A stretch of 64,000 nt of DNA, taken from the IMG/VR virus record IMGVR_UViG_3300028590_000015, positions 1 through 64,000 of that record; one strand, written 5' to 3'. The notes below the pieces were generated by a model. The model was not told the DNA's origin. It made no database searches and saw only the letters and a program-made list of their open reading frames with translations. This document shows, piece by piece, positions 1 to 64,000 of this stretch. The stretch is from a virus. Both the position numbers and the translations under genes were made by a program. How positions within the stretch are numbered: position 1 is the stretch's first letter; every line of letters begins with the position of its first letter.

Positions 1-33
1 CTCGCAGGCTTTGCATCTTGATAAGGCAAAAGA

Positions 34-69
34 AAAGGGCTTGCAAACATCACGTTTGCAAGCCCTTTA
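34..69 (-). terminator. Rho-independent terminator downstream of tRNA 3' end (host flank)
   Basis: Perfect 12-bp inverted repeat GGGCTTGCAAAC / GTTTGCAAGCCC with 5-nt loop; on the minus strand followed by TTTTCTTTT. Confidence 0.6.
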
Positions 70-73
70 TGAT

Positions 74-101
74 TGGTGCCCAGGAGAGGACTCGAACCTC
101 C
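74..101 (-). tRNA. tRNA 3'-end fragment (T-arm + acceptor 3' strand + ACCA), probable prophage attachment core; no 5' half found
   Basis: Minus strand reads GGAGG-TTCGAGT-CCTCT CCTGGGC A CCA; no complementary GCCCAGG-type 5' acceptor strand within 60-95 nt upstream, so it is called partial. Confidence 0.5.
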
Positions 102-168
102 ACGATGTTACTCGCTAGTACCTGAATCTGGCGCGGAATTGAGGTTTCATGCGGGTTTGAGGCCGATT

Positions 169-181
169 TGATTCCCGCAAA
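169..181. repeat. Arm-type repeat TGATTCCCGCAAA (contains reverse complement of TTGCGGGAA); inverted copy of 63981-63993
   Basis: 13-mer identical to reverse complement of window end; core TTGCGGGAA recurs at 225-233, 63963-63971 and 63982-63990. Confidence 0.5.
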
Positions 182-224
182 ATTGCTCCATTGAGCATCC
201 CTATTTGCTTGCGAATAGGAGTTT

Positions 225-233
225 TTGCGGGAA
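225..233. repeat. TTGCGGGAA repeat (candidate integrase arm-binding site) between att fragment and int 3' end
   Basis: Exact 9-mer also at 63963-63971 and 63982-63990; inverted at 171-179. Confidence 0.45.
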
Positions 234-237
234 GGAT

Positions 238-1272
238 TCACCCGCCTCCAGACCCCTTGCGCGGCAGTGCCGTTACTCGCCGCGCTCGCCCGCCGGTGTA
301 GTGCTCGGTCATGGTCACGCTGGAGTGGCCGAGTAGGGCCTGCGACGCCTCGATACTGCCCGCCTGGTCGCGCAGATCGGCGGCGGCCTTGCGGCGCAGA
401 TCCCGGAACTGGAACGCCTGGCCATCCAGCCCGGCCGCGTTGCGCGCTGCCTCGAACCGGCTGCGCAGCTTCGCCTTGGTCATCGGCTTCCCTTCCTCGT
501 CCACCAGCAGGGCCAGCGACCGCACCGCGAACTTGCGCTTGCGCGCGAGCATCCGTTCGACCAGGCTCGCGAGCCCGCCCACCACGGCGATCCGCATCTG
601 CTTGCCGGTCTTGTCCTGGGTGAAGGCGAGGACGCCGTCGCGCACGTCGGTTTCGGCCATCTTGAGCACGTCGGCGGGGCGCTGGCCGGTGAAGTAGGCC
701 AAGTCCATGCAGTCGCGCAGCGCAGGGCTTCCTTTGGCGTAGACCGCGTCCACCATGCCATCGGTGATATCCACGTCCTTCCGGCCCGGCAGGCGCTTCG
801 TGCGAATCGCCGCCACCGGGTTGATCGTGCAGTAGTCGCGCGCCATTGCCCAGGTGTAGACCATCGACAGGACGGCCTTCTCACGCAGGGCGCGGTGCTT
901 CGACTCCTTGCTGCGCTGGTCGATGTAGATCGTCACGTGCGAGGGCTTCACCTCGTCCATGGGGGCATCGCCGAATTTGGCGAGCAGCTTGTCCAGGGCG
1001 AACCGATAGTCGGCCTGAGTGCCGGCGCCTACGTCGTCAAACTGCGGGCTGGCTAGGTACTGCCCGATGGCCCATGCGACCGTGATTCGGACCGTCGGTG
1101 CCGCCTCGTGGATTTCCACCCACTTCTGCACTGCCAGCACATAGTCGGTGCCCAGGGGCACTTCCTTGCGCGGCTTGCCGCCCAGGTCGTAGCTGTAGTA
1201 CGTGGTGCCGTTCTTGACCCGGGCCCTCATCAGGTCCGGCAAATTCAGGTTTTTGCTGCGCTTGCGGCCCAC
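238..1272 (-). CDS. int: Tyrosine recombinase, lambda-Int-like phage integrase (GTG start)
   Basis: 344 aa; N-term MGRKRSKNLNLPDL..NGTTYY resembles lambda Int MGRRRS..LPPNLY..NGYY; C-terminal catalytic region LLGHSSVTMTEHY (H-x-x-R...Y). Confidence 0.9.
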   Translation of the reverse strand: MGRKRSKNLNLPDLMRARVKNGTTYYSYDLGGKPRKEVPLGTDYVLAVQKWVEIHEAAPTVRITVAWAIGQYLASPQFDDVGAGTQADYRFALDKLLAKFGDAPMDEVKPSHVTIYIDQRSKESKHRALREKAVLSMVYTWAMARDYCTINPVAAIRTKRLPGRKDVDITDGMVDAVYAKGSPALRDCMDLAYFTGQRPADVLKMAETDVRDGVLAFTQDKTGKQMRIAVVGGLASLVERMLARKRKFAVRSLALLVDEEGKPMTKAKLRSRFEAARNAAGLDGQAFQFRDLRRKAAADLRDQAGSIEASQALLGHSSVTMTEHYTGGRARRVTALPRKGSGGG

Positions 1273-1496
1273 GAGGGACTCCAGGAGGGTTTGTTGCTAT
1301 TTGGAGACGCCGGGGCCACTTTACGCCCTTCCAGAACCGCTTTGGTCACGCGCGGCCGGCCGGCGCGGTTTTGGTGGAACGGGATGCGCTCCTTGCGAAG
1401 GTGCGCGACCTGCTTCGTGGGCTGCCGGTAGCCCGTCAGCTCGAACAGATCGTCTTCCGAGAGGAACAGGGATTCGGTCAAGGTGTGGCCCTCCAA
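1245..1496 (-). CDS. DUF4224-like small protein in the Xis position (putative excisionase / directionality factor)
   Basis: 83 aa; motif DLFELTGYRQPTKQVAHLRKERIPF; its 3' end overlaps the int start by 28 nt, as lambda xis does. Confidence 0.6.
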   Translation of the reverse strand: MEGHTLTESLFLSEDDLFELTGYRQPTKQVAHLRKERIPFHQNRAGRPRVTKAVLEGRKVAPASPNSNKPSWSPSWAASAAKT

Positions 1497-1900
1497 GCGA
1501 ATTCAAGGTGCCCCGCAGGGAGCACAAAAAGGTGCCGGATGTTCGCGACGTTCACCACGTCGCGGTCAGGCGGGAACACCTCCACGGCCTCAAAGTCACC
1601 GAATCCGGCCTCGCGCTTGAGCCGCTGCAGTTCCTCCCATGTGATGTCCTGCTTCCAGCCGCCGCCCGCCTCCAGCGCAGTGCGCAGAATCGACAGGCGG
1701 ACGATGGCAGGGGCGGGTGCTGGGTGCTCCTGCACCAGAAAGCCACGGCTGCGCCACACACGCGAGATTTTGGGGTTCGGAGAGGGCCATTCCTCGCGAG
1801 GCCACTCCTTGAGGGCGCCCGGCCATTTGGCATTTTCGCGCTTCATGTAGGCCTCGGCGTGCCGGCGCTCCGCTCGGCTCAGGTTAGCGAGTGCACTCAT
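1478..1900 (-). CDS. Hypothetical phage protein (141 aa)
   Basis: ORF with protein-like composition starting MSALANLSRAERRHAEAY; upstream in-frame extension looks like off-frame translation; overlaps neighbours by short coupling overlaps. Confidence 0.55.
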   Translation of the reverse strand: MSALANLSRAERRHAEAYMKRENAKWPGALKEWPREEWPSPNPKISRVWRSRGFLVQEHPAPAPAIVRLSILRTALEAGGGWKQDITWEELQRLKREAGFGDFEAVEVFPPDRDVVNVANIRHLFVLPAGHLEFAWRATP

Positions 1901-3206
1901 CACGCCCTCTCTCACCCGCGGAGGTGCCGATGCCGACCGATCCCGAATGCTTTTCAGAGATGGTGTAAATCGACATGTATCCGTCTTCGAAGTTGCAGGT
2001 GTATTTGTGAGGGACGCCCCAGCCGTCGTCCTGCCACTCATCCAAGTCAGCCAGGAATTCGCGCCACTTGGAATCGGGATGGCAAGCCACTTCCTCTTCG
2101 ACCTGGGCAACAAGTGCATCCCAACCTCGCAGCAAGATGGCGGCGGCACCGTCCGTCCCGGTCGCATAGCAGAACAAGGCGTGTTGCAGGGCCGGATGCG
2201 GAGCGATGATGACGGGGGCAGTGTCCTGCTCATCGGTGAGCGCCACACGCTCGGGCTGCGGTGCTGGTGGAGAGGCGGCGAGCAACTGAAGAAGCTGATT
2301 CGCTTCCTGAATCCATGCGCCAGCATCGACTACGGATTGGTCCTCACCGTTGTAGAACCGGCGAACAATTCCGCTCCCCTTGCCCATAAATCGGTGCAGA
2401 TAGTCCATCGGCTTCTGCTCGGCCTGCGCCGGGGTGGCGCGAACGTACTTGATGCCGTGGCCGGTCGCGTTGTCCTCGCTCCAGGTGACTTCACGCAGGT
2501 TGGAGAAATGGGCGTCCTCTTCCCATGGGTCGAACCCAAGATCGAGCCAGATGTGCTCAGGCGCAGACGAGATCGCCAGAGGCTCGTGAGGTCCGCGCTG
2601 CGCTTCTGCCTGCTCGGCCTGCGCTGGGGTAGCCGGTGTGGGGGCGCGGGTTCCCATGCTTCGCAACCGCGCGGGGGCATGCCGCTCCAGCCAGTTCAAC
2701 CCAAGCAACGCCATAAGCGCTGCCTCATCTTCTCCAGTTGGAATCTTCACAGTGTCCGGACGGGAGGTCTGCCCACCCTGCGCCTCTTGCTTGCTGGCGA
2801 GGGCGGCGCGAAGCTGCCAGCCAATCCAAGCGTTGTGCGGGATGCTCTTGCCGTCCCATTCCTCGCGTGCTGCAGCCTCGAACGCCTCCCGCTCCCCCGC
2901 AGCGCTGGCCGTGGGCTTCCTTGCGCAATAGCGGCCCTCATGCTCGCGGCAAGCCCCGGGCGTGTCGCACCAGTCACAGTTTTTGAAGGGCGCTTCTGCG
3001 TGCTCGGCCTTGCTGGCCTCGAAGGAGGCGATCTGGTCATCCAGCACTTCGCACCAGACCTTGTGAGGCTCCTCGACCTTAGCGAACTGGTGCCAGTAGC
3101 CGTAGCCGCTCCAGTTCCTGCCGAGGTAGACCAGGCGCTCTGGCTGGTTGCGCCAGTTGTACCGACCGCCGATCTGCATGTCAGTGTTTTTCAGTTCGGT
3201 GCTCAT
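1884..3206 (-). CDS. Hypothetical phage protein (440 aa)
   Basis: Start MSTELKNTDMQIGG; ATGA overlap with upstream gene at 3203-3206; Cys-containing N-terminal region, acidic C-terminal region. Confidence 0.6.
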   Translation of the reverse strand: MSTELKNTDMQIGGRYNWRNQPERLVYLGRNWSGYGYWHQFAKVEEPHKVWCEVLDDQIASFEASKAEHAEAPFKNCDWCDTPGACREHEGRYCARKPTASAAGEREAFEAAAREEWDGKSIPHNAWIGWQLRAALASKQEAQGGQTSRPDTVKIPTGEDEAALMALLGLNWLERHAPARLRSMGTRAPTPATPAQAEQAEAQRGPHEPLAISSAPEHIWLDLGFDPWEEDAHFSNLREVTWSEDNATGHGIKYVRATPAQAEQKPMDYLHRFMGKGSGIVRRFYNGEDQSVVDAGAWIQEANQLLQLLAASPPAPQPERVALTDEQDTAPVIIAPHPALQHALFCYATGTDGAAAILLRGWDALVAQVEEEVACHPDSKWREFLADLDEWQDDGWGVPHKYTCNFEDGYMSIYTISEKHSGSVGIGTSAGERGRDECTR

Positions 3207-3928
3207 GCATTGCTCCTTGAAAATTCGTACACCCACACCCAGGGATTTGCTCCCCACGAGCCGGGGCCATTGATGTCGCGCCAGAGTCGTGCGTACCCTT
3301 GCCGGTAGGTTGGGGGTGCGTCCGCATGCACGGTTTCGTTGTCGTCAGCGTCGAGCCATGCGGGCGCACAGCCCTCGGCTTGGCTGTCAGCCTCGCTGAT
3401 GTCCTGCAGGCGCTCCACGCGCACGCCGGTGATCTCCAGCGTTATGCGGCTCGCCCAGCGGGGCATGAACATGCTGGGGCGCAGCTTGCCAACCCACTCA
3501 GGGTGTTCGCGTGGGCTGTTGTCCTCCGATGCCGTCCACTGGCCGCCAGCGAAGGCGCTGTTGCAGGCATAGCCTCCGACCTCGTATTCGACCGTCATGG
3601 TTCGCGGCGGTAGATCCCGCGGGGCGGTGCCGTCCCATTTCTTTGCCACTCGCCACGCCTCGCGCACCCACAGCCGGTCGCCGGGCTGGCCGTAGGGGCA
3701 ACGCATGGGAATGTCGTCGAGGTAGTCGCCGTCGCGCTCGCGGCGTGTCACAAAGCACGACTCGCCGTCGTCGCTGCGGTGCGGCCACAGCGTGCCGTCC
3801 TTCTGTTCCACCAGAACAAACCCGCCGTCGTTTCCAACTGGCTTCACCACCCGCCGCGTCTGGGTCTTCGAGCCGTCCAGGATGGCGCGCACCATGGCGC
3901 CTTGGAAGAGGATGGGGCGCTCGGTCAT
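3203..3928 (-). CDS. Conserved phage protein, ASCH/PUA-like (KTQTRR family)
   Basis: 241 aa; N-term ILFQGAMVRAILDGSKTQTRRV and PYGQPGDRLWVRE, typical of a widespread phage family. Confidence 0.65.
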   Translation of the reverse strand: MTERPILFQGAMVRAILDGSKTQTRRVVKPVGNDGGFVLVEQKDGTLWPHRSDDGESCFVTRRERDGDYLDDIPMRCPYGQPGDRLWVREAWRVAKKWDGTAPRDLPPRTMTVEYEVGGYACNSAFAGGQWTASEDNSPREHPEWVGKLRPSMFMPRWASRITLEITGVRVERLQDISEADSQAEGCAPAWLDADDNETVHADAPPTYRQGYARLWRDINGPGSWGANPWVWVYEFSRSNA

Positions 3929-4224
3929 CGGGCACCTCCACGGATAGGCGATTCCGTGCCAAGCATGGCAGCCTGGGCGATCAGACCTAGCAGCGAGGCC
4001 GTGCGCTTATCTCCAGGTCGTGACAGCAAACTGGCACCAGCCCGGAAAAACCACACGAAGACCCGCCGCCCGATCAGACCGACATTCCAGCCCATGAGCA
4101 AAAGAAAACGACCAAAACCCCCCGCCGCGCGCTGCGCCGCTACCGCAATTGAGCGATGGGCGCGCGCATGCCGCGCCGTTGCGCAGGCCTTCCGAGCATG
4201 GCTCACCGTATGGATCTTGATCAT
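3925..4224 (-). CDS. Small hypothetical protein (99 aa), weak
   Basis: Bracketed by ATGA start/stop overlaps with both neighbours, but Arg/Ala-rich with lower third-position GC than neighbours. Confidence 0.3.
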   Translation of the reverse strand: MIKIHTVSHARKACATARHARAHRSIAVAAQRAAGGFGRFLLLMGWNVGLIGRRVFVWFFRAGASLLSRPGDKRTASLLGLIAQAAMLGTESPIRGGAR

Positions 4225-5219
4225 GGCGTGCCTTGCGATGTGACGGGGTAGCCGTCGTGCTGCACACCGTCGAGCAGGCGCCCCGCCGCCTTCTTGCCTG
4301 CGTGGCCCATGACCCAGCCGTCAGGCGTGGTGGTCTTCTCGCGCACCGGCACCCCCTCGGCCTGGCCGAGCATGGGCAGCCACTCGCCCCACTGCTTGAA
4401 CAGGAACGGGACGCCGGTGAATGCGCACTGGTCGCGAAGACTTCGGGCCCAGTCGGGGGACATGGGGCGTGCGGCTGTGCCGCTTTCGCCACCGACGATC
4501 ACCCAATCAATGCGGGCATGCATCGGGCCCACGGCATCAGCGATCGGCACGCCGTACCAGTCCTCGAAGTCTTCCTCCCAGTCGTCGCTGGTGTCGCGCC
4601 AGTTCTCGATCTCGGTCTCCCACAGGTCCGGCTTCAAGCAATCAATTTCGCCCTCGCCATAGGGCAGGCTGCGCAGGTTGATGGCACTCAGCAGCGGCTC
4701 GATGCTCAGGAAGTTCGGGCAGTACAGCTCGATCAGCTTGGCCACGTCGCGTTCGGCTTCGGTCTGGTTGCAGATCGTGATACCAAGGCGCAGGTGCTTG
4801 GGCCACCCCCCTGCCGCAAGCCATGGCGTCCCCACCATCTTCCGCACGTTGCCGATTCGCTTCGTCAACAGGAGCCAGTCAAGGTTTGGCGTGGCCTCGA
4901 TGAGGCGGAACAGGTCTGTGCGCCACTCGTCGGGCACCTCGTTGTCGAACACATCGGCCAGGCTGGCGCAGAACACGCGCTGGCGGCGGCCGTGCTGGGC
5001 CTGGAAGGCTTCGGCCTGGGCGTTCCAACGCAGAGGCAGGGACCAGTTGGCTGGGCTGGTGCGACGGCGAGGCTGACCAGCGCCCCAGACCACGCCCAGG
5101 GCGCGCGACGCCGTGCTCACCTCGGCGTAGCAGTGGTCGCAGGCCGGTGACACCTTGGTGCAACCGATCCACGGGTTGAACGTGTGGTCCGTCCACTCGA
5201 TCTTGCTGTTCGCGCTCAT
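4221..5219 (-). CDS. Phage Gp37/Gp68 family protein (DUF5131)
   Basis: 333 aa; N-term MSANSKIEWTDHTFNPWIGCTKVSPACDHCYAE matches the conserved start of the Gp37Gp68 family. Confidence 0.75.
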   Translation of the reverse strand: MSANSKIEWTDHTFNPWIGCTKVSPACDHCYAEVSTASRALGVVWGAGQPRRRTSPANWSLPLRWNAQAEAFQAQHGRRQRVFCASLADVFDNEVPDEWRTDLFRLIEATPNLDWLLLTKRIGNVRKMVGTPWLAAGGWPKHLRLGITICNQTEAERDVAKLIELYCPNFLSIEPLLSAINLRSLPYGEGEIDCLKPDLWETEIENWRDTSDDWEEDFEDWYGVPIADAVGPMHARIDWVIVGGESGTAARPMSPDWARSLRDQCAFTGVPFLFKQWGEWLPMLGQAEGVPVREKTTTPDGWVMGHAGKKAAGRLLDGVQHDGYPVTSQGTP

Positions 5220-5905
5220 GCCGGTGCCCCCGGCATGGAGTCGACGACTGGAAGCGTGATCAAGGCAGGCGCGGGTGTGACCGTCACGGGGGCGGATTTC
5301 GCGGCGTCGTAGACACTGATCGACCACGCCAGCGCATGGCAGCACCACAAGAACCGGTGGGAGAACTCGCGACAGGAGCGCTCCCAGTCTTGGAAGAACC
5401 ACTGCTTGTCGTGGTCGAACTGGCGCAGCGCGACCCAGGCGCCGTGCTCGCCGTCGTTTTCGAGTTCGTACAGCACCTCGTCCTCGATGCGCTTCCACAG
5501 ATCGGCCTTGGCCGCGTCGCTCCAGACTTCGTCGCTGGTGCGCTGCTCGAAAAAGTCGCGCACCTCGGCGCGGAAGCGCTCGTCGCTGAACCGGTGCACC
5601 TGGTCGGACTTGTCAGCCCCTTCAACCTTCTCGGCCCAGTAGCGGAAGTCGATGCGGTACCGGCGGTCGTCGTCGCTGCGGCGGAAGAACTGGAACATGT
5701 CCTGCAGCCGGGTGAACACGAAGGTGCCCATGTCACCGGTGTAGCAGAGGTAGCCCGGCCAGGTGATCAAATCGAAGTGCATGCACATCGTGCCCGGGCG
5801 CTTGAAGCGGATATGGCGATAGACACCGTCATCCCGCAGCACGATCATTTGATGCTGCTCGGTCTGTTTCGTGAAATCGCTGGTGATGTCGCGTGCGAAG
5901 GTCAT
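5216..5905 (-). CDS. Hypothetical phage protein (229 aa)
   Basis: Start MTFARDITSDFTKQTEQHQMIVL; ATGA-coupled on both sides. Confidence 0.6.
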   Translation of the reverse strand: MTFARDITSDFTKQTEQHQMIVLRDDGVYRHIRFKRPGTMCMHFDLITWPGYLCYTGDMGTFVFTRLQDMFQFFRRSDDDRRYRIDFRYWAEKVEGADKSDQVHRFSDERFRAEVRDFFEQRTSDEVWSDAAKADLWKRIEDEVLYELENDGEHGAWVALRQFDHDKQWFFQDWERSCREFSHRFLWCCHALAWSISVYDAAKSAPVTVTPAPALITLPVVDSMPGAPA

Positions 5906-6123
5906 GCCTTTACCTCGGCGGTGGGGGTGTCTGGGGTGGGGATGTTGACGACGACGGTTGCCGTCTTGCGGCGCAACAGCGCGTCGTCGATGCGCAGGCT
6001 GATGGGCACGACGAGTTCGCCCGGCTCCGCACTGGCGCGCGCGCCCAAGGTGCGCACTCGGTAGTAGGGCCACCGCGCAATGCGGCAGATGGCCAGGCTA
6101 GTCTCGATGGTGCTCGTGCTCAC
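5902..6123 (-). CDS. Hypothetical small protein (73 aa)
   Basis: ATGA coupling to flanking genes. Confidence 0.5.
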   Translation of the reverse strand: MSTSTIETSLAICRIARWPYYRVRTLGARASAEPGELVVPISLRIDDALLRRKTATVVVNIPTPDTPTAEVKA

Positions 6124-6368
6124 TGCACCCTCGGCTTCGTGAAGCGGTCGAACTCGACGCCGGGTTGCATGCTTCGCAACTGAGCTTCGATGAAGCCGCG
6201 TGCGAACTCAGTTCCGAGGGTGCCCCACATCGCCCCCATGAAAACGGCAAGCACGCCCGTGATGTGGGCTTCGAGTGCTTCCCGATCATTCGTTGGGATG
6301 CGCTGGACCGCATCCATGGCGAATGCCAGTCCCGCCTTCACCTTCTCATCAGGGAGTTGCCGGTTCAT
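6120..6368 (-). CDS. Hypothetical small protein (82 aa)
   Basis: Coupled overlaps; helical composition. Confidence 0.55.
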   Translation of the reverse strand: MNRQLPDEKVKAGLAFAMDAVQRIPTNDREALEAHITGVLAVFMGAMWGTLGTEFARGFIEAQLRSMQPGVEFDRFTKPRVQ

Positions 6369-7501
6369 GCGGAACTACCCTTCTGGAGCACGGTGCGGCC
6401 GCCGTTCGACGCCATGGCCGAAACCACGCCCATCGTTTCGAGCGACTCCAACAGGCGGGCCGCGCGGTTGTAGCCGATGCGCAGGTGCCGCTGGATGTAG
6501 GAAATGCTGCCGCGCTGACCTTTGACCACGAGGGCGCGGGCCTGCTCGATCAACTCGTCCTCGTCTTTCGCGGCCGCCGGCTGGTCGGAGGCGGCCGCGC
6601 CGAAGGCCATTTCGCCGCCCAGCGCCTCGATCAGCGCCGGGATGAGCTTCTGCAGTTCGCCGGTGGACAGGGCCACGTCCGCGTCGAAGCCCGACTCGGC
6701 GTCTTCCGCCCGGTCGGCGAACACGCCCTCCAGGAAGTTGAGCTTCTTGAGGCGGAGCGCGTCGGTGAGCACGAAGCCGATACGGCCTTCCCAGCTCATT
6801 GCGAGCTGGGTGGGCAGCTTGCCCTCGGTGATGTGCTTGCGCACCTCGTCGATCGCCAGGTTGTGGCGGTTGAACTTCACCACCGACATTTCCTCGTCGC
6901 TGGAGCGCAGCTCGCACGCGCGCTCGACCGCGAAGCCTTCCGGCCATTCATCGGGGCTGGTGGCCGACAGCCACTGCGTCATGGCTCCCGTGGGCGTCCA
7001 GTCGGTTTGCAGCAGCGTGAGCGCGAGGCCGTCGAAGGCTCGCACCAGTGCGGTGACCACCTCGTCCAGCTTGCCCTGGCTCGTCGCGTCGGCAACCAGC
7101 CACCCGCGCTGCAGGTCGAGCCACACCAGCACGCTCACGGCACGGGGGAAGGCCTGGGGCAGCAGGGCCAGCAGCGCGTCCTCGCGCAGCGCCTTCATTT
7201 CTTTCTTGCCGGGCTTGCGGCCAGTGGTGGCCTCGATGTGGTCGGCGTCCTCTTGGGCCTTCTTGCGCACGGTGGCGCTTGGCACCGACTTGGACTCGAT
7301 CTGGAGTTTCAGGATGCGCTGGCCAGCGACGGACTCCACGAGCGGGCCATGGGCCTCGCCGCGCGGCTCCACCCAGCCCACCGCTTTGTCCTGGGTCGCG
7401 CCGCAGGCCACAAACCGCGCTGCGTCGAGCGCGGCTTCCATATCCTCCAGCGAGGGCGCCCAGCCGGGCGCGATGCGGTAGATCACGATGTTCTTGAACA
7501 T
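6365..7501 (-). CDS. rdgC: RdgC-like recombination-associated protein with C-terminal FtsK-gamma winged-helix domain
   Basis: N-term MFKNIVIYRI (cf. E. coli RdgC MLWFKNLMVYRL), RdgC-like through LIEALGGE; C-term SISYIQRHLRIGYNRAARLLESLETMGVVS..NGGRTVL matches the FtsK gamma (KOPS/XerD-binding) domain. Confidence 0.8.
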   Translation of the reverse strand: MFKNIVIYRIAPGWAPSLEDMEAALDAARFVACGATQDKAVGWVEPRGEAHGPLVESVAGQRILKLQIESKSVPSATVRKKAQEDADHIEATTGRKPGKKEMKALREDALLALLPQAFPRAVSVLVWLDLQRGWLVADATSQGKLDEVVTALVRAFDGLALTLLQTDWTPTGAMTQWLSATSPDEWPEGFAVERACELRSSDEEMSVVKFNRHNLAIDEVRKHITEGKLPTQLAMSWEGRIGFVLTDALRLKKLNFLEGVFADRAEDAESGFDADVALSTGELQKLIPALIEALGGEMAFGAAASDQPAAAKDEDELIEQARALVVKGQRGSISYIQRHLRIGYNRAARLLESLETMGVVSAMASNGGRTVLQKGSSA

Positions 7502-7510
7502 GGCCACCGC

Positions 7511-8464
7511 CTACTTGATCTGGATGAAAGGCGTGGCGTTGTTGCCGCCCATCATGTATTGGGGCAGCTTCCCGTCCCACTTCTCGACGGCCTTCATGTC
7601 CACGTAGGCCTGGCCGCCCTGCTTGTTGATCGCCTCGGCTTGGATGCGGATGGTTTCAGCCCCGGCCTTCGCCCGCTCGATCGTCTGCTGGGCCTCGAAC
7701 TTGATTCGCTCCAGGTCGTTCTTTGCGGTCTCGGCGCGTTGCGTGGCTGTGACCTTGGCCTCGATCGCCTCGTCGAAGGCCTTGCTGAAACCAAAGTCGG
7801 TGATGTTGACGTTCTGCACGCGGACGTGGAACTGGGCCAGCTTGATCTTCAAGGCTTCGATGAACTCTGCGGAGACTGCTGCACGTTTGGTGATCAGCTC
7901 CTCGGCGGTGTAGCGCGAGGTGACCGCCTTGAAGGTCTCGAACAGCGCGGGCTCAATGAAGCTCTGGCGATACAAGAGCGTCGGGTTGAGGATGTACAGG
8001 TCGCGCGCCCTTGCCGGGTCCACTGCGTAGTTCACAGTGACCGATCCGCCAACCGCCTGCATGTCCTTGGAAGCGGCGCTCATCTTGTTGGCAGCCGCCG
8101 TGTCGAGCCCTGTGAAGACCTCGTGCACCGAACTCACGGGCAACACAAAGTGAGGCCCCTCGTGCAGCACCTCCGGGTGCGGTTTGCCGAAGGTGGTGAC
8201 CACACCAACGCGAGATGTGCCGATGATGGTGAAGGACGCCACCACGAGGACCGCGAGTGGCACCACGAGCCCGGCGCTGAAAGCAATCTTAGCGATGACA
8301 CCCAAGCCGTCGGCGGCGTCACGTGACTGGTCAGCGAGATCCGAACGTTCGCGCGTGCGGTATTCCTGTTCGTGCTTACGGTGGGCCCGCGCCTGCAGCC
8401 AGGCGAAGATCCCGATGCCCCAAGCGATCATGGCGATGATGAGGCAGATGACGATGATTCCCAT
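7511..8464 (-). CDS. SPFH/band-7 (prohibitin/HflKC-like) membrane protein
   Basis: N-terminal TM segment, then SRVGVVTTFGKPHPEVLHEGPHFVLP and coiled-coil tail typical of the SPFH family. Confidence 0.8.
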   Translation of the reverse strand: MGIIVICLIIAMIAWGIGIFAWLQARAHRKHEQEYRTRERSDLADQSRDAADGLGVIAKIAFSAGLVVPLAVLVVASFTIIGTSRVGVVTTFGKPHPEVLHEGPHFVLPVSSVHEVFTGLDTAAANKMSAASKDMQAVGGSVTVNYAVDPARARDLYILNPTLLYRQSFIEPALFETFKAVTSRYTAEELITKRAAVSAEFIEALKIKLAQFHVRVQNVNITDFGFSKAFDEAIEAKVTATQRAETAKNDLERIKFEAQQTIERAKAGAETIRIQAEAINKQGGQAYVDMKAVEKWDGKLPQYMMGGNNATPFIQIK

Positions 8465-8479
8465 GGTGGTTCCTATGTG

Positions 8480-8544
8480 TTGTGAGAGAAAAGGGCGGCC
8501 CTGGCGTAGTGGTGGTTCGGCAGGGATGGGGTGCCAGGGCCGCC
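8480..8544 (-). terminator. Intrinsic terminator / attenuator hairpin with large loop between KTSC gene and SPFH gene
   Basis: 12-bp perfect stem GGCGGCCCTGGC / GCCAGGGCCGCC; on the minus strand followed by CCTTTTCTCTC. Confidence 0.45.
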
Positions 8545-8550
8545 GGAAAA

Positions 8551-9096
8551 TCAGGCCGCGGCGAGCGAGATGGCGTCGGGTTCCTTCATGCGCGCGGGGT
8601 TCGCCAGGGCGAAGTCCTCGAATGCGGTGATGCGGTCGCGCACAGCGACGGAGTGGTCGATTTCCTTGACCATCGACAGGTAGGCGTGCAGCAGCGGCAC
8701 CGCGTAGATGTCCTGGGCGCGCAGCACGAAAACCGGTTCGTCGTCGGGGATGGGCTGGCCGGTGGAACGGTTGACCAGGCGGCCCGTCTTGCTCGACGCG
8801 GTGTATTTCGGCTCCTGGCCCTGGGTCAGTCCGAACACCACGCCGGTGCCGTCGGGCTGGCGCTCGAAGGCGTACTTGTTGCGGATGACCTTGCCGAAGA
8901 AGCTGCCCTTGGACTCGGCCGCCAGCATCGCGTCGAACTGCTCCTGGGGGAAGTCGAAGTAGTGGTAGACCGCGCCGCCATGGGCGAACTTCACGGCGAG
9001 AGTTTTGGACTCAGCGTGGTATCCGAAGCCGGAGATTTGCGACGAGTCGCAGGGCTGCAGTTCGATGGTCAGGGTGGGACGAGCGGTGATGGTCAT
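8551..9096 (-). CDS. KTSC-domain protein
   Basis: N-term ISGFGYHAESKTLAVKFAHGGAVYHYFDFPQEQFDAMLAAESKGSFFGKVIRNKYAFER matches the KTSC domain consensus. Confidence 0.7.
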   Translation of the reverse strand: MTITARPTLTIELQPCDSSQISGFGYHAESKTLAVKFAHGGAVYHYFDFPQEQFDAMLAAESKGSFFGKVIRNKYAFERQPDGTGVVFGLTQGQEPKYTASSKTGRLVNRSTGQPIPDDEPVFVLRAQDIYAVPLLHAYLSMVKEIDHSVAVRDRITAFEDFALANPARMKEPDAISLAAA

Positions 9097-9120
9097 GAAT
9101 GCTCCTGGTGGTGGTTGAGA

Positions 9121-9177
9121 AAGAAAAAGGGCACCCGCCGGCAAAGGGGAGGGAGGAGGTATGGAGGCACCGGCGGG
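9121..9177 (-). terminator. Intrinsic terminator / attenuator hairpin between exonuclease gene and KTSC gene
   Basis: 8-bp stem CCCGCCGG / CCGGCGGG with long loop; minus-strand U-tract TGCCCTTTTTCTT; shares 14-mer GGAAAATCAGGCCG with the 8538 region. Confidence 0.4.
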
Positions 9178-9192
9178 TATTGCCCGGGAAAA

Positions 9193-10983
9193 TCAGGCCG
9201 GCTGCGCTTGGGCAACCTGCTGGACGTGGCGGATGATTTCGAGGCAGATGGCCTCGAACTGCGACTCGCGGTAGAGGCGAGCATTGCGGTCGACGGTGGC
9301 GGCGAAGCCGAGTTCGGCGAGGAAGTCGGCGGTCACCGTGAAGCCCAGGCGCGCGCTGATGTCGCCCAGCTTCATGGTGGGCTTCTCGTCTTCCTTCGGC
9401 GGGAACAGGTCGGCTGCCGGGGCGCGCGCGGTGGTCCGGGTGTACAAAGCCACGGGCGGCGGCGCTGCGGGTGAGGCGGACGGTGCCGCCGGGGCCGGCG
9501 CCGGTGATGGCGTTGCGGCTGCAGCGATCGTGGCCCTGGCCAGGCGCTCGGCTTCGGCATCTGCGGCTTTCTGGCGCTCGCGGGCTTCGCGCTCCAGGCG
9601 CTCGGCTTCTTCCTTGCGGATCTGCTCGCGCTGCTCTTCGAGTCGCTTCTGCTCGGCCTGTTCGTGCGCGTTGATGCGGTTTGCCACCAGCGCCTGCAGG
9701 TCATCGGGCGCCTTGAGCACGATGGTGGGCGTGTCCGAGAACAGGAAGATGTGCTTCGATGCCGTCTCGCGCAGGTGCTTGAGGTTGGTGTCGATGCGAT
9801 CGGCGGTTTCGTTGGCGGCGATCTTCACGCGCGCCAGCTCGGTCTGGACCGCGTTGCGCAGGCTTTCAACGGTCCGCAGGTTCTTGATCACGCCGCCGAA
9901 GTCGGCCGCGATCGGGGGCATGTAGGGCTTGCCCAGGCGGGTGTTCAGCGCGTCGATGTGTTCGCGGAAGGCCGTCACCCCCTCGGCCACGATCTCGCCC
10001 TTGATGGCGACCTTGCGCGCCTCCAGCCTCTTCTCGGATGCCAGCCGGTTGTCGCGCGCCAGCTTGTGCAGCATTTCCTTGGTGCGCTTGATGGCGTCCA
10101 CCGATTCGACCTGCGACAGCATGTTGGCCTCGGCTGCGTCCAGTGCGGCTTCCGCCTTTTTGAGGGCGGCGATTTGCAGGGTGAGGTCCGCGAAATCCTG
10201 GTCGGTCTGCGGCTTCTCGATCAGGTCGGTGTCGATGAACTTGCGCAGCGCGGCCTCGAACACCTTGAAGTTGTCGCGCACCATGAGCGCGCCGGTCACC
10301 TGGACGGCCACCGCAGGGAGGTCGGTAACGGCTTTGGCCACTGACTTGTCGATCACCTCGACCGGCACGTAGACGGCGAGGTCGGCTTCAAACTGTTCCC
10401 AACCCTTGCGGATCTGCTCCGCCAGAGCAGGGTTGGACTCGTACCAGCAGTGGCGCTCTTGGATCAGCTCGCCATCGTCTGACCACTTCGACGCCATGAA
10501 CAGCACGCGCTTGCACTCGGCGACCATGCACTGCTGTTCCATCTGCACCTGGTACTTCCTGGGCAGCTCGCGGCCGCCGGCTGAGTCGCGCTGGGCCGGT
10601 GCGATCGTGTCGATCTGGTCGAATGCCTCGTTGAGCTCGTCGTTGAGCGTCTTGTGCTCAAAGGCGATGTCTTCCAGCAGGGTCAGGCCATCGAATGAGG
10701 CTGACAGCTTGCCGTTGGTGCCGGTGACGGCGTAAAGCTCCTGGCCAACGATCTTCTCGGCGAGTGGGCGCGAAAGGCTCTCGAAGCGGTGGCCAGGGTC
10801 GAACACGCGCTCCTGCACGAAGGAACTCACATCGCGCTCGAAGCCCACGTGCTTTTCGTGAAGCAGCTCGGTGCGCGTTTTGTGGCCGCAGCCCATCATT
10901 GCCGGCGCATCGCTGGCGTTGTAGTGCTGGGCGCGGTGGGCGACCCATTCCGGCGTGCCCTGGATCAGTTCGATGGTTTTCAT
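9193..10983 (-). CDS. YqaJ-like (lambda-Exo/PD-(D/E)xK) recombination exonuclease with long C-terminal coiled-coil and Ala/Pro-rich extension
   Basis: N-term MKTIELIQGTPEWVAHRAQHYNASDAPAMMGCG typical of YqaJ viral recombinases; ATGA-coupled to RecT; about 300 extra C-terminal residues of heptad-like EQ/KR-rich sequence. Confidence 0.75.
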   Translation of the reverse strand: MKTIELIQGTPEWVAHRAQHYNASDAPAMMGCGHKTRTELLHEKHVGFERDVSSFVQERVFDPGHRFESLSRPLAEKIVGQELYAVTGTNGKLSASFDGLTLLEDIAFEHKTLNDELNEAFDQIDTIAPAQRDSAGGRELPRKYQVQMEQQCMVAECKRVLFMASKWSDDGELIQERHCWYESNPALAEQIRKGWEQFEADLAVYVPVEVIDKSVAKAVTDLPAVAVQVTGALMVRDNFKVFEAALRKFIDTDLIEKPQTDQDFADLTLQIAALKKAEAALDAAEANMLSQVESVDAIKRTKEMLHKLARDNRLASEKRLEARKVAIKGEIVAEGVTAFREHIDALNTRLGKPYMPPIAADFGGVIKNLRTVESLRNAVQTELARVKIAANETADRIDTNLKHLRETASKHIFLFSDTPTIVLKAPDDLQALVANRINAHEQAEQKRLEEQREQIRKEEAERLEREARERQKAADAEAERLARATIAAAATPSPAPAPAAPSASPAAPPPVALYTRTTARAPAADLFPPKEDEKPTMKLGDISARLGFTVTADFLAELGFAATVDRNARLYRESQFEAICLEIIRHVQQVAQAQPA

Positions 10984-11810
10984 TTCCCCGCTCCTTCGGT
11001 GGTGGCATCGGTGGTGCTGGGCCCGGTGGCGGAGCCGGCGCCGTTCTCGATCGGGGCCAGCTTCTTGATCGCATCCTTCTGCGTTTCCGACAGCACGCCC
11101 TTCGTGGACAACATGGCGATCAGCGCCTCGGGGGTTTTCCGGCCGCTCTCGATCACGCCGCGCCAGGCGGGCAGGTTTGCGTCGAAGTCCTTCTGTGGGT
11201 AGTCCGGCAGCTCCGGCTTGTTCGGCGGCGGCGCAGGGGGAGGCGGCGGAGCGCCCACCTCGTCGGCCATGCCCATGTCCTTGGGCAAGTCCTGCAGCTC
11301 CTCGGTGACCGCCATGCCCTTGAGCACGTCGGGGAAGGAGTCGCGCAGGCGGAACGAGCGCGCACGCATCTGGCGCATGCGCTTCGGATACTGGGTCCAC
11401 GGGCCGGCCTTGCCGAGCAGGCCTGCGGTCTTCGCGTCGTTCATGTCGAACGTGCTGACCTGCTCAGGCTCGCCCCGCCGCTTCGCGCGGCATGTGGCTG
11501 TGTGACCGTCGTCGGTCTCGATGACGTACTCGCACAGCGGGCTGGAGCGCACGAGGGCGAGCACAGCATCGCCCCACATCGAGGGCCGACCGTTGATGAC
11601 GGCGATGTTCTGCATCGCCTGCAGAGGCTTCAAGCCCACCTCCATGCCCCATTGCATGGCGATCAGGCAGTTGCCCGGCTTGCCCACGAAGTCCTTGGGG
11701 ACCATGGTGCTGTCGGCGAGGTAGTCGGCCAGCGTAAGGGCCTGCTCGAAGGTCTTGGGACTCAGGTCGAACTGACCGACCTGGGCGGGTGCGATTTCAG
11801 TGCTGCTCAT
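10980..11810 (-). CDS. recT: RecT-family single-strand annealing protein
   Basis: 276 aa; FDLSPKTFEQALTLADYLADSTMVPKDFVGKPGNCLIAMQWGMEVGLKPLQAMQNIAVINGRPSMWGDAVLALV matches the RecT family. Confidence 0.85.
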   Translation of the reverse strand: MSSTEIAPAQVGQFDLSPKTFEQALTLADYLADSTMVPKDFVGKPGNCLIAMQWGMEVGLKPLQAMQNIAVINGRPSMWGDAVLALVRSSPLCEYVIETDDGHTATCRAKRRGEPEQVSTFDMNDAKTAGLLGKAGPWTQYPKRMRQMRARSFRLRDSFPDVLKGMAVTEELQDLPKDMGMADEVGAPPPPPAPPPNKPELPDYPQKDFDANLPAWRGVIESGRKTPEALIAMLSTKGVLSETQKDAIKKLAPIENGAGSATGPSTTDATTEGAGK

Positions 11811-12081
11811 CTGCTGCTTTCTGGTTGGTGATAAAGGGGCGGCGGGCGAGGGCCTGCCAGGCTTGGGCGAGGGCCTTTCGCACGCCGGCGGGCCGGTGGA
11901 TGCGGTAGGCGGTGGTGGCTGCCGTCCAGCGGCCGTCATTGGGGAGGGCGATATCCACGGCCAGGGCCTGGGTGGGCGCGGGCGGATCGGCGGGCTGCTG
12001 GTCGCCCAGTTCCTGAGAGATCGCGAGCGCGTCGCGCTCGATAGGAGAGCGGTACTCGACTGGTTGCTGGGTCATGGTCAT
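11797..12081 (-). CDS. Hypothetical protein (94 aa)
   Basis: Start MTMTQQPVEYRSPIERDALAISQELG; overlaps recT start by 14 nt. Confidence 0.45.
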   Translation of the reverse strand: MTMTQQPVEYRSPIERDALAISQELGDQQPADPPAPTQALAVDIALPNDGRWTAATTAYRIHRPAGVRKALAQAWQALARRPFITNQKAADEQH

Positions 12082-12154
12082 TGCCAGAAGTGAGGGGTAG
12101 AGAGGAGGAGTGCCAGCGCGATGCAGCACGACGCGTAGACGATCTGGTTCGAGG

Positions 12155-12328
12155 TCATGCGAGCACCACGACTGCGGCACCAAGGCCGATGACGAAGCCA
12201 ACGGCGATGCCTTGCCACCAGCCCGCGCGCCAGTGGAGCGAGTCCTGCTGGGTGCACTCGACCTGCGGGAGTGGGGCGGCCTTGCGCATCCGCTTCCACG
12301 TCGCGGTGACGTGGACGTGCACGTTCAT
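12155..12328 (-). CDS. Small membrane protein (57 aa), below the ORF-track length cutoff
   Basis: MNVHVHVTATWKRMRKAAPLPQVECTQQDSLHWRAGWWQGIAVGFVIGLGAAVVVLA; ATGA overlap with upstream gene stop at 12325-12328; high third-position GC; C-terminal TM helix. Confidence 0.4.
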   Translation of the reverse strand: MNVHVHVTATWKRMRKAAPLPQVECTQQDSLHWRAGWWQGIAVGFVIGLGAAVVVLA

Positions 12329-12759
12329 GGCGCGCTCCCGTTGGCTTGGGCGATGGCGGCGCGAGAGGCCTGTTTCGCCGCCTCTTCCGCATCTTCGATA
12401 TCGCTCAGAAGCCGCTCGTGCTCGTCTTCGTCCACTTCCATCAGCGCCAAATTGGCGTATGCCTTGTCGACCTGTTGACGCGCTACCAGCGCCTCCAGCA
12501 GCTCCATGCGCTGGCCCAACAACAGGCCAATCTTTCTCTCCAAGTTCGCGACCGTGTTCGGTCCGGCCGACTTCGGTAGGTCAAATGCTTCGTCGTCGTA
12601 GCGTTCGCCCTTGATCGCCATTTCTGCACGGTGCTCGATCCAGCGCAGGCGGCGCGTGGAAGTGCGACTGCGGCGAGCAGTGCGAGCGATGTGGTCCAGA
12701 GCGCCACGCATCATTTCAAAGTGCTCTGGTGATGGGCCTGGCGTGTGCTGCGCGCTCAT
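12325..12759 (-). CDS. Hypothetical protein (144 aa)
   Basis: Acidic/helical protein; coupled overlaps. Confidence 0.55.
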   Translation of the reverse strand: MSAQHTPGPSPEHFEMMRGALDHIARTARRSRTSTRRLRWIEHRAEMAIKGERYDDEAFDLPKSAGPNTVANLERKIGLLLGQRMELLEALVARQQVDKAYANLALMEVDEDEHERLLSDIEDAEEAAKQASRAAIAQANGSAP

Positions 12760-13226
12760 GCGGGCTCTCCCTGTTCGAGGGATTCGCTGTCGAGGGCAGC
12801 ACCGGCGGCGACGGCCTCAGCGGGCAGGACCACGCGCGGGACGGTGACCTCGCCCAGGACTTCGAGCGCCCTCAAGAGGCTAGGGTTGTTGGCGCTACCC
12901 TCGTGTTCATACGAATCGACCATGCCTTGAAGTGCATCGCGCAACATGTCGCGCTCCAGCAGGAGGAGGTCGCGGTCGGTCTGCAGCGTGGCATGCTCAG
13001 CGCGCAGGACGCGGTACGGAACCGTGGCACCAGCGATTCCCGGGATCTGTTCGAGCAGCTCGGTTTGGATGCCGTCGCAGGAGTTCCAGCAGGAAACGAG
13101 GCGGCGGGCAATGTCATGCCGATAGCGAGGCACGACCGCGATCAGCGTGTCCTGTTCGTCACGGATCTCCGAGTCCGCGTACAGCGCGTGGGCAACCAAG
13201 CGGCCCTGCGTCAGTGCGGCGCTCAT
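12756..13226 (-). CDS. Hypothetical protein (156 aa)
   Basis: Start MSAALTQGRLVAHALYADSEI; ATGA overlaps both sides. Confidence 0.5.
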   Translation of the reverse strand: MSAALTQGRLVAHALYADSEIRDEQDTLIAVVPRYRHDIARRLVSCWNSCDGIQTELLEQIPGIAGATVPYRVLRAEHATLQTDRDLLLLERDMLRDALQGMVDSYEHEGSANNPSLLRALEVLGEVTVPRVVLPAEAVAAGAALDSESLEQGEPA

Positions 13227-13408
13227 GCCTGACCACCCGTCTGCGCAATCCGCGTGCTCAGAGCCGCGCGAGCAGCAAGCCACGGCGCACCGGAGCGCGT
13301 TGGCGGAACCGTAGGGACTGGGTGGCCAGCAGCGAGCAGCTTGCGCATCCAGCGGTGGCACAGCTTGTAGGTGGCGCGCGCCTGTGCGGAGGTGCGGGCG
13401 GCGCTCAC
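13223..13408 (-). CDS. Hypothetical small protein (61 aa)
   Basis: ATGA-coupled at both ends. Confidence 0.45.
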   Translation of the reverse strand: MSAARTSAQARATYKLCHRWMRKLLAAGHPVPTVPPTRSGAPWLAARAALSTRIAQTGGQA

Positions 13409-13719
13409 CGTGCGTCTCCGAACTGCACCTGGGCGGCCAGCGCGCGGTGGTCTTCCTCTTCGCGCAACCGCCCGGACGCCTTCAAGTGGCTGTAGGACAG
13501 GTCGGCGGCGATGCGCTTCGCTTCGATGCAGCGGCGCTCTGCGCGGTTGGCGCAGGTAAGGCCGTGCTCGGGGCCCAGCACGCGGTGCTTGCGCTGGTCT
13601 TCGCTCTCTTCGAGCGGCTGCAGCACGAGGTCACCGGCCAGCGCGTGCGCCAGCACTTCCCTCGTATCTGCGCCGTGTAACTCGGTCGCTGTGGTTGTTT
13701 GCTCGTCTCGCATTTCCAT
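13405..13719 (-). CDS. Hypothetical protein (104 aa), first gene of the leftward early operon
   Basis: GGAGA Shine-Dalgarno 5 nt upstream of ATG; directly downstream of the candidate pL/OL. Confidence 0.55.
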   Translation of the reverse strand: MEMRDEQTTTATELHGADTREVLAHALAGDLVLQPLEESEDQRKHRVLGPEHGLTCANRAERRCIEAKRIAADLSYSHLKASGRLREEEDHRALAAQVQFGDAR

Positions 13720-13739
13720 CTCCGTTGTGGATGGAATGC

Positions 13740-13768
13740 AGTGTAGATAGAAAAACTAGCTTTAGCAA
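13740..13768 (-). promoter_or_regulatory. Candidate leftward early promoter pL with operator embedded in spacer
   Basis: Minus strand: TTGCTA - 17 nt (contains GCTAGTTTTTCTATCT) - TACACT, about 20 nt upstream of the 13719 start. Confidence 0.45.
13745..13760. promoter_or_regulatory. Operator-like dyad OL, AGATAGAAAAACTAGC
   Basis: 15/16 identity with 14871-14886; further ATAGAAA-like half sites at 13777-13783 (inverted) and 13788-13796. Confidence 0.5.
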
Positions 13769-13821
13769 GAAAAACTTTCTATCGCACAGAAAAACTTGCG
13801 ACGGGCGGTAGAGCGCAGACG

Positions 13822-13850
13822 AAAAAAAACCGCCCGAAGGCGGTTCGTAG
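13822..13850 (-). terminator. Rho-independent terminator after lipoprotein gene (possibly bidirectional)
   Basis: GAAAAAAAACCGCCCGAAGGCGGTTCG: stem CCGCC/GGCGG, flanked by an A8 run on plus, i.e. U8 on the minus transcript. Confidence 0.65.
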
Positions 13851-13865
13851 CGAGGCGTGAGGGCC

Positions 13866-14141
13866 TCAGCCTTTGCAGCGGAACTTGATCTCAGCGCTGG
13901 CGTAGCTGGTCATGGTCGCGTCCTGCGATGTGTCGCCCACTGGCGAGATCTCTTTACCCAGCTTCTTGCAATGAGCCGCCGCCTCGGCGTACAGCTCGGC
14001 CTTCACCTTGCCTCCTGACCACGCCATGGTCTCCTGCTTTGACAGCATGAAGATGCCGTCGCCGATCGGCACGACGCCGGTGGTGGTGGTGCATGCCGCC
14101 AGGCTGGCGGCCATGGCGAGCAGGGTGAGGGTGGTACGCAT
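13866..14141 (-). CDS. Small lipoprotein (moron downstream of cI)
   Basis: MRTTLTLLAMAASLAACTTT: signal peptide with lipobox LAAC; AGGAG SD 7 nt upstream; own terminator. Confidence 0.65.
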   Translation of the reverse strand: MRTTLTLLAMAASLAACTTTTGVVPIGDGIFMLSKQETMAWSGGKVKAELYAEAAAHCKKLGKEISPVGDTSQDATMTSYASAEIKFRCKG

Positions 14142-14167
14142 CGCAGTTGCTCCTGTGCTGTTGTTGA

Positions 14168-14839
14168 TTATTCGGGTACCCACTTGCCGATCACCACACC
14201 GGTGATGGAGGCATGTCCGTTGATCTCGACATAGCGCGGCTTCCATTCTGGGTTGAGCGCCTTGAGCATCTTCCTGCCGTCCTCGACGAGGAACTGCTTG
14301 AACGTGCCTTCCTGGTGGTCATCGAGGCGCACGATCACGCGGTCGCCATGCTTGGCCTCGCGGTCGGGGTCTACGAAGATGATGTCGCCGTCGGAGTAGC
14401 TGGGGCGGCCGCCGGGGTTGTACATGCTGTCGCCGCGCACGCGCAGGCAGTACGCGCGCGGGCCGTGCTTGACGGGGCAGGGCAGCCAGTCCTCGGCCTC
14501 GCCGAGCGCGTAAGGGTCCGCGATGTCGGCCCAGCAGCCAGCCTGAATCCACGAGATCAGCGGCACGCCATCGGGGATGGTCAAGGTTTCGGTGTTGCCA
14601 CCACCCATGCTCATGCGGACTTTGGACGTGGTGATGGACGCGGGCTCAATGCCGAGCAGCTCCGACACCGTGATGCCGAGCGCCAGCGCAACCGCTTCTT
14701 GGTTTGCGCGCTTCGGGGCAGTCTTTCCGCTCTCCCACTGCTGGATGGACCCGCGTGAAACACCAATGCGGTCGGCCAGTTGCTGCTCGGTGAGCTTCAA
14801 CCTCGCGCGGTGGTGCTTGATCACGTCTTTGGTCTGCAT
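14168..14839 (-). CDS. cI: CI-like prophage repressor (HTH_XRE + S24 LexA-like peptidase domain)
   Basis: N-term HTH LTEQQLADRIGVSRGSIQQWESGK; C-term autopeptidase region with G-DSM and K motifs (VRGDSMYNPGG..IIFVDPD..HGDRVIVRL). Confidence 0.9.
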   Translation of the reverse strand: MQTKDVIKHHRARLKLTEQQLADRIGVSRGSIQQWESGKTAPKRANQEAVALALGITVSELLGIEPASITTSKVRMSMGGGNTETLTIPDGVPLISWIQAGCWADIADPYALGEAEDWLPCPVKHGPRAYCLRVRGDSMYNPGGRPSYSDGDIIFVDPDREAKHGDRVIVRLDDHQEGTFKQFLVEDGRKMLKALNPEWKPRYVEINGHASITGVVIGKWVPE

Positions 14840-14850
14840 GGCACCATGCT

Positions 14851-14866
14851 AGAGATAGATATTCTT
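14851..14866. promoter_or_regulatory. Second operator-like site AGAGATAGATATTCTT in cI-cro intergenic region
   Basis: Contains GATAGA half-site and partial dyad; overlaps the likely leftward (cI) promoter. Confidence 0.3.
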
Positions 14867-14892
14867 GCAAAGATAGAAAATCTAGCTAGAAT
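14865..14892 (+). promoter_or_regulatory. Candidate rightward promoter pR (TTGCAA-16-TAGAAT) with operator filling the spacer; predicts leaderless cro
   Basis: -10 TAGAAT ends 6 nt before the cro ATG at 14899 and there is no SD in between. Confidence 0.5.
14871..14886. promoter_or_regulatory. Operator-like dyad OR, AGATAGAAAATCTAGC (GATAGA/TCTAGC inverted half-sites)
   Basis: Near-palindrome TAGA-AAA-TCTA; the same 16-mer (1 mismatch) is embedded in the spacer of the leftward promoter at 13745-13760. Confidence 0.5.
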
Positions 14893-14898
14893 GGGCGC

Positions 14899-15126
14899 AT
14901 GGACCCAAAGCAATCCCTCAATGAGGCCATCGCACTCGCGGGTGGGCTCAATGCCTTCACCGAGGCGGTCGCAGCGCCGTCCACCTCCGCCGTCAAGGCC
15001 TGGCGCCTGACTCAGGTGCCAGAGAAATACTGCCCAACCATCGAGCGCATCACCGGGGTGCGCTGTGAGCGGCTCCGGCCCGACGTGGAGTGGGGCGTTC
15101 TCAGGCAAACCACTGCGGAGGCCTGA
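14899..15126 (+). CDS. cro: Cro-like / YdaS-family HTH regulator
   Basis: 75 aa; divergent from cI; EAIALAGGLNAFTEAVAAPSTSAVKAWRLTQVPEKYCPTIERITGVRCERLRPDV resembles the Cro/YdaS HTH family. Confidence 0.75.
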   Translation: MDPKQSLNEAIALAGGLNAFTEAVAAPSTSAVKAWRLTQVPEKYCPTIERITGVRCERLRPDVEWGVLRQTTAEA

Positions 15127-15129
15127 CCC

Positions 15130-15387
15130 ATGAGCGACGTGCCCGTCCCCATGTTCGCCCGCAGCCAGGGCGGCCCCGAAAAGGTAGAGCTGCGCGGTCT
15201 CGCGCCGGCCGAGCTGGCCAACGCGCTCGACGCGCTGGCGCTCTCCGAAGGTCAGGATCGCAACAGCTATGTGGTGTCGGTTTTGCATGTGCATGTTCGT
15301 GAGCAGTTGAGGAAGGCCAGTCTCCTGCACCGCACGCTGCGCGGCAATCCGCTGCTCGCGGAATCTGCGGGAGGGACATCGGAATGA
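15130..15387 (+). CDS. Hypothetical early protein (85 aa)
   Basis: GGAGG SD; occupies the cII-like position. Confidence 0.55.
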   Translation: MSDVPVPMFARSQGGPEKVELRGLAPAELANALDALALSEGQDRNSYVVSVLHVHVREQLRKASLLHRTLRGNPLLAESAGGTSE

Positions 15388-15569
15388 GCAGCCCATTCGA
15401 CCTTGCCGCGCGCGTGGAGGCGGGCTCGGTGTTCGCTGCTGACCAGCGTTTCAGCACGCCGGAATACAACCGGTGGGTCGGCATGAACAAGGCAACGCGG
15501 CCGGCATGGCCCGCGTTCCGAGACGCCCTGCTTGAGAAGAAGCGCCAACCCGCAACCAGGGGGGCGTGA
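15384..15569 (+). CDS. Hypothetical small protein (61 aa)
   Basis: ATGA-coupled. Confidence 0.5.
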   Translation: MSSPFDLAARVEAGSVFAADQRFSTPEYNRWVGMNKATRPAWPAFRDALLEKKRQPATRGA

Positions 15570-15907
15570 TGCAAGCCGCATTCGACTTTCACGCTGCCGA
15601 GCGTCGGGCACAGCGCGGGATTCGCCGCGCCGCTGCGCACGCTGAGCGCACCGCGCCGGGCTGGATCGAACAGGCGCTGATCAAGCTCGCGGCCTTCGCG
15701 CGCGCCGCCAACGGGCCCTTCACCATCGAGCAGGCGAGGGCGTCGATCGCGTGTTCCCTCGCGGCTCCGCCCGAGCTGCGCGCCTGGGGCCAGGTCACCA
15801 AGGTGGCGCTCAAGCGCCACATCATCGAGCCGGCGGGCATTCTCCGCGCGGCATCCAGCAACGGCAGCTACAAGCCGGCCTATCGGGCAGGAGAGGGGTG
15901 TGCGTGA
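15566..15907 (+). CDS. Hypothetical protein (113 aa)
   Basis: ATGA-coupled; helical composition. Confidence 0.55.
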   Translation: MMQAAFDFHAAERRAQRGIRRAAAHAERTAPGWIEQALIKLAAFARAANGPFTIEQARASIACSLAAPPELRAWGQVTKVALKRHIIEPAGILRAASSNGSYKPAYRAGEGCA

Positions 15908-17336
15908 GCTGGCTCTACACACCATCGAAATCTGTGCCGGAGTGGGCATGCTTGGAGAAGGACTGCGAGCCGGGCTCGCCCACCTGGGCTACACGCCTCG
16001 CACCGTCTGTCTCGTGGAGCGGGAAGCCTATCCAGCCGCGACCCTTGCAGCTCGCTGCCAAGAAGGCAGCCTGGACGATGCTCCTGTCTGGTCCGACCTG
16101 CTCACCTTCGACGCTCGACGCTGGCGTGGAGCAGTGGATTGCATCGCTGCGGGTTTCCCGTGCCAAGACCTCAGCCTGGCGGGCCGGCGTGCTGGCCTCG
16201 ATGGCAAGCGGTCGGGACTCTTCTTCGACATCCTGGACATCGCCGACGCTTGCGATGCGTGGAGCCTCTTTCTGGAGAATGTTGCAGGCATCGCTTCTGC
16301 CACAGCCACCGTTGTGGACGAAGCCGGCGCCGCCGACCATGCCGCCCACGCCCTTGAGCACGGAACTGCTCTTGTGGGTGGAGAAGATGGACGCCTACTC
16401 GAACGCGCGGCCGCCCGCGTCCTGGGGGAACTTTCCGACCGCGGGTGGGATGCGGAGTGGATCACTCTTCCAGCGTCCGACGTTGGAGCCAGCCACGGCC
16501 GCGCGAGGTGGTTCTGCTTTGCATGGCGACGGGTGGGCAACGCCGGAAGCCAGCATGATGAAGCGGGGCGACCGCAGCGCGCACATGGGAGCGAACCCGA
16601 AAGCCGGCAACGATCTGGCCACGCAGTCGCTGCACTGGATGACCCCCAGCGTCTCGAATGCGCAGGGCAACGAGTACACGCGCGATCGGGGGCAGGAGGG
16701 CTCGGAGCGCCTGACGCTGACCGGGCAGGCGAACCAGTGGGCCACGCCGACGCAGAGCGACACGACGGGCCCGAGCCTGACGGCAGGCCAGCAGGGCACG
16801 CCGAATCTGCGCACCCAGGCGGATGCCTGGCCCACCCCGCGCAGCACGGATGGCACGAAGGGCGGCCCCAACCAGGCGGGGAGCAAAGGCGACCTGATGC
16901 TTCCGAGCATGGCAGCGCAATGGCCAACGCCAAGGGCGACGGAGGCGATGCAGCAAAACAGCCGGGACAACGGCATGGCGCTGTCTGCTGCGACAGCACA
17001 ATGGCCCACCCCGGCGAGTCGGGACCACAAAGGACACGACCTACCGTCGCGCAATGGCGGGGCGAGCCTGAGCCACGCAGCGGAGACGGGGGTGTTCTCC
17101 CATTCTTCGCGCCTGGACCGTCCGACCCTCAATGGCCCGGCATCCTCGCAACTGCCCCCCACCTCGCCCCAGCGCTTGAACCCGCTTTTCGGGGAGTGGC
17201 TGATGGGATGGCCTTCGCAATGGACGAAAGCCGAGCCCAGCGCCTCAAGTGCGTCGGCAACGGCGTTGTGGCGGCGCAGGCTGGCTTCGCATTTGTCGTG
17301 CTTGCTCGACGAGCAGGGTGGGGCACTCTGACGTGA
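15900..17336 (+). CDS. Dcm-type DNA cytosine-5 methyltransferase; conserved motifs split across two reading frames (apparent double frameshift or possible pseudogene)
   Basis: Frame of 15900: motif I IEICAGVGMLGEG, IV GFPCQDLS, VI LENVAG, VIII RARWFCFAWR. Frame +1 (about 16540-17226): TRD with six W-x-T-P repeats and EWLMGWPSQWT (cf. RLMGFPD.W). Back in frame 0: SRAQRLKCVGNGVV (motif X). Confidence 0.6.
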   Translation: MRELALHTIEICAGVGMLGEGLRAGLAHLGYTPRTVCLVEREAYPAATLAARCQEGSLDDAPVWSDLLTFDARRWRGAVDCIAAGFPCQDLSLAGRRAGLDGKRSGLFFDILDIADACDAWSLFLENVAGIASATATVVDEAGAADHAAHALEHGTALVGGEDGRLLERAAARVLGELSDRGWDAEWITLPASDVGASHGRARWFCFAWRRVGNAGSQHDEAGRPQRAHGSEPESRQRSGHAVAALDDPQRLECAGQRVHARSGAGGLGAPDADRAGEPVGHADAERHDGPEPDGRPAGHAESAHPGGCLAHPAQHGWHEGRPQPGGEQRRPDASEHGSAMANAKGDGGDAAKQPGQRHGAVCCDSTMAHPGESGPQRTRPTVAQWRGEPEPRSGDGGVLPFFAPGPSDPQWPGILATAPHLAPALEPAFRGVADGMAFAMDESRAQRLKCVGNGVVAAQAGFAFVVLARRAGWGTLT

Positions 17337-18076
17337 GCAAGAAGACCGACATCTGGATGCCGCTCTACATCGGGGAGTACATGGCCGACACCATGAGCTT
17401 CACGACCGAGCAGCACGGCGCCTACATGCTGCTGCTCATGGCGTGCTGGCGCGAGAAGGGTAAGCCGCTCACCGGCACCGATCAGGACATGGCCACCATC
17501 GCGGGCCTCACGCAGCCCAAATGGCGCGCGATGAAGGACAAGCTGCTGGCGAAGTTCATCGTCTCCGAGGATGGGAAGGTCACCCACAAGCGTGGCTTGC
17601 AAGAGGTCATGCGTGCCCAGGCGGTCAGCAAAAAGCGTAGCGAAGCAGGCAAAAACGGAGCATCAAAGCGCTGGCAAAAGGATGGCAAACCGATGGCAAA
17701 TGCCATGGCAAATGGTATGGCCAACGCTTCGCAAAACGATGGACAGTCACAGTCACATACCAATTCCGTTACTACCGTAACGGGCGGCGAGCCGCCGACC
17801 GACCGCGATCTGATGTTCTCGAACGGGGTGCCGCTGCTCACCGCTGCTGGTGTCGCCGAGAAGCACGCGCGCTCGATGCTCGCCGGCCTGGCAAAGGCGC
17901 ACGGCGATGCCGCCGTGGTGCAGGCCCTCAACGACTGCGCCGCTGCCAAACCCGTGCAGCCCGTGTCCTGGCTCCAGGCCGCGCTGCGCACCACCAGCCA
18001 ATCACGCCCGGCAGGCCCGGGCAACAAGTACGCCGGCGCTGCTGCCGCGATCTTCGACGGAGCTACCCATGTCTAA
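17333..18076 (+). CDS. DUF1376 (YdaU-like) phage replication-associated protein
   Basis: IWMPLYIGEYMADTMSFTTEQHGAYMLLLMACW matches the DUF1376 N-terminus; GTGA overlap with the MTase stop (alternative ATG start at 17357). Confidence 0.65.
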   Translation: MSKKTDIWMPLYIGEYMADTMSFTTEQHGAYMLLLMACWREKGKPLTGTDQDMATIAGLTQPKWRAMKDKLLAKFIVSEDGKVTHKRGLQEVMRAQAVSKKRSEAGKNGASKRWQKDGKPMANAMANGMANASQNDGQSQSHTNSVTTVTGGEPPTDRDLMFSNGVPLLTAAGVAEKHARSMLAGLAKAHGDAAVVQALNDCAAAKPVQPVSWLQAALRTTSQSRPAGPGNKYAGAAAAIFDGATHV

Positions 18077-18677
18077 GCACATCAGCCAAGCCCTGCAGGG
18101 CGTTAACGTCGGCGCCGCGGCGCTACCGCAGGAGGAAGACCTGGGCACGGTCAAGGGCCTGTTCATGCTGTTTCACGCCTGGTACGGCACGCTGCTGCTG
18201 GCCCGCTACAACACGGGCGACGTGGGCGTCGACGGCAAGGACCGGGGCATCAAGTCCGCAATGGTGGTTTGGCAGAAGGAACTGAGCGCCTTCGACGGTG
18301 ACATCGTCCGCGAAGCCGCCGAGCGCTGCAAGGTGGACCACCCGAAGTTTCCGCCGACGCTGCCCGAGTTCGTGGCCATTTGCAAGGCGACCCAGCCACG
18401 GCGGGCCTACAGCGGGCCGATGAAGGTCGAGATGGCCGAGGGCTTGAAGTCCTCGTACACCGCGCGGGCGCGCGCCGAGGCCATGGCCAGCTACCACGCC
18501 ACCACGCGAGCGGCGGCCGGCGCGGTGCGCACCGACGCGGGCCTGGGTGGGCTGCACGTGCTGGTGGCCAGGGCCGTCGGCTTGGCCGGTGGCGATGAGG
18601 TGGCGGTGCTCCGTCGGTTCGACCGGCAGGCGCCGGCCTGTGCTGCAGGGCAGGGCACCGCGATGGGGGCCTCATGA
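18069..18677 (+). CDS. Hypothetical protein (202 aa), replication-region
   Basis: Start MSKHISQALQGVNVG; no Walker A motif, so not a DnaC-type loader. Confidence 0.55.
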   Translation: MSKHISQALQGVNVGAAALPQEEDLGTVKGLFMLFHAWYGTLLLARYNTGDVGVDGKDRGIKSAMVVWQKELSAFDGDIVREAAERCKVDHPKFPPTLPEFVAICKATQPRRAYSGPMKVEMAEGLKSSYTARARAEAMASYHATTRAAAGAVRTDAGLGGLHVLVARAVGLAGGDEVAVLRRFDRQAPACAAGQGTAMGAS

Positions 18678-19492
18678 ACTCGCGGCCCCTCGTTCGGTAC
18701 CACGGTGGCAAGTGGAAGCTCGCGCCATGGATCATCACCCACTTTCCGAACCATCGCGTCTACTGCGAGCCCTTCGGCGGTGGGGGATCTGTTCTTCTGC
18801 GCAAGCCTCGCAGTGCGGCCGAGGTTTACAACGACCTGGACGGCGAAATCGCCAACCTGTTCCGAGTGGCGCGTGACGCCGGCGAAGCGCTCGCATTGCG
18901 GTGCGAACTGACGCCCTTCGCCCGCAGCGAGTTGGTTCTGGCTTATCAGGCCAGCGCTGATCCGCTGGAGCAGGCGAGACGGACGCTGGTGCGCAGCTTT
19001 ATGGGCTTCGGCAGTGCCGCGGCGAGCGGGCAGACAACGGGATTTCGTTCCAACAGCAATAGGTCCGGCACCACCCCAGCCCATGACTGGATGAACTACC
19101 CGGACGCGCTCCGCATGACCATTCAGCGGCTCCGCGGCGTTGTGATCGAGAACCGGGACGCCATGGCATGCATGCGCCAGCACGACGCGCCTACGACGCT
19201 CCACTACGTCGATCCCCCATACGTGCACTCGACCCGGAGCCTGCGCACCAGGGCGCCTGCCTACCGGCACGAACTGGACGATGGCCAACACGGCGAATTG
19301 ATCGCAGGCCTGCGCAGCCTGGTCGGGATGGTGGTCGTGAGTGGCTACCGAAGCGACCTCTATGACGAACTGTTTTCGGACTGGCGTCGTGTGGATGTGC
19401 CGGCCCATGCCGATGGCGCGCGAGCTCGCGTCGAGTCCCTTTGGCTGTCACCGAGCTGCCGCGTGCAGTACGACCTTTTGGAGGCCGCATGA
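18674..19492 (+). CDS. dam: Dam-type N6-adenine DNA methyltransferase (D12 class)
   Basis: N-term RYHGGKWKLAPWI (Dam-family K-W-AGGK-like motif); catalytic DPPY (LHYVDPPYV). Confidence 0.85.
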   Translation: MNSRPLVRYHGGKWKLAPWIITHFPNHRVYCEPFGGGGSVLLRKPRSAAEVYNDLDGEIANLFRVARDAGEALALRCELTPFARSELVLAYQASADPLEQARRTLVRSFMGFGSAAASGQTTGFRSNSNRSGTTPAHDWMNYPDALRMTIQRLRGVVIENRDAMACMRQHDAPTTLHYVDPPYVHSTRSLRTRAPAYRHELDDGQHGELIAGLRSLVGMVVVSGYRSDLYDELFSDWRRVDVPAHADGARARVESLWLSPSCRVQYDLLEAA

Positions 19493-19708
19493 ATGCCCTG
19501 CACACACTGCACGACCGCCTCGACCCAGCGTCACTGGGGCGGCTTCAACGCCAACTGCTTGGACTGCGCCGCGCGCGTGGTGGCCAGTACCAGCCCCTCG
19601 AAGCAGCAGGCAAAGGCGATGCTCGCCGCCATCTGCCGTCGGCCTGGGCGCCCAACCCCGGCCGAGATCCTTGGCCGCGTGACCCAGATGCTGGCGAAAC
19701 GGGGCTGA
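19493..19708 (+). CDS. Small Cys-rich (zinc-ribbon-like) protein
   Basis: MPCTHCTT...NANCLDCAARVV...AAICRR; third-position GC about 90% versus about 70% for the overlapping alternative frame. Confidence 0.55.
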   Translation: MPCTHCTTASTQRHWGGFNANCLDCAARVVASTSPSKQQAKAMLAAICRRPGRPTPAEILGRVTQMLAKRG

Positions 19709-19792
19709 GCGCCGACGAGGTCAAGTTCGCCATGCAAAGGGGGCTGTTGTGATCGACGAGGCGTCGAGCGCGTACTTCTGCGAGGCCTGACC

Positions 19793-20008
19793 ATGGGTAT
19801 GCGCTGCGTCCTGTGCACACGCCCGATGTCGATCGCGGCGGTCTTCTTCGCGGGCTACCCCGTGGGCCCAGTCTGCGCGCGCCGCGCGGGCCTCACCGCA
19901 CTCGCCGCCAAGGGCACGAACAAGGTGCTCACGCTGGGCCCGGCTATGCGCTCCAAGCGCCATCAGGTCGAGGACACGCAGCTCGCGCTGCCTTTGGAGG
20001 CTCCATGA
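19793..20008 (+). CDS. Small Cys-rich protein (71 aa)
   Basis: CVLCTRP...PVGPVCARR; ATGA-coupled to next gene. Confidence 0.5.
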   Translation: MGMRCVLCTRPMSIAAVFFAGYPVGPVCARRAGLTALAAKGTNKVLTLGPAMRSKRHQVEDTQLALPLEAP

Positions 20009-20544
20009 ACGGACGCGAAGTCATCCTGCTCAACGAGAGCCACGGCCATGCCGTGGTGGCCAAGACCTTCTGGCCCTGGTGCAAGACGCAGTTGCATGAG
20101 GGTCGCCAGGTGGTGATCGGGGCGCGGCTGGCCGAGGATGTGAAAACCGACAAGCAGCGCCGCTACCTGCATGGCTACGTGCTCAAGACCATTGCGGCCC
20201 AGGCCCAGCCCAACGGCCAGAAGTTCGACATGGCGGTGTGGAAGGAGCACTTCCGCAGCGAGTTCCTGGGCTTCAAGGTGGTCACGACGGTGAACCCGAT
20301 GACGCGGAAGAAGCTGCGCCGCCGCGTGCGCGTGAGCACCGAGGACTTGGGGGTCAAGGGATACGCCGAGTACATCGAGCGCGTGACGGCATACGCAGTG
20401 ACCGAGCTGGGCGTGGAGTTCGTGGAGCAGTGGATCGACCCCGAAACCGGCGAGATCCACAACCTCACCGACATGCGCACCTACCGCCGCGCCGCACGCA
20501 AGCCTCGCGCGCCGCTGGAGTACGTGGAAGAGGTGACCGCATGA
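20005..20544 (+). CDS. NinB/Orf-family-like recombination mediator (tentative)
   Basis: VVIGARLAEDVKTDKQRRYLHGYVLKTIAA and AVWKEHFRSEF resemble lambda NinB VVTIQERNRSLDQNRKLWACL and ESWKCVFTAAL. Confidence 0.55.
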   Translation: MNGREVILLNESHGHAVVAKTFWPWCKTQLHEGRQVVIGARLAEDVKTDKQRRYLHGYVLKTIAAQAQPNGQKFDMAVWKEHFRSEFLGFKVVTTVNPMTRKKLRRRVRVSTEDLGVKGYAEYIERVTAYAVTELGVEFVEQWIDPETGEIHNLTDMRTYRRAARKPRAPLEYVEEVTA

Positions 20545-20990
20545 TCCGATCAGGCTTCAAGCGCCCGGTGATCCAGCGCGCACGCACGGTGCACAAGCCC
20601 ATCCCGCTGGACCAGCGCCGCGGTGTGATCGTCAGGGTGCCCAGCGCGCCGGCCGAACCGCAGCCCAAAGATGAGGCGCTGCAGCACGAGGGGTACATGA
20701 GCATCGTGCGCCAGTTCCCCTGCGCGCATTGCGGCCGCGCCGGACCTTCCCAGTTTTGCCATACCGACGAAGGGAAGGGCACCGGCATCAAGACCGACTG
20801 CCGCCAGGGCTGGCCAGGCTGCGGGCCCGACGGTGACCGCCCCGGCTGCCACTACCTGATCGGCACCCAGCGCATCTATGCCAAAGAGGAGCGCCGCCGC
20901 ATCGAGGCCGACATGGCCGCTCGCACGCGCGCCCTCGTTCTTTCCCTGGGCCTGTGGCCCCGCAACTTGCCCCTTTGGAGCCCGACGTGA
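20541..20990 (+). CDS. Cys/His-rich putative zinc-binding phage protein (NinG/Rap- or HNH-like region, tentative)
   Basis: FPCAHCGRAGPSQFCH...DCRQGWPGCGPDGDRPGCHYLIG. Confidence 0.55.
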   Translation: MIRSGFKRPVIQRARTVHKPIPLDQRRGVIVRVPSAPAEPQPKDEALQHEGYMSIVRQFPCAHCGRAGPSQFCHTDEGKGTGIKTDCRQGWPGCGPDGDRPGCHYLIGTQRIYAKEERRRIEADMAARTRALVLSLGLWPRNLPLWSPT

Positions 20991-21154
20991 ACGACGAAGA
21001 GTTCAGCTACCCCATGCACATGGTGGGCAGCATCACAACCCTGCCGCCGGAGCCGGAGGTCGAAGCCGTGCGCCGGCTGCATGAGGTGGTGGCCGAGGTC
21101 ACCGGCCAGCCCGTCGACGAGCCGGCCAAGCCGCGCATCGGGTTCTTGCCATGA
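20987..21154 (+). CDS. Small hypothetical protein (55 aa, GTG start), weak
   Basis: GTGA/ATGA coupling to flanking genes. Confidence 0.35.
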   Translation: MNDEEFSYPMHMVGSITTLPPEPEVEAVRRLHEVVAEVTGQPVDEPAKPRIGFLP

Positions 21155-21615
21155 AGCGCCGCCGCATCAGGCACCCCGACTACCGCAACCCGGTTGCGGC
21201 CGCCATCCTGCGCGCCGGCATCCGCCGCCAGGTGCTGGAGCTGAAAACCGCCGCCGACCTGCAGGCCTGGGACGGCGCCAATGCCGCGCGCCTCGTCAAC
21301 AGCGCGGGCCGCATGGTGTTCGTGGTGGCCCACGCCGCAACGGCCTGTGGCGTGGGCGCGGACGAGCCCGACAGCCGCATCGTGCGCGGCATGGCCGAGG
21401 CCGTCGGGGATCTCGCCGCCGATGGCGACATGGAGCGCCACCGGCCTGCCATCCAGGCCGGGCTCCTGGCCATCGACCGCCTGCTGCCCCGCTGCAACGA
21501 CTGGGCCCTCGGCCTGGGCGCGCAGGAACTCGAGCGCCTGCTGGCCAGCACCGCGGGCATGGGCACCGCAGACATTCACGCCATTTTTTACCCTCAGCAG
21601 GAGACCACGCCTTGA
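21151..21615 (+). CDS. Hypothetical protein (154 aa)
   Basis: ATGA-coupled. Confidence 0.55.
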   Translation: MKRRRIRHPDYRNPVAAAILRAGIRRQVLELKTAADLQAWDGANAARLVNSAGRMVFVVAHAATACGVGADEPDSRIVRGMAEAVGDLAADGDMERHRPAIQAGLLAIDRLLPRCNDWALGLGAQELERLLASTAGMGTADIHAIFYPQQETTP

Positions 21616-21896
21616 CCCGCCCCCGCCTCAACCTCTCAGACGCCGTGGATGACCTGGCGCCGCCACCGCCGCCGTGCTTCTTGAACCGGGCTTCCTGGAA
21701 GGAGTACCTCAAGAGCGGCGCCGCGGTGCAGAACCACAAGGGTGAGCCCAAGGTGATCCTGTTGGTGGACGGTAGCCCTGCGTTCAACCACGCGCTGGAT
21801 TTCTGCTCGGACTGCAGCACCAGTCAACGCGCTTCCATGGTCAAGCAGTCCCGTTGCGACCCCGCCCACCTCAAGAAACTCACCACACCAGCATGA
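21612..21896 (+). CDS. Hypothetical protein (94 aa; TTG or internal GTG start), uncertain start
   Basis: TTGA overlap with upstream stop; contains C-x-x-C (CSDCS). Confidence 0.4.
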   Translation: MTRPRLNLSDAVDDLAPPPPPCFLNRASWKEYLKSGAAVQNHKGEPKVILLVDGSPAFNHALDFCSDCSTSQRASMVKQSRCDPAHLKKLTTPA

Positions 21897-22114
21897 CCAC
21901 CCCAGGACTTCAAGGAACCATCGAGATCGTGCGCCGCGTCGTGAAGGAGATCGGCCCGGCCCACGCGCGCGACATCGAGCGCCACCCCGAGGTGGTGAAG
22001 GCCTGCAGGTCGAGCAAGACCAAGGCTCGCCGACACATCGAGCGCCTGGTCGCGCTGGGCCACATCCGGTCCGACGGCGCCGCCCAGATGCCCAAGTTTT
22101 CAACCAAGGAGTGA
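21893..22114 (+). CDS. Hypothetical small protein (73 aa)
   Basis: Start MTTPGLQGTIEIVRRVVKEIGP; ATGA-coupled. Confidence 0.5.
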   Translation: MTTPGLQGTIEIVRRVVKEIGPAHARDIERHPEVVKACRSSKTKARRHIERLVALGHIRSDGAAQMPKFSTKE

Positions 22115-22117
22115 CCC

Positions 22118-22501
22118 ATGTTGATGAAGGGAATGAAGTTCTTCTGTGAACGCGTGCAGTTCGGCCGCGGGGTCCGCATTTACTTGGAGCAGGAAACTGG
22201 AAACGACACAGTTGCTCGAGCTGGACCGGTGAGGCTCGCTGTGTTCCCGGCGTCGTATGCTGAGACCGTGCAGGTCGATCCATTGATGGAGGTCGACCTG
22301 ACGTCAGCGCAACAACTCATGGACGAGCTCTGGCATTGCGGGTTGCGACCCAGTGAGGGCACGGGCAGCGCGGGATCGCTCGCCGCGACCGAGCGTCACC
22401 TGGCCGACATGCGCACGGTTGCGTTCAAACTGCTGAGCGAGGAGCAGTGGCTTGCCAACCAAGCGCGCGAGCGCGGTTTTCCCGTAGAGTTGAAGCCATG
22501 A
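22118..22501 (+). CDS. Hypothetical protein (127 aa)
   Basis: ORF with coupled downstream gene. Confidence 0.55.
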   Translation: MLMKGMKFFCERVQFGRGVRIYLEQETGNDTVARAGPVRLAVFPASYAETVQVDPLMEVDLTSAQQLMDELWHCGLRPSEGTGSAGSLAATERHLADMRTVAFKLLSEEQWLANQARERGFPVELKP

Positions 22502-23265
22502 CCAAAGAGCAAATCATCGACGACCTGCTGCAGCGCAGCAAGGCCGGCATCCAGCGCGAGACCTTGGAATCGGCGTTTGAGGCTGGAGCGGCGACCGCGC
22601 GCGCTCAGAAGGCGGCTGCCGGTCGGGTGACGTTCGAGCTCGTCGTGTTGGCGTTCGTGGCGCTCATGGCGATCGCGACGGTGGCGGTGTACATCGCGAA
22701 CTTTGTTGGGCAGCCTGTCGCATCAGACGGAGGTGCCTGGGGCCAGTTCGGCGACTACATCGGCGGTTTGTTGAACCCCACCGTGGCCTTTGCGGCGCTG
22801 CTCCTCCTGTATCGCTCCATCACGCTCCAAAAGAAAGAACTCGCGGACACGAGGGACGTGCTGGCCCAACAATCAGAAAGCGCACGGTTGCAGGCCGAAC
22901 TTTCCGGGTACACCGCAGCCATCAGTGCATGTCAGGATCAGGTGCAAATTCTGCAGGGCCAGCGCCAGTTCTACATTCAACAGGTGACGAATCATGCGGG
23001 TCATGGAACCCCCATCTTCGAGGTGGATGGAACTGGCCTCAGCCTGGTGCCAGCGCTGGATGCGCTGGGCAAGTTGGAGCAGGCTATCGCAGAGGAAATG
23101 CGGTCGAAGGCGTTTTACGAGAGACGATTGCGCAAGACGTTGGGCGAGCAAGGTCTTGGAGGGCACCACTCAGAGGACAACCAGAAGGTCGAGGCACCGT
23201 TGCTCGTCAACGAGTCGCAGTTCTTTCCGCCTGAAGTGAAGCAGACTCCTGCCGGCAAGGCCTGA
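22498..23265 (+). CDS. Membrane protein, paralog A of duplicated pair (2 TM + cytoplasmic coiled coil; WGQFGDYIGG..NP motif)
   Basis: TM1 FELVVLAFVALMAIATVAVYI, loop WGQFGDYIGGLLNPTVAFAALLLLY (TM2), then coiled coil; paralogous to 24157-24738. Confidence 0.65.
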   Translation: MTKEQIIDDLLQRSKAGIQRETLESAFEAGAATARAQKAAAGRVTFELVVLAFVALMAIATVAVYIANFVGQPVASDGGAWGQFGDYIGGLLNPTVAFAALLLLYRSITLQKKELADTRDVLAQQSESARLQAELSGYTAAISACQDQVQILQGQRQFYIQQVTNHAGHGTPIFEVDGTGLSLVPALDALGKLEQAIAEEMRSKAFYERRLRKTLGEQGLGGHHSEDNQKVEAPLLVNESQFFPPEVKQTPAGKA

Positions 23266-23516
23266 TGCTCGCCATACACGTGGCCCCGCTTTCACCGTTG
23301 ACATTCGGAGAACGTGGCCTACGATTCACGTGCGCCCGCTGGCACCGACGGGTGGAAGGAAATCGGAGCGCCACATAACACCCCGCCGAGAGAGGCACTA
23401 GGGGTTTTGGCGAACCCGGGGCTTCGGCCCCGGGCGAGCCTCTTACCTCGAAGGCCGTGCTGCCCCCAAGCTGTGAATCGCAAGAAGTCTCCCCGGCGGG
23501 GGGGCGTAGGAAAACA

Positions 23517-23540
23517 AGCCCGCATCGCGCGGGCTTTTTC
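23517..23540. terminator. Bidirectional rho-independent terminator
   Basis: GCCCGCATCGCGCGGGC stem followed by TTTTT on plus and TTGTTTT on minus; lies between convergent genes. Confidence 0.6.
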
Positions 23541-23895
23541 ACGGCTTGCGGCGGATCAACTCCACAGGGCCAGGACCGCGATAGATCTCCTGCTGGATGA
23601 TGCCCTTGTGGCGCACGACCACCTCCTTGCCCGAGGACTTGTCGACGACGTAGTAGTCCAGTGGCAGGTGCAGGAACATGTCGAGGGTCTTGCCCCGGTT
23701 GCTTGGGTCGGGGTGCCGCAGGTAGGTCCGCTCTCCCCGCGGGCTCTGTTCCGTGGACGCTTCCCACATGGCAAGTCGTTCTTTGTCCTCGGCGGTGGGC
23801 TTGAAGCCTGGCGGGAACGGTGGGAAGTCGGTGTTCAGCCAGAACTCTGGCTCGTCCATGTCGTTGTCGTCTTCGTTTTCCTCGTCGCGTGACAT
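23539..23895 (-). CDS. Small protein, paralog A (C-terminal LRHP...YRGPGPVE motif)
   Basis: 118 aa; acidic N-terminus; C-terminus RHPDPSNRGKTLDMFLHLPLDYYVV...YRGPGPVELIRRKP is paralogous to the 23906-24118 product; AGGAG SD. Confidence 0.6.
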   Translation of the reverse strand: MSRDEENEDDNDMDEPEFWLNTDFPPFPPGFKPTAEDKERLAMWEASTEQSPRGERTYLRHPDPSNRGKTLDMFLHLPLDYYVVDKSSGKEVVVRHKGIIQQEIYRGPGPVELIRRKP

Positions 23896-23905
23896 CGTGG
23901 ATCTC

Positions 23906-24118
23906 CTAGCAGGGGGCGGGTGACCTGACCACTTCGACAGGCCCAGGCCCAGCGTACACCGTTGTGCCGGTTTCCGTCTCGATCACCACCCACCAGTCGG
24001 CCTCGGTGCGGTGCACCTTGTAGGCCTCCGGTGCCAGGGGCAGCACCTCCTCGCCGAGCATCCGGCGCGGCGCAAGGATTGGGTGCCGCAGCAGCGTGGG
24101 GTGGGCTTGCGCGCTCAT
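23906..24118 (-). CDS. Small protein, paralog B (LRHP...YAGPGPVE motif)
   Basis: 70 aa MSAQAHPTLLRHPILAPRRMLGEEVLPLAPEAYKV...YAGPGPVEVVRSP; tandem with and upstream of paralog A. Confidence 0.55.
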   Translation of the reverse strand: MSAQAHPTLLRHPILAPRRMLGEEVLPLAPEAYKVHRTEADWWVVIETETGTTVYAGPGPVEVVRSPAPC

Positions 24119-24156
24119 GCGAGTATTCTTGCTGCTATCCAATACGAGGGATGACT

Positions 24157-24738
24157 ATGTCGATCAAAAAGCCAAAGATTTCCTGGCGGTGGAGCATCGC
24201 CAAAGAAGATGTCGTGCTTGCTGTAGCCGTGCTTTTCGTGGTGGCCGTTGGTGGCCCGCTGTTTAAGCGCTTCTTCACCAGCGACGCCTACACATTCCCT
24301 GAACAATGGGGCCAAATGGGCGATTTCGTGGGTGGGTTCGCCAATCCGGTTGTAGCGCTCGCAGCTCTGTTCTTGTTGTGGCTGTCGATAAAAATCCAAC
24401 GACATGAACTCCGCGAGGCTCATGAGTCGCTGAGGCGTCAGGCTGAGAGCGCGAGCGCGTCCGTCGAGATTGCGGGCTACACAGCGGCAATCAATGCAGC
24501 GGTGGCGCAGGTGGAAATCCATCAAACGCACATCACCTATCTGATGACGCAGATACACAGCGGCCAAATTGGTGCCGGCATTTTGGGCATGACTGGCGAT
24601 GGCTACTCGCGGCAGGAGGCATTCACGAAAATCACCGAGCTCCATGCGAAGGTGTCAGTCTTGATGGAAGAACAAGACTATTTTTCTAAGCGACTCAAGT
24701 TGACTTTGAGGGCCATGGGCCACAGTCAAATCGACTGA
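24157..24738 (+). CDS. Membrane protein, paralog B of duplicated pair
   Basis: WGQMGDFVGGFANPVVALAALFLLW then ...SASVEIAGYTAAINAAVAQVEIH, paralleling paralog A ...AELSGYTAAISACQDQVQIL. Confidence 0.65.
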   Translation: MSIKKPKISWRWSIAKEDVVLAVAVLFVVAVGGPLFKRFFTSDAYTFPEQWGQMGDFVGGFANPVVALAALFLLWLSIKIQRHELREAHESLRRQAESASASVEIAGYTAAINAAVAQVEIHQTHITYLMTQIHSGQIGAGILGMTGDGYSRQEAFTKITELHAKVSVLMEEQDYFSKRLKLTLRAMGHSQID

Positions 24739-24748
24739 GGAGTGAGGA

Positions 24749-25495
24749 ATGTGCAACATCTACGGCTCGTTGGACGAAGACCAGCTCGAACTATTCCTTG
24801 GGCTGGATGACGCGCTTTCCTGGGAGCAGCCGACGTGGGCCGAGCCCATCGTCGCCCCGCTCAAGCCGGGGGTGTTCGTGGCCGGCGGCCCGGATCGCCT
24901 CCGCGTGCTGGTGGGCCAGTGGGGAATGATCCCGCCGGACTCCGAGGACCGCGTGCCGCGCGCCAAACCCAAGCCGGGCCAGAAGGTCGGCACTCGCCTG
25001 AGCACCAACAACGCGCGCCGCGAGCGCATGAAGACGGCGTGGACGTTCCGGCGCGCCTGGGCGCGTGGTCAGCGCTGCCTCATTCCGGCCGCTTGGTACG
25101 ACGAGCCCTATTGGGGCATCAGCCATGCAGACCCGATGGCGGCCACCTTCAACACTTGGTGGCGCTTCCGCCGCGCCGATGGTGAGCCCTGGATGCTGGC
25201 TGGTCTGTGGGACGAGTGGACCGACCCGCACACGGGCGAGGTGGTGCTGAACTACACGATGGTGACCCAGAACTGCGACGGCCACCCGGTGCTGGCCCTT
25301 ATGCACAAGCCCGATCCGAAGCTGCCGCCTGACAAGCAGGACAAGCGCGCTGTGGTGCCCATCGAGCGGGCAGACTGGTCCACGTGGCTTCGTGGTGGTG
25401 CCGAAGAGGCCGAGAGCCTGATTCGCGTGCCACCCGTCGAGACCTTGAATCATGGGCCTGCAGATGCAGGGCGCACCGATCGGCTGCCCGTATAG
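24749..25495 (+). CDS. SRAP (SOS-response-associated peptidase, YedK/DUF159) family protein
   Basis: N-term MCNIYG (catalytic Cys2) and overall SRAP-like length and composition. Confidence 0.8.
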   Translation: MCNIYGSLDEDQLELFLGLDDALSWEQPTWAEPIVAPLKPGVFVAGGPDRLRVLVGQWGMIPPDSEDRVPRAKPKPGQKVGTRLSTNNARRERMKTAWTFRRAWARGQRCLIPAAWYDEPYWGISHADPMAATFNTWWRFRRADGEPWMLAGLWDEWTDPHTGEVVLNYTMVTQNCDGHPVLALMHKPDPKLPPDKQDKRAVVPIERADWSTWLRGGAEEAESLIRVPPVETLNHGPADAGRTDRLPV

Positions 25496-25525
25496 GCGTA
25501 CTGCGTGGCCTCGAAGCGAGGCTCG

Positions 25526-25993
25526 TCACTCACGCATGGCCAAGTGCGGCGCGAAGCGGTGATCGACCTCGGCCTGCCGATCCTTGAACCAATCGCGCAT
25601 GCGGTCGTATCCGGGAGCCGGGGGCGTGTAGTCCTCGGTCTCGTTTTCCTGCTGGTCGGCCAACTCCGCCATGAGTTTCCTGATGTTGACCCAGATCTTC
25701 TCGTCGATGTACTTTCCGATGTCGTCGTCGAACAGCCAGCGTGCCCCACGGGTGGCGAGCAGAAATTCTTCCAGGTCCGGGGCCAGAAGGTAGCCCTGGC
25801 GGTTCACCTTCGCGATGGTTTCTACGACAGCGCGATAGATGACGTAGCGCCGGTCGAATAGATCCAGCCGCAGCTTGTTGCGGGCAGTGCGCGCTTGGCG
25901 CCAGGCGATGTAGATACCGAAGCCGGCAATTGTGGGGGTGAGTAGCGCGGCCAGGACGGTTAGCCACATGGGGGTACTCGGGAAGGTCATCAT
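25526..25993 (-). CDS. Membrane-anchored hypothetical protein (155 aa)
   Basis: N-terminal TM (WLTVLAALLTPTIAGFGIYIAW); GGAGG SD; divergent from the 26057 gene. Confidence 0.6.
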   Translation of the reverse strand: MMTFPSTPMWLTVLAALLTPTIAGFGIYIAWRQARTARNKLRLDLFDRRYVIYRAVVETIAKVNRQGYLLAPDLEEFLLATRGARWLFDDDIGKYIDEKIWVNIRKLMAELADQQENETEDYTPPAPGYDRMRDWFKDRQAEVDHRFAPHLAMRE

Positions 25994-26036
25994 CTCCTCC
26001 GTGGTTGTGTAAAGTCGCCATCGTACAGAGCGTGTG

Positions 26037-26052
26037 CTGTATATTTATCCAG
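26037..26052. promoter_or_regulatory. LexA-box-like site CTGTATATTTATCCAG (CTGT-N8-ACAG class, 1 mismatch)
   Basis: In the 63-nt divergent promoter region, 5 nt upstream of the 26057 ATG; resembles the E. coli-type SOS box TACTGTATATATATACAGTA. Confidence 0.45.
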
Positions 26053-26056
26053 TATC

Positions 26057-26449
26057 ATGCTCGCAACCGTCTACCGCACCCGTGACCGGGGCATCCGCCT
26101 TCCCAGGCCGCACTCGCCCGTGACCGGCGACCTGCTGCTGGAGGTGCAGACACGCGGGGGCGAATCCATGCAGGTTGCCAGCCTCATGGGGGACAGCGGC
26201 AAGGTGCAGATGCTGCCGACCCTGTTCAAGGCGCGCGTCCTGCGCGTCACGGCCAACGGCTTGGTGATCGCTGGCAAGGAGCCGCTCACGCGCGGCCAGC
26301 AGAAGTCCAAGGTCGAGTTCAAGCCTCAGACCTGGTGGGCATTCATCCACACCGATAGAGGCATCTACCGCTACGACGGCAACGATCCGCTGGACTTCAT
26401 GGCGGATGAGGCCGTCCTTGCGCGCGGCGGTCGCAGCACAGGGCCGTAG
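26057..26449 (+). CDS. Hypothetical protein (130 aa), possibly SOS-regulated
   Basis: ORF immediately downstream of the LexA-like box; no recognisable domain. Confidence 0.55.
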   Translation: MLATVYRTRDRGIRLPRPHSPVTGDLLLEVQTRGGESMQVASLMGDSGKVQMLPTLFKARVLRVTANGLVIAGKEPLTRGQQKSKVEFKPQTWWAFIHTDRGIYRYDGNDPLDFMADEAVLARGGRSTGP

Positions 26450-26461
26450 CCCGCGCGCGCT

Positions 26462-26477
26462 CCGTTGACTCCGAGAG
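26462..26477 (+). promoter_or_regulatory. Conserved late-region 16-mer CCGTTGACTCCGAGAG (copy 1; TTGACT -35-like)
   Basis: Same 16-mer (CCGTTGACTCCGAGGG) at 36274-36289 and 49986-50001, all intergenic and upstream of plus-strand late genes. Confidence 0.55.
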
Positions 26478-26543
26478 AAATCCACTTTGAATAGCCAGTG
26501 AGTCCCGCCGGGGCTCGCTTGTCTCCTCAAGGGATTGAGTTGC

Positions 26544-26572
26544 GCCCAGCCTTAACCGGCTGGGCTCTTTTT
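26544..26572 (+). terminator. Strong intrinsic terminator 14 nt upstream of terS (tR'-like)
   Basis: GCCCAGCC-TTAACC-GGCTGGGC perfect 8-bp stem followed by TCTTTTT. Confidence 0.7.
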
Positions 26573-26585
26573 CGGAGTTCTCGCC

Positions 26586-27287
26586 ATGGCCCCCAAGTCG
26601 CGCAAGAGTGCGGCACCACCAGCACCCCCCGCCAAGCAGAAAACTGACTGGGATGCTGTTGAGCGCGATTACCGGACCGGCCGCTTCACCCTGCGTGAAC
26701 TCACCGCCAAGCACGGCCCCACTCACACCACCATCGCCCGCCGCGCCGAGCGCGAAGGCTGGACCAAAGACCTCACCGAGGCCATCCGCCAAGCCACCAA
26801 CGCCAAGCTGGTGCAACAGTCCGTGCAACAGGTGGTGCAACAGGAATGCACCAACGCGCACCAAGCTGTAACGGAATCGGTGCTCGTCGCGGCCGAGATG
26901 AACAAGGACATCATCCTGGGCCACCGCAGCGACCTCAAGGCCGCGCGCACCGTGGCAGTTTCGCTGCTCGACGAGCTGAGCAAGGCCGCCATGCTGGCCG
27001 CCGACGAAGACGCCCTCATCGACATCCTGGCCGGGAAGCACGCCGAGCCGCAGGACTTGGCCAGGGCCCGGTCGCTGGTCCAGAAGGCGCTGTCCGTGAA
27101 CTCGCGCATCAGCAGCGTCAAGGCGCTGGCCGAGGCCTTCACAAAACTCCACGACGGCGAGCGGCGCGCCTTCAACATCGGCGACGAACCCCCGAAAACT
27201 CCGGGCGGCGAGCTGGCGGAGTTTCTCAATGACCTGTCAGCGCGCGGCAGCCGCCTGCCGATCGCAGGTGCTGGGAGCGCCGCGTGA
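26586..27287 (+). CDS. terS: Terminase small subunit
   Basis: HTH-like RFTLRELTAKHGPTHTTIARRAEREGW near N-terminus; directly precedes and is ATGA-coupled to terL. Confidence 0.7.
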   Translation: MAPKSRKSAAPPAPPAKQKTDWDAVERDYRTGRFTLRELTAKHGPTHTTIARRAEREGWTKDLTEAIRQATNAKLVQQSVQQVVQQECTNAHQAVTESVLVAAEMNKDIILGHRSDLKAARTVAVSLLDELSKAAMLAADEDALIDILAGKHAEPQDLARARSLVQKALSVNSRISSVKALAEAFTKLHDGERRAFNIGDEPPKTPGGELAEFLNDLSARGSRLPIAGAGSAA

Positions 27288-28795
27288 TTCGTGAGGACAT
27301 TCAGTTGGGCCTGTCCGACCCCTGGTGGCGGATCTGCAACCTGTACTGGATCATCAACAAGGACGGCAAGCCCGAGGCTTTCAAGCCGAACGCCGAGCAG
27401 ACCGACTTCTACAACCAGCTCCACACGCGCAACGCCATCCTCAAGGCGCGGCAGAAGGGGTTTTCTACCCTCCTGCAGATCCTGGCGCTGGACCAGTGCC
27501 TGTTCAACGACAACTTCACGGCCAACACCATCGCCGACACGCTGCCCAACGCGGGCAAGCTGTTCCGCAAGGCCCTGTTCGCCTACAACCACCTGCCCGC
27601 GTTCCTCAAGGCGGCGAAACCCCTCAAGAGCCAGACCACCAGTGAAATGGTGTTCGCCAACGGTTCGAGTTTCAGCGTGGGCACCAGCGCGCGCGGCGGC
27701 ACCGTGCTGCTGTTGCACGTGTCCGAGATGGGGAAGATCGCCAAGAAGTACCCCGAGAAGGCGCGCGAGATCGTCACCGGCGCCTTCGAGGCCGTGCCGC
27801 TCAACGGGATCATCGTGGTGGAGTCCACCGCCGAGGGCAACGGCGGCGAGTTCTTCGACATCTGCGATGCCGCGTTGAAGAAGCGCGAGGCCAAGAGCCA
27901 CCTCACAGAGCTGGACTTCAAGCTGCACTTCTACCCGTGGTTCAACAGCCGCGAGTACCGCATCAACGCCCAGGGCGTGCACTTCACCGAAGAGGACCGG
28001 AAGTATTTCCGCCAGACCGAGGCCAACGCGGGCGTGACGTTGGACACGGAACAGCGCGCTTGGTACATCAAAAAGCGCGAAGTCCTCAAACGAGACATGA
28101 AGCGCGAGTACCCCGCGTCGATAAAAGAGAGCTTCGAGCAGGCCATTGAAGGCGCCGTCTACGGCGACGAGATGACCACGCTGCGCGAGCGCGGCCGCAT
28201 CTGCTCGGTCCCCATTGATCCCTTCGAGCGGGTCAACACCTTCTGGGATCTTGGCTCCAATGACCACACCGCCATTTGGCTTCACCAGCGCGTCGGCGCC
28301 TGGGACCACTTCGTCGCCTACATGGAAGGCACACGGACTGGACTCAGGAAATGGTGGGAACTCCTGGAGGACTGGCGACTAGCCAACGGTGTGGAGAAGT
28401 GGGGCGTCCACTACCTTCCACACGATGGCGATGCCGAGCGCCAGGGCGAAGAGATCAAGAGCGCCCGTTCCATCCTGGAAACAGACCTCAAGGTCAAGAA
28501 CGTCGAGATCGTCAAACGCATCTCCGACCTGGCCACCGGCATCGACGTGACGCGCACCGCGATGGTGAAGAGCGTTCGCATCGACGAGGCCCACTGCGCG
28601 GCCGGCATTCGATGCCTCGACAGCTACCAGTACGAGTGGGACGAGAAGCGCAGCCAGTGGAAGGCTGAACCCCTGCACAACTGGGCCTCCAACGGTTCCG
28701 ATGCATTTCGGCAATGGGCCCAGGGTTTCAAGCCTGGCTCCGACACCTCGGAGTCCATCAACGCATTCAAGAAACGAAAGAGGAGCTGGAGATGA
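27284..28795 (+). CDS. terL: Terminase large subunit
   Basis: 503 aa; ATPase-like N-terminal region (ARQKGFSTLL) and nuclease-type C-terminal region (WGVHYLPHDGD); position after terS. Confidence 0.8.
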   Translation: MIREDIQLGLSDPWWRICNLYWIINKDGKPEAFKPNAEQTDFYNQLHTRNAILKARQKGFSTLLQILALDQCLFNDNFTANTIADTLPNAGKLFRKALFAYNHLPAFLKAAKPLKSQTTSEMVFANGSSFSVGTSARGGTVLLLHVSEMGKIAKKYPEKAREIVTGAFEAVPLNGIIVVESTAEGNGGEFFDICDAALKKREAKSHLTELDFKLHFYPWFNSREYRINAQGVHFTEEDRKYFRQTEANAGVTLDTEQRAWYIKKREVLKRDMKREYPASIKESFEQAIEGAVYGDEMTTLRERGRICSVPIDPFERVNTFWDLGSNDHTAIWLHQRVGAWDHFVAYMEGTRTGLRKWWELLEDWRLANGVEKWGVHYLPHDGDAERQGEEIKSARSILETDLKVKNVEIVKRISDLATGIDVTRTAMVKSVRIDEAHCAAGIRCLDSYQYEWDEKRSQWKAEPLHNWASNGSDAFRQWAQGFKPGSDTSESINAFKKRKRSWR

Positions 28796-29292
28796 AGCTG
28801 TCCCCAATTTTGAGCCCCAAGGGCTTGCCCGTCTGGTCTGCAGGAGGTCGCCACGCATGGAAGGTGGGCGAGCACCGCGGCTTCGTGTGCAGCCTGGAGT
28901 GGGTGGGCAATGGGAGGCGCGCGCTGCCGTGCATGGTGATCTGGCCGGCCAGCAACGTGCTGGTGACGCGCGAGAGCCATGGCATGTGGGTGATCAGCCG
29001 GCGCGCCATCACCGAGTTCATCGGCTTCAACTCCGACCTCAAGTGCACCGGCTCGGTCAGCGAGCACTGCATGCGCGAGGCGCGTGAGTCGCTGGAGATC
29101 CTGGGCAAGGACAAGAACGACAAGCAAGCCCTGAACGCGCTGTGCGACGTGGTGCTGCGCTTCGCCCCTGACCTGGTGCACATGCCGGTCACCCCGTCGC
29201 ACGTCCGCAAGGAACTCGACAACCCACCCATGTGGACCGTGAAGGCCACCAACAAGGGCAGCGGCCAGGTGCTGTCCGAAACCGAGGTCTGA
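28792..29292 (+). CDS. Hypothetical protein (166 aa)
   Basis: ATGA-coupled to terL. Confidence 0.55.
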   Translation: MKLSPILSPKGLPVWSAGGRHAWKVGEHRGFVCSLEWVGNGRRALPCMVIWPASNVLVTRESHGMWVISRRAITEFIGFNSDLKCTGSVSEHCMREARESLEILGKDKNDKQALNALCDVVLRFAPDLVHMPVTPSHVRKELDNPPMWTVKATNKGSGQVLSETEV

Positions 29293-29294
29293 TC

Positions 29295-31553
29295 ATGGCA
29301 ACCCGATTGAAGCCCACCAAGATCGCAGCGGCGGTCGATGTCGCCATCACGCCGGCCGAGAAGGCGGCCACTCCCACCGCGAACGGCCAGTTGCCGCAGG
29401 ACGAGGAATCGAAGCGATCGCGCCACGAGCGCCGCAAGTCCTGGTTCCTGGCCGAGGCCTCGCGGCAGTCGGTCAACCGCGCCCTGATGGCCAAGTGCGA
29501 GGCCTTCTACGACGGCCAGCAGTGGACCCATGAGGACGCCGAAACTCTCCGGGCTCGGGGCCAGAACCCCGTGGTCTACAACGAGATCAAGCCCACGATC
29601 GACTGGCTCATCGGTACCGAGCGCCGCAGCCGCGTGGATTTCGTGGTGGTGGCCGAGGAGCCCGGCGAGGAGGCCGACGAGGACGCGCGCCTCAAGACCA
29701 AGCTGCTCAAGTACCTCGACGACACGAACCGCGCCACCTTCGAGAGGAGCTACGCGGCCGAGGACGCCTTCAAGGCCGGGCTGGGCTGGATCGAGGTGGG
29801 CCTGCGCGGCGACAAGAACGGCCCGCCCATCTACATCGGCTCTGAGTCGTGGCGCAACATGCTCCACGACAGCATCGGCTCGCAGAAGCGCGACATCACC
29901 GACGGCCGCTACATCTTCCGCATCAAGGTGGTGGACCTGGACATCGCGCTGGCCATCTTCCCCGACAAGGCCCAGGAGCTGCGCTCATGCGTGCAGAGCG
30001 GTGACGACATCTCCATCTTCCGCGAGTGGCTTGGCGGTACCGGCCTGATCTCTGGCCTGGACGCCTTCGGCGCCAGCAAGGAAGACGATCTCGACTACCT
30101 CACGCCGCGCCCGGTGGACATGTTCAACGCGCGCGAGCGCGTGCTGCTGATTGAGTGCTGGAGCCGCGAGCCGGTGCGCAACACCGAGGTGGGGCCGCAC
30201 GGGATCGCCGACCCGGTGACCTTCAAGATCTTCTGCTCGGTGATGACCGAGAAGGACACCCTGATCGAGGCGCCCAGCCCGTTCCGCCATGACCGGTTTC
30301 CTTTCATCCCCGTGTGGGCCTATCGCAATCGCCGCACGGGGCTGCCATACAGCCCGGTGTGGCCTCTGATCGGCCCGCAGGAGTCTTTGAACCACCGCAT
30401 TGGCCGCTCGCTGCACGAGGCCAGTAGCAACCAGATCGAGATCGAGTCCGACGCCTACGACCCGGAGATCATGGATCTCGACGAGCTGCGCGCCGAGTAC
30501 GACGATCCCAACGGCATGCCTGTGGTAAAGCCCGGGGCATTGAGTGGCGGCAAGGTGCGCGCACGGCCTGCAACGCAGGAGGCCCGCTTCCAGTTGGAGT
30601 TCGCCGCGCGCGACATCCAGGCTATCCGTGGCGTGTCTGGCGTCACCGGCGAGAACCGGGGCTTGGACACCAACTCGGTGTCCGGCCGAGCCGTGCTGGC
30701 CAAGCAGGACCAGGGCAGCTTGCTCACCATGGAGCTGTTCGACAACCTGCTGTTCGCGCGCCAGATGGAGGGCGAGCTGGTGCTGAGCGTGGCAGAGCAG
30801 TTCATCACCGAGGAGTTCAACGTCCGCACCGCCGACGAGCGCAAGGGCTACGAGTTCAGCACGCTCAACAAGTGGGACGCACAGACCGAGCAGTACGTCA
30901 ACGACATCACGAAGCGGCGCGCGCACTTCGTGGTGGGCGAGCAGGCCTGGAAGCAGTCGTTCGCTGAGGCCGCGTTCGAGTCCCTCATGCAGGTGCTCAC
31001 CCAGCTCGCAGCCGCGTCGCCCGAGGTGGTGGTGGCCATGCTGGACGTGGTGTTCGAGATCCATCCCAACCTGCCGCGCAAGGCCCTCATCCTGGAGCGC
31101 ATCCGCAGCGTAAACGGTCAGACGCCTGCCGACGGGAAGATGACGCCCGAGCAGCAGCAGGCCAAGCTGCAACAGCAGCAGCAGGCGAAGGCGCAGTTCG
31201 AGCTGCAGATGGCCGAGATGCAGGCCAAGGTGAAGGAAGCCCAGGCCAAGGGCGAAAAACTCGACGCCGAGGCCATGGCCAAGCGCCTGGAGGCGCTCTA
31301 CATGTCGGCCCAGGGCGCCCAGGTGCTCGCCGCCAACCCCCTGATCACACCGGTGGCCGACGAGCTGCTGCGCTCCGCAGGCTTTCAGGACCGCGGCGCA
31401 CCGCAGGTGCTGCCTGCCAACACCGTGCCTGCCGATGCCGTCCAGCCCGGCCTGCCCGCGCCGGAGCAGGCCGCTGGCCCCATGGAGGGCGGCATGCAGG
31501 GCGCCATGGCCGGAAGCATCACCCCCGAAGCCGACGGCGTGGCCGCGGTTTGA
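29295..31553 (+). CDS. Portal protein
   Basis: 752 aa following terminase; portal-like N-terminal region (KCEAFYDGQQW..PVVYNEIKPTIDWLIG); Gln/Ala-rich coiled-coil C-terminus. Confidence 0.75.
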   Translation: MATRLKPTKIAAAVDVAITPAEKAATPTANGQLPQDEESKRSRHERRKSWFLAEASRQSVNRALMAKCEAFYDGQQWTHEDAETLRARGQNPVVYNEIKPTIDWLIGTERRSRVDFVVVAEEPGEEADEDARLKTKLLKYLDDTNRATFERSYAAEDAFKAGLGWIEVGLRGDKNGPPIYIGSESWRNMLHDSIGSQKRDITDGRYIFRIKVVDLDIALAIFPDKAQELRSCVQSGDDISIFREWLGGTGLISGLDAFGASKEDDLDYLTPRPVDMFNARERVLLIECWSREPVRNTEVGPHGIADPVTFKIFCSVMTEKDTLIEAPSPFRHDRFPFIPVWAYRNRRTGLPYSPVWPLIGPQESLNHRIGRSLHEASSNQIEIESDAYDPEIMDLDELRAEYDDPNGMPVVKPGALSGGKVRARPATQEARFQLEFAARDIQAIRGVSGVTGENRGLDTNSVSGRAVLAKQDQGSLLTMELFDNLLFARQMEGELVLSVAEQFITEEFNVRTADERKGYEFSTLNKWDAQTEQYVNDITKRRAHFVVGEQAWKQSFAEAAFESLMQVLTQLAAASPEVVVAMLDVVFEIHPNLPRKALILERIRSVNGQTPADGKMTPEQQQAKLQQQQQAKAQFELQMAEMQAKVKEAQAKGEKLDAEAMAKRLEALYMSAQGAQVLAANPLITPVADELLRSAGFQDRGAPQVLPANTVPADAVQPGLPAPEQAAGPMEGGMQGAMAGSITPEADGVAAV

Positions 31554-31582
31554 CCCATCACCACCACCAACCAGGAGTTCCC

Positions 31583-31780
31583 ATGGGCAATGCCATCGCC
31601 ACCCCCGATTCCAAGGACAGCTACGACAAGTGGCAGGCCGAGGATGACCTTCGCACCATCACCCGCGCTCGCGAGATCGAGAAGGACTCGAAGCGCATGG
31701 CACACGTGCGCCGCGCCGCCAAGGAAAAGCTCGGCGAGATGCAGCAGATCAAAGACCTGGCTGCCGGCAAGAAGGCCTGA
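31583..31780 (+). CDS. Small hypothetical head-region protein (65 aa)
   Basis: AGGAG SD 7 nt upstream. Confidence 0.45.
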   Translation: MGNAIATPDSKDSYDKWQAEDDLRTITRAREIEKDSKRMAHVRRAAKEKLGEMQQIKDLAAGKKA

Positions 31781-31822
31781 ACCCGTTTTCCCGTCCCGCA
31801 ACCCCCAACCAGAGAGCACACC

Positions 31823-32335
31823 ATGAACGAACAGAGTACCGAAAGCAGCACCACCACCTCTTCCGACACGCCGGATACCGAGGTCGGCAAGGTGGACCAG
31901 GCGCAGGCCGAATTCAACCCTGTGGCGCTGAGCGAGATCGTCGAGCAGTCTGCCCAGCCGATCGCCGACCCCTACGCACCCAAGGGCTCGGAGGCCAATC
32001 CTCTGAACGACCAGGACGCCGCCGCCGACCTCGCTGGAGAGCCGCGCCCCGTGCCCCAGATCATCATGCCCACCGTGGGCCGCAAGGTGTGGTTTTTCCC
32101 GAACGGCGCCTGCTTTCATTCCAACCCGTACTGCATCAACCCCGAGGTGCCCATGGACGCCGACGTGGTGTTCGTGTGGGGCGAGCGCATGGTGAACCTC
32201 ACCGTGAAGGACCACATCGGCCAGGTGCACGCCTTCACCAGCGTGACGCTCCTGCAGCCCGGCGACGAGATCCCGGCCGGCGGCTACGCGCGCTGGATGC
32301 CGTTCCAGATTGGCCAGGCCATAGCCGCCGCCTGA
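31823..32335 (+). CDS. Hypothetical protein (170 aa)
   Basis: Acidic N-terminus; Cys/His-containing C-terminal region. Confidence 0.55.
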   Translation: MNEQSTESSTTTSSDTPDTEVGKVDQAQAEFNPVALSEIVEQSAQPIADPYAPKGSEANPLNDQDAAADLAGEPRPVPQIIMPTVGRKVWFFPNGACFHSNPYCINPEVPMDADVVFVWGERMVNLTVKDHIGQVHAFTSVTLLQPGDEIPAGGYARWMPFQIGQAIAAA

Positions 32336-32367
32336 CCCCACCACCATCAACCTCGCAGGAGTGAGCC

Positions 32368-33390
32368 ATGAGCCGTACCCCCGAAGAACAGAAAACCCTC
32401 GATGCCACCGCTGCCGCACTCGCGGCTGGCGAAGACCCGTTTGGTGATGACGAAGAGCTGGTGCGCGTCGGCGCCGACGGCAAAGTGCCGGGCGAGACCG
32501 ATGCCACCGAGACGCCCGCAACGGGCACCGAAACGGACACCGAGGCCGGTACCGGCACCGAAGGTGATGCCGGCGCCACGAAGGAAGGCGAGGGCGGCGA
32601 GCCCGGCGCCGCCAAGGGCGAAGGTGAAAACGGGGGTGCGGTGGCCGCCAATGAGGAGCAGCAGCCTGGCGCTGGCGCAGCCGAGGAACTCGACGCCCAG
32701 GTGCTGGCCGATATCGCCCAGCCGCGCAGCGAGCAGCCCGCGCTGTTCAACGCCTCGATGCCCGAGGACTACAAGGGCCAGCGCGCCAAGCTGCTGACCG
32801 AGAAAGCGGCTGCCATGAAGAAACTCATGGACGGCGAACTCGAGCCCGAGGCCTACGCGGCGGAGGACACGCGCATCTCCGACGCGCTGGATGACCTCAC
32901 TGCCCAGCGCATCCGTGCGGAAACTCTGCAGCAGGCGAACGTGCAGACCCAGGCCGCCTACCAGACGCGCGAGATCAACAAGCTCATCGCTCGCACCAAG
33001 ACCGAGGTGGATTACGCCGGCGATCCGACTGCCCCCAAGCAATTCGACAAGGCCATTGCGCTGGTGATGGGCGACCCGGAAAACGCGGGCCGCGACTTTG
33101 CCGAGCTGGCTGACGAGGCACACCGGATGGTGGCTGCGATGCGAGGGGTCAAGACCAAGACCCCGGCCCCGCCGCCGGCGCCTGCGGCCAAAACTCCCGC
33201 CGCTGCACCGCCGGCGCGCACGCCAGACGGAAAACCACCAGTCACCCTGCGTGACGTGCCCGCCGCATCGCTGCCCAACACCGGCGGTGGCGTGGTGGAG
33301 CAGATGGCAACGCTGACTGGCCAGGCCTACGAGGCCGCGTTCGCGAAACTCTCGCCGCAACAGCGCCGCCAACTGCTCGACGAGGTCTGA
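32368..33390 (+). CDS. Scaffolding protein (putative)
   Basis: Highly acidic Gly/Thr/Glu-rich N-terminus, central coiled coil, position between portal and capsid. Confidence 0.6.
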   Translation: MSRTPEEQKTLDATAAALAAGEDPFGDDEELVRVGADGKVPGETDATETPATGTETDTEAGTGTEGDAGATKEGEGGEPGAAKGEGENGGAVAANEEQQPGAGAAEELDAQVLADIAQPRSEQPALFNASMPEDYKGQRAKLLTEKAAAMKKLMDGELEPEAYAAEDTRISDALDDLTAQRIRAETLQQANVQTQAAYQTREINKLIARTKTEVDYAGDPTAPKQFDKAIALVMGDPENAGRDFAELADEAHRMVAAMRGVKTKTPAPPPAPAAKTPAAAPPARTPDGKPPVTLRDVPAASLPNTGGGVVEQMATLTGQAYEAAFAKLSPQQRRQLLDEV

Positions 33391-33393
33391 AAC

Positions 33394-33585
33394 ATGGCCC
33401 AACCGCGTTCGGGTTTGGTGCTGGAAATGCGTGCTGGCGAGATGATCACATTGCGCGGCCCGAATGGTGTTGACTCCGAAAAAATCGTGCTAATACTCGA
33501 ACAGAAGGATGGGCGAAAGGCCCGTCTGCGCATCCAGGCCGGGCCTGCCGTCAAGGTGGGCAAGCCGGAGAAGCAGCCGGGCTGA
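33394..33585 (+). CDS. Small protein with CsrA-like sequence pattern (tentative)
   Basis: LVLEMRAGEMITL...KIVLILEQKDGRKARLRIQAGPAVKV vs CsrA LILTRRVGETLMI...[25 protein letters not shown]. Confidence 0.4.
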   Translation: MAQPRSGLVLEMRAGEMITLRGPNGVDSEKIVLILEQKDGRKARLRIQAGPAVKVGKPEKQPG

Positions 33586-33597
33586 CGCCGTCCTCGT

Positions 33598-33623
33598 GGC
33601 CCTGGCTTCGCCGGGGGTTTTGT
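33598..33623 (+). terminator. Putative intrinsic terminator/attenuator upstream of major capsid gene
   Basis: CCTGGC-TTC-GCCGGG stem (one G:T wobble) followed by GGTTTT. Confidence 0.4.
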
Positions 33624-33665
33624 CGGCTCGCAGGAGTGAGTCAGTGCTTATTCAAGGAGTAATTC

Positions 33666-34775
33666 ATGGCACGCACGACAATTCTGCCGACCGACCCCAA
33701 CAAACGCAAAGCGTGGGCCGCGGCAGTTGCAGAAGACGCTGCTCAGAAGCAGTATTTCGCACGCCTGGTTGGCGAGGAAGGCTCGCGCAGCGCGGTCATC
33801 AAGAAGACCGAGATGGAAAAGGGCGCCGCCGACGAGGTGACCACCGCACTGGTGGCCAAACTCCAAGGCCGTGCGCGCCGTGAAGGCGAGAAACTCGCCG
33901 GCTCGGAATTCAAGCTGCAGCACGCCGCGCACACCATGCGCATCAACGAGCACCGCCACGGCGTGAACGTCGGTGCCCGCATCGAGCAGTCGCGCGTGGG
34001 CTACAACCTCAAGAAGCAGGGCCGCGAGAAGCTCACCGAGTACATCAAGGAACTCTACGAGCACACCATCGTGGCTGCTGCCGCTGGCGCTCGCGGCGTC
34101 GGTGAAGAACTCCACACCCTGGAGCCCGACTACGCCGGCTACCCCAACGCCTTGCGCGCCCCAGACGCGGCCCACCTGTTCGTCGGCACTGCCGGTGACA
34201 AGGCCAAGGCCTCGCTCGCTGCCAACGACAAGCTGACCCTGGCCACCATCAACAAGCTGCGCACCAAGGCGGTGAAGATGCTGGGCGGCAAGGACAAGCC
34301 GGTGAAGATGCAGAAGGTCTTGAAGGGCGGCAAAGAGTGCTTCATCCTGGCCGTTTCGCCCGAGGCGATGCAGGACATTCGGGACGATGTCGGCACCCAG
34401 GGCTGGTTCGAGGCTCAGAAGGCGCTGATCGCCTCCGTGGGCAAGGAAGCCGAGTTCTTCAAGGGCGGCGCCGGCATGTTCAACAGCGTGCTGGTGGACG
34501 AGATGGAGTTCGGCGTCTACTTCAACGACTACGGCGCTGGCGGCAACGTGCTGGCCACCCGCAACCTGTTCATGGGCGCGAACGCCGTCGTGGTCGCACA
34601 CGGCACCAAGGGCATGGCCGACGGCATGACCGTGAGCCTGGACGAGGACACGGACGATCGCAAGCACGATCACATCCTGTTCTTTGAAATGATCATGGGC
34701 GCCGACAAGTCCCAGTTCGACGGTCGCGACTACGGAATGATTTCCGTGGACACGTCGTACACGCCGGCCGTCTGA
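33666..34775 (+). CDS. Major capsid protein (putative)
   Basis: 369 aa, abundant-protein codon usage, strong SD (AAGGAG), position after scaffold. Confidence 0.7.
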   Translation: MARTTILPTDPNKRKAWAAAVAEDAAQKQYFARLVGEEGSRSAVIKKTEMEKGAADEVTTALVAKLQGRARREGEKLAGSEFKLQHAAHTMRINEHRHGVNVGARIEQSRVGYNLKKQGREKLTEYIKELYEHTIVAAAAGARGVGEELHTLEPDYAGYPNALRAPDAAHLFVGTAGDKAKASLAANDKLTLATINKLRTKAVKMLGGKDKPVKMQKVLKGGKECFILAVSPEAMQDIRDDVGTQGWFEAQKALIASVGKEAEFFKGGAGMFNSVLVDEMEFGVYFNDYGAGGNVLATRNLFMGANAVVVAHGTKGMADGMTVSLDEDTDDRKHDHILFFEMIMGADKSQFDGRDYGMISVDTSYTPAV

Positions 34776-34806
34776 GCCCAGGCCTGACCACCAAGGAGAA
34801 CCTCAA

Positions 34807-35265
34807 ATGGCAAACTTCAAATCGAAACAGGTGGCGGCTCGCCGCCAGGCAATGTCCGCCCTGGACGCGAGCTCGCTGGTGCATGTCATCGGCGAGTACG
34901 TTACCAAGGCCGGTGACGCCATCGGTGACATCGTCGAGATGGGTGCCATCCCGGCCGGCCACGTGCCGGTGGATGTCATCGTCGACAACGGCGTGCTCGG
35001 CGCCTCGGCGACCCTCGATGTCGGCATCCTGTCCGGCAACTACGAGGACGCCGGCGTGCGCACCATGGGCAGCGAGTTCATCGCTGCTGGCGCTGCTGCC
35101 ACCGCTGGCGTGCTGCGTCGGAACAAGGTGGTGAGCGACATCGCGGTGCAGCTCACCGACAAGGGCTGGGGCGTCAAGTTCCTGGGTGCCAACCCCGCCA
35201 CCGGTCAGAAGATCCGCGCCGTGCTGCTCTGCGCACCGTCCCCGGGTGGCCTGGCAGTCGCCTGA
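34807..35265 (+). CDS. Hypothetical structural protein (152 aa)
   Basis: AAGGAGA SD; Gly/Ala-rich, beta-like composition (decoration-like). Confidence 0.55.
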   Translation: MANFKSKQVAARRQAMSALDASSLVHVIGEYVTKAGDAIGDIVEMGAIPAGHVPVDVIVDNGVLGASATLDVGILSGNYEDAGVRTMGSEFIAAGAAATAGVLRRNKVVSDIAVQLTDKGWGVKFLGANPATGQKIRAVLLCAPSPGGLAVA

Positions 35266-35666
35266 TGGGCAAGCGAGGCCCCAAGCCTGGCTTCAAGCAG
35301 GAGCGCGCGAAAGCCGCTGCTGCTGACACAGCCCAGGCTCCGAATGCCGCTGCGAAGAAACGCGCAGCGGCTTCCCCCATTTCAGACGCCCAGCAGCCCT
35401 CTGCGCCTGCTGGGCCGGTCGCTACGGTCACACAGGCCGCCCCCGTCGTGTCGCCGCCTCCGCCAGCGGCACCGCCGAAGGCCTCCAAGGCGGTGCTCAG
35501 TGCCAGCGACCGGGAGAACCCCAACAAGCTCAGCGGCAAGCCGCTGCGCGAGCTGGCCCACCGTCGCGGGCTGGCCAAGTCGTCGCTGCCTACCATGAGC
35601 GACGAGAAGATCCGCGAGCAGCTCCGGTACATGACCCACCGTCAGTACGACGATGCTGTGGACTGA
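35265..35666 (+). CDS. Hypothetical protein (133 aa), Ala/Pro-rich
   Basis: ATGA-coupled. Confidence 0.5.
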   Translation: MGKRGPKPGFKQERAKAAAADTAQAPNAAAKKRAAASPISDAQQPSAPAGPVATVTQAAPVVSPPPPAAPPKASKAVLSASDRENPNKLSGKPLRELAHRRGLAKSSLPTMSDEKIREQLRYMTHRQYDDAVD

Positions 35667-36258
35667 CTTTCAACCCTTCGTGATGCCCTACGTGGTGGGT
35701 TGCCCCACCCCGATCCTGGTGCATCACGCTCGCCTCGTGTCCATCGACTGGTGCCGCAAGACACTGGCCCACACCATGGATCTCGACCCGGTGCTCACCG
35801 ACGGCACCGAAGCGGTGGAGATGGAGCCCGAGAGCAAAACCCAGATCGTGAAGGTCATGGCCGTGGCAGTCGGCGGCAAAGACTGGGAGCTGGTCGATCC
35901 ACGTCGCGGCCAGCAGTTCGTGCGCAGCCAGCACCCTGGCGATTTCTGCTTCACACGGGACAACAAGATCCTCACCGTCTACGGCATCCAGCCGGCCGAC
36001 ACCGAGGTCGTGGTCACGGCCGCGCTCATGCCGGACATGCTGCGGGCCACTGGCCTGAGCGATGACCTGGCCAGCCAGTACGCCGACGACATCGCCAAGG
36101 GCATCATCGCCTCGATCATGAGGCTGCCAGCGTTCGCTGACCCCGGCGGCGCGGTCATGCATCAGGCCATGTACGAGAGTCGGCGCACCACGATCGCCGC
36201 CAAGATCTCGCGCGGCCTCGTCGCCGCAAAACGCCGCAACCCTGTCAGTTTCATCTGA
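35653..36258 (+). CDS. Hypothetical structural protein (201 aa)
   Basis: Overlaps previous gene by 14 nt. Confidence 0.55.
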   Translation: MLWTDFQPFVMPYVVGCPTPILVHHARLVSIDWCRKTLAHTMDLDPVLTDGTEAVEMEPESKTQIVKVMAVAVGGKDWELVDPRRGQQFVRSQHPGDFCFTRDNKILTVYGIQPADTEVVVTAALMPDMLRATGLSDDLASQYADDIAKGIIASIMRLPAFADPGGAVMHQAMYESRRTTIAAKISRGLVAAKRRNPVSFI

Positions 36259-36273
36259 GCCAGCGGCGCTTTG

Positions 36274-36289
36274 CCGTTGACTCCGAGGG
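36274..36289 (+). promoter_or_regulatory. Conserved late-region 16-mer CCGTTGACTCCGAGGG (copy 2)
   Basis: Followed by small hairpin CCTGC-ATACC-GCAGG overlapping the SD of the 36329 gene. Confidence 0.55.
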
Positions 36290-36328
36290 GTCTGGCCTGA
36301 GCATTCCTGCATACCGCAGGAGCGCTTT

Positions 36329-36991
36329 GTGTCAACCACCCTCAAGTCCGTTTTGGAGCGCGTCGTAGGAACGCTCAACGACAACGCCAGCGACACCTGG
36401 ACGTTGCAGGACTTGGTGCGCTACGCCAATGATGGCGCTCGCGACATGCACACGCTCCGGCCCGACCTGTTCAACGTCGAGCAGGAACTGGCGCTGGTCG
36501 CCGGCACCAGGCAGACGCTGCCTACGCGCGGCTCGAAGCTCATCAGCATCACGCACAACACCGTCGGCGACATGCGTGCGGTGACCCTCGTTCAGCGAGT
36601 GATGTTGGACGCCCAGTACCCGGGCTGGCGCAGAGCGTTCCCTGAGATCGAGGTCGAGCACTACATGTACGACGAGCGCCAGCCCAAGGTGTTCGAGGTG
36701 TACCCACCGGCCAGGGTCGGCGCGAAGCTGCAGGTGGAGTTCGCCCTGATCCCTGTGGACATGCCAATCCCCGCTGACAACACGCCGCTGGCATCCATTT
36801 CTGGCGACATCAACGTGCCCGACCTGCAGGCCACGACGTTGCAGCACTACATCTGCTCGCGCTGCTACGCCGAGGGCAGCGAGGACGGCCACCTCGTCCT
36901 CGCCAAGACCTTCCTTTCCCTCTTCGCGTCCGACCTGGGCGTGGAAATCGCAGCTACGAAAGCCGTGGCGCCCACCGCAACCTCACCCTGA
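36329..36991 (+). CDS. Hypothetical structural protein (220 aa, GTG start)
   Basis: GCAGGAG SD upstream of GTG. Confidence 0.55.
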   Translation: MSTTLKSVLERVVGTLNDNASDTWTLQDLVRYANDGARDMHTLRPDLFNVEQELALVAGTRQTLPTRGSKLISITHNTVGDMRAVTLVQRVMLDAQYPGWRRAFPEIEVEHYMYDERQPKVFEVYPPARVGAKLQVEFALIPVDMPIPADNTPLASISGDINVPDLQATTLQHYICSRCYAEGSEDGHLVLAKTFLSLFASDLGVEIAATKAVAPTATSP

Positions 36992-37005
36992 CAGGAGCTT
37001 TCACC

Positions 37006-37395
37006 ATGGCACGCTTTGAACACGCCGATGTGATGGACAACGGCCTGGCCTACCTCAAGGCCCAATGCAACAAGATCGCGCTGATCAGCGGCTACACCGT
37101 GGGCGACAGCTACGCCACGGTCAACGCCGCGATCTTGGCCGATGCCGCGATGACCTCGGCAGACATCGTCCTTGGGTCCAGCGGCAACAACCGCACGGCG
37201 ACCGTGGCCGGCAAGACCGACCCATCGGCCAACGCGGGCGGTGGCGGTGCCAACAGCCACACGGCGCTGCTCGACACGGTGAACAGCAAGGTGCTGTATG
37301 TCACCGAAGAGGACGCCGCGCAGTCGATCATTGCCGGGAACGCTGTCGCGATCGCGGGCTTTGTGATCACGCGCACCCAGCCTGTCGCCCCGTAA
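37006..37395 (+). CDS. Hypothetical structural protein (129 aa)
   Basis: ORF with SD. Confidence 0.55.
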   Translation: MARFEHADVMDNGLAYLKAQCNKIALISGYTVGDSYATVNAAILADAAMTSADIVLGSSGNNRTATVAGKTDPSANAGGGGANSHTALLDTVNSKVLYVTEEDAAQSIIAGNAVAIAGFVITRTQPVAP

Positions 37396-37404
37396 GGCGT
37401 CCTC

Positions 37405-39861
37405 ATGGCCCAGGCCGTCAACCGCACCTACCACGGTGTGCCGGGGACCCGGCTGTACGTGGGCATTGCGCCGCCTGTTGGTGGGGCGCTGGTGATGAGC
37501 TACTTCGTCGACAACACCTCCGGCGCTACGCAGGCCAGCGGGTTTGTCACGAAGATGAAGGGCCTGCCATTCAAGGCGGGTGAAATGCCGGCCGGGCAGT
37601 ACCCTGTCTTCAAAGTCGGCGGCGTGGAGTGCCCACCCTCGATCGGCGGCATTTCGTACTGGCCCGACGGTTCGATGAAGCGCTGCTCGGTGTTTCTGAT
37701 CGTCCCCACGGCCGTGGCCGGCAACGGCAGTGTTCAGGTTGACGTTTACAGCGGTGGCACGGCGCCGGCCCCGAGCGCGCGCACGCTATCTGATTTCACG
37801 TCGGCCGACCTCAAGGTCGAGGTCACCGGAGTTTCGGGCCTCACTGGCACTTGGACTGCCTCGCTCAACGACGCGATCACGGCGAACACTGACCTGGTGC
37901 CGTGGACCGATGGCCCGGCGGGCAAGTCCTGGCGCGTCGGCGGCGATTTCAAGCAGTCGGCGGCCGCGCATGGCCAGATGTACTGCCAGCACTACGTGAT
38001 GGCGCTCTCCAACGCCAACGGCACCCTAAAGGGCTTGCGCTGGATGCCGCGTCCTTGCCAGCCGTGGGGCGATGTGGCCTCGCCGGCCGTGGCCACGCGC
38101 GTCGTAACCTCCGTCGTCAAGTCTGGCGCCACGACGATCCGCACGATGACCGGGCACAGCGGCAGCGAGACGGTCGGCGCCAACATCGGCATCGACCAGT
38201 ACACAAGTTGGTTCGGCATCGGCGGCAATGGCGAGTGCAACTACGTCCAGGGCGGCGGCACCGATGCAGCCGAGACCACCACTCGCAACCGATTCACGCC
38301 CGCAAGCCTGATTCGCACCGAGCAGTTCGGTGCTTACGACGCCGCACAGAGCGCTACGAGCAACTCGAGTGTCAGCTACGTGCCCTACTGCCGTGGTCAC
38401 ATGGCGCGCCACACGCCCGGCACTGGCGAGCGCGGCGACATCGGCCTGATGCCGGAGTGGTACGTCCGGGCCTTGCTCAAGCAGACAGCCGTGGACGAGC
38501 AGGCGGTGCGGGTGAACGCTCTGGCTGCAGGCGGCTGGCGCATCGTGGTGCGGCAGCAAGCGAGCAAGAACGTGATCGCCTGCGTGGACATCCAGGCCAG
38601 CTACACCGGCATGGGCACCATGCGCACCGGGTGGCGTCACTGGCCGGCGGCCTACATGACTGGCCTGCAGAACCCGAGCAGTTGGTCATCGCTGTGGACT
38701 GAGGAATTCTGCTCCCATCACCGCGCGGCCGCCTTCTACTACGCGGCCCAGCTCACGGGCGAGCAGCAGTATTTCGACATGATGGCCGAGATGGCGACGG
38801 TGACCATGCTGAACATGGAGCCCAACGCCCAGGGCTGGAGCACCACGCTGCCGATCACGAGCCCGGTTACCGGCGGCTACGGCGAGCGCGGCTCCATCAT
38901 CGCAGGCACAACCTACAAGGGTGCCGGCCTGATCTTCCGCCAGGACAACTACCGCATCCCCGCCTGGGGCATCCGCGACATCGCCCACGCGGCGGCCATC
39001 CTGCCGGACAGCGGGACGCACTATACCGGCGTGAAGGCCTACTGCCGCGACGTGATCACGTCGTGCTGGGCCGCGACCACCGCCTACAACAACGCCATGT
39101 CGGCGGACTGGCGCGCGGCCGGGCTGTGGTCCCTCAACAGTCGGATCGCCGTGGACGAGGCCTACGAGGGCCCGTGGGGCATGGCGTATCTGGTGAACGT
39201 GGTGTGCTTCATCTCGAAGGCCGTGCCCGAGACCGGCACCTCTTTCCGCAGCCACCTGGCCAAGCTGCCGGCGCAGATCCATGCCGGCGGATTCGACGTG
39301 GCGTGCCTCGCCTCCTACCGCCTCTGCCAGTACAACGAGACCCAGCGGATCGACAAGACCGACGACATCGTCTGCCAGCCGCGAGATACCACACTCACGC
39401 CGAGCACCAGCGACAGCTTCTTCACGATCAGCGGCCCCAACAGCGGCTGGACGCCCACAAACGGCGATGTCTTCATGTTCTCCACGACCATGAGCAGCGC
39501 CAAGCCGTTCGCGGCCGCCGTGAACGACCGCCGTCTGTACGTGGTGAATGCGAACAGCAGCACCAAGCGGTTCCAGCTTTCGCTCACCCGTGGCGGCGCG
39601 CCGATCACCGTGACCAGTTCAGCCGCGATCACGCTGTTCGCCATGCGGGTGCAGAACTTCAATCCTCGCTTCTCCTTCGAGGGCTACGACACCACCGACG
39701 GCTACTGCGCAAGCTGGACTGGTGCCATGCGCCACCTGGTGGCGAGTGGCGAGTCGGGGGTCGCAGCCGCGCAGGCCCGCCAGGAGCAACTCTTTGCCAA
39801 CTCGGGCGTGAGCTTCGCCAGCGACCCGAAGAACGCAATGGCGGCGGCCTTTCCGGGATAA
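37405..39861 (+). CDS. Large virion structural protein (818 aa; tail/tailspike-like)
   Basis: Size and position in the tail region; Thr/Ser/Gly-rich beta-type composition. Confidence 0.6.
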   Translation: MAQAVNRTYHGVPGTRLYVGIAPPVGGALVMSYFVDNTSGATQASGFVTKMKGLPFKAGEMPAGQYPVFKVGGVECPPSIGGISYWPDGSMKRCSVFLIVPTAVAGNGSVQVDVYSGGTAPAPSARTLSDFTSADLKVEVTGVSGLTGTWTASLNDAITANTDLVPWTDGPAGKSWRVGGDFKQSAAAHGQMYCQHYVMALSNANGTLKGLRWMPRPCQPWGDVASPAVATRVVTSVVKSGATTIRTMTGHSGSETVGANIGIDQYTSWFGIGGNGECNYVQGGGTDAAETTTRNRFTPASLIRTEQFGAYDAAQSATSNSSVSYVPYCRGHMARHTPGTGERGDIGLMPEWYVRALLKQTAVDEQAVRVNALAAGGWRIVVRQQASKNVIACVDIQASYTGMGTMRTGWRHWPAAYMTGLQNPSSWSSLWTEEFCSHHRAAAFYYAAQLTGEQQYFDMMAEMATVTMLNMEPNAQGWSTTLPITSPVTGGYGERGSIIAGTTYKGAGLIFRQDNYRIPAWGIRDIAHAAAILPDSGTHYTGVKAYCRDVITSCWAATTAYNNAMSADWRAAGLWSLNSRIAVDEAYEGPWGMAYLVNVVCFISKAVPETGTSFRSHLAKLPAQIHAGGFDVACLASYRLCQYNETQRIDKTDDIVCQPRDTTLTPSTSDSFFTISGPNSGWTPTNGDVFMFSTTMSSAKPFAAAVNDRRLYVVNANSSTKRFQLSLTRGGAPITVTSSAAITLFAMRVQNFNPRFSFEGYDTTDGYCASWTGAMRHLVASGESGVAAAQARQEQLFANSGVSFASDPKNAMAAAFPG

Positions 39862-39864
39862 GCA

Positions 39865-41892
39865 ATGCCAACTCAAACCGGCTTCATTGTCCCCACGCCG
39901 TTCCCGGACACGGCCTCTCCTGGCGCGCTTCCGCTCGGTGCGGATGTGCCGGCCGGCGCCAACCTGTGTGTGGCGCTCCTCAGTGGCAGCAACGACGCGG
40001 GCGTCACACTCAACAGCCTCGCTTCAAACTTCACGACTGCCGGCTTCGTCCTCACGAACCACCCCGGTTTCACCGGGTACGGTGTGCAGTTCGGCGTGGC
40101 GCAGGTGAACTCATCCGGCTCCGGGAAGACATTGACCCCGGTCTGGTCGACGACGCTGGGCTACGGCCCAACCTGCACGCTGCTGTTCTTCAATGTGTCG
40201 GACCCGGCCGCCTGCATCGCCGAACTCAGCGCCGAGGGCACGCGCCTGCAGTTGGACAATTCCTCGGACACCACGCCGAAGGTTTTGAACGTCAGCGCCG
40301 ACAGCGTCGCTGACCTCGTATACGCGCACGACTGCAAGTACACGACCTCCAGCGTCATCCCTGGCCTGGACGCGGCATACACCAATGTCACGACCCAGGC
40401 GGACCTGCGAGGCGCTACGACCCGCACCTCGCGCAAGACCGCCGTCACGGTGGGCACGAACTCAGGCACCACCACGGATACGGACTACAGCGCCCTGGCT
40501 GTCTTCGTGATTCGTGACATCGGGGGCGGCGGTGGTGACACGACCGATCCGACGCTCACCGGCTCAATTACCGAGGTCTCCAAGACCAGCGCCAGTATCT
40601 CGATCTCATGGCCAGCGGGGGCAGACAATGTAGGCGTCACTTCATATGAAGTGAGCCGCGACGCAGGCTCAAGCTGGACAGATGTGGGCAATGTTCTATC
40701 CCACACCTTCAGTGGTTTGAGCGCATCCACCGCATACGCGATCCGCGTTCGCGCAAAAGACGCTGCAGGTCTCACGAGCACCCCACCTCTCGCCACCTCA
40801 ATCACGACCAGCGCCGCAGGGGACGTGACTCTCCCGACGATGAATGGCGCCATCACCGTCGGCCAGAAAACGAGCGGCAGCATCTCGATCAGCTACCCGG
40901 CGGCGTCCGACAACGTGGGTGTCACCGGCTACGAGGTGAGCAGCAACGGTGGTTCCTCGTGGCTGGACAACGGCCTGGTCCTGTCCTACACCTTCCTCGG
41001 TCTGGCCGCGGTCACCAGCTACAACCTCCGCGTCCGGGCCTACGACGGGGCGGGCAATCGCGCCGCCACGCCGCTGGCTGCGACCAGCAGCACCTACGGC
41101 AACGGTGCAACCGGGCAGTACATCCTCGACCACCCTGAATCCTTCATGGCGCAGTGCGTCGAAGCCGGCGATGAGGCAGCTTGGTTTGAATGGGAGTTGA
41201 TCACGGGCCCGGCAACCGGCACCTGGGTCGAGGGCCCTTATGCCGACGGCACCGGGGTTTTCGAGGGGCCGGATGCCACCTCCATGGTTATCCGCTTGCG
41301 CAAGAACGGCGTGGTGGTCGGCGATTTCACCGTCTACCTCTACGACCCTGGCCACTACGCCACGCCGGCCAACAGCGTGTCGGGCGCGACTTCGACAGCT
41401 TCCAACGGCGTCCAGACGTATCGCGCGACGCCGGCCGGTGCGAGGGCAGGGGCAACGGTTTCCAGCACCACGGCGGTGCAGGTACAGCTCGCGACCCCTG
41501 CCGACGCCGTGGGCGGCGCCACCGTTGCCCCCTCGAATGCGGTGCAGACCTATCGAGCGACGCCGGCCAACTGTATGGCCGGGGCGACGGCCACTGCAAC
41601 CAGCGCAGGAGGGAGCGGAGAACATCAGGCCACGCCCGCCAATTCGGTGTCGGGAGCCACTGTCAGCAGCTCGAACGCGGTGCAGACGCACCTGGCCACC
41701 TCGGCGGATTCCGTTTCTGGCGCTACCAGCAGCTCAAGCCAAGCACTCCAGACGTTCCAGGCAACCCCTGCCGACTGCGGTGCCGGGGCGACTGTTCAAG
41801 CCACGCGAGCCTTCGTGCTGAGCCGCGCCCCGTCGAGCGACAGGGCGTACTACCCCGTTTCGCGCAACCGCGCGTATTTCCCGTCGCGTTGA
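39865..41892 (+). CDS. Tail fibre / receptor-binding-like protein with two fibronectin type III domains and C-terminal 22-aa tandem repeats
   Basis: Two segments ...SISISWPAG(A)DNVGVT(S/G)YEVS...AY..RVRA.D.AGN fit the FN3 pattern; C-terminus has seven repeats (ATPANSVSGATSTASNGVQTYR-like). Confidence 0.7.
   Translation: MPTQTGFIVPTPFPDTASPGALPLGADVPAGANLCVALLSGSNDAGVTLNSLASNFTTAGFVLTNHPGFTGYGVQFGVAQVNSSGSGKTLTPVWSTTLGYGPTCTLLFFNVSDPAACIAELSAEGTRLQLDNSSDTTPKVLNVSADSVADLVYAHDCKYTTSSVIPGLDAAYTNVTTQADLRGATTRTSRKTAVTVGTNSGTTTDTDYSALAVFVIRDIGGGGGDTTDPTLTGSITEVSKTSASISISWPAGADNVGVTSYEVSRDAGSSWTDVGNVLSHTFSGLSASTAYAIRVRAKDAAGLTSTPPLATSITTSAAGDVTLPTMNGAITVGQKTSGSISISYPAASDNVGVTGYEVSSNGGSSWLDNGLVLSYTFLGLAAVTSYNLRVRAYDGAGNRAATPLAATSSTYGNGATGQYILDHPESFMAQCVEAGDEAAWFEWELITGPATGTWVEGPYADGTGVFEGPDATSMVIRLRKNGVVVGDFTVYLYDPGHYATPANSVSGATSTASNGVQTYRATPAGARAGATVSSTTAVQVQLATPADAVGGATVAPSNAVQTYRATPANCMAGATATATSAGGSGEHQATPANSVSGATVSSSNAVQTHLATSADSVSGATSSSSQALQTFQATPADCGAGATVQATRAFVLSRAPSSDRAYYPVSRNRAYFPSR
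41359..41817 (+). repeat. Imperfect tandem repeat, about 7 x 66 nt, inside the fibre gene
   Basis: Units start GC(C/G)ACGCC(G/C)GCC... and end ...CAGAC(G)TATCG / CAGACGCACCTG. Confidence 0.7.
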
Positions 41893-41899
41893 GGTACCC

Positions 41900-42196
41900 A
41901 TGGCCATCCTTGAAACCTTCGAGAAGCAGCCGGGCGAGATCCGAGCGTTCGACATCGACTATGCCGAGTACCTGGCGCGCAACGGCACCAGCGCGCGCGC
42001 AGTGGACCCGATCGAATACCAGATCCAGGAAGGCATCACGCTGGTTGCTGCGCTCTGGGTGGACGAGGGCGGTTTCGTGAAGCTCTATTTCGATCGCGGC
42101 GTACATCGGAAGAAATACAAGGCCACGGTCTGGCTCAACACGGCCGGCGGCGAGCGTCTCGAAGCCGACATCGTGATCAAGGTCAAGGACTCATGA
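41900..42196 (+). CDS. Hypothetical protein (98 aa)
   Basis: ATGA-coupled to holin-like gene. Confidence 0.5.
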   Translation: MAILETFEKQPGEIRAFDIDYAEYLARNGTSARAVDPIEYQIQEGITLVAALWVDEGGFVKLYFDRGVHRKKYKATVWLNTAGGERLEADIVIKVKDS

Positions 42197-42624
42197 GCAC
42201 CACGCACCCCACTTCCACGATTCACAACCACAGCCGGACCAAAGCCATGTCTGAACCAGCATCTTCCTCTGCAGCCGCCGGGTTTGCCGCCTACAAGCTC
42301 GCCGTGGCGTTCGGCGTGCCGGCCGGCCTCGCCGCAATCGTCGTCATGCTCTGGGTACAGCCCAAGAGCAAGCGCGAGTGGGCCATGGCCCTGATCGTCA
42401 CCGTCGTGTCCAGCCTGTGCGGAGGGGCCTGGGTGATCGAGTACTTCAAGCTGCAGCACCTCGCTGCCGGCGGGCTCCACGGCCTGATGGCCATGGGCGG
42501 GCTCATCTTTGCCTGCGGCATGCCGGGCTGGGTGATCGTGCGAGGGTGGTTCGCCTGGGCCGACAAGCGCAAAGCTCTTGACCTTGCTGAGCTGGTGCGT
42601 GATGCGCGGGAGGTGATCAAGTGA
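42193..42624 (+). CDS. Holin-like protein (3 TM)
   Basis: Three hydrophobic helices (AAYKLAVAFGVPAGLAAIVVMLW, AMALIVTVVSSLCGGAWVI, GLMAMGGLIFACGMPGWVIV) and a charged C-terminus. Confidence 0.55.
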   Translation: MSTTHPTSTIHNHSRTKAMSEPASSSAAAGFAAYKLAVAFGVPAGLAAIVVMLWVQPKSKREWAMALIVTVVSSLCGGAWVIEYFKLQHLAAGGLHGLMAMGGLIFACGMPGWVIVRGWFAWADKRKALDLAELVRDAREVIK

Positions 42625-43154
42625 AGCCGATCGCCACCCCAATCCTCGCGGCCATCGACGAGGCCTTCGCCTTCCTGCCGGGGCCGATGGACACGCGCGA
42701 CGCCCGCGTGATGATCTACTCCACGGGCCTGCAGGAAAGCCGCTTCGAGGACCGACGCCAGATCGTCGAGGTGATCGGTCGTGGCGGGAAGGTCGAACTG
42801 CGCCCCACCGGCCCCGCGAAGTCCCTCTACCAGTTCGAGCGCGGGGGCGGGTGCAAAGGCGTGATCCAGCACGACGCCAGCCGCTACTGGATGCACCAGG
42901 CGTGCCAGTGGCGCGGCGTGGAGTTCAACCCCACGGCCCTTTGGAACGCGATTGAGACCGACGACGTGCTGGCCACGTGCGCGGCCCGGTTGCTGTATTT
43001 CACCGACCCGAAGAAGCTGCCGGATGCGAGCGACGAAGAGGGCGGCTGGAAGCTCTACACGCGGACCTGGCGTCCCGGCGCGTTGCAACGCCAGCGCGAG
43101 GAGCTGCGCCAGAAGTGGGCGCGCAACCATGCGCAAGCGAGGGCAATGGCATGA
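42621..43154 (+). CDS. Lysis-cassette protein, possible endolysin (family not recognised)
   Basis: Position between holin-like and spanin-like genes; GTGA-coupled. Confidence 0.4.
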   Translation: MKPIATPILAAIDEAFAFLPGPMDTRDARVMIYSTGLQESRFEDRRQIVEVIGRGGKVELRPTGPAKSLYQFERGGGCKGVIQHDASRYWMHQACQWRGVEFNPTALWNAIETDDVLATCAARLLYFTDPKKLPDASDEEGGWKLYTRTWRPGALQRQREELRQKWARNHAQARAMA

Positions 43155-43465
43155 ACATCGCCCTGGACTACGACGGCACCTACACCGCCGACCCGGCGCT
43201 CTGGGACACCTTCATCCTCTGTGCCCACAACCGCGGTCACCAGGTGCACATCGTGACCATGCGCCACGAGAGCGAGCCCGTTCGCATCGGCGAGCGGCCG
43301 GCGCGCATCCATTACACGGATCGCAAGGCCAAGCGCCCGTTCATGCAGGCCCTCGGCGTCCCGGTGCAGATCTGGATCGATGACATGCCCGATTTCATCG
43401 TCGGCTCGGCCGCTCCTCGCGACCTGCGCGAGAACGCCGTGGTCGGTCTCTGGAGTGAACCATGA
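43151..43465 (+). CDS. Small protein with HAD-like DxDGT motif (104 aa)
   Basis: MNIALDYDGTYT; ATGA-coupled. Confidence 0.45.
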   Translation: MNIALDYDGTYTADPALWDTFILCAHNRGHQVHIVTMRHESEPVRIGERPARIHYTDRKAKRPFMQALGVPVQIWIDDMPDFIVGSAAPRDLRENAVVGLWSEP

Positions 43466-43830
43466 ATCCGATCATGGTCGCCCTGGGCGTGCTCCTGGCC
43501 ACCAGCGTGGCTGGCAATGCGCTGCTGTTCGATGCGCTTGGTGATGCGCGAGACCGCGCAACGCGTGCAGACGCCGGCCGGCGAACCGCCGTCGGTGCGG
43601 CCCAGACCTGCAGCAACTACGTCGGCAAGCTGAGCTTGGACGCGAAAAAGCGTGTCGAAGACGCGAAACCACTGATTGAGGCCTCTGCGGTCGCCGCGAA
43701 AGCCGCCAATGCCCGAGCCGACGGCGAGGTGATGCGCACGCCGGCCGTGCCCGGAAACGCCTGCGCCAGCGCCGAGGCGGAGAACAGGGAGTGGCTGCAG
43801 AAGCGAATGGAGGCCCGCCATGGACGGTAA
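43462..43830 (+). CDS. i-spanin (Rz-like) candidate
   Basis: N-terminal TM (IMVALGVLLATSVAG) then periplasmic charged coiled-coil region. Confidence 0.55.
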   Translation: MNPIMVALGVLLATSVAGNALLFDALGDARDRATRADAGRRTAVGAAQTCSNYVGKLSLDAKKRVEDAKPLIEASAVAAKAANARADGEVMRTPAVPGNACASAEAENREWLQKRMEARHGR

Positions 43831-44173
43831 GTGGGGTTCTTGGCGGATGCTTCCGCTGGCCATCGTTGCGCTCTTCGCGCTGTATTGGCGGTACATCGTT
43901 GCGGTCGCGGCTGTTGTGCTGCTGGTGGTGTCGCTCGCGGGCTGCGAAACCATTCCGGAGATCGTGGAGGTGCGCGTTCCCATCGCTGTGCGGTGCGAGG
44001 TTGCGATGCCTGTGCGCCCCCGCATGGACACCGAACACCTGCCCCTCGATGCAAAGGTAGATGTGCAGTCCCGCGCCATGCGGGCCGAGATCGAGCGTCG
44101 GGAGGGCTACGAGGGCGAGCTTCGCACCGCGCTCGACGTGTGCACGGCCCCCTCATCCCCCCTGGAGCACTGA
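43820..44173 (+). CDS. o-spanin (Rz1-like) lipoprotein candidate, start overlaps i-spanin gene
   Basis: Signal peptide with lipobox LAGC (VVSLAGCET); Pro-rich. Confidence 0.5.
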   Translation: MDGKWGSWRMLPLAIVALFALYWRYIVAVAAVVLLVVSLAGCETIPEIVEVRVPIAVRCEVAMPVRPRMDTEHLPLDAKVDVQSRAMRAEIERREGYEGELRTALDVCTAPSSPLEH

Positions 44174-44174
44174 C

Positions 44175-45050
44175 ATGGGTCAAAAATTCACCAACAACGC
44201 CCGATCGCGCCTTGTGGGCGCGCTGAGTGGTTCGGCCACGAGTTTTACGGTCGAGGCCTCTACCGCCGACCTTTTCCCGATCGCCAACACCCCGAACTGG
44301 CTTGCGTCGGTTGACTGGTTCAAGGCCACGATCGAGAACAGCTTGGGTCAGGTTGAAATCGTGAAGGTAGGGGTGCGCAGCCTTGGCAGTGGCGTGTTCT
44401 CGAACGTCCTCCGCGCTCAGGACGGCACCAGCGCGATCGCTTTCGACGCCGGGTCGGTGGTCGGACTGCGCTTCACCTCGGCGGATCTGCAGTCCATTTT
44501 CGATTCGTTCGAGACCATGGTGCAGATCACCGGCGACCAGAGCATCAACGGGGTCAAGACCTTCCTGCAAAAGGTCGTGGGCGACCTGCAGGGTAAAGCC
44601 GACACGGCCGGGCACGCCGATACCGCGGATGCATCAGAGGCAGCGGAAACGGCTGAAACGGTGACGGGCACGGTTGCCGATGGCGCCGTGGCCACGACCC
44701 AGGCCGCCAAGGACGCCACGCACAAGGTGGCCACCAATGCCTTCGTGGACCGCATGCGCTCGATGCACGCGAGCACGAACGCGGCCACCTTGGTGATTTC
44801 TGATCGCGGCTCGGTGGTGCGCCGTGCCGCCGCCACCACGGTACCGGCGGGCGTGTTTGCCCAGGATGACGTGGTCACGATCAAGAACACGAGCGGGACG
44901 CCGTTCAACGTGATCGCCGGCGCGGGGATGACCCTGATTCGCGCGGGCACCACGACCATCGGCTCTTTTTCGCTTGGGGCCAACGGCCTCGTGACGATCC
45001 TGTTTGACAGCGCGGGCCAGGCCACCTACAGCGGGGCCGGGGTTTCCTGA
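44175..45050 (+). CDS. Tail-fibre-like protein
   Basis: 291 aa; ...ITGDQSINGVKTF (G-x-KTF tail-fibre motif); Thr/Ala/Gly-rich. Confidence 0.6.
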   Translation: MGQKFTNNARSRLVGALSGSATSFTVEASTADLFPIANTPNWLASVDWFKATIENSLGQVEIVKVGVRSLGSGVFSNVLRAQDGTSAIAFDAGSVVGLRFTSADLQSIFDSFETMVQITGDQSINGVKTFLQKVVGDLQGKADTAGHADTADASEAAETAETVTGTVADGAVATTQAAKDATHKVATNAFVDRMRSMHASTNAATLVISDRGSVVRRAAATTVPAGVFAQDDVVTIKNTSGTPFNVIAGAGMTLIRAGTTTIGSFSLGANGLVTILFDSAGQATYSGAGVS

Positions 45051-45904
45051 TGGCCGGCATTCATGCCATGTTGCTGGGCACTGGAGACATCTTTGTCTTC
45101 AAGCACTACATCGCGGCCCACCTCACCAACTACAACGTGCGGGACTACGCGACAGCGGCCGGGTGGAACGGTGTGCGCCCGCTGTTTGCCGACATCGAGA
45201 TCGCTCCCGGCTACTACCTGAGCGCGAGCGACCCCAGTGTCTACGCCTTCCACACGAGCAACGGCTACCCGCCGGGATCAATCATCCGATTGAAGAATCG
45301 CGGCTTCATCATCGGCGCCGGCGGCTATGGCGGCCGTGGATCTGCAAACCAAAGCGGAGCGGGATGGGGAGGCGGCGGTGGCGGCCCGGCTCTTGGCGCG
45401 GGCTGGTACATCACCATCGACAACACCGGCGGAACCATCGGCGGCGGTGGTGGCGGCGGTGGCGGTGGCCAGGGCGTCTCCGTCCAATTCCCGATCGATC
45501 CAAAACTGGGCGGTGGATCTGCAGAGTACCGGGCAGCCGGTGGCGGAGGTGGCGGCGGGCGATCGAACCTGGCCATGAACACGGCGCCAGGCTCCGGTGG
45601 CTGGAGCGCAGGCGCATCAGCTCCTGCCAGCGGCGGCGATGGAGCCACTGGCTACTACACCGGTGCCGGTGGGGGTGGAGGCGGCGGGAATTCGGGTGGC
45701 ATGGCATTCGGCGGCGCCGGCGGAAGCGGCGGCTCCTGGGGCACCAACGGAGGCAATGGCGGCAGCGGAAGCTGGGTTGGTGGAGCGTCCTCCGCCGGCG
45801 GCTATGGCGGGCCCTATGCCGGCGGCCCAGGTGGCCCCGCCGTGCAAGGCAATTCCCTCATCACATGGGTTGCCGCTGGCACCCGACTCGGAGCACTCCT
45901 ATGA
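45050..45904 (+). CDS. Glycine-rich protein (poly-Gly tracts)
   Basis: Runs of up to 10 Gly (GGGGGGGGGQG; GGGGGGG) interspersed with YTGAGGGGGGG units; ATGA-coupled to the fibre-like gene. Confidence 0.6.
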   Translation: MAGIHAMLLGTGDIFVFKHYIAAHLTNYNVRDYATAAGWNGVRPLFADIEIAPGYYLSASDPSVYAFHTSNGYPPGSIIRLKNRGFIIGAGGYGGRGSANQSGAGWGGGGGGPALGAGWYITIDNTGGTIGGGGGGGGGGQGVSVQFPIDPKLGGGSAEYRAAGGGGGGGRSNLAMNTAPGSGGWSAGASAPASGGDGATGYYTGAGGGGGGGNSGGMAFGGAGGSGGSWGTNGGNGGSGSWVGGASSAGGYGGPYAGGPGGPAVQGNSLITWVAAGTRLGALL

Positions 45905-46206
45905 AGAATTTCACCTTCGTCATCACCCGCGTGGACGAGGCCGCGCGCTGCATGGACGTTGTCTATACGGCTGATGGCTACGAGGCTGTGCCGGTGGGCG
46001 TGCGTGCACCCGTTGAGGGCGAAGACCTCAACGAGGTTATCGCTCGCGCAGCTCCGTTCTTTGTCTGGGACGAAATCGACCGCGCACGCGCCCCGCTGGT
46101 GCTCCCAGAGGTGGGCACCACTGGACGGATCGAGGCTCCGCCCCCGCAAGAGGTAGTGCGTGCGGAACCTCCGCCGGAAATCATCATGCGCCGGGTGACC
46201 CTGTGA
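45901..46206 (+). CDS. Hypothetical protein (101 aa)
   Basis: ATGA-coupled. Confidence 0.5.
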   Translation: MKNFTFVITRVDEAARCMDVVYTADGYEAVPVGVRAPVEGEDLNEVIARAAPFFVWDEIDRARAPLVLPEVGTTGRIEAPPPQEVVRAEPPPEIIMRRVTL

Positions 46207-46721
46207 CCGACTTCGTAAACACCAAGGCCAAGGCCTTCGGGTGGGTCATCCACCGCAAGCTGATCGCGCCTGGCGAGACCTACCGCGCGAGCGTGCTCGA
46301 AGACACGCTGCCCAAGGACAGCGAGAACATCACTCTCTGGACCAAGGGACATCTGGTGGGCACGCGTGAGGACGGCTACATCCCCCCACCTCGGCGCGCA
46401 GGCGATTTCAGCCTGGAGCGCCAGATGATGCCCAAGGGCGTCTACACGTTCACCGCCCTGGAAGCGAGCGAGTGGTGGTGCATCAACTGGCGCGCGAACC
46501 GTCACGCACTGCCCGCGGTGTTGCCGCTGCGCCTGGCGGCCGGGGAACAGCGGGCGCTGCGCGCCAGCACCCTGCTGCTCGTGTGCTCTGGCGCCCTTGA
46601 AACGCAGTCGGGGGAGCTTGGTCCAGGCACAGAGGTCGTGGTGGGCGCGGCTGGCGCGACTGTGCGCGCATCGCGCGCTGGTCCTGTTTTTGGCCTGTTT
46701 TTCGAGAAGGAGCGATCATGA
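46203..46721 (+). CDS. Hypothetical protein (172 aa, GTG start)
   Basis: GTGA coupling. Confidence 0.5.
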   Translation: MTDFVNTKAKAFGWVIHRKLIAPGETYRASVLEDTLPKDSENITLWTKGHLVGTREDGYIPPPRRAGDFSLERQMMPKGVYTFTALEASEWWCINWRANRHALPAVLPLRLAAGEQRALRASTLLLVCSGALETQSGELGPGTEVVVGAAGATVRASRAGPVFGLFFEKERS

Positions 46722-47437
46722 GGCACGCCGCCTGGATGTCCACCTGCGCCTACTACGTGGGCCTGCTGTTCCTGTTCACGATGCCACTGCGTGACCCTGG
46801 CTGGGTGTCCTGGCTCCCAGTGCTGCTGGCGATTCAGATCGTTGGAGGCCTCACGATCAGCGTGGGCTACCACCGCCTGTTCTGCCATCAGGCTTTTCAG
46901 GCCGCGCGCCCTTGGCACTGGCTGTTTGCGTTCCTGGGTATCTACTACTGGTACGGGTCGCCCTCACAGTGGAGGCCCACCCACACCGCGCACCACGTGC
47001 ACAGTGACACCCCCCTGGACCCACACCCATCCGGCCCCCGCGCGCTGCTGACGAAGGCCTACAACGACGTGCCATTGGACGTGTGGTGCCTGCGGCGCCT
47101 CTGGCGAACTGACCCCACGCTGCATGCGTTGGTGGACCTGTTGTATGTGCCCATCGCCCTCCTGATGATCGCGGTGATGGCCTGGATCTCACCCACGTTC
47201 CTGACCATGGCTTACCTGCCCGCGCTGGGTGTGGCGCATCTGGTCGGCGCCATCCACAACACGTTCAGCCACTGGCCCAACGGACCGCGCGACATCTGGT
47301 GGATGGAATTGATTGCGCCGGCCGGCGGTGAGTGGCTGCATGCCACGCACCACGCCAATCCTGGTCGCGTGAGTTTCCGAACGCGCTGGTACCACATTGA
47401 CCCGGGCGCCGCGCTCATCCGTTTGATTCGTTCTTGA
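46718..47437 (+). CDS. Membrane fatty-acid desaturase (stearoyl-CoA/acyl-lipid delta-9 type, three His boxes)
   Basis: GYHRLFCH (box 1), HTAHHVHSDTPLDPH (box 2; cf. SCD HRxHHxxSDTDxDPH), HATHHANP (box 3); four hydrophobic segments. Confidence 0.8.
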   Translation: MRHAAWMSTCAYYVGLLFLFTMPLRDPGWVSWLPVLLAIQIVGGLTISVGYHRLFCHQAFQAARPWHWLFAFLGIYYWYGSPSQWRPTHTAHHVHSDTPLDPHPSGPRALLTKAYNDVPLDVWCLRRLWRTDPTLHALVDLLYVPIALLMIAVMAWISPTFLTMAYLPALGVAHLVGAIHNTFSHWPNGPRDIWWMELIAPAGGEWLHATHHANPGRVSFRTRWYHIDPGAALIRLIRS

Positions 47438-47491
47438 ACAGGGAAATGGCAGCGGCCCTGACTCTCTCGCTGCCGAAATTGGAGAAAACTC

Positions 47492-47734
47492 ATGAAGATC
47501 GTTGCAACCGACAAGCGCCTGCGCGTGGACTTCAAGGTCAAGGGCAAGCAGTACGACCCGTCCGCCGCGTCCGAAGGCCAGCCCGGCACGAACAACGCGA
47601 CCTACTCGACCTATCCCTTCGACTCCGTCGACGTGGAGATCGGCAAGGAATTCGACCAGTCCGGCGTCGATGTGGTCCGCATCGTCGAATACACCGAACA
47701 CGCCGAGCAGAGCACCTTCCCCACCGGCGAGTAA
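47492..47734 (+). CDS. Hypothetical small protein (80 aa)
   Basis: GGAGAA SD. Confidence 0.5.
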   Translation: MKIVATDKRLRVDFKVKGKQYDPSAASEGQPGTNNATYSTYPFDSVDVEIGKEFDQSGVDVVRIVEYTEHAEQSTFPTGE

Positions 47735-47765
47735 CCCGCGCCACCAGACCTCCAGGGAGTAGCCC

Positions 47766-49790
47766 ATGACCGTTCTGGCCATCAAGGGATTCCGTGGCGC
47801 TGTGCCTCGGTACAGCTCACGCCTGCTGCAGCCCAACCAGGCGCAGCGGGCCTGGAACTGTCGCATCACATCCGGGCGCCTGGACCCGATCAAGGGTCCG
47901 GGCCTCGTCTTTTCTTCCACATTGGCGTCGGACATCCGCACCATGTATCGCTACCGCCACTTCGTTGGTGGAGCGCCGCTGGACAACTGGCTGATCTGGG
48001 CCTCCGATGTGGACGTGCAGCTTTCGCCGCTCGCCAACGACGAGCGAGGCGTTTTCTATTTCACATCCGAGACCTTCGAGCCTCGGGTGTCCTCCTACGC
48101 GCACGCGATCGCGGGCGCTGTCTATCCGAACGCATGGTTTGCGCTCGGGGTTCCCAGCCCGACGGTCGCACCAACTGTGACGCCGTCTGGAGGCACTGCC
48201 GCCGACGAGGAGCGCTCCTACGCCATCACCTTCGCTACTGCCTGGGGCGAAGAGTCGGGGCCGAGCCCGGCATCTGCGCTCGCCACCGGGAAGCCCGACG
48301 GCACATGGGCCCTCAGCAACCTGCAGACGGCACCGCCAAACGGCGGCGCCATCGTGGGCGCGGTGGCCGACAGCCCTGTGGATGGCCAGGTCACGGTGGA
48401 GCTGGATACCGTGTTCGGGCTGGCCGCCCACGAGTCCATCACCGTCAGTGGGGTGGGGGGCATGACCAGCCTGAACACTACGCATCGAATTCTGTCGATC
48501 AACGTGGCCACCAAGAAGGTGGTGGTGAAGCTCGATACGGCCCAGACCTACACCAGCGGTGGCGCCTGGGCTCGCGAGAGCCCGTTGAACACCACGGGCA
48601 TGGTGAAGCGGATCTACCGCACGGCTGGCACGAACCCGGCATTCCTGTTCGCGGCTGAGATCCCTGTCGCGGATACGACCTACAACGACACGGTGCCGGG
48701 CACGATGCTGGGTGAGGTGCTGCCCACCCTTCTGACGCTTCCGCCGCCGAAAAACCTCACCTGCCTGACGCGGCTGCCCAATGGGTGCATGGTCGGCCTG
48801 GCTGGCAATGAGCTGTGCCTGAGTGACCCATATCGTCCGTATTCCTGGCCCATCGGCAATCGCTACAGCTTTTCGGGGCGTGGAGTGGCGCTGTGCGTGG
48901 CTGGAACTTCGGTGATCGTGCTCACCGACAGCTACCCCATCCTTTTTACCGGGAGCGACCCCGAGGTTATGAGCCCGAGCACCATGGAGACTTATGCGCC
49001 GTGCGTGTCCAAGCGCGGCTCGGTCAACGTGGGCGGGGGCAGCATCTACCCCAGCTTCGACGGCCTTTGGCTGGCCACTCCGGCCGGTGTGAAGAAGCTG
49101 ACCCAGAACCTCTACCGCGACAAGGAGTGGGGCGAGCTCAACCCCGTCACGTTCGATGCGGCCTTTCACGACGGCCAGTATTACGCTCAGTACAGCGCCA
49201 ACGACGCGCGCGCACGCATCTGGGTGCTTGATGTGTCGGAGCCGGACAGCACGACCGAGATCGATGAGCAGGTTGGCGCGCTCTACCGGAACGAGTACGA
49301 CGGGCTGCTCTACGTCGCCAAGGGCGCCAAGGTGTTCCAGTGGGATGCCGACAACGGCATGCGCTACGAGTCGGACTGGATGAGCAGGGTGAACCAGTTG
49401 GCCAAGCCTACGACGTTCAACTGCGCCCAGGTGTTCGCTGATTTCAGCGACATCGTGCCGATCGACACAGCGCAGCAGGAGGCGAATGCAGCCTTGCAGC
49501 TCACGCCCATGATGGGCGGTGGGCAGATGGCCGGGCTGGAGATCGGGGTCGCCGAGGTCAATGGCTCGCTGCTGACCCCCATCGTGGTGCAGACCCAGCG
49601 CAAGGTGCAGTTCACCCTCTACCTCAAGGACGTGCCGATCTTCACGAAGTCGGTCACCAGCCAGAAGCCGTTTCGGCTGCCCACGGGGTACAAGGCCGAG
49701 CTGTTCGCAGTGCAGTTGTCGGCCTCGGTGCCCACCTACTCGGTGGCGATGGCAACCTCGATGGAGGAACTCAAGCAGGTGGCGCCATGA
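47766..49790 (+). CDS. Large virion structural protein (674 aa)
   Basis: Size, Thr/Ser/Gly-rich beta composition, SD GGGAG. Confidence 0.6.
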   Translation: MTVLAIKGFRGAVPRYSSRLLQPNQAQRAWNCRITSGRLDPIKGPGLVFSSTLASDIRTMYRYRHFVGGAPLDNWLIWASDVDVQLSPLANDERGVFYFTSETFEPRVSSYAHAIAGAVYPNAWFALGVPSPTVAPTVTPSGGTAADEERSYAITFATAWGEESGPSPASALATGKPDGTWALSNLQTAPPNGGAIVGAVADSPVDGQVTVELDTVFGLAAHESITVSGVGGMTSLNTTHRILSINVATKKVVVKLDTAQTYTSGGAWARESPLNTTGMVKRIYRTAGTNPAFLFAAEIPVADTTYNDTVPGTMLGEVLPTLLTLPPPKNLTCLTRLPNGCMVGLAGNELCLSDPYRPYSWPIGNRYSFSGRGVALCVAGTSVIVLTDSYPILFTGSDPEVMSPSTMETYAPCVSKRGSVNVGGGSIYPSFDGLWLATPAGVKKLTQNLYRDKEWGELNPVTFDAAFHDGQYYAQYSANDARARIWVLDVSEPDSTTEIDEQVGALYRNEYDGLLYVAKGAKVFQWDADNGMRYESDWMSRVNQLAKPTTFNCAQVFADFSDIVPIDTAQQEANAALQLTPMMGGGQMAGLEIGVAEVNGSLLTPIVVQTQRKVQFTLYLKDVPIFTKSVTSQKPFRLPTGYKAELFAVQLSASVPTYSVAMATSMEELKQVAP

Positions 49791-49978
49791 AACCAGCCCT
49801 GGAACATCCGAAAACTGGCGCCGTGGCCCTCGATCGTTTTTGCTCGAACGTGAAGCAGATCCTTGACGACATCACCGGCCAGTCTCGGAAACTCAAGCGG
49901 TTGCAGCCGCTTCCCGCCGATGCGACCTTGCCGCAGGTGATCGAGCGGTTGAACGAGGTGCTGTCCCGGCTGCAGTAG
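49787..49978 (+). CDS. Hypothetical small protein (63 aa)
   Basis: ATGA-coupled. Confidence 0.45.
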   Translation: MKPALEHPKTGAVALDRFCSNVKQILDDITGQSRKLKRLQPLPADATLPQVIERLNEVLSRLQ

Positions 49979-49985
49979 GCCGGGG

Positions 49986-50001
49986 CCGTTGACTCCGAGG
50001 G
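49986..50001 (+). promoter_or_regulatory. Conserved late-region 16-mer CCGTTGACTCCGAGGG (copy 3)
   Basis: Followed by two hairpins (CTTCCGGGGC..GCCCGAAGG; GGCCCAC-G-GTGGGCC) then the GTG of the 50055 gene. Confidence 0.55.
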
Positions 50002-50054
50002 CTTCCGGGGCAAAGTTGCCCGAAGGCCCACGGTGGGCCTCTTCGAGGGCCGCT

Positions 50055-50654
50055 GTGACCGTTTCCGCTATTCGTCAGGCACTGGTCGAGCACCTTGGGA
50101 AGGTGCTCACGCCGGACATCGCCATGGCTCTGGAAATGGCTGCTGTGGCCCCGGAAGACCGAAGCATCGACCCCCGCAGTTTCGGTCAACACCAGCATGG
50201 GGACTACACGATCGCCGCGGAGCGCTTCGCAAGCATCGTGGACGAGCTGCACCCGCTGCACGAGGTCCACTGGCTTGAAACCGAGCATTACCGACACGGC
50301 CTTGCGCTGCGGCCGGACTATGCCGGGATGGCCGCCCTGGAGCGCAACGGCCGCGCCATCCAGTTCACTGTGCGCCACGCTGGCCAGCTCGTTGGGAACC
50401 TGCGCGTCTACCTGGGCACGAGCTTGCACACGCAGACCCCCTATGCGAGCGAAGACACCTTGTTTCTGCTGCCCGAGCACCGGGGCGGTTTCCTCGTGCT
50501 CGCGCTCATCAAGTTTGCCGAGGACGCCTTGCGCGCCATCGGGATCGACGAGTTCCGCGTGAACAGCAAGTTGGTCAACAACGCCGACGTGCTCATGCGC
50601 CGGCGCCGCTACACCCCTGCGGCGCTTCAGTTCGTCAAATTCTTCCAGGAGTGA
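50055..50654 (+). CDS. GNAT-fold acetyltransferase-like protein (tentative; start uncertain)
   Basis: LFLLPEHRGGFLVLALIKFAEDALRAIGIDEF resembles GNAT motif A. Confidence 0.45.
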   Translation: MTVSAIRQALVEHLGKVLTPDIAMALEMAAVAPEDRSIDPRSFGQHQHGDYTIAAERFASIVDELHPLHEVHWLETEHYRHGLALRPDYAGMAALERNGRAIQFTVRHAGQLVGNLRVYLGTSLHTQTPYASEDTLFLLPEHRGGFLVLALIKFAEDALRAIGIDEFRVNSKLVNNADVLMRRRRYTPAALQFVKFFQE

Positions 50655-50658
50655 AGCC

Positions 50659-51450
50659 ATGTGCTCCGACGCACCAGACCAGAGCGGCGTGAACGCCGCA
50701 GCCATCGCGAACGCGGAGATCTCAAAGGAGGCGCTTGACTTCTACAAGCAGGTGTACGCGGAGCAAGCGCCAGCCCGAGCGGAAGCTGCCGCCGTGGCCA
50801 AAGAAGTCTCGCAGCGCCAGTTGGAGAGTTCCAAGCTCAACGACGAGATCAGCAAGGACTACTGGGACTACCAGAAAAACACGTTCCGGCCACTGGAAGA
50901 AGGCATCGTGGCGGAGGCTCAGGCCTATGACACGGCGGAGCGGCGCGAGGCCGAAGCGGGCACTGCAGTGGCCGATGTTGGAATGCAGGCCCAGGTGGCG
51001 CGCGATGCTCAGACTCGGCAACAGCAGCGCATGGGCGTGAATCCGAACAGCGGGGCTGCGGTCTCAATGCAGAACGTCTTGAGCATTGGAGACGCGGCTG
51101 CCAAGGCGGGAGCCGCTGGTGCAGCGCGCAAGAACGTGGAAACGGTTGGTCGTGCGATGAAGATGGACGCGGCCAGCCTGGGCCGCAATCTCGCATCGAG
51201 CCAAGCCACCAGCGCCAGCGTGGCGCTGAGTGCCGGCGACAGAGCGGTAGTCAACGCCAGCGCTCCACAACAACAAGCACAGAGCGCCGCGAGCATGATG
51301 GGGCAGGGGTTTCAAACCAGCATCAACGGCAACTCGTCGGCGGGGCAACTGTTTGGCCAAGCCGCCAATGCCCAGGCAGGCGCGGACGCGGCAAACGGCC
51401 AGGCTCTTGGCGGCTTGGCGGGCGCGGGCATGATGGCCGTGGCCATCTGA
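50659..51450 (+). CDS. Hypothetical virion/internal protein (263 aa), Ala/Gln-rich
   Basis: Low-complexity coiled-coil-like composition. Confidence 0.5.
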   Translation: MCSDAPDQSGVNAAAIANAEISKEALDFYKQVYAEQAPARAEAAAVAKEVSQRQLESSKLNDEISKDYWDYQKNTFRPLEEGIVAEAQAYDTAERREAEAGTAVADVGMQAQVARDAQTRQQQRMGVNPNSGAAVSMQNVLSIGDAAAKAGAAGAARKNVETVGRAMKMDAASLGRNLASSQATSASVALSAGDRAVVNASAPQQQAQSAASMMGQGFQTSINGNSSAGQLFGQAANAQAGADAANGQALGGLAGAGMMAVAI

Positions 51451-51461
51451 TCGGAGCCGCC

Positions 51462-52877
51462 ATGCAAAGCAGCTACGAGGTTTCGGTCAACGCAGCCACG
51501 CGCGCGGCAGTCGCGAGCGGCATTAACGTGCTCAACGCCTACCTGTTTGGCCAGACGGAGACGGAGCATGTCGCCCGGCTGCTCGACATGATGGACCCTC
51601 CGCCTGGCGCGGTGGTGATCGATGCAGGCTGCGGCGTCGGCGCGGTCGCCGAGGTCATGGCGCAGTTTCGGTCGGACCTACAGTTTGTCCTCGTGAACTC
51701 GAATGCCGAGCAGTTGGCGCGGTGTCCGGCCAGGATGCAGCAGCACCTGTGCAGTTTCGATCAGATGCCGCTCGACGACTGCAGCGCCGATGTGGTGATG
51801 TTCCATTTCTCGATCTGCCACGCGGAAAACTGGAGCGCGGCCGCGCGCGAGGCGTGGCGCGTGCTCAAACCCGGCGGCCTGCTGTTCATCAACGACATGC
51901 AGCGCATGCGCGGCGACAACACGCTTCTGGCCCACACGTTGAAGGCCTACGCGCACCCTGCTGGGGCCGTCGAAGAGGCCGCGCAGCGATGCGGTTTCGA
52001 GCTGGATGCGCTGATCGAGCCAGCACCCGTGGTGGAGCGACTGGCGCAGGCCCTCGATTCGCCTGCCTGGGCAACGGCGCTGCTGTCGGACGTGGCGCCG
52101 GCCGTGTGGCGCTTCACCAAGGCCGTGGCGGCCGGGCCCGTTGCATCAGCCTTCGCGCGCCATCGCCGCATCGGCTTCCAGTTCTCGGGCGGCCGTGACT
52201 CCACCGCGGCGCTGTACCTGCTGCGCCCTTACTGGGATCGCATGACGGTCTACCACCTGGACACCGGCGATCAGTTTCCTGAGACGCGGGCTGTGGTCGA
52301 GGCGGTCGAGCGCGATATGGGGAAACCCATGACGCGGATCGCCGGTGATGTGGAGGCGGTGCGCGAGCAATACGGGCTGGCCACTGACCTGCTGCCCGTC
52401 GACAACACCGCGCTGGGGCGCATGGTTTCCGGCAAGTCCGTGAAACTCATCAGCCGATTCGACTGCTGCTACCTGTCGCTCATGAAGCCAATGCAGGCCC
52501 GCATGGTTGCCGACGGCATCACCCTCGTGGTTCGTGGTCAGCGCGACGACGAGTACCACCAGCCGCCGCTGCGATCCGGCGATGGCGAGGGCGGCATTGA
52601 GGCGCTCTATCCCATTCAGGACTGGACGGGCGACGAAGTCTCGGCATACCTCGTGGCCCGAGGTCTTCCGCTCGCCCCGTTTTACGAGCGCGGCGCGCGC
52701 CGAGCGCCAGAGTGCATGGGGTGCACGGCCTGGTGGGACGAGGGCCGTGCCGCCTACCTGCGCAAATGGCATCCAGTCGCGTTCACCCAGTACCAGCAGC
52801 GCATGGGCGTCGTGAAGAACCAGATCCACCAGCAATACGCCGTCTTGATGGCGGCCGAAAAGGAGACCCAGCCATGA
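51462..52877 (+). CDS. Fusion protein: class-I SAM-dependent methyltransferase (N) + PAPS-reductase-family PP-loop ATP pyrophosphatase (C)
   Basis: N: VVIDAGCGVGAVAEVMAQ (motif I), LKPGGLLFIND. C: FQFSGGRDSTAALYLL (SGGxDS PP-loop) and C-terminal CMGC (CysH/DndC-like family). Confidence 0.75.
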   Translation: MQSSYEVSVNAATRAAVASGINVLNAYLFGQTETEHVARLLDMMDPPPGAVVIDAGCGVGAVAEVMAQFRSDLQFVLVNSNAEQLARCPARMQQHLCSFDQMPLDDCSADVVMFHFSICHAENWSAAAREAWRVLKPGGLLFINDMQRMRGDNTLLAHTLKAYAHPAGAVEEAAQRCGFELDALIEPAPVVERLAQALDSPAWATALLSDVAPAVWRFTKAVAAGPVASAFARHRRIGFQFSGGRDSTAALYLLRPYWDRMTVYHLDTGDQFPETRAVVEAVERDMGKPMTRIAGDVEAVREQYGLATDLLPVDNTALGRMVSGKSVKLISRFDCCYLSLMKPMQARMVADGITLVVRGQRDDEYHQPPLRSGDGEGGIEALYPIQDWTGDEVSAYLVARGLPLAPFYERGARRAPECMGCTAWWDEGRAAYLRKWHPVAFTQYQQRMGVVKNQIHQQYAVLMAAEKETQP

Positions 52878-54517
52878 GCAAAGGCGCAGCCATCGCAAAC
52901 GCGCTCGCACAGGGCATCAACGGCTATTTCCGGGGCATGAACTACACCCTGCAAATGCAGCGCGACGAGAAGGAATCGGAGTATCGCGACGAGCAGCGCG
53001 ATCGCCAGCGAAAGGACGATGCGAAGAAGGACAAGTTGGAAACCGACTTGGCCGACGCCGCCGCGCCGCGCACCACCATGCAGGGCACTGTCACCGAGAC
53101 CGCCGACAACAAGTTCCTGAATGCTGACTCGGCGCAGGCCGCCGCCATGCAGGACACGCTGGCAGCCGAAGCCGAGTTGAAGGGCGAATCGGCGCCCACC
53201 CAGCAGGCCGGCACCGGCGTGGTGGGCACGATGGCGCGCGGCAACGAGATCACGACCGGGCCGGTGGACACGTCCAAAGTCAACAGCTCCGATGCGCGCA
53301 ACGAGCGAGTGCTTGGCGCGCTGCGCAGCAACGGGCAGGTTGAACGCGCCATGAGCATGGAGAGCAACATCCTGGACCAGCAGGCCAAGCGCCTGGGCCT
53401 GGATGTGGCCCAGGCCAAGTTCGCTGACGAGCAGTTCAACCGTAAGCTCACCGAGCGCCTCTCCACGCCAAACTGGGGCGAGGAGGCGGCGAAGATGCTC
53501 GACGAGACCGAGGTGGGCAGTCTCGCTGGCGTGACCGTCACCTCGCGCCCGTCCAAGGACGGCAAGTCGATCGACCTCGTCGGGGTGCGCGACGGCAAGG
53601 AGAAGGTGGTAGGCACGTTTGAGAACAGCGATGCCGGACGCGCCAAGTTCATGCAACAGGTCGCACGCGTGCCGCTCGAAGCCAAGATCGGCTGGATCGT
53701 CGAGTCGGAGAAATCCGCGCGCGAGGAGCAGCGGTGGCAGCAAACCTTCGACTTCAACAAGAAGAAGGAGGAGAACGACCAGCAGTACCGCAACCGCGTG
53801 CTCAGCATCCAGATGGCCCAGGAATCGCGCGCGCGCCAGACGCACGCCCTGGCCATGGAGGACGCCAAGATCCCGCCTGCGGTAAAGCTGCAGGCGCAAA
53901 CGCTGGCCAAGCAAATGGAGACCATCAACTCCGCGCTGTCCAAGGCGATGGCCGAGGGTTCCTTCGACGCGAACAACCCCGCATCTGCGGACCTGATCAA
54001 GCAGCAGCGGGTGCTCGGCTTGAAGTACCAGAACCTGCTCACGCCATACACCCCCGGCGCGCAGAAGAACGCCGACCCTCTGGGACTGGGCGGTGGCGAG
54101 GCGCCGGCTGCTGGTGCGCCTGCTTCGACGCCCGCTGCCACCACCACGACCCAGCAGCCCTCTGCTCCGGTGCCACGCATGGGGATTGGCGGCGGAGCGA
54201 TGCCACCGGCGGCCGCGCCCGCTGCTGCGCCAGCGCCTGCGAAAGAAAAGCCGACCGTCGCCCAGGTGCTCGCAGGCCCCAGCGCCGATCCGACGCTCCT
54301 GGCCAGCGCGCAGCAGAAGGCCCAGGTGGTCGAGCAACTGGCCGGGCAGATCAAGGCCGCGCAGGCCGCCGTGGCCCAGACCGCTCGTGCGAACCCTGCA
54401 GGCGTCGGCCCGGCCATGCAGCAGGTGGCCGCCGCGCGTGCAGAACTCACGAAGGCCCTCGCGGGCATGAACGATCAGCAGGCCGCCCAGGTTCTGGCGG
54501 CTGTCGGACTCCAGTAA
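52874..54517 (+). CDS. Hypothetical virion/internal protein (547 aa)
   Basis: ATGA-coupled; charged coiled-coil N-terminal region, Ala/Pro-rich C-terminal region. Confidence 0.55.
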   Translation: MSKGAAIANALAQGINGYFRGMNYTLQMQRDEKESEYRDEQRDRQRKDDAKKDKLETDLADAAAPRTTMQGTVTETADNKFLNADSAQAAAMQDTLAAEAELKGESAPTQQAGTGVVGTMARGNEITTGPVDTSKVNSSDARNERVLGALRSNGQVERAMSMESNILDQQAKRLGLDVAQAKFADEQFNRKLTERLSTPNWGEEAAKMLDETEVGSLAGVTVTSRPSKDGKSIDLVGVRDGKEKVVGTFENSDAGRAKFMQQVARVPLEAKIGWIVESEKSAREEQRWQQTFDFNKKKEENDQQYRNRVLSIQMAQESRARQTHALAMEDAKIPPAVKLQAQTLAKQMETINSALSKAMAEGSFDANNPASADLIKQQRVLGLKYQNLLTPYTPGAQKNADPLGLGGGEAPAAGAPASTPAATTTTQQPSAPVPRMGIGGGAMPPAAAPAAAPAPAKEKPTVAQVLAGPSADPTLLASAQQKAQVVEQLAGQIKAAQAAVAQTARANPAGVGPAMQQVAAARAELTKALAGMNDQQAAQVLAAVGLQ

Positions 54518-54529
54518 TCGGACGCTCAC

Positions 54530-57500
54530 ATGAACCTCGAAGAAGCCCGCAAGCGCCTGCCCGAACTCGAAGGGCTGAGCGACCCCGCTGCGATCGATGT
54601 GATCCACGAGGTCTACTACCCGCAGATGGACAAGGCCAAGCTGGCGGGCAAGTTGGGCTACAAGGCCCCGCCGGCGCCCGCGCCAGAGCGCAGCACCATG
54701 CGCGCCGCAGGCGACTTAGCGCTGCAGTTCGGTGGTGGTGCCGTGTCTGGTGTGCGCATGATGTCCGACTTGCTGGGGGCGAACAACGCGGTGTCGGGCA
54801 CGCTGCGCAACGCCGAGGACGCCCTGCAGAAACTCCAGAGCGCGGCTGCGCAGGCCGACCAGCAGCAGATCGCCGCCATCATGAAAGAGGCCGAAAGCAA
54901 GGGCTTCGTGGACCAGGTGCTGGCGGGGGTCAAGGCATTCGGCGTGGCGCCTGCGGCAATGGTTGCTCAAGCCCTGGGCACTTCGCTGCCCACCCTGGCC
55001 ACAGCAGCCATTCCAGGCGCTGGGCCCATGGCACTGGCGGCGCGCCTTGGCGCGGCAGGTGCGGTGGGCGCAGGGCAGGGCGCGGGCAACATCAAGGGCG
55101 TCATCTACGACCAGGTGAAGGCAAACCCACTGCCGGGTGAGGCGCCCGAACAGACCGAGGCCCGCGCCGTGGACGCGCAGTCCTACACCGGAGAAAACGC
55201 CGATCAGATCGCGCTGGGCGGTGGCCTTGGCCTGCTCGCTGGTGCCACGGGTATGGAGCGGGCCGTCGGCGCTCTGCGAAACGGTGTCGCGAAGGCCGCG
55301 CCCGGCATGGCCGCGCGCGTGGGCCTCGGCGCCGCTGGCGAAGCCGTGCCGGAGGCCCTGCAGGGTGGCCAGGAGAAGCTGGCGGGCAACCTGGCGCTCG
55401 GCCGCGAGGGGTTCGATGTGGACCCCATGTCGGGCGTCGTGGCCGGCGGCACGATGGAGGCGCTGGCCGGCGGCGTAATGGGTGGCGCAACGGCGCTTCC
55501 TCGACCCGCAGTGCGCACGCCCGACCCGATTTCCCAGGCCGGCGACGCCATTCGATCGGCTGAGGTGGTGCCGGAGTCGGGCCCGATGACCCGCGCGGCC
55601 AACGTGGCCACCGAGATGAAGGCGCAGCAAGCTGAGGCCGACGTCGCTGCGCAGGTGGCCGCGATCGAGCCTGCCGAACCTGCGCCGGTGCCAGCACAGC
55701 CAGTGGCCGACGATCCGGTGGCGCAGCCCGTCGCCGCTGTCTCGCCGGTTGAAGCCGCGCCGGTGGACGCCTCGGACGCTGCCCAAGAGCAGCGGGCCAA
55801 CAACGCGCTGGCCAGCATGGAGCGCCAGGCGCAACGCGACATGCAGAGCATGCGCGATTTCAGCCGGACCACGCCTGCCACCAGCGATGTGCCCGATCCG
55901 TTCGCCGACGTGCCGGTGGCCGGCGGTGCGCCCGCGGCTGCCGCGTCGGGGGATGTCCTGAATCCCAAGGGCGAGCCTTTCAAGACCAGGATGGCTGCGC
56001 AACGTGCCACCAAGAAGACCCCTGGCGATGTCGTGCCCGTCGCGGGCGGCTTCGTCGTTCGCCCAACCATCTCCCAGGATCTCGCCAGTGAGCCCACCCA
56101 AGGAACCCCAGATGCAGCCGCTGTCGCGCCGTTTGACGCGGGCGCAGCGCCGGCAGTGGAGCCCGGTGCCGGGCCCGATGCGGGAGAAGCTGGCGCTGCA
56201 GCGCTTGTTCGACCGGCCGAGCCCGAGCAGCCTGCGGCACTGATCGCGCAGGCCCCTGCCATGCCTGCCGCTGAAAGCGACTGGCAGGTCTTCCCAGCCG
56301 ACACCGAGACGCTCAACGTGCCGCGCGCCGAGATGCCGCAGATCAAGGCCGCGCACCGCGGCGCGATGGTCAATTTCCTCAAGGCCCGAGGTATTGAGCA
56401 CGAGGCCGACGAGGTGGCGGCCAACACGCTCAAGCCCACCCAGGCCGAGTTTTCAATCTCCAAGGTGAAGAAGGCCCAGGACTTCGGCGACCCCGATCGT
56501 TCCATCCTGGTGTCGGCCGACGGCTACGTGGTCGATGGCCACCACCAGTGGATTGCGCGCGGAGCCAACGGCGCCAGCGTCAAGGTGATCCGCCTCAAGG
56601 CTCCGATCTCCGAGCTGCTGCCCGCGGTGCGCGAGTTTCCCAGCTCCACCGTCGATGAAACGACAGCCGATGTCCAGAACGCAACGCAAGAGCCCGCAGG
56701 GGAAGCGGCCCAAGCCGCGAACACTGAAACGACAGCGCCAGCGGGAAGCGATGGAGCCGCCACCGAAGGAGTTTCCCCAGAGGGAAGTTCCCCCGTGGAA
56801 GCCGCTGGGGTGAAGGATGGGGCAGCGCCCGAGTCGGACGCCGCCCACCCCCCGCAGGCGGATGCGTCGCCTCCTCAACAAACCGGCCAGGCTCCTGAGC
56901 CCGAACCCGAGCAGCGCACGCCGGAAAAGGTGGTGGCGCGGCGTAAGCGCCTGATCGCTGAACGCAAGGCCTCCGAGATTGCCTCACCAGCCCAAGAAGC
57001 AACGAAGGAGGCGCCTGCAACGGAGGCGCCCGCCCCATCGAAGCCGAAGGCGAAGCGGCAGACGGCGGCCTCGCGCCAGGCGGAAGCAGAGGCCGCGCGC
57101 GCCGGCTATTTCACCCCTGGTCACGTGGTGCGCGGTTACGGTGGCTTCGATGAGGTGTTGGCGTACAACCCAACAGACGGCGGCGGGTTCAGCGTGACCG
57201 TGCATGAGGTGAAGCGCGTGGGAGACGAATGGCACCGCGTCGGCAAGCCGCAGGACGCGCGCACGCACAGCACGCAGCCCGAGGACCGGCTGCTCAAGAA
57301 CGGCCCATTCGCGCGCCTGTCCTACCGTCGCGCTGGCGAGGTGGTCTACACCAGCCCGCGCGCTGATGGCCAGCCGTTCCCGAATGCCGTTGATCGAGGT
57401 GTCGCGCCGCCTGCGGAGAAGGTCGCCGAGCCTGATCCAGCACCAGCCCCGAAGGCTGAACGAGCGGCCGCTCCAAAGAGCGCCGCACCGGTCAAGATCG

Positions 57501-60500
57501 AGGACTTCGGCGAGAAGCTCGCCGGCGCGCGCAAGGACTACGCCGCGCAGCTCAAGGACGCCGAGGCCCTGGACGTGTCCGCTGTGCCGCTGTCGCAGTC
57601 GTGGCCCGAGCCGGACTACCAGAAGCTGCTGGAGGGCGGCGCCGATCCATTCACCGTGGCGTTCATTCACGCTGCGCGCGATGAGGTGCCGAACAAGCCG
57701 CAGACGGCTTGGAAGCTCAAGGGATGGGTGCCGATGGTGAATGCGCTTCGCGGCATGTCGCACATGCTGCTGGCGGGCCGTGCCACGAGGCAGTCCTTGA
57801 CGGACATGCTCAGCCGCGCCGACATGCGCAGCGTGCGCGATGGAGTCGCCAGCCGCGCCGAGCTTTACGAGGCTGTGGGGCACGACCGGTCGCTTAAAGG
57901 CCTGTCGTTCGCTGAGCACCACTACTCGCTCTACAAGGGCCAGCCGAACGTGCGGAAATGGGTTGTCTCGCAGCGCTCGAAGTCCACTGCTTTCGGCAAC
58001 TGGCCCCGCGAGCTGGCCGTCGGCGATACCAAGGCGGCCATGCTGGAGCAGTTCACGGCGAAGCTGGTTGCTCAGGACATCAATGGTGTCAGCGCCAAAG
58101 CCAAGCCCAGTTTCGTGATCTACGGCAAGCGCGGCCAGAAGGGCGCGTTCATCGGGAAGAAGATCGGGCGCGAGTACATCGACCTGCACAAGGCCGACGA
58201 CGTCGTCGCCGCGCGACGCTACATGGCCGAGAACACGGCCGCGCTGGAGAAGGCGCTGGAGCGATACAAAGAAACCCCGTTCGAGCGGAAGTCGGAGAAT
58301 GCCCCCCGTGTTGGTGGCGACCACCGCAATGGCGCGCCGGTGACGCCCGAGGTTTTTGGCGACACCTTCGGTTTCCGTGGCGTGCAGTTCGGCAACTACG
58401 TGGAGCAGGGTCGGCGTCAGTCGGACCTCAACGAGGCGTTTGACGCCCTGATGGACATGGCCGCCGTGCTCGACCTGCCGCCGCGGGCACTCTCGCTCAA
58501 CGGGCGGCTGGGGTTGGCCTTCGGCGCGCGTGGCAAGGGCGGGAAGAACGCCCCAGTCGCGCACTATGAGCCCAGCAGCGTGGTGATCAACCTCACCAAG
58601 GGCGGCGGGCCCGGCAGCTTGGCGCACGAGTGGTTCCACGCCATGGACAACTATTTCGCCAAGGAGGGCGGGGATATCGGGTTCATGACCGACGCAGCAC
58701 GCGGCGACGCGCTGCGCGCGGAGATGCGCGAGGCGTTCATGGTCATCAAGCGCGCGATGAACCAGGGCGAACTCAAGAAGCGTTCGCTGGAGCTGGACAA
58801 GCGCCGCTCGAAACCGTACTGGTCCACATCGCTGGAGATGGCAGCAAGGTCGTTTGAGAGCTACGTGATCGCGAAACTCTACGACCAGGGCGCGGCCAAC
58901 GACTACTTGGCCAACGTGGTCAGCCCGGAATACTGGGCGGCCGAAGAGGCGATGCGCGAGGTGTTCGAGGGCAAGAAGGCCGGGCCGACCTTTCCCTACC
59001 CCACGGTGGACGAGATGCCGGCGTTGCGCGCAGCGTTCGACGACTTTTTCAAGGTGGTCCAAACCCGCAAAGATGACGATGGCAAGGTGGCCATGTTCAG
59101 TCGCGCGGAAGGGGCGCCGAAGGGCATCAGCCCGGCCCAGGCGTCGAGCATCGTCAGCGCGCTCAGCAAGCGTTGGGCGAACGCACCCGAGGTGGTGGTT
59201 GTTTCCAGCATCCAGGACGAAGCGGTCCCGGTCGAGGTCCGCGAGCATGACCTTGAGCAACGAAGCCTTGGCGCCAGTGGCGAGCCGGAAGGATTCTGGT
59301 ACGACGGCAAAGCCTACGTGGTGGCTGGCGCGCTGAATGGCCCTGCGGACGTGGTGCGCGTGCTATTCCACGAGGCGCTCGGCCACTACGGCCTGCGTGG
59401 CACGTTCGGCGAAGGTCTGACCCCCATCCTGAAGCAGTTGATCGCCATGCGGCGGCCCGCCGTCGAAGCGAAGGCAGCGCAGTACGGCCTGCAGATGAGC
59501 AACGAAGAGCACCGGATGCAGGCCGCCGAGGAAGTGCTGGCCGAGATGGCTCAAAGCCGTCCAGGGCTCGGCTTCGTGAAGCGCGCGATCGCAGCCGTTC
59601 GCGCGTGGCTGCGCACGCACGTGCCCGGGTTTGCGAGCATGAAGCTCACCGACACGGACATCATTTCCCAGTTCATCCTGCCCGCGCGCCGGTTTGTCGA
59701 GAATGGCGCTGCGCGCCAGCAGGGGGGCGTCGAACCCGCCATGGCGTTCAGCAAAGCCGAGCGCAATGCCCTGGACGAGATCAGCCGCATGGACGAGATG
59801 TTCGCCGTGCCGAAGTCCAACCAGTTGACCCTGGAGGGCATCTTTGCTGACCTGGCGCCGCAGATCCAGGTGAAGCGCGGGCATGCCATGGGCACGCAGA
59901 CCACCTACCGGCTCACGTTGCCAATCGCGAACAAGGGCGATGGGTTGATCACGGCCACGGTGACGGTGCGAGAGCCGAACCCCTATGGCGCGAGTGTCTA
60001 TGGGGTGGAGTTCGACGCCGAGAACGAGATCATGGAGGCCTCTACGGTGCGCCCGGGGGAAAACCCAGCGGACCTGTCGCCGGACATGGCGGATGTGTGG
60101 ATCGATGTCTCCAGCCTGCCCCAGGGGTCCGGCTTGGGCGAGATCATCTACAGTGCGGCCGCCAATTTCGCGCACAACACCGGGCGGGTGTTCATCGGCG
60201 ACCCTAACGGGTTGAGCGCTGTCGCGCTGCGCCGCCGCACTGAGCAGATGATCTCCAGCGCATTGAAGTTCGGCACGACCGACCACCTCGCGCCCCATCC
60301 CGACCAGGTGAAAGGTGACACCGCCGCCGGCGTGCCGGCGCTGCGGTGGGTCTATGGTGACTCGGAGGGCAACATCGAGCGCATGATTGACGTGAGCCTC
60401 CAGTCCATCGAAAATGCCCTTCCTTCCGCGAAACTCATCGGGTATGACGCTGCCAGCAACAAGTTCTTCCGCATCGACACCGGCGCTCGCTTGCCTTTCC

Positions 60501-63500
60501 GATCGGCAATTGCTGGCGTGGTCAATGCGCAGAGTTTGGGCAGGGCTATCGACGGGCGACGACCTGATGGCCTGGGCCGAGCAGCCGACCGAGCAGGACA
60601 AGGCGTGGATGCTGGAGCAGCAAGCGCGGGATCAGCGGGTTGGCGTACTGTTGCGCGAGCTGCACTATTTCGGTACCTCCGAGAGGCCCAGGGCGTGGCG
60701 GCCGACGGAGCAGACCGAGGAAGCCTTCTGGACCGATTGCGCGATGCGGGCGCCCGGCTTGGACGAGAAGGCCCAGTTGCAAGCGGTGGCGCGTCTGCGG
60801 AACCCATCTTCTACAGCCGTAGCGCGGGCAACAGCAACGGCCTGAGCGCCGAGACGGGGGCGCGTTTCAGCCGCTCCCTCACCGAATCGATCAACAACGT
60901 CCGCAGCATGGCGCTGCCGGCCGGCTACGTCGTCAACGACCTGTTCCAGTCCACCGGCAAGCTGTCGTGGTGGAACAAGACGGTGGGCACGATGTACAAC
61001 CTCGCGCAGCGCGAGCGCGACTTCAAACCGGTGTTCGACAAGGCGCAGGAGTTTCTGAACGACGTGGCGTTCTACGCCGCCGAGGCCTCCAACCTGGCGC
61101 CCAAGATCTTGCCCAAGCTGGAAACGCTCAAGGACATCACGAAGTCGCCCATTTCGGCCGCCGACAATAAGGCCATTTCCGCGCCCATCTTTGAAGGGAC
61201 GCTCACATGGATGCGCGACCCCTCGACGCGCAAGCCCATCACCATGGAAGAGGCCGAGGCGAAGGCCGCCAGCATGACCACCGAGCAGAAAGCCGGTGAG
61301 CTGGTGCGTAAGGGCATGCTCGCGCCCGAGGTGCTCAAGATGTGGCAGGGTCAGCCGGTGGATCAGTACACGGCCATGGTGTCCGACCGGTACGAGCGGG
61401 ACATGCTGAACGCCGGCATCGTCTGGACCGACGCCGAACTCAAGGGGCAGTTCAAGCTGAGCGATGACCAGGTGGCGCTCTACCGCGAGTTTCGGGCGGC
61501 AGTGGACAAGAGCCTCTCCACCCTGGCGATCGCCGATATGGTGCGCTTCGGTGGCCAGGACGTGCAGCCGGTGCGCGAGCTGGCGCTGGAAGCCGAAAGC
61601 GTGGATGCCGCGGCGAAACTGTTGCGGGACTTCCTGCTCGCTGAGGCCGAGGCGGACCCGGCGCGCAAGCGCGTCCTGACCGACACCGCCGACCGCATGC
61701 TGGACAAAGCGGCGAAGGCGAACAGCCTGATGGAGCGCGGCTACGCGCCCCTGTCGCGATTTGGGCGGTACTCGCTGGACGTGGTGGATGCCGGCGGCGA
61801 GCGCGTGTACTTCGGGCTGTTCGAGTCCCAGGCCCAGGCCAACAAGATGGCGCGCCAGATGCGCGGCAACTTCCCCAAGGCCTCGATCACCCAGGGCACG
61901 GTGAGCCAGGAGGCCTACAAGATGTTCGCCGGCGTGTCGCCTGAGACTCTGGAGCTGTTCGGCCAACTGGTTGGCCTGGAGGCGAAGGGCGATGGTGCAC
62001 TGAACGAGGTGTTCCAGCAGTACCTCAAGAACGCGAAGAGCCAGCGCAGTGCGATGAAGCGCCTGATCCAGCGCAAGGGCATCTCCGGTTTCAGCGAAGA
62101 CCCGGGCCGCGTGCTGGCCGGCTTCGTCTACTCGAATGCCCGGCAGACTTCGAGCAGCCTGCACATGGGCGAGCTGGCCACTGCCGTCGACGAGATCCCG
62201 AAGACCAAGGGCGAGCTCAAGGACATGGCGGTCAAGCTCAACGACTATGTGAAGAACCCCCAGGAGGAGGCGCAGGCGCTGCGCGGTCTGCTGTTTGCCC
62301 AGTACCTGGGCGGCTCGGTGTCGTCGGCGCTGCTCAACGCCCTGCAGCCGGTGCAGGTCACCTTTCCGTGGCTTTCGCAGTTCGGGGGCGGCATCAAGGC
62401 TGCCAGCCGCATGAAGCGCGCCATCAGCGACGTGCTCGCTCGCCGCGAACTGGAGCCGACCCTGGCCAAGGCCTTGAAGAAGGCCGAGGAAGACGGCGTG
62501 GTGAGCCCGCAGGAGGTGTTCCAGCTCCAGGCCCAGGCCGCAGGTCGCGCACCGCTGCTGACGAGCGATGGCACCCGCCTAGGCGCCGCCGGCGCGGCCG
62601 CCAACAACACGCTGTCGCGTGTCACGCTGGCCTGGGGCAAGCTGTTCGGCGCGGCCGAGCAGTTCAACCGCCGCTCGACCTACATCGCGGCGTATCGCAC
62701 GGCGGTGGAGCAGGGCATGGGCGACCCGGCCAAGTTTGCCGAGCGCGCGGTTTACGAGACCCAGTTCGTCTACTCCAAGGCCAACCGGCCGCAGTGGGCC
62801 CGCGGTGCCGTCGGCGCGACCCTCTTCACCTTCAAGCAGTACAGCATCAGCTACGTGGAGCTGATGCACCGCATGTACACCCAGGGCGGCCCCGAGGGCA
62901 AGAAGGCCGCGCTGCTGGGCATCGCGGTGCTGTTCCTGATGTCCGGGCTGGGTGGGCTGCCCTTCAACGACGATCTGGAGGATCTGATCGACGGCTTCAT
63001 GCAACGGGTGATGAACCGCAACTTCAACACCAAGCAGGCGAAACGGGAGTTTTTCACCAACCTGCTGGGCGCCAATTTGGCCAACTTCCTGGAGCGCGGA
63101 GTTTCCGGGCTGCCGGGCGCGCCCATCGACGTGTCGGGCCGGCTTGGGCTGGGCAACCTCATTCCTGGCACCGGCGTGTTTCAGAAGAAGGACGATTACA
63201 GCCGCGACCTGCTGGAGATCGTCGGCCCGGCCGGAGACTTCGCGAAGCGCGGTGGCCAGGCTGCCGGCAAGGCGCTGCAGGGCGAGGTGCTGGGCGCTCG
63301 CGGCGCGTTGGCCACCGTTTCGCCTGTGGCCTCGCGCAACGCCATCAAGGGCTGGGAGATGGCCACCACCGGCATGTACCTGGATGACCGAGGCCGCAAG
63401 GTGCTCGACTCGAGCGGCATGGATGCCCTGTTCAAGTCCATCGGCATCCAGCCAGCCGGCGTAGCCCAGGTGCAGGAATCGGTGTTCGAGGTGCAGCGCC

Positions 63501-63772
63501 AGATCTCGCTCAACAAGATGCGCGAGACCGAGATCGCGAACAAGTGGGCCATGGGGGTGTTCCGCAAGGACTCCGACCTCGTCCGTGAGGCGCGGAGTGA
63601 GCTGGCCGCCTGGAACCGCGACAATCCCAGCACACCCATCGTGATAAAGATGCCTCAGATCCTCAAGCGCGTGCGCCAGATGAACCTCAACAAGGCCGAT
63701 CGCATCGCCAAGACCGCGCCCACCGAGATTCGGAGCCAGGTGCGCGATGCGCTGCGCGAGGCTCAGCGATGA
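54530..63772 (+). CDS. Giant (3080 aa) polyvalent virion protein: Ala/Gly/Pro-rich N-terminal region, ParB-like nuclease domain, two HExxH zincin-like motifs, long C-terminal region with a TM-like segment
   Basis: ParB motif at about 56290-56600 (LKPTQAEF...ILVSADGYVVDGHHQWIARG); HEWFH at 58625-58639; HEALGH at 59369-59386; uninterrupted 9.2-kb ORF with uniform codon usage. Confidence 0.85.
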   Translation: MNLEEARKRLPELEGLSDPAAIDVIHEVYYPQMDKAKLAGKLGYKAPPAPAPERSTMRAAGDLALQFGGGAVSGVRMMSDLLGANNAVSGTLRNAEDALQKLQSAAAQADQQQIAAIMKEAESKGFVDQVLAGVKAFGVAPAAMVAQALGTSLPTLATAAIPGAGPMALAARLGAAGAVGAGQGAGNIKGVIYDQVKANPLPGEAPEQTEARAVDAQSYTGENADQIALGGGLGLLAGATGMERAVGALRNGVAKAAPGMAARVGLGAAGEAVPEALQGGQEKLAGNLALGREGFDVDPMSGVVAGGTMEALAGGVMGGATALPRPAVRTPDPISQAGDAIRSAEVVPESGPMTRAANVATEMKAQQAEADVAAQVAAIEPAEPAPVPAQPVADDPVAQPVAAVSPVEAAPVDASDAAQEQRANNALASMERQAQRDMQSMRDFSRTTPATSDVPDPFADVPVAGGAPAAAASGDVLNPKGEPFKTRMAAQRATKKTPGDVVPVAGGFVVRPTISQDLASEPTQGTPDAAAVAPFDAGAAPAVEPGAGPDAGEAGAAALVRPAEPEQPAALIAQAPAMPAAESDWQVFPADTETLNVPRAEMPQIKAAHRGAMVNFLKARGIEHEADEVAANTLKPTQAEFSISKVKKAQDFGDPDRSILVSADGYVVDGHHQWIARGANGASVKVIRLKAPISELLPAVREFPSSTVDETTADVQNATQEPAGEAAQAANTETTAPAGSDGAATEGVSPEGSSPVEAAGVKDGAAPESDAAHPPQADASPPQQTGQAPEPEPEQRTPEKVVARRKRLIAERKASEIASPAQEATKEAPATEAPAPSKPKAKRQTAASRQAEAEAARAGYFTPGHVVRGYGGFDEVLAYNPTDGGGFSVTVHEVKRVGDEWHRVGKPQDARTHSTQPEDRLLKNGPFARLSYRRAGEVVYTSPRADGQPFPNAVDRGVAPPAEKVAEPDPAPAPKAERAAAPKSAAPVKIEDFGEKLAGARKDYAAQLKDAEALDVSAVPLSQSWPEPDYQKLLEGGADPFTVAFIHAARDEVPNKPQTAWKLKGWVPMVNALRGMSHMLLAGRATRQSLTDMLSRADMRSVRDGVASRAELYEAVGHDRSLKGLSFAEHHYSLYKGQPNVRKWVVSQRSKSTAFGNWPRELAVGDTKAAMLEQFTAKLVAQDINGVSAKAKPSFVIYGKRGQKGAFIGKKIGREYIDLHKADDVVAARRYMAENTAALEKALERYKETPFERKSENAPRVGGDHRNGAPVTPEVFGDTFGFRGVQFGNYVEQGRRQSDLNEAFDALMDMAAVLDLPPRALSLNGRLGLAFGARGKGGKNAPVAHYEPSSVVINLTKGGGPGSLAHEWFHAMDNYFAKEGGDIGFMTDAARGDALRAEMREAFMVIKRAMNQGELKKRSLELDKRRSKPYWSTSLEMAARSFESYVIAKLYDQGAANDYLANVVSPEYWAAEEAMREVFEGKKAGPTFPYPTVDEMPALRAAFDDFFKVVQTRKDDDGKVAMFSRAEGAPKGISPAQASSIVSALSKRWANAPEVVVVSSIQDEAVPVEVREHDLEQRSLGASGEPEGFWYDGKAYVVAGALNGPADVVRVLFHEALGHYGLRGTFGEGLTPILKQLIAMRRPAVEAKAAQYGLQMSNEEHRMQAAEEVLAEMAQSRPGLGFVKRAIAAVRAWLRTHVPGFASMKLTDTDIISQFILPARRFVENGAARQQGGVEPAMAFSKAERNALDEISRMDEMFAVPKSNQLTLEGIFADLAPQIQVKRGHAMGTQTTYRLTLPIANKGDGLITATVTVREPNPYGASVYGVEFDAENEIMEASTVRPGENPADLSPDMADVWIDVSSLPQGSGLGEIIYSAAANFAHNTGRVFIGDPNGLSAVALRRRTEQMISSALKFGTTDHLAPHPDQVKGDTAAGVPALRWVYGDSEGNIERMIDVSLQSIENALPSAKLIGYDAASNKFFRIDTGARLPFRSAIAGVVNAQSLGRAIDGRRPDGLGRAADRAGQGVDAGAASAGSAGWRTVARAALFRYLREAQGVAADGADRGSLLDRLRDAGARLGREGPVASGGASAEPIFYSRSAGNSNGLSAETGARFSRSLTESINNVRSMALPAGYVVNDLFQSTGKLSWWNKTVGTMYNLAQRERDFKPVFDKAQEFLNDVAFYAAEASNLAPKILPKLETLKDITKSPISAADNKAISAPIFEGTLTWMRDPSTRKPITMEEAEAKAASMTTEQKAGELVRKGMLAPEVLKMWQGQPVDQYTAMVSDRYERDMLNAGIVWTDAELKGQFKLSDDQVALYREFRAAVDKSLSTLAIADMVRFGGQDVQPVRELALEAESVDAAAKLLRDFLLAEAEADPARKRVLTDTADRMLDKAAKANSLMERGYAPLSRFGRYSLDVVDAGGERVYFGLFESQAQANKMARQMRGNFPKASITQGTVSQEAYKMFAGVSPETLELFGQLVGLEAKGDGALNEVFQQYLKNAKSQRSAMKRLIQRKGISGFSEDPGRVLAGFVYSNARQTSSSLHMGELATAVDEIPKTKGELKDMAVKLNDYVKNPQEEAQALRGLLFAQYLGGSVSSALLNALQPVQVTFPWLSQFGGGIKAASRMKRAISDVLARRELEPTLAKALKKAEEDGVVSPQEVFQLQAQAAGRAPLLTSDGTRLGAAGAAANNTLSRVTLAWGKLFGAAEQFNRRSTYIAAYRTAVEQGMGDPAKFAERAVYETQFVYSKANRPQWARGAVGATLFTFKQYSISYVELMHRMYTQGGPEGKKAALLGIAVLFLMSGLGGLPFNDDLEDLIDGFMQRVMNRNFNTKQAKREFFTNLLGANLANFLERGVSGLPGAPIDVSGRLGLGNLIPGTGVFQKKDDYSRDLLEIVGPAGDFAKRGGQAAGKALQGEVLGARGALATVSPVASRNAIKGWEMATTGMYLDDRGRKVLDSSGMDALFKSIGIQPAGVAQVQESVFEVQRQISLNKMRETEIANKWAMGVFRKDSDLVREARSELAAWNRDNPSTPIVIKMPQILKRVRQMNLNKADRIAKTAPTEIRSQVRDALREAQR

Positions 63773-63882
63773 ACTGGCCGGGGGTCTTTGTTGTGCTGGG
63801 GCTGCTGGTGCTCGCCGGTGTCACGTGGCCCTACGGCATCGTGATCGTCATCGGCCTCGTGCTGCTGCTACTGCGCGGATAG
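63769..63882 (+). CDS. Small membrane protein (37 aa), below the ORF-track length cutoff
   Basis: MNWPGVFVVLGLLVLAGVTWPYGIVIVIGLVLLLLRG; ATGA overlap with the giant gene stop; high third-position GC. Confidence 0.4.
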   Translation: MNWPGVFVVLGLLVLAGVTWPYGIVIVIGLVLLLLRG

Positions 63883-63962
63883 GGCGGCTTGGCGGGGCCG
63901 ATCCAGCAGCACAAAAGAAAACGGCGCCTAGTTGGCGCCGTGCTCAATTTCAAAGATAAGAA

Positions 63963-63971
63963 TTGCGGGAA
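63963..63971. repeat. TTGCGGGAA repeat (right-end arm-type site candidate)
   Basis: Exact 9-mer shared with 225-233 and 63982-63990. Confidence 0.45.
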
Positions 63972-63980
63972 ACTTGTCGG

Positions 63981-63993
63981 TTTGCGGGAATCA
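63981..63993. repeat. TTTGCGGGAATCA, inverted copy of 169-181
   Basis: 13/13 reverse-complement identity with TGATTCCCGCAAA at the left end. Confidence 0.5.
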
Positions 63994-64000
63994 CAATTGA

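Follow-up and report, generated by a model that had tools for sequence, protein, structure and literature searches.

The viral sequence analyzed here (the window, meaning the whole stretch of 64,000 nucleotides) comes from a lambdoid temperate phage whose early-left operon carries a gene encoding RdgC fused to the γ domain of FtsK (rdgC-γ). A CI-type repressor and a divergent Cro-like gene mark the start of this leftward operon, and the presence of a tyrosine integrase indicates that the phage is temperate. The original prediction had placed the gene in a recombination module, and its RecT-like, YqaJ/RecE-like exonuclease, and SPFH neighbors were all confirmed. The features of the region are as follows:

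238 to 1272, minus strand: tyrosine integrase, where the early-left arm ends (PF00589, phrog_1)
6365 to 7501, minus strand: complete rdgC-γ gene, 378 amino acids, ATG at 7501 and TGA at 6365 to 6367 (gene call)
6383 to 6565, minus strand: FtsK-γ winged-helix domain, residues 313 to 373 (PF09397, 2VE9, residue mapping)
6566 to 6610, minus strand: Ala/Pro-rich flexible tether MAFGAAASDQPAAAK, residues 298 to 312 (AF2 pLDDT, linker comparison, DNA homology breakpoints in relatives)
6611 to 7498, minus strand: RdgC ring-subunit domain, residues 2 to 297 (PF04381, NF001463, PDB 2OWL, Foldseek)
7511 to 8464, minus strand: SPFH/Band_7 protein, 317 amino acids, upstream operon neighbor (PF01145, 1.5e-28; phrog_200)
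8551 to 9096, minus strand: KTSC-domain protein, 181 amino acids in the source's gene call (PF13619)
9146 to 9153, plus strand: KOPS-type octamer GGGNAGGG, candidate γ target (motif count)
9193 to 10983, minus strand: RecE-like/YqaJ-type recombination exonuclease, 596 amino acids (phrog_7655, 3e-175; Pfam YqaJ, 2e-5)
10980 to 11810, minus strand: RecT-like single-strand annealing protein, 276 amino acids (phrog_561, 3.5e-65)
14168 to 14839, minus strand: CI-type repressor (HTH and S24 peptidase)
14899 to 15126, plus strand: Cro-like gene, divergent from the CI-type repressor

The stop codon of the SPFH gene lies 9 nt ahead of the rdgC-γ start, and the rdgC-γ stop overlaps the ATG of the following small gene (ATGA). 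A plus-strand reading of positions 6365 to 7501 was discarded, as its translation is meaningless and the gene lies on the minus strand. Searches for a near-identical deposited phage retrieved only short 75 to 80% patches to Burkholderia and other phages, and no tRNA attachment site was found within the 64-kb window. PADLOC defence models returned 0 families for the fusion, SPFH, KTSC, exonuclease, and RecT proteins, and membership in a defence system was rejected for the fusion and these four neighbors.

The 378-residue protein is composed of an RdgC ring subunit, a disordered tether some 15 residues long, and a complete FtsK-γ winged helix, confirming the fusion. The first 300 or so residues had been predicted to be RdgC-like; the MFKNIVIYRI start and the LIEALGGE end are present exactly, PF04381 covers residues 2 to 297 (E = 4e-94, 315.7 bits against a cutoff of 25, profile positions 3 to 298 of 298), and the subfamily cutoff of NCBIfam NF001463 is passed (379.1 bits versus 324). 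Also present exactly as described are an Ala-rich linker and, at the C-terminus, the string EDELIEQARALVVKGQRGSISYIQRHLRIGYNRAARLLESLETMGVVSAMASNGGRTVL; residues 313 to 373 score as FtsK_gamma (PF09397, E = 7e-23, 80.5 bits, profile positions 2 to 62 of 63), so far over the Pfam gathering cutoff of 30.6 that both domain calls stand. PDB sequence matches identified the same two parts (RdgC 2OWL, 1e-43; FtsK γ 2J5O/2VE8, 1e-12). In the AF2 model, built as a monomer, residues 1 to 300 have a pLDDT of about 85 to 95 and take on the RdgC fold of base, centre, and tip/finger domains (TM 0.89 and rmsd 2.6 Å to 2OWL_A in Foldseek, E = 1e-28), the pLDDT is below 50 at residues 301 to 312 of the tether, and the γ part forms a three-helix winged helix matching KOPS-bound 2VE9_B (TM 0.95, rmsd 0.9 Å, 48% identity). 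The FtsK_SpoIIIE motor, a RecA-fold α/β ATPase, is absent by Pfam from the region N-terminal to γ, where residues 2 to 297 are RdgC, and the NCBIfam FtsK model matches residues 311 to 373 only (47.5 bits versus a cutoff of 1566). An assembly chimera was ruled out because the identical RdgC-γ protein occurs on three independent metagenome contigs; the same architecture is also found in cultured phages.

Compared with cellular RdgC (E. coli 2OWL, P. aeruginosa 2OWY), the window protein has a full-length RdgC domain of the same fold (32% identity to E. coli), but its gene lies in the early operon of a phage and not at the chromosomal locus. Chromosomal Hydrogenophaga RdgC is 77 to 81% identical to the window RdgC and has the start of the post-domain linker in common with it, and the linker comparison found the first part of the tether in γ-less host RdgC. 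However, host RdgC proteins end where the window protein has γ or bear an acidic "...DDDGPPF" tip, whereas the window RdgC bears a folded γ. This domain is the same winged helix as FtsK γ (E. coli 2J5P, P. aeruginosa 2VE8/2VE9, XerD-γ 5DCF) and shares 68% identity with the best Burkholderiales FtsK γ. In FtsK, γ is tied to an α/β motor and a membrane anchor, while the window γ has neither and no translocation directionality, and the six γ domains of an FtsK hexamer compare with two expected per RdgC dimer.

The original prediction called it unusual to target a recombination modulator to polarity motifs or Xer machinery and proposed a search for the fusion in other prophages. The fusion is unusual only in the literature, where no report of RdgC-γ or of an RdgC tail resembling the SSB tip was found, and not in nature: many other phages were positive, and the fusion is common in those of Proteobacteria, with 147 GenBank phage records, IMG/VR contigs in the dozens, and 42 of the best 150 clusters at 50% identity, concealed under annotations such as "RdgC", "recombinase", "exonuclease recombination-associated", and "DNA translocase". 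Identical architectures by Pfam are found in Hollowayvirus (vB_Pae_CF63a), Vibrio phages SHOU24 and 264E42.1, and Achromobacter phage CF418P1, where the genes also sit among phage replication and recombination genes. These Pseudomonas, Vibrio, and Achromobacter fusions are 29 to 38% identical overall to the window protein, each with a ring and γ similar to its own host clade's. Likewise, the window ring and γ both resemble host-clade versions, γ being of the Burkholderiales type. A fresh capture of γ from host FtsK was rejected, since identity to any FtsK γ found is 55 to 69%, though of the host-clade type. A single ancient fusion is contradicted by the RdgC-domain tree and by nearest-neighbour analysis; the fusion is repeatedly re-made in phages. 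Furthermore, RdgC rings that are 94 to 96% identical differ solely in their C-terminal module, which is γ, an SSB-tip-like acidic "...PF" tail, or nothing, and DNA homology breakpoints in related phages place the swap junction inside the linker. We rejected the idea that the γ-less relatives are frameshifted or split fusions, as those viral loci contain no γ-coding ORF at another position. Across a large, unstudied phage family, RdgC has a swappable C-terminal module. New here are the near-identical rings with differing tails, the host-clade match of ring and γ, and the retention of γ residues that contact only DNA, as described below.

The γ domain had further been predicted to read KOPS and to contact XerD, and all the published residues are kept in the window protein (numbering of E. 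coli FtsK). Residue mapping found the KOPS-reading residues N1296, R1300, E1303, and E1306, as defined by KOPS-blind positions (PMC2533119, PMC2680272), to be identical to E. coli FtsK at 4/4 positions, and the XerD-contact residues Q1288, R1289, R1292, I1293, G1294, and N1296 (PMC5052618, Table 1) to be identical at 6/6. The window γ therefore keeps both sets, and its binding to KOPS or XerD is putative; targeting of the ring to either would be consistent with this conservation, which cannot prove it.

The best explanation for these observations, to which we grant somewhat less than an even chance, is that γ would act as an address tag placing a RecA-blocking RdgC clamp on KOPS-type DNA. E. 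coli RdgC is a toroidal dimer that encircles double-stranded DNA and restrains RecA (PMC11077077); ring biochemistry comes only from RdgC of E. coli, P. aeruginosa, and Neisseria, and a ring dimer and RecA inhibition are presumed for phage RdgCs by extrapolation from E. coli. After induction or infection, RdgC-γ would be produced alongside RecET, and the two γ domains of each ring dimer would bind GGGNAGGG-type (KOPS) octamers, nucleating or concentrating an otherwise sequence-blind clamp on KOPS-bearing duplex of the host chromosome and of the phage's own KOPS-polarised genome. On clamped DNA, RecA/RecFOR-dependent strand exchange and RecA* signalling would be damped while the phage annealing pathway runs. 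Since DNA and XerD are bound by the same γ surface, host XerD may also be contacted, either secondarily or as an alternative. A single γ domain binds DNA weakly, which counts against the address tag. So does the stoichiometry, given that FtsK reads one KOPS with three γ domains (PMC3384302) and the RdgC dimer offers two. The modularity described above supports the address-tag role: rings of 94 to 96% identity are distinguished by nothing but their C-terminal module, the linker holds the breakpoint, and ring and γ both match the host clade. The TerS of Bacillus phages Sam46/Sam112 is a precedent for a phage protein with γ as its DNA-address module: it likewise joins a host-derived γ to a DNA-handling protein, presumably for DNA recognition, but differs in its Terminase_2 partner, the N-terminal position of its FtsK_gamma, and the process served, packaging (PMC8190038). 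In a bolder version, possible but rather doubtful, RdgC would carry an interchangeable address label swapped at the linker (γ, a mimic of the SSB C-terminal tip, or nothing), the γ version would be the first non-translocase KOPS reader or a phage-borne, FtsK-independent XerD activator, and the RecA-blocking clamp would be deposited at defined, oriented host or phage sites in lytic growth.

The main rival, which we judge unlikely, is that γ docks on dif-bound host XerD, which would either keep the RdgC ring parked at the terminus or activate XerCD without FtsK or septation, with the resolution or tangling of replicons or the disturbance of host chromosome segregation as possible uses. The six XerD-contact residues identical to E. 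coli FtsK would suit this role, as would the 9-mer sufficient for XerD activation (1289 to 1297), which reads RHLRIGYNR here, the exact Burkholderiales FtsK version. Among these, Q1288 and R1289 (the critical salt bridge) are invariant across 50/50 dereplicated fusions and occur in 41 to 42 of the 42 independent representative clusters; the host-clade match of γ is what a species-specific protein contact would need, and the alternative "...PF" tip resembles a protein-docking peptide. However, as the XerD contacts of γ are a subset of its DNA contacts (PMC5052618), conservation of the XerD residues cannot discriminate a KOPS role from a XerD role. R1292, which has the most XerD partners (four XerD residues), is the most relaxed key position, kept in 33/50 fusions and 20/42 clusters, although 24/24 FtsK γ domains have it. 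In contrast, residues that do not contact XerD are retained, namely, R1300 (38/50 dereplicated fusions, 32/42 clusters), E1303 (43/50, 38/42), and E1306 (49/50, 40/42), while neighboring positions on the surface (1304, 1307, and 1308) are free to vary. This pattern suggests selection on DNA reading across the fusion family. Strict KOPS reading is nevertheless not universal in the family, since R1300 and E1303 are altered in 10 to 25% of fusions.

Work on isolated γ bears on the XerD reading in both directions: alone or fused to another protein via a 14-amino-acid linker, γ activates XerCD-dif motor-free and gives catenated or knotted products, but high concentrations of free γ are required (PMC3130261). 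In addition, the phage encodes an integrase itself, and no dif-like XerCD site was found in the 64-kb window of a contig about 25 kb longer (the closest match differs from the 28-bp E. coli dif at 12 positions), with matches to the XerD arm of dif at chance level only. An IMEX or other Xer-exploiting lifestyle was likewise rejected, the 64-kb window being without a dif-like site. A mobile-element Xer activation factor that could replace γ on XerD is XafT of TLC-φ (PMC6744903, PMC9226527); XafT is reported to be distinct from γ, and its element integrates at dif, whereas the window domain is a true γ homolog.

Returning to the address tag, GGGNAGGG was taken as KOPS, the Comamonadaceae motif being assumed from the conserved γ residues. 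Nine plus-strand sites start at 9146, 11941, 14475, 18648, 20772, 41444, 51301, 55073, and 60538, and one minus-strand site lies at 58994. The 64 kb show no KOPS enrichment (10 seen versus about 8 expected under a Markov model), and strand polarity alone exceeds expectation: within the window, the plus/minus excess is larger than expected from shuffling synonymous codons (P about 0.004), and its direction in the right arm is opposite to the codon-usage expectation. Polarity is also seen near γ-less rdgC genes (36:11), so it may simply be a prophage adaptation to host FtsK. It is stronger near γ-plus than γ-minus rdgC (Fisher p = 0.02), a comparison confounded by codon usage and phylogeny.

Competition with host FtsK for KOPS loading sites, such that FtsK would not load on or strip phage DNA, or a generic grip in which γ raises the affinity or residence time of the ring on double-stranded DNA, would leave RdgC with no address function. 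We regard this reading as improbable. The promiscuity of γ in phage proteins of unassigned function (several PHROGs) and in a TerS would fit it, as would the fusions tolerating R1300 and E1303 substitutions, but most fusions strongly retain the specific base-reading residues, which speaks against γ being purely non-specific, and RdgC alone is already a tight binder of double-stranded DNA (PMC11077077). More improbable still is a role like that of lambda RexA, with the RdgC-fold protein acting in superinfection exclusion or lysis-lysogeny bias and γ directing it to regulatory DNA. RexA resembles the window protein in being a phage-encoded RdgC-like fold with non-specific DNA binding (PMC11077077), and Casjens and colleagues raised this role for RdgC homologs of lambdoid early-left operons (PMC12315714). 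However, RexA has no sequence similarity to the window protein, a canonical RdgC without a RexB partner or PADLOC match, whose ring is not RexA-like, passes the RdgC subfamily cutoff, and shares 80 to 89% identity with bona fide RdgC of chromosomal or host type. Moreover, rdgC-γ is co-operonic with RecET, not with immunity genes.

RdgC has long been known as a recombination modulator whose mechanism is vague and whose DNA binding is sequence-blind. To our knowledge, FtsK γ has been studied almost solely as part of a chromosome pump. Their widespread coupling yields testable hypotheses for both proteins: where on DNA RdgC acts and whether recruitment is the missing part of its mechanism, and whether KOPS polarity or XerD can be exploited by proteins other than FtsK. 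Because near-identical rings carry γ, an SSB-tip-like peptide, or no tail, our results suggest that recruitment is an evolutionarily tuned variable of RdgC. The genetics of rdgC link it to RecFOR and PriA, both clients of the SSB tip, and the SSB-tip variant fits neatly with this. Hundreds of database entries named "RdgC", "recombinase", or "DNA translocase" conceal the RdgC-γ architecture; the "DNA translocase" label of the Achromobacter phage homolog is a misannotation, because the RdgC-γ architecture has no FtsK motor domain.

The rdgC-gamma gene lies at the coordinates given in the original prediction, 6365-7501, but on the minus strand, and runs from an ATG at 7501 to a TGA at 6365-6367; its 378-aa product contains every string quoted in that prediction, and the plus-strand translation of the interval is nonsense. 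Pfam searches placed RdgC (PF04381) at residues 2-297 (E=4e-94) and FtsK_gamma (PF09397) at residues 313-373 (80.5 bits versus a gathering score of 30.6, with 61 of 63 profile positions covered), so that both halves of the predicted fusion, including the C-terminal segment, were recovered by profile search. Sequence searches of the PDB matched 2OWL and 2OWY for RdgC, and 2J5O, 2VE8, 2J5P and 5DCF for gamma. In an AlphaFold2 model built from 82 input sequences (mean pLDDT 83.8), both modules were confident and disorder was confined to residues 261-272, 301-312 and the last three, while Foldseek superposed the model on 2OWL (TM 0.89) and on the KOPS-bound gamma 2VE9 (TM 0.95, 0.9 A). By all sequence and fold criteria tested, the protein is an RdgC family member that ends in a bona fide FtsK_gamma domain; these data show two modules, a ring subunit and gamma, joined by a flexible tether. 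The identical protein sequence is present on three independent metagenome contigs (longest, 89.7 kb), and the fusion is real rather than an artefact. An FtsK/SpoIIIE translocase identity was ruled out by the absence of the motor domain, and the product had no PADLOC defence-protein match.

The window represents a tailed temperate phage or prophage (G+C ~65%), whose rightward arm encodes a large terminase, portal, major head and internal virion protein. Its leftward early operon is ordered RecT-like, RecE/YqaJ-like, KTSC, SPFH, rdgC-gamma, small ORFs, DUF5131 and integrase, in agreement with the predicted recombination-module setting:

14899-15126, plus strand: Cro-like gene
14168-14839, minus strand: CI-type HTH/S24 repressor, facing the Cro-like gene
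10980-11810, leftward early operon: RecT-like annealase
9193-10983, leftward early operon: RecE/YqaJ-like exonuclease
between the exonuclease and SPFH genes, leftward early operon: KTSC protein
7511-8464, leftward early operon: SPFH protein
238-1272, end of the leftward arm: integrase

Because only 9 nt separate the SPFH stop from the rdgC-gamma start and the rdgC-gamma stop overlaps the start codon of the next gene, rdgC-gamma is a member of this operon, expressed with the phage recombination genes, and its co-operonic arrangement with RecET is shown. The 64-kb window contains no tRNA genes, and no deposited phage close to it at the DNA level was found. Downstream in the same operon, the DUF5131 protein (4221-5219, minus strand) matches the PADLOC candidate defence components PDC-M30B and PDC-M41B (E ~1e-46), and its gene shares DNA patches with Gordonia, Mycobacterium and Xanthomonas phages. 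Among the late/structural genes, 51462-52877 (plus strand) encodes a PAPS-reductase-like protein (phrog_424) with a weakly tRNA-methyltransferase-like N-terminus, and the structural arm ends with a single 3081-aa ORF (54530-63772, plus strand).

A tblastn search against 50,697 phage records gave matches in 362, and in 147 of these at least 80% of the query was covered, the alignment thus extending through gamma. Both domains were confirmed by Pfam in Achromobacter phage CF418P1, Vibrio phages SHOU24 and 264E42.1 and Pseudomonas Hollowayvirus vB_Pae_CF63a; the ring was found without gamma in Acidovorax phage ACP17, Curvibacter phage PCA1 and chromosomal Hydrogenophaga RdgC. IMG/VR holds dozens of full-length fusions, and gamma is present in 67 of 111 collected RdgCs. 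When 1.84 billion representatives were searched exhaustively with a profile, 42 of the 150 best clusters at 50% identity had gamma. The original prediction, otherwise reasonable in its interpretation, had called such targeting of a recombination modulator unusual; no description of the fusion was found in the literature searched, but with 147 phage records matching through gamma it is widespread yet unstudied. Since NCBIfam offers RdgC models alone and the fusions pass them, annotation as RdgC is uniform. The homologue in Achromobacter phage CF418P1 (L003 5995-7155, OQ817832.1) is labelled "DNA translocase", evidently from the gamma match alone, and others are labelled "recombinase" or "exonuclease recombination-associated"; no label reflects the two-domain architecture. 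Gamma (residues 297-375) also matches at least seven other function-unknown PHROGs (phrog_6576, 22882, 6152, 36563, 4212, 4446 and 13700), in which its position within the protein varies, and seems to have been reused widely as a module in phage proteins.

The window ring shares 87-89% identity with the gamma-less homologues P0002 and P0003 and 77-81% with chromosomal Hydrogenophaga RdgC (contigs of 4.6-5.8 Mb), compared with only 64-74% for the nearest other fusions. The window protein and host Hydrogenophaga RdgC share the linker start (...LIEALGGEMAFGAAA...), past which the host protein terminates in an acidic tip, ...ADADDDGPPF. In a neighbour-joining tree of the ring domain, gamma-bearing, "PF"-tipped and tail-less forms were interleaved throughout, and the Pseudomonas phage ring adjoined P. 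aeruginosa RdgC. Loci with 94-96% identical rings differed in the module alone: L096 (gamma) versus L110 (none), L101 (gamma) versus L113 (none), L106 (gamma) versus L124 (PF tip), and L107 (gamma) versus L111 (PF tip). At the DNA level, homology between swapped relatives spans the ring and ends at about codon 303-305 within the shared linker, immediately after ...GGEGRTGLGDLPASL, beyond which their DNA is unrelated. The gamma-less forms are genuine, since their viral loci contain no separate gamma ORF. Taken together, the interleaved tree, the unlike tails on near-identical rings and the linker breakpoint indicate that gain, loss or exchange of the fusion has happened repeatedly, which argues for selection on the RdgC and gamma combination. 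The RdgC C-terminus is thereby shown to be modular in evolution, and this recurrent swapping at the linker (gamma, SSB-tip-like peptide or none) is new in this analysis.

The window gamma shares 68% identity with the best Burkholderiales FtsK, against 49% with the FtsK of E. coli or P. aeruginosa. For the Pseudomonas phage gamma the figures are 66% with P. aeruginosa FtsK and a median of 53% with Burkholderiales FtsK, and the Vibrio phage gamma most resembles the enteric type. Judged by these identities, gamma is matched to the host clade; the ring is host-clade matched too, and this matching of both modules is also new here. P0003 (302 aa) is a mosaic, its ring being identical to the window protein in the C-terminal half and matching the host-type allele in the central part (compared with P0007); this indicates that rdgC alleles of phage and host have recombined. 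In Rhodocyclaceae bacterium UBA5602 (locus L020), the gamma-encoding end of chromosomal ftsK precedes rdgC by only ~1.5 kb, an arrangement from which an rdgC-gamma fusion could arise:

~nt 6345-6519 of L020: ftsK gamma-encoding 3' end
~nt 8001-8903 of L020, same strand: rdgC

In E. coli FtsK numbering, KOPS is recognised through N1296, R1300, E1303 and E1306 (PMC2533119, PMC2680272), and XerD is contacted by Q1288, R1289 (critical), R1292, I1293, G1294 and N1296, a subset of gamma's DNA contacts, the 9-mer 1289-1297 being sufficient to activate XerD (PMC5052618). In published residue maps, R1300A and E1303A lose KOPS reading and keep XerCD activation. The window protein keeps all published KOPS-recognition and XerD-contact residues, which at the residue level shows an intact functional surface.

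Conservation of gamma residues in 50 dereplicated fusions, 42 representative clusters and 24 genuine FtsK gammas
Residue: fusions; clusters; FtsK
Q1288: 50/50; 42/42; 24/24
R1289: 50/50; 41/42; 24/24
N1296: 49/50; 40/42; 24/24
E1306: 49/50; 40/42; 24/24
E1303: 43/50; 38/42; 24/24
R1300: 38/50; 32/42; 24/24
R1292: 33/50; 20/42; 24/24

From this conservation it follows that the DNA-only gamma residues are still under selection in fusions; the adjacent surface positions 1304, 1307 and 1308 were freely variable in both fusion sets. R1292, which touches four XerD residues, was the most relaxed position in fusions and invariant in FtsK. The family thus seems to lean towards DNA-motif reading, only modestly because the DNA and XerD surfaces overlap, and such residue-level evidence for probable retention of DNA reading is likewise new in this analysis. 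We tentatively propose, at somewhat less than even odds, that gamma is an address tag that would nucleate or concentrate the ring on KOPS-type DNA, the ring possibly serving in lytic development as a sequence-blind, RecA-antagonising clamp. The main alternative, that gamma engages host XerD, draws on the finding that gamma, isolated or fused via a 14-aa linker, activates XerCD-dif without the FtsK motor and yields products that are catenated or knotted (PMC3130261). Such an activity could be exploited by a phage, but we consider XerD engagement rather unlikely. No dif-like site was found in the 64-kb window, and as far as this window shows the protein does not belong to a dif-integrating element. 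RdgC homologues occur in lambdoid early-left operons with a role unknown (PMC12315714), as is stated for phage FtsK_gamma genes (PMC8190038); a RexA-like exclusion or switch role (PMC11077077, PMC12315714) seems very improbable.

The KOPS octamer GGGNAGGG was skewed towards the plus strand of the window, as was GGGCAGGG (6:0, plus:minus):

9146, 11941, 14475, 18648, 20772, 41444, 51301, 55073 and 60538, plus strand: nine GGGNAGGG sites
58994, minus strand: one GGGNAGGG site

Total GGGNAGGG number was not enriched, Markov models expecting ~4 per strand. A synonymous-codon shuffle, used as the polarity null, accounted for the left arm (3/0 observed, 3.4/0.2 expected); the right arm opposed it (plus strand, 6 observed against 3.0 expected; minus strand, 1 against 5.1), GGGNAGGG sitting on the coding strand of the late genes contrary to codon-bias expectation. 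Given the overall excess over this null (P ~0.004), the phage is genuinely KOPS-polarised, a polarity that would equally be expected from prophage adaptation to host FtsK. Across loci, where counts are confounded by codon usage, polarity was 36:11 for gamma-less relatives versus 125:13 for gamma-plus loci. That gamma instead provides a non-specific extra DNA grip, or competes with FtsK at KOPS, is an improbable alternative to the address tag.

In many gamma-less RdgCs a low-complexity linker leads into an acidic tip ("...DDDGPPF", "...DDGDPPF", "...PGESPF" or "...DEAPF"); examples are P0007, P0020, P0035 and P0037 from Hydrogenophaga chromosomes, loci L009-L012, prophage/viral loci L111, L118, L121 and L124, and representatives P0246, P0273 and P0284. 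These tips resemble DDDIPF, the hexapeptide at the C-terminus of SSB to which RecO, PriA, ExoI and others dock, and could be SSB-tip mimics that recruit or compete for SSB-client proteins; no link between RdgC and SSB-Ct was found in the literature searched. Representatives P0279, P0381, P0340 and P0346 end in highly acidic, disordered tails of 30-100 aa with no recognisable domain, which may constitute a fourth kind of RdgC C-terminal appendage.

Follow-up and report, generated by a model that had tools for sequence, protein, structure and literature searches.

A short repeat in a 64,000-nt stretch of viral DNA (positions 1 to 64,000 of IMG/VR record IMGVR_UViG_3300028590_000015; hereafter, the window) appears to mark late promoters that are specific to one phage family and controlled by the two proteins of a small gene cassette; we put the probability of this reading at about 0.6. 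The data support a regulatory element of promoter type, heading blocks of late genes, and not a generic repeat. Judging by its bases and surroundings, the 16-bp repeat is probably an extended −35 box, the front half of a promoter common to the late (virion) genes.

A pattern search of the window found CCGTTGACTCCGAG(A/G)G with no mismatches at positions 26462–26477 (copy 1), 36274–36289 (copy 2) and 49986–50001 (copy 3), all on the plus strand, which agrees exactly with the first-pass annotation, made by a model from the letters and open reading frames. That annotation had proposed an exhaustive search as a check; the next-best matches, at 6519 on the plus strand and 56556 on the minus strand, need three mismatches and look like chance, and no shuffle out of 100 gave as many hits. 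The conserved unit of the repeat is the 11-mer GTTGACTCCGA (26464–26474 in copy 1), and a fourth exact occurrence of this core, with flanks unlike those of the other three, is located at 33469–33479 on the plus strand (copy 4). The whole plus strand contains just seven TTGACT hexamers, four of which are directly followed by CCGA. Copies 1–3 are intergenic, following the ORFs 26057–26449, 35653–36258 and 49787–49978, respectively; the earlier statement that all copies are intergenic holds for these three and fails for the fourth, which had been missed and lies inside an ORF. The suggestion that the copies stand upstream of late genes was borne out. Copy 1 precedes the gene of the terminase small subunit, terS (26586–27287, plus strand; phrog_1206, E 2e-44), which opens the first late block, copy 2 heads an SU10-adaptor-like gene (36329–36991), and copy 3 heads a block starting at about 50055 (GTG start), which comprises an acetyltransferase-like gene, a virion protein gene, an MTase/PAPS-reductase gene and a gene for a 3080-aa polyvalent protein.

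The hexamer TTGACT, which matches five of the six bases of TTGACA, is present at all four sites of the window (26465–26470, 33470–33475, 36277–36282 and 49989–49994 in copies 1, 4, 2 and 3) and at all sites of the family. At a spacing of 16 nt it is followed by the predicted −10 hexamers TTGAAT in copy 1 (26487–26492, with the predicted start near 26498), AATACT in copy 4 (33492–33497, found by a promoter scan), GAGCAT in copy 2 (36299–36304) and CAAAGT in copy 3 (50011–50016), all ending in T, the base that is invariant across the phage family. The poor −10 elements described previously at 17 nt came from a register one base off; at the 16-nt spacing, the T is invariant and an A is mostly conserved. 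Among 40 non-redundant sites, T is found at position +27 (21 nt after TTGACT) in all 40, compared with 27% of chance occurrences, A at +25 in 27 (10% by chance) and A at +23 in 26 (25% by chance), G taking the latter place in terS-type sites; the control consisted of 236 occurrences in unrelated contigs, and the geometry at −10 played no part in collecting the sites. The family layout, TTGACT-N16-nAnAaT with a constant 16-nt spacer, has the spacing (16–18 nt) and the −10 bases (A at position 2, T at position 6) expected of σ70 promoters and, by its sequence, is a σ70-type promoter; a consensus scanner independently called TTGACT-16-AATACT at 33470 with a score of 9/12. The −10 elements are weak, and those of terS-type sites, TG(C/T/G)AAT, have no A at −11, where one is usual. 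The 40-site profile contains nothing conserved upstream of position −2. Bases CCGA and the G preceding the hexamer are foreign to the σ70 consensus. In the 40 sites they are fixed while flanks, spacer and −10 diverge freely. The invariance of CCGA is partly built in, since exact matching to a 9- or 10-mer was used to collect the sites; in three loci (L032, L259 and L245), the last base does vary (C or G).

The sequence TTGACTCCGA occurs 93 times without mismatch in 610 kb from 55 loci of related phages, where about one occurrence is expected by chance, and the late-gene strand carries 92 of the 93. In the relatives the sites are syntenic, being located before terS, the capsid gene and the adaptor gene, and number three to five per genome, with four in the window. 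Structural relatives that do not carry the cassette (L246–L248 and L250–L254) have no motif. When viral and genome contigs were scanned with the exact 14-mer, unrelated contigs gave single chance matches, which served as the chance control, and one true relative, L032, was recovered. A megablast search with the region 26–36.5 kb gave no match among GenBank phages; in BcepIL02 and Ralstonia GP4-like phages, the nearest ones with a name, the portal protein is only about 35% identical. A full-text literature search for the 11-mer retrieved human primer sequences only, and no paper describing the motif or either protein of the cassette was found. The carriers of the motif are a family of uncultured temperate phages of Burkholderiales type.

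The cassette consists of a gene for a 94-aa protein (21612–21896, plus strand) with four invariant cysteines (C22, C65, C68 and C82) and a translationally coupled gene for a 73-aa protein (21893–22114, plus strand) with an invariant helix, CRSSKtKARRhIeRL. The structural model of the 73-aa protein has a pLDDT of 90, its best PDB matches are the DNA-binding domains of the MecI/BlaI, MarR/SlyA, ArsR and Fur types, and the protein is confidently predicted to have a winged-helix fold, a class typical of DNA-binding proteins. For the 94-aa protein there was no match to a known family or fold. Searches of both proteins against Pfam, PHROGs, NCBIfam and the sequences of the PDB returned nothing; neither matched Q, Ogr, Mor/C or another known family, no Q structure was found among their fold matches, and hhalign comparison of both families with E. 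coli RpoE (an approximate query) gave no signal. About 145 protein clusters for the winged-helix protein and at least 81 for the 94-aa protein come from uncultured temperate phages of Burkholderiales type. The winged-helix profile search revealed close homologues only, all at least 58% identical, plus one 45% variant, in L032, which goes with the same box; the family is too tight for a test of covariation between protein and site.

In all 44 loci that contain the winged-helix gene and enough sequence downstream of it, the motif follows. In about half of them it begins −3 to +18 nt from the stop codon of that gene, and in the remaining loci an insertion lies between the two. The latter is the case in the window, where the distance from the winged-helix stop codon to copy 1 is 4351 nt because of a lower-GC insertion, a moron island (22118–26449) present in this phage only, which parts the cassette from copy 1 and holds two paralogous membrane protein genes, a small-RNA-like locus, a minus-strand gene pair, an SRAP gene and a LexA-box gene. 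The dependence on a regulator suggested by the first-pass annotation is probable, given the 44 loci with both cassette and motif and the structural relatives with neither; of the region 21893–22501 that it put forward for candidate regulators, the winged-helix gene (21893–22114) accompanies the motif in every relative, and the part 22118–22501 is not conserved. The winged-helix protein is the best candidate for the motif binder, as far as modelling and co-occurrence indicate. Such co-occurrence could, however, reflect common descent of one module rather than direct recognition. CI and Cro were also considered as binders and rejected, their operators being unrelated AT-rich repeats.

Copy 4 is located within a conserved 63-aa ORF (33394–33585, plus strand), which adjoins the major capsid gene just upstream of it and hosts the predicted capsid-proximal promoter. 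By eye the product is CsrA-like, but the Pfam CsrA model did not match it at E ≤ 0.01; CsrA homologues, detected at PSI-BLAST level, have been published for the related phages Bcep22, BcepIL02 and GP4 (PMC7366521). The box reads as the codons GTT GAC TCC GAA (V D S E), and the −10 hexamer AATACT is made from the rare codons CTA ATA. In the relatives the box inside the ORF is kept as (G/A/C)TT GAC TCC GA(A/G) down to a protein identity of only about 40%, and the residue at its first codon changes between V, I and L while the box stays; the box is not kept in the small ORF of relatives without the cassette. This comparison of codons shows conservation of the box at the DNA level, apparently by codon choice. 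The gap that separates the small ORF from the capsid gene contains a terminator-like hairpin, CCCTGGC-ttc-GCCGGGG followed by GTTTTGT (33600–33623, plus strand), which is conserved in relatives, as is a capsid-leader hairpin with AGGAG in its loop, resembling a CsrA site (33625–33642, plus strand).

Structured regions follow the other copies as well, as had been noted earlier: the sequences after copies 1–3 fold more stably than their shuffles (z = −3.5, −3.35 and −2.9, respectively). The predicted transcript of copy 1 would begin at a 10-bp hairpin, AGTGAGTCCC-GCC-GGGGCTCGCT (26497–26519, plus strand), continue into a leader (26520–26573, plus strand) with a CU-rich UGUCUCCUC motif and a small hairpin, and reach an intrinsic terminator, GCCCAGCC-ttaacc-GGCTGGGC followed by TCTTTTT (26544–26572, plus strand). 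This terminator, already described in the first-pass annotation, is real: seven of the 8 bp of its stem are GC pairs, the loop measures 6 nt, and the structure ranks first on the plus strand in a scan of 20–40 kb, and lies wholly downstream of the predicted start, 45–75 nt past it and 14 nt before the terS ATG at 26586. The ribosome-binding region of terS contains CGGAGTT (26573–26579, plus strand), an inverted copy of the core GACTCCG at six of seven positions; the exact CGGAGTC occupies this site in L259, L267, L272, L273 and L294, and 6/7 copies do so in L032 and L290. The order promoter, terminator, CGGAGTC and terS ATG recurs in at least three more lineages (L267, L272 and L294). The inverted 7-mer CGGAGTC is enriched about 16-fold 30–160 nt downstream of motif sites, and GGAG followed by T precedes 15 of 24 motif-associated starts compared with 57 of 249 others (Fisher p = 1e-4, a value that ignores kinship).

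The arrangement is different in relatives of the L239/L249/L257/L262 type, where the terS terminator overlaps the promoter and the predicted start is in its loop; this looks like insulation from early read-through and not like a target of Q. A hairpin spanning the −10 element and the start, with the predicted start in the loop, is found at copy 2 and in many relatives. About 100 nt after the capsid-proximal promoter, the terminator-like hairpin with its U-run is conserved and weaker than that of copy 1; the terminator scan revealed no convincing terminator downstream of copies 2 and 3. No position from +28 to +44 exceeds 0.45 bits in the 40-site profile, i.e., no conserved element of pause type was found, although such a profile would miss a pause element at a variable position. 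Rfam searches of the whole window gave no family at gathering score, and no tRNA was found. Below that threshold, the copy 1 leader scored 31.6 bits with RF02278, the Betaproteobacteria toxic sRNA (gathering score 50). The model was matched over its full length, the CU-rich UGUCUCCUC is identical at 9/9 positions and is succeeded, as in the model, first by a short hairpin and then by a terminator, but the middle hairpin of the leader is much shorter, and RF02278 is a free-standing gene while its counterpart at copy 1 is a leader before terS.

Taken together, these features suggest the following scheme. The late promoter of the family would be (c)GTTGACTCCGA, 12 nt and nAnAaT, with a weak −10 element ending in the invariant T. 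Four such promoters on the plus strand would head four blocks, all on the late-gene strand: terS-terL-portal-scaffold from 26464, the capsid block from 33469, the adaptor/tail block from 36276 and a block of ejected and polyvalent proteins from 49988. The host σ70 RNA polymerase would most likely use TTGACT and the −10 element, and CCGA, abutting the −35 hexamer, would most likely be read by a phage regulator, namely the winged-helix protein, probably together with its translationally coupled 94-aa partner of zinc type. In the relatives, the cassette ends the early-right operon, directly before the first late promoter, a place also occupied by the genes of λ Q and RinA, and its products may therefore be delayed-early and switch all late promoters together. 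We infer from the sequence features and the structural model that transcription starts at the predicted promoters; the winged-helix protein would bind the box and would stimulate initiation instead of suppressing termination. The cassette and the box point to a new late-gene switch and not to a copy of the λ Q system. Against the scheme, a near-consensus −35 hexamer is unusual for an activator-dependent promoter, and a plain activator of initiation does not explain the terminators after the terS- and capsid-proximal starts.

Those terminators speak for antitermination loaded at the promoter, in which the pair would bind the box, join RNA polymerase and read through terminators as a two-piece, non-homologous analogue of Q. 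The strong terminator at 26544–26572 separates the predicted copy 1 start from terS and the next promoter-like site comes only at 33470, so that terS-terL-portal-scaffold would have to be expressed by read-through; the order of elements around terS is repeated in three further lineages, a U-run hairpin is conserved past the capsid-proximal promoter, the cassette genes are in the position of Q, and the extra conserved bases occupy the upstream part of the spacer, as does the Q-binding element of λ. Nevertheless, we regard this explanation as rather unlikely. Neither protein has a Pfam, PHROG or NCBIfam match or a Q fold, each genome has four promoters where a processive antiterminator needs one, and the absence of a conserved position from +28 to +44 means that there is no fixed σ-dependent pause element; for these reasons the classic λ pR′-tR′/Q layout proposed in the first-pass annotation is not sustained. 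In addition, no convincing terminator follows copies 2 and 3, the terS terminator that overlaps the promoter in some relatives would be absent from late transcripts, and leaky termination could suffice, since terminase and portal proteins are needed in small amounts. A composite scheme is likewise doubtful, in which a hitherto undescribed two-subunit 94-aa/73-aa factor docks on the extended −35 element and reprogrammes RNA polymerase, either as a split Q analogue, taking the enzyme past the terminators behind the terS- and capsid-proximal promoters, or by MotA/AsiA-like sigma appropriation, while the box transcribed from upstream serves as an anti-Shine–Dalgarno sequence or hairpin arm silencing read-through expression. 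A role mainly at the RNA level seems improbable; ACTCCG in transcripts from upstream would serve as an anti-Shine–Dalgarno sequence or hairpin arm, pairing with the next gene's ribosome-binding region or its terminator. Such a role would account for the inverted 7-mer at the ribosome-binding site of terS (CGGAGTC, or CGGAGTT in the window) and its enrichment downstream of the motif, the GGAGT preference at motif-associated starts and the start-spanning hairpins at copy 2 and in many relatives, but it leaves the invariant T and the A's of the −10 element and TTGA unexplained; moreover, the motif never changes to compensate, the downstream partner alone varying, just 5 nt are complementary at the capsid and adaptor sites, and the statistics are inflated by the common ancestry of the loci. 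Pairing of this kind would tie translation of, or read-through into, the first gene to initiation at its own promoter and could be an adjunct to promoter function.

Other readings dispense with an activator. The layout TTGACT-N16-nAnAaT is a legitimate σ70 one, and the sites might be ordinary host promoters used without a phage factor, the 11-mer being kept by common descent or intragenomic copying; this is very improbable, as CCGA and the preceding G are fixed though outside the σ70 consensus, the motif is missing from the structural relatives without the cassette, and unregulated terS and capsid promoters would be harmful in a prophage whose CI-type repressor acts elsewhere. The stoperators of mycobacteriophages, bound by the immunity repressor at many places in the genome, lack symmetry, contain a −35-like core and point in the direction of transcription. 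The motif, too, is asymmetric, includes a −35-like hexamer and keeps one orientation relative to transcription; even so, repressor or roadblock sites silencing late genes in the lysogen are the least probable of the explanations considered, because there are only three to five sites per genome, each heading a block with a −10 element at constant distance, the immunity repressor is of the CI/S24 type with unrelated AT-rich operators, and the winged-helix gene ends the lytic early operon, outside the immunity region. A pac site or recombination joint was rejected, as it would leave the fixed −10 geometry and the copies before the capsid and adaptor genes unexplained.

To our knowledge, late-gene switches are known in detail in few model phages, represented by λ Q, Mu C, P2 Ogr, T4 gp55/33 and RinA. 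The reading as late promoters under the control of the cassette offers a testable cis element, GTTGACTCCGA-N12-nAnAaT, and a candidate regulator pair without known relatives, together with several unusual designs: a late promoter kept within coding sequence through codon choice, promoters nested in terminators or hairpins, and, at the ribosome-binding site of terS, the promoter box in inverted form. A pair that works by antitermination or sigma appropriation would represent a new mechanistic class; as a plain activator, the pair would represent a new family and improve the annotation of many prophages.

Comparison with the λ Q/pR′-tR′ system, and with those of P22 (gp23), phage 82 and phage 21, reveals a regulator gene or genes at the end of the early-right operon, a TTGACT −35 hexamer with extra specific spacer bases and, in the window and three lineages, a terminator within about 50–100 nt, before the first late gene. 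The cassette has no sequence or fold relationship to the Q families, however; λ Q is one protein acting at one promoter, whereas the putative regulator here consists of 94-aa and 73-aa proteins serving four promoters, and a conserved pause element is missing and the terminator overlaps the promoter in many relatives. Winged-helix activators of the PhoB/OmpR class occupy the −35 region, and T4 MotA/AsiA is a pair of a small co-factor and a DNA-binding protein; the box described here is likewise centred near −30, where a protein may act with or in place of σ region 4. In contrast to both, the −35 hexamer is intact, the two cassette proteins are far smaller and show no sequence relationship to these activators, and a contact of the pair with σ is hypothetical. 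In Mu and P2/P4, as is proposed here for the cassette, a small protein (C, Ogr or Delta, zinc-binding in Ogr) switches on about four dispersed late promoters with one short element, used by the host σ70 polymerase, Mu C being the shared activator of the late promoters (PMC2582627). The late promoters of Mu and P2 have no −35 element and bear the activator site upstream, at about −35 to −55, while here the −35 hexamer is near consensus with the specific bases just downstream of it, and the cassette has no Mor/C or Ogr_Delta homology. The RinA/ArpU regulators of Gram-positive temperate phages, which belong to another protein family and another host group, are encoded directly upstream of terS and act on the promoter preceding it (PMC3152322). 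The place of the regulator gene and, as proposed here, the terS promoter as a target are common to both systems; RinA serves one late operon promoter, and the box described here also stands before the capsid, adaptor and accessory blocks.

A pattern search of the window found CCGTTGACTCCGAGRG without mismatches at positions 26462, 36274 and 49986, each time on the plus strand and upstream of late genes, as the first-pass annotation had reported; the remaining matches required three mismatches and were chance-like. The intergenic position ascribed to these copies (copies 1–3) was also borne out; they lie in short gaps 3′ of the ORFs 26057–26449, 35653–36258 and 49787–49978 and precede terS (phrog_1206), an SU10-type adaptor gene and an acetyltransferase-like gene, respectively. 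The hairpin structure described after each of them was recovered as well, with folding more stable than in shuffled sequences (z = −3.5, −3.35 and −2.9). Comparison with relatives delimited a conserved core, GTTGACTCCGA, which is present exactly at 33469–33479 (plus strand; copy 4) with flanks unlike those of copies 1–3. The plus strand of the window contains seven TTGACT hexamers, four of which are directly followed by CCGA. Relatives were collected using the portal protein (58–73% identity), homologs of a 73-aa protein encoded upstream of terS and a profile of that protein. Across 610 kb from 55 related loci (designated by L-numbers), the 10-mer TTGACTCCGA occurs 93 times, about one occurrence being expected by chance, and 92 of the 93 are on the late-gene strand; the sites are syntenic, located 5′ of terS, the capsid gene, the adaptor gene and sometimes farther downstream.

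A profile of 40 non-redundant sites, aligned by the 10-mer only, with the −10 element not used in site finding, contains T 21 nt past TTGACT in all 40 sites, A (26/40) or G (10/40) four positions before this T and A (27/40) two positions before it; in a control set of 236 chance matches to the 10-mer from unrelated contigs, the T was found in 27%, and the two adenines in 25% and 10%, respectively. The fixed T and the adenines downstream of TTGACT therefore define the geometry TTGACT, 16-nt spacer, nAnAaT, which, having the canonical invariant last T, is by its sequence a sigma-70-type promoter, and the four window sites are confidently predicted to be promoters. Their −10 hexamers are TTGAAT, AATACT, GAGCAT and CAAAGT; those proposed earlier (TGAATA, AGCATT and AAAGTT) had been read one base too far downstream. 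A consensus scanner independently placed a promoter at 33470 (TTGACT-16-AATACT, 9/12). In the 40-site profile the spacer is partly A/T-rich, conservation 5′ of the hexamer is moderate and confined to G(−1) and C(−2), and no conserved positions were found from +28 to +44.

Of the ORFs between NinB and terS, just two are conserved in relatives; these small overlapping genes (the cassette) encode a 94-aa protein with four invariant Cys (21612–21896) and the 73-aa protein (21893–22114). The motif is found downstream of the 73-aa gene in 44/44 loci containing the gene and enough downstream sequence, and is absent from structural relatives lacking the cassette (L246–248, L250–254). In about half of the loci the distance from the stop codon of the 73-aa gene to the start of the motif is −3 to +18 nt, and in the remaining cassette loci an insertion of 75–4351 nt lies between them. 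Searches of Pfam, PHROGs, NCBIfam and PDB sequences revealed no match to either protein. The predicted structure of the 73-aa protein is a minimal winged helix (pLDDT 90), with the best fold matches, a generic result, to MecI/BlaI, MarR/SlyA, ArsR and Fur-type DNA-binding domains; the presumed recognition helix, CRSSKtKARRhIeRL, hardly varies. The family is tight (145 clusters in the profile search, every one at least 58% identical), and a 45%-identical variant in L032 is accompanied by the same box. Acidovorax sp. JG5 is the sole named host with a homolog of a cassette protein. In some relatives the stretch from the cassette to terS holds two copies of the motif, one on either side of an inserted small ORF; such copies are located at L238 7056 and 7467, L266 280 and 884, and L274 83 and 819, the copy at L274 83, close to the contig end, being the sole one on the minus strand.

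The insertion in the window is a lower-GC island (22118–26449, GC about 62%; window about 65%) absent from relatives. It contains genes of paralogous membrane proteins (phrog_8999; 22501–23265 and ~24158–24738), a minus-strand gene pair (23539–23895 and 23906–24142), a gene of SOS-response-associated peptidase, SRAP (24749–25495), and a minus-strand membrane-like ORF (25526–25993). A LexA/SOS-box-like sequence, CTGTATATTTATCCAG (26032–26047; CTGT-N8-ACAG, one mismatch), is directly 5′ of ORF 26057–26449, which adjoins copy 1 on the upstream side; its 130-aa product has no family match, and the gene could represent a moron or antirepressor induced by the SOS response.

The early region is lambdoid, with a CI-like S24 repressor (14168–14839, minus strand), a Cro-like gene, methyltransferases, primosomal genes and NinB, and the late region is that of a podophage, with a P22-type portal, SU10 adaptor and internal virion protein. 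The accessory block headed by copy 3 (50055–63772) is Bcep22-like; it starts with the acetyltransferase-like gene and includes a virion protein, a 601-aa ORF, a methyltransferase/PAPS-reductase fusion (51462–52877) and a polyvalent protein of 3080 aa carrying LPD37/LPD5/LPD1 domains. An Fn3-containing tail-type gene (39865–41892, 675 aa) harbours imperfect direct repeats with a 66-nt period (41347–41800). The closest named phages are Burkholderia phage BcepIL02 and the Ralstonia GP4/Gervaise group, with portal identity of only ~35%; a megablast search of the 26–36.5 kb segment against GenBank phages gave no nucleotide-level match. The window derives from a metagenomic contig of 89.7 kb (ENA ERZ27256788 k141_260211).

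Copy 4 is embedded in a conserved small plus-strand ORF (33394–33585; 63–69 aa) between the scaffold-like and capsid genes, where the box reads GTT GAC TCC GAA (V-D-S-E) and the −10 consists of the rare codons CTA ATA. All three wobble bases of the box are invariant among relatives, while nearby synonymous sites differ; in small-ORF versions with only ~40% protein identity, the first codon becomes ATT or CTT (I or L) but TTGACTCCGA is kept; relatives without the cassette do not retain the box. These features indicate that selection acts here on DNA and not on protein. The small ORF looks CsrA-like by eye, a Pfam search being negative, and CsrA homologs are reported for Bcep22, BcepIL02 and GP4 (PMC7366521). 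The order at 33394–33665 is the CsrA-like ORF, a terminator-like hairpin, a conserved hairpin with an AGGAG loop and the capsid Shine–Dalgarno sequence AAGGAG, and relatives have the same small-ORF/hairpin/capsid arrangement, e.g., L239 6090–6371 and L257 16621–16881; this arrangement suggests that the major capsid gene may be under CsrA-type translational control. Elsewhere, at 23298–23540 (plus strand), a near-consensus promoter (TTGACA-16-TACGAT, 10/12), having the 8-mer CCGTTGAC in common with the 16-mer, is followed by ~210 nt without a convincing ORF and a strong terminator (~23516–23540); the 3′ part of this locus weakly resembles rsmX (RF02144; 21.6 bits, gathering 56, E 0.04), which is curious alongside a CsrA-like ORF in the same phage.

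The gene order Cro, NinB, 94-aa gene, 73-aa gene, promoter, terS has the same layout as lambda Q–pR′ and RinA–terS, and the promoters have four invariant extra bases, CCGA, in common; on these two grounds the four sites are taken as putative late promoters controlled by the cassette pair. Sigma-70 is not known to recognise the CCGA bases. A DNA-binding protein from the end of the early operon, whose gene adjoins the first of several late promoters, would then be involved, and the 94-aa/73-aa pair would turn on all four; with less confidence, the modelled winged-helix fold makes the 73-aa protein a candidate binder of the box. The CI/Cro operators are AT-rich AGATAGAnAnTCT repeats, which speaks against the immunity repressor acting on the motif; the CI/Cro intergenic region (14845–14892) contains AT-rich operator-like repeats AGATAGATATTCTTGC / AGATAGAAAATCTAGC.

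The first-pass annotation had proposed a lambda pR′–tR′/Q-antitermination layout for copy 1; in such a system a Q-like regulator would carry polymerase past terminators after the promoters. The terminator between copy 1 and terS stands: located at 26544–26572 (plus strand; 8-bp stem, 6-nt loop, TCTTTTT tail), 14 nt before the terS ATG, it is the best plus-strand terminator in a 20–40 kb scan. It lies wholly downstream of the predicted start (~26498), and a promoter scan found no other promoter-like sites before 33470, so terS, terL, portal and scaffold genes would have to be expressed by read-through. The order promoter, terminator, CGGAGTC, terS ATG recurs in L267, L272 and L294, and a conserved terminator-like hairpin with a U-run is found ~100 nt past the embedded promoter, in the gap before the capsid gene. 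All this speaks for antitermination. On the other side, no Q homolog and no conserved pause element were found, the promoters number four, and copies 2 and 3 are followed by no clear terminator. Moreover, the terS terminator of L239, L249, L257 and L262 (CCCCGTTGCAATTGGCA-gat-TGTCAATTCAACGGGG followed by TTTTCTC) overlaps the spacer and −10, with the predicted start inside its loop, and therefore would block only read-through from the regulator genes. We consider Q-like antitermination unlikely and tentatively favour activation of the promoters by the cassette pair. The copy-1 leader (26520–26573) matches the full model of a Betaproteobacteria toxic small RNA (RF02278; 31.6 bits, gathering 50), including the CU-rich motif UGUCUCCUC, and weakly matches anti-hemB too.

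The terS ribosome-binding site holds an inverted motif core (GACTCCG), as CGGAGTT at 26573–26579 in the window and CGGAGTC in relatives (L259 ~11310, L267 ~3617, L272 ~918, L273 ~7533 and L294 ~11259), directly after the terminator U-run in four lineages. The inverted 7-mer is ~16-fold enriched shortly downstream of motif sites, T follows GGAG in 15/24 motif-associated starts versus 57/249 others (p = 1e-4, relatedness ignored), and hairpins across the −10 and start are common at motif sites. Together, these features suggest an RNA-pairing role, hypothetically one where the box, transcribed from upstream, would pair with the ribosome-binding region of the next gene.

A literature search found no publications describing the motif or the cassette proteins. 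The gene layout resembles that of the late switches governed by lambda Q, Mu C, P2 Ogr and RinA, but the cassette proteins have no homology to any of these regulators and, judged by sequence, the system is outside each of the four classes: the Mu C and P2 Ogr promoters lack a −35 element and have their specific bases upstream of its position, whereas here the −35 is intact and the specific bases are downstream, and lambda Q and RinA each serve one late promoter, whereas several are present here.

What the first reader, a model, noticed from the sequence alone, without database searches (positions are those of the whole stretch)
46718..47437. Membrane fatty-acid desaturase gene embedded among tail-fibre and lysis genes
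The translation carries the three histidine boxes of di-iron membrane desaturases in the stearoyl-CoA desaturase arrangement (GYHRLFCH; HTAHHVHSDTPLDPH; HATHHANP), with hydrophobic segments between them. It is GTGA/ATGA-coupled into the late structural operon downstream of a tail-fibre plus Gly-rich pair. A lipid desaturase is an atypical phage cargo gene. It could act as an auxiliary metabolic or lysogenic-conversion gene altering membrane fluidity, or modify lipid A/LPS acyl chains during infection.
Basis: partly seen in the sequence, partly recalled or inferred. Interest (0 to 1): 0.6.

Follow-up and report, generated by a model that had tools for sequence, protein, structure and literature searches.

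The report
Phage mini-desaturase with cupin partner
The gene is a real, stripped-down membrane fatty-acid desaturase carried by a temperate phage; phage desaturases are already known, but this one belongs to a large, uncharacterised phage-borne group that almost always travels with a small cupin-fold partner gene at the end of tail-fibre gene modules.

Summary
Observation confirmed. ORF 46718-47437 (+, 239 aa) carries HRLFCH / HTAHH / HATHH plus a fourth HNTFSH motif. Its model (pLDDT 95.6) has the stearoyl-CoA desaturase (SCD1) fold, and a family profile matches SCD1 over its full length (E 3.8e-12). All SCD1 metal ligands are conserved in 53 relatives.

The window is a nearly complete temperate Bcep22-like podophage. 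The gene is the last of five translationally coupled genes: tail fibre, GP38-like Gly-rich adhesin, a 101-aa protein, a 172-aa cupin-fold protein, then the desaturase.

The new point is the context. In 53 of 64 dereplicated phage lineages (GC 34-69 %; T7-like, Bcep22-like and siphovirus backbones) the cupin gene lies directly upstream of the desaturase, usually overlapping it. The pair always follows tail-fibre genes. Desaturase and cupin distances co-vary (r 0.75); desaturase and adhesin distances much less (r 0.34).

Close relatives are absent from 50,697 phage isolate records and nearly absent from 185,579 reference genomes. More than 200 viral contigs carry related short forms.

Most likely it is an O2-dependent acyl-chain desaturase acting with the cupin partner on host membrane lipid late in infection. 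The physiological role is unresolved: membrane fluidity or lysis support, or exclusion. Own promoter, foreign composition and recent host origin are not supported. I rate it a new variant of a known kind, of moderate interest.

The parts
44175..45050 (+). Tail fibre protein (291 aa), first gene of the coupled five-gene block
   Evidence: PHROG tail fibre families phrog_8469 (E 1.9e-17) and phrog_30299. Syntenic with Bcep22 tail fibre genes gp64-66. Its stop overlaps the next start (TGATG).
45050..45904 (+). GP38-like glycine-rich adhesin (284 aa)
   Evidence: Orthologues in related loci carry PF05268 GP38. An HMM built from them hits this ORF at E 3.2e-88. phrog_10745 matches at E 7e-11. No direct Pfam hit for the window copy.
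45901..46206 (+). 101-aa protein 'p2' that co-inherits with the GP38-like adhesin (inferred adhesin chaperone)
   Evidence: ATGA overlap with the adhesin gene. Homologues lie at the same place in 21 of the 64 dereplicated lineages scored. Its distances track those of GP38 (r 0.79). No Pfam or PHROG hit.
46203..46721 (+). 172-aa cupin-fold partner protein, directly upstream of the desaturase in 53 of 64 lineages
46718..47437 (+). Minimal SCD-type membrane di-iron desaturase (239 aa): the finding
   Evidence: His boxes are H52/H57, H89/H92/H93 and H208/H211/H212, with N181/H185 in TM4. A Shine-Dalgarno-like AAGGAG lies 7 nt before the ATG.
47492..47734 (+). 80-aa protein downstream, shared only with the closest relatives of the cassette
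   Evidence: Homologues in L005 (71 % identity) and in the siphovirus-type locus L006 (47 %) at the same position; absent from more distant loci. No family hit.
47766..49790 (+). Bcep22 gp67-like internal virion protein: the backbone gene that bounds the cassette
   Evidence: phrog_511 at E 1.2e-126. tblastn hits Bcep22, DC1 and BcepIL02 gp67. Synteny with Bcep22.

Best explanation
The gene encodes a catalytically competent, minimal (239 aa) stearoyl-CoA-desaturase-type membrane enzyme. It has four transmembrane helices and a cytoplasmic di-iron site. I infer that it uses O2 and a host electron donor to put a cis double bond into a saturated acyl chain (acyl-CoA or membrane glycerolipid) of the infected cell. 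I also infer that it acts as a two-protein unit with the 172-aa cupin-fold protein encoded immediately upstream. The partner carries no conserved metal site, so it more likely docks substrate or an electron donor, replacing the N-terminal, C-terminal and cap segments that the phage enzyme lacks relative to SCD1. The pair is transcribed with the late tail-fibre genes, so its product would change membrane lipid unsaturation during virion assembly and lysis. It is an old phage-borne accessory unit that sits in the slot after tail-fibre genes and is passed between unrelated phages, not a recent capture from the host. Shown: the fold, the ligand set, the pairing, the placement and the distribution. 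Inferred: the chemistry, the substrate, the physical complex and the benefit to the phage.
For: SCD1 fold and ligands: model pLDDT 95.6; Foldseek finds SCD1 structures 4zyo, 4ymk and 6wf2 at probability 1.00, TM 0.71-0.76; the family profile matches SCD1 at E 3.8e-12 with N181/H185 aligned to the SCD1 TM4 Asn/His. Ten His residues are invariant in 53 relatives, and nine of the ten (all but H180) stay invariant in 58 further, far more distant short homologues. 40 of 53 members hit PF00487 and 52 of 53 hit the DesA-family model weakly. Partner: adjacent in 53 of 64 lineages dereplicated at 90 %; overlapping stop and start in 7 of the 8 loci examined, the 4-nt ATGA form in five of them; distances co-vary at r 0.75, against 0.34 for desaturase versus adhesin. 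Placement: the genes upstream are tail fibre or central-fibre proteins in every locus annotated. The module occurs in T7-like, Bcep22-like and siphovirus backbones and in an apparently integrated prophage flanked by host housekeeping genes (L027). Locus GC ranges from 34 to 69 %. No own promoter or terminator and no composition anomaly; GC3 is 0.82, like the neighbours. Not host-derived recently: only 2 close hits in 185,579 species genomes, both on MAG contigs that carry the same cassette, while the nearest cellular proteins are about 30 % identical and longer. Precedent for active phage delta-9 desaturases: PMC5776448.
Against: No activity, substrate or regiospecificity data exist for any member. 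The window protein itself gets no Pfam hit and only 18.8 bits against the DesA model, whose cutoff is 400. Cellular SCD-type desaturases need no cupin partner, so the partner's role is a guess. I could not run a complex prediction. No electron donor gene was identified in the window, and I did not search for one systematically. A plain fluidity function does not explain why the pair so consistently follows tail-fibre genes. Eleven of 64 lineages, the most divergent ones, were scored as lacking an adjacent partner; they often carry a second desaturase paralogue instead.
Confidence: 0.5

Rival explanations
1. A receptor-masking or superinfection-exclusion unit tied to the receptor-binding module. 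The pair alters a lipid-anchored envelope component, such as lipid A or another outer-membrane lipid made at the inner membrane. Phages using the neighbouring fibre or adhesin, including progeny meeting cell debris, then adsorb or inject less well. This would be analogous in logic to Cor (phi80, HK022) or Llp (T5), which are encoded next to receptor-binding genes (from my own knowledge of those systems).
For: The pair sits at the 3' end of tail-fibre or adhesin modules in every annotated locus. It moves with them between phage backbones. The window phage is temperate, with an integrase at 238-1272.
Against: Desaturase distances track the adhesin poorly (r 0.34), whereas adhesin and p2 track each other at 0.79. 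The pair follows quite different fibre types, with or without a GP38-like protein (24 of 64 have one). So it does not look matched to one receptor. An acyl-chain double bond is buried in the bilayer, which makes it an unlikely recognition determinant. There is no own promoter for expression in the lysogen, and no PADLOC defence hit.
Confidence: 0.2
2. The fold is the same but the chemistry or substrate differs. The enzyme is a hydroxylase, decarboxylase (UndB-like) or other di-iron oxidase acting on a non-phospholipid substrate, with the cupin partner presenting that substrate. In some phages it would be one step of a short pathway.
For: The membrane di-iron superfamily performs many reactions from one scaffold (established knowledge). 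Many loci add a second, distinct short desaturase paralogue, a conserved ~234-aa protein with His-rich motifs in 24 loci, or a radical-SAM enzyme, which suggests multi-step chemistry. The family is shortened relative to SCD1 in the cytosolic cap that binds CoA.
Against: The closest sequence and structure matches are all delta-9 acyl desaturases. The HHxxSDTxxDPH signature of that clade is kept. The window itself has none of the extra enzymes.
Confidence: 0.15
3. A tail-fibre maturation factor. The membrane enzyme and the cupin protein are needed to fold, modify or assemble the fibre or adhesin, as enzymes sometimes moonlight in fibre attachment (T4 gp63; my own knowledge).
For: Strict placement after fibre genes and their small chaperone-like genes. 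Translational coupling with them in the window.
Against: An integral membrane enzyme with a lipid-type active-site tunnel has no known protein substrate. The full catalytic ligand set is conserved, which argues for lipid-type catalysis rather than a scaffold role. It co-varies weakly with the adhesin. No cultured phage among 50,697 records needs such a gene.
Confidence: 0.07
4. A decaying or non-catalytic remnant carried along with the mobile fibre cassette.
For: The window copy falls below all curated family thresholds.
Against: All metal ligands are invariant across lineages spanning 34-69 % GC. The ORF is intact with a good ribosome-binding site, and the model is highly confident.
Confidence: 0.03

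Closest known systems
Mammalian stearoyl-CoA desaturase 1 (PDB 4ZYO, 4YMK, 6WF2)
   Same: Same fold: four TM helices and a cytosolic di-iron domain. Same three His boxes with identical box 1 to box 2 spacing. Same TM4 Asn/His ligands and the same HHxxSDTxxDPH signature.
   Different: About 19-20 % identity. The phage protein lacks the roughly 50-70-residue N-terminal extension. It has about 23 fewer residues between box 2 and box 3 and about 30 fewer after box 3. It has an extra invariant His180. It is encoded with a cupin partner. The electron donor is unknown.
Bacterial delta-9 desaturases (Pseudomonas DesA family, NCBIfam NF049918; 310-350 aa cellular homologues in Bradyrhizobium, Tepidisphaeraceae and others)
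   Same: Nearest cellular sequences, at 25-31 % identity over residues 30-239. 52 of 53 family members hit the DesA model.
   Different: Scores are far below the equivalog cutoff (18.8 against 400 bits). The cellular proteins are 70-110 residues longer and have no cupin partner upstream.
Cyanophage vFAD (DesC-like delta-9 acyl-lipid desaturases; Roitman et al., PMC5776448) and Arctic brine viral FADs (PMC7300359)
   Same: Phage-encoded SCD/DesC-class desaturases with intact His boxes. They are interpreted, and for vFAD shown, to desaturate host membrane lipid.
   Different: Those are described as host-derived AMGs that cluster with host DesC or bacterial FADs. The present family has no close cellular counterpart. 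It gave no cyanophage hit at E <= 1e-3. It is shorter, and it is tied to a cupin partner and to tail-fibre modules, a context not reported in those papers or found in my literature searches.
Pelagibacter phage Mosig putative FA_desaturase domain protein (MT647606.1, 216 aa)
   Same: The only cultured-phage relative (24.5 % identity, E 2e-5; family profile E 3e-22). It is also a short form and also sits directly after a cupin-fold gene (Asp_Arg_Hydrox).
   Different: It lies in a cluster of LPS- or redox-type metabolic genes of a T4-like phage, not after tail fibres. Its neighbouring cupin shows no sequence similarity to the partner here.
RBP-adjacent exclusion genes (cor of phi80/HK022/N15, llp of T5)
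   Same: Non-structural genes placed beside receptor-binding genes and exchanged with them.
   Different: Those are small outer-membrane or periplasmic (lipo)proteins that block a protein receptor (my own knowledge). This is an inner-membrane redox enzyme with a cytoplasmic partner, and it co-varies weakly with the adhesin.

Membership tests
SCD-type (delta-9 'first') membrane di-iron desaturase | Three His boxes HX4H, HX2HH, HX2HH in SCD order and spacing | tested here: met
   HRLFCH at 52-57, HTAHH at 89-93, HATHH at 208-212. Box 1 to box 2 aligns to SCD1 without gaps. Invariant in 53 relatives.
SCD-type (delta-9 'first') membrane di-iron desaturase | Additional TM4 Asn and His metal ligands | tested here: met
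   N181 and H185 align to the NSAAH motif of SCD1 in the profile alignment. H185 is invariant; N181 is present in nearly all sequences shown there but is not in its computed >=90 % list.
SCD-type (delta-9 'first') membrane di-iron desaturase | Four-TM, two-hairpin topology and the SCD1 three-dimensional fold | tested here: met
   AF2 pLDDT 95.6 with helices 5-25, 29-56, 143-157 and 159-183. Foldseek finds SCD1 at probability 1.00, TM 0.71-0.76; the next hit, AlkB, is at E 1.3.
SCD-type (delta-9 'first') membrane di-iron desaturase | Match to Pfam PF00487 FA_desaturase | tested here: not met
   The window protein has no hit at E <= 1. 40 of 53 close relatives do hit, best E 8.6e-11.
SCD-type (delta-9 'first') membrane di-iron desaturase | O2- and electron-donor-dependent insertion of a cis double bond at C9 of an acyl chain | not testable with these tools
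   Needs expression and fatty-acid analysis.
NCBIfam NF049918 DesA family fatty acid desaturase (equivalog) | Whole-protein score at or above the 400-bit cutoff | tested here: not met
   18.8 bits, E 7e-4. The best of the 53 relatives reaches E 1.8e-12.
Host-derived phage AMG desaturase (cyanophage vFAD type) | Close cellular homologue in the host lineage; clusters within host DesC or FAD clades | tested here: not met
   The nearest cellular proteins are about 30 % identical and longer. Only 2 close hits in 185,579 species genomes, both on cassette-bearing MAG contigs. No cyanophage hit.
Classical moron / lysogenic-conversion gene | Own promoter and terminator, atypical base composition, expression from the prophage | tested here: not met
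   No + strand promoter-like or terminator-like site flanks the gene. GC is 0.63-0.65, like the surroundings, and GC3 is 0.82. The start overlaps the stop of the upstream gene. Expression itself was not tested.
RBP-linked exclusion / receptor-masking module (Cor, Llp type) | Adjacent to and co-transferred with the receptor-binding gene | tested here: met
   Follows tail-fibre or adhesin genes in all annotated loci.
RBP-linked exclusion / receptor-masking module (Cor, Llp type) | Specificity matched to the neighbouring receptor-binding protein | tested here: inconclusive
   Desaturase-adhesin distance correlation is only 0.34, against 0.75 for desaturase-partner. The pair occurs with several unrelated fibre types.
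Cupin superfamily metalloenzyme (for the partner 46203-46721) | Double-stranded beta-helix fold | tested here: met
Cupin superfamily metalloenzyme (for the partner 46203-46721) | Conserved His/Glu metal-binding motif | tested here: not met
   Across 20 distinct partners no His or Glu of a metal motif is conserved. The conserved positions are F12, G13, W14, G49, R64, G67, G79, C93, N99, P104, G130 and G164.

The most novel reading that the evidence does not exclude
The cupin protein and the mini-desaturase form a dedicated two-protein phage system whose function is tied to adsorption biology rather than to general metabolism. For example, late in infection it could remodel an envelope lipid so that released virions, or superinfecting phages with the same fibre module, are not wasted on infected cells and debris. 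Alternatively it could supply a lipid product needed by the fibre or adhesin. That would be a new class of tail-fibre-linked accessory function, spread across podo-, sipho- and myo-type phages of many hosts.
Probability: 0.2. Interest if true: 0.75.

Novelty: new variant of a known kind. Interest (0 to 1): 0.5.

Why it matters
Viral desaturases are usually filed as host-derived 'membrane fluidity' AMGs. This case shows a large phage-borne lineage with different properties. More than 200 viral contigs carry related short forms, and 62 clusters at 50 % identity score below E 1e-30 to the family profile. The lineage has no close cellular counterpart, is trimmed to roughly two thirds of the SCD1 length, and in most lineages is paired with an uncharacterised cupin-fold protein. 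It is carried with tail-fibre modules between unrelated phages. If the pair is active, it would be one of the smallest SCD-type desaturases known, which would be useful for structural and mechanistic work. It would also be a testable case of phages editing host membrane lipids at the time of assembly and lysis. The fixed position next to receptor-binding genes raises a question that simple genetics can answer: is lipid remodelling linked to adsorption or exclusion?

Tried and rejected
- Pfam on the window protein gave no hit. PHROGs gave only marginal unknown-function hits. PADLOC gave nothing for the desaturase, partner, p2, adhesin or the 80-aa protein.
- DNA-level search of 44000-51900 against phage isolates found no match. 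tblastn of the partner against phage isolates found no match.
- I tested whether the partner could be a metal-binding or redox cupin serving as electron donor. I rejected this because no His/Glu/Cys cluster is conserved.
- I tested whether the partner is related to the Asp_Arg_Hydrox gene next to the Mosig desaturase, or to the ~234-aa family found downstream in other loci. Neither shows similarity (hmmsearch and hhalign).
- I suspected that the ~234-aa downstream family is an LpxO-like hydroxylase. It has no Pfam hit, and its profile gives only insignificant JmjC hits in PDB.
- The classical moron reading was rejected: no promoter or terminator and no GC shift.
A 10-sequence subset worked.
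- The afdb50 fold library was unavailable.
- Literature searches for a desaturase linked to gp38 or tail fibres returned nothing relevant.
Full report
**1. The observation**

A Shine-Dalgarno-like AAGGAG lies 7 nt before the ATG. The ATG overlaps the stop of the upstream gene (ATGA).

The quoted motifs are present: GYHRLFCH at 50-57, HTAHHVHSDTPLDPH at 89-103 and HATHHANP at 208-215.

GC3 is 0.82, which is typical of real genes in this 65 % GC window. The overlapping ORFs on other frames are the usual high-GC artefacts.

**2. What the protein is**

Curated models barely detect the window copy. Pfam gives no hit at E <= 1. The NCBIfam DesA-family model gives 18.8 bits against a cutoff of 400.

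More sensitive comparisons are unambiguous:
- phmmer against PDB finds human and mouse SCD1 at E 4.5e-5. Box 1 through box 2 aligns without gaps.
- A profile of 53 homologues matches SCD1 over residues 21-234 at E 3.8e-12. It aligns N181/H185 with the TM4 Asn/His that complete the SCD1 metal site.
- An AlphaFold2 model built on that alignment is very confident (pLDDT 95.6, pTM 0.91). It shows two helical hairpins, at 5-56 and 143-183.
- Foldseek against PDB returns only SCD1 structures as significant hits (probability 1.00, TM 0.71-0.76). The next hit, AlkB, is at E 1.3.

Ten histidines are invariant in 53 relatives: 52, 57, 89, 92, 93, 180, 185, 208, 211 and 212. Nine of the ten (all but H180) stay invariant in 58 further short homologues that share only about 30 % identity. 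40 of the 53 relatives hit PF00487, and 52 of 53 hit the DesA model weakly.

Compared with SCD1 the protein lacks three parts: the N-terminal extension, about 23 residues of the cytosolic cap between boxes 2 and 3, and about 30 C-terminal residues.

**3. The genome around it**

The window is essentially one temperate podophage of the Bcep22 (Lessievirus-like) type:
- an integrase at 238-1272 (-), a P22-type portal and a capsid gene;
- a gp67-like internal virion protein at 47766-49790;
- a GNAT acetyltransferase;
- a fused methyltransferase and PAPS reductase;
- a 3080-aa DarB-like giant protein.

These genes are in the same order as in Bcep22.

In Bcep22 the tail-fibre genes run straight into gp67. 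Here five tightly coupled genes occupy that position: tail fibre (44175-45050), GP38-like Gly-rich adhesin (45050-45904), a 101-aa protein 'p2' (45901-46206), a 172-aa protein (46203-46721) and the desaturase. The junctions are TGATG, ATGA, GTGA and ATGA.

No promoter-like or terminator-like site on the + strand flanks the desaturase, and there is no composition shift. It is therefore part of the late operon and not a self-contained moron.

The putative lysis block (42193-44173) lies upstream of the fibre. Its only lysis annotation is a weak Rz-like spanin hit.

**4. Relatives and their contexts: the main result**

The word-indexed protein search found 54 close relatives of 178-255 aa (all but one truncated sequence are 234-255 aa) at 45-100 % identity. 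There is then a gap to 311-317-aa stearoyl-CoA desaturases at about 30 % identity.

Looking up their contigs showed the same cassette in quite different phages:
- a Bcep22-like contig (L005);
- siphovirus-type contigs with a tape measure and a J-like fibre (L006/L007; L029);
- a contig with a 2691-aa fibre next to host housekeeping genes, which is probably an integrated prophage (L027);
- a T7-like phage, where the cassette lies between the T7 tail-fibre gene and the terminase genes (L034).

The ~172-aa protein directly upstream is homologous in all eight contexts examined. Its stop overlaps the desaturase start in 7 of the 8; five have the 4-nt ATGA overlap.

Two scans of IMG/VR added about 90 further loci. 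The second scan reported 217 viral contigs with relatives.

With HMMs for each cassette gene, and after dereplicating the desaturases at 90 % identity, the counts over 64 lineages are as follows:

| Feature | Lineages (of 64) |
|---|---|
| Partner gene directly upstream | 53 |
| GP38-like gene within 2.5 kb | 24 |
| p2 gene | 21 |

The 11 lineages scored as lacking an adjacent partner are the most divergent ones. Many of them carry a second desaturase paralogue in tandem.

Where no GP38-like gene is present, the upstream genes are large tail fibre or central-fibre J-type proteins followed by a ~130-aa unknown.

Locus GC runs from 34 to 69 %. The module is therefore old and has adapted to many hosts.

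Pairwise distances give the following correlations:

| Pair | r | n |
|---|---|---|
| Desaturase and partner | 0.75 | 64 |
| GP38 and p2 | 0.79 | 26 |
| Desaturase and GP38 | 0.34 | 26 |

So there are two co-inherited pairs, adhesin with p2 and partner with desaturase. They sit side by side but are reassorted relative to each other.

**5. Distribution**

- An exhaustive HMM search of 1.84 billion cluster representatives gave 62 clusters at E <= 1e-30 and 2,515 at E <= 1e-10. Nearly all of the top 150 are 230-270 aa.
- Only two of 185,579 species-representative genomes hold a close relative. Both are MAG contigs carrying the partner directly upstream of the desaturase; one (L008) shows the whole cassette.
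- The other genome hits are about 30 % identical cellular proteins, with ORFs up to about 350 aa and no partner.
- Among 50,697 phage isolate records, the only hit is the 216-aa protein of Pelagibacter phage Mosig (24.5 % identity). The partner has no hit at all.

The gene is therefore not a recent host capture. It belongs to a lineage seen almost only in uncultured phages.

**6. The partner**

No cupin metal motif is conserved. The invariant residues are glycines, aromatics, R64, N99, P104 and a single cysteine, C93. It is therefore unlikely to be an oxygenase or an iron-based electron carrier.

From the strict adjacency, the coupling and the co-variation, I infer that it binds the desaturase. 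It may replace the cytosolic parts that the mini-enzyme lacks, for substrate or electron-donor docking. This is an inference, and I had no tool to predict the complex.

**7. How it most likely works**

Shown:
- an SCD1-fold protein with a complete di-iron ligand set;
- co-transcription with late fibre genes;
- a partner gene directly upstream in 53 of 64 lineages;
- presence both in phages of virulent types (T7-like) and in temperate ones.

Inferred: it uses O2 and host reducing equivalents to desaturate saturated acyl chains, either acyl-CoA or membrane lipid. The position is probably delta-9, by analogy with every close structural and sequence relative. This would raise membrane unsaturation while virions are assembled and the cell is prepared for lysis.

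Cyanophage vFADs provide experimental precedent for an active phage delta-9 desaturase (PMC5776448). The Arctic brine study shows that viral contigs can carry several SCD-like genes (PMC7300359).

Why this unit so faithfully follows tail-fibre genes is not explained by a fluidity function alone. There are two possibilities:
- That slot may simply be the accessory-gene hotspot with which fibre modules are exchanged.
- The function may touch adsorption or exclusion. The weak desaturase-adhesin co-variation and the variety of fibre types argue against a receptor-specific role, but they do not exclude a general one.

Lysogenic conversion is not favoured, and LPS or lipid A modification is untested.

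**8. Comparison with what is known, and novelty**

It works like an SCD, DesC or DesA-class desaturase and meets the structural and ligand criteria of that class. It fails the curated sequence thresholds (Pfam and the DesA equivalog) and is not a member of the host-derived cyanophage vFAD groups.

Phage-encoded desaturases as such are known. What I could not find described is this minimal lineage, its cupin partner and its linkage to tail-fibre modules.

I rate it a new variant of a known kind, with interest 0.5. The enzyme class is unsurprising. The conserved two-gene unit and its placement are unexpected and easy to test.

**9. Limits**

- There is no biochemical evidence for any member.
- Substrate, regiospecificity, electron donor and the partner interaction are all inferred.
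- The context statistics rest on metagenomic contigs. The second viral scan kept only the best 80 of 217 hits, so the partner frequency applies to that sample.

Noticed in passing
L056 6729-7529; L093 6651-7442; L110 4445-5236; L116 3977-4750; also L101, L105, L112; L054 5899-9423: Many related viral loci carry a second, distinct short desaturase paralogue in tandem, with motifs GYHKLFAH, HRxHHKYSDT and FLHKHHH. L054 carries three paralogues. This suggests sequential or multi-substrate lipid modification in some phages.
   Followed up: partly
L040 4613-5317; L034 8711-9415; 24 viral loci in all: A conserved ~230-240-aa protein lies directly downstream of the desaturase, sometimes in two copies. 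Its invariant motifs THxGH and NHxAWHSVHN look like an oxygenase site. It has no Pfam hit and only insignificant JmjC similarity. It is absent from the window.
   Followed up: partly
L051 1728-3026 and five other loci (L094, L112, L113, L114, L126): A 432-474-aa radical-SAM protein recurs downstream of the desaturase in six loci, five of which were scored as lacking the cupin partner (L051 has a weak partner hit).
   Followed up: no
L002 (Pelagibacter phage Mosig) 3378-4654: The only cultured-phage relative, a 216-aa short desaturase, also sits directly after a cupin-fold gene (Asp_Arg_Hydrox). It lies within a cluster of aminotransferase, nitroreductase, peroxiredoxin and dioxygenase genes. 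That cupin shows no sequence similarity to the partner here.
   Followed up: partly
window 51462-52877: A single ORF fuses a SAM-dependent methyltransferase domain (residues ~40-155) to a PAPS-reductase domain (~239-414). In Bcep22 the PAPS reductase at the syntenic position is a much shorter gene (729 nt).
   Followed up: no
window 54530-63772: A 3080-aa giant ORF matches the C-terminal parts of DarB-like or giant virion protein families (phrog_11358, phrog_21376). It is syntenic with Bcep22 gp75.
   Followed up: no
window 6365-7507 (-) and 7511-8464 (-): The early region encodes an RdgC domain fused to an FtsK-gamma DNA-binding domain, next to an SPFH/Band-7 membrane protein.
   Followed up: no
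window 45901-46206 and 47492-47734: Two small unknowns flank the pair. The 101-aa p2 co-inherits with GP38-like adhesins (r 0.79) and is probably their chaperone. The 80-aa protein is shared only with the closest cassettes (L005, L006).
   Followed up: partly
window 42193-44173: The presumed lysis block sits between the tail genes and the tail-fibre gene. It is annotated only by unknown-function PHROGs (phrog_1024, phrog_3108, phrog_3580) and a weak Rz-like spanin hit. I did not confirm an endolysin or a holin.
   Followed up: no
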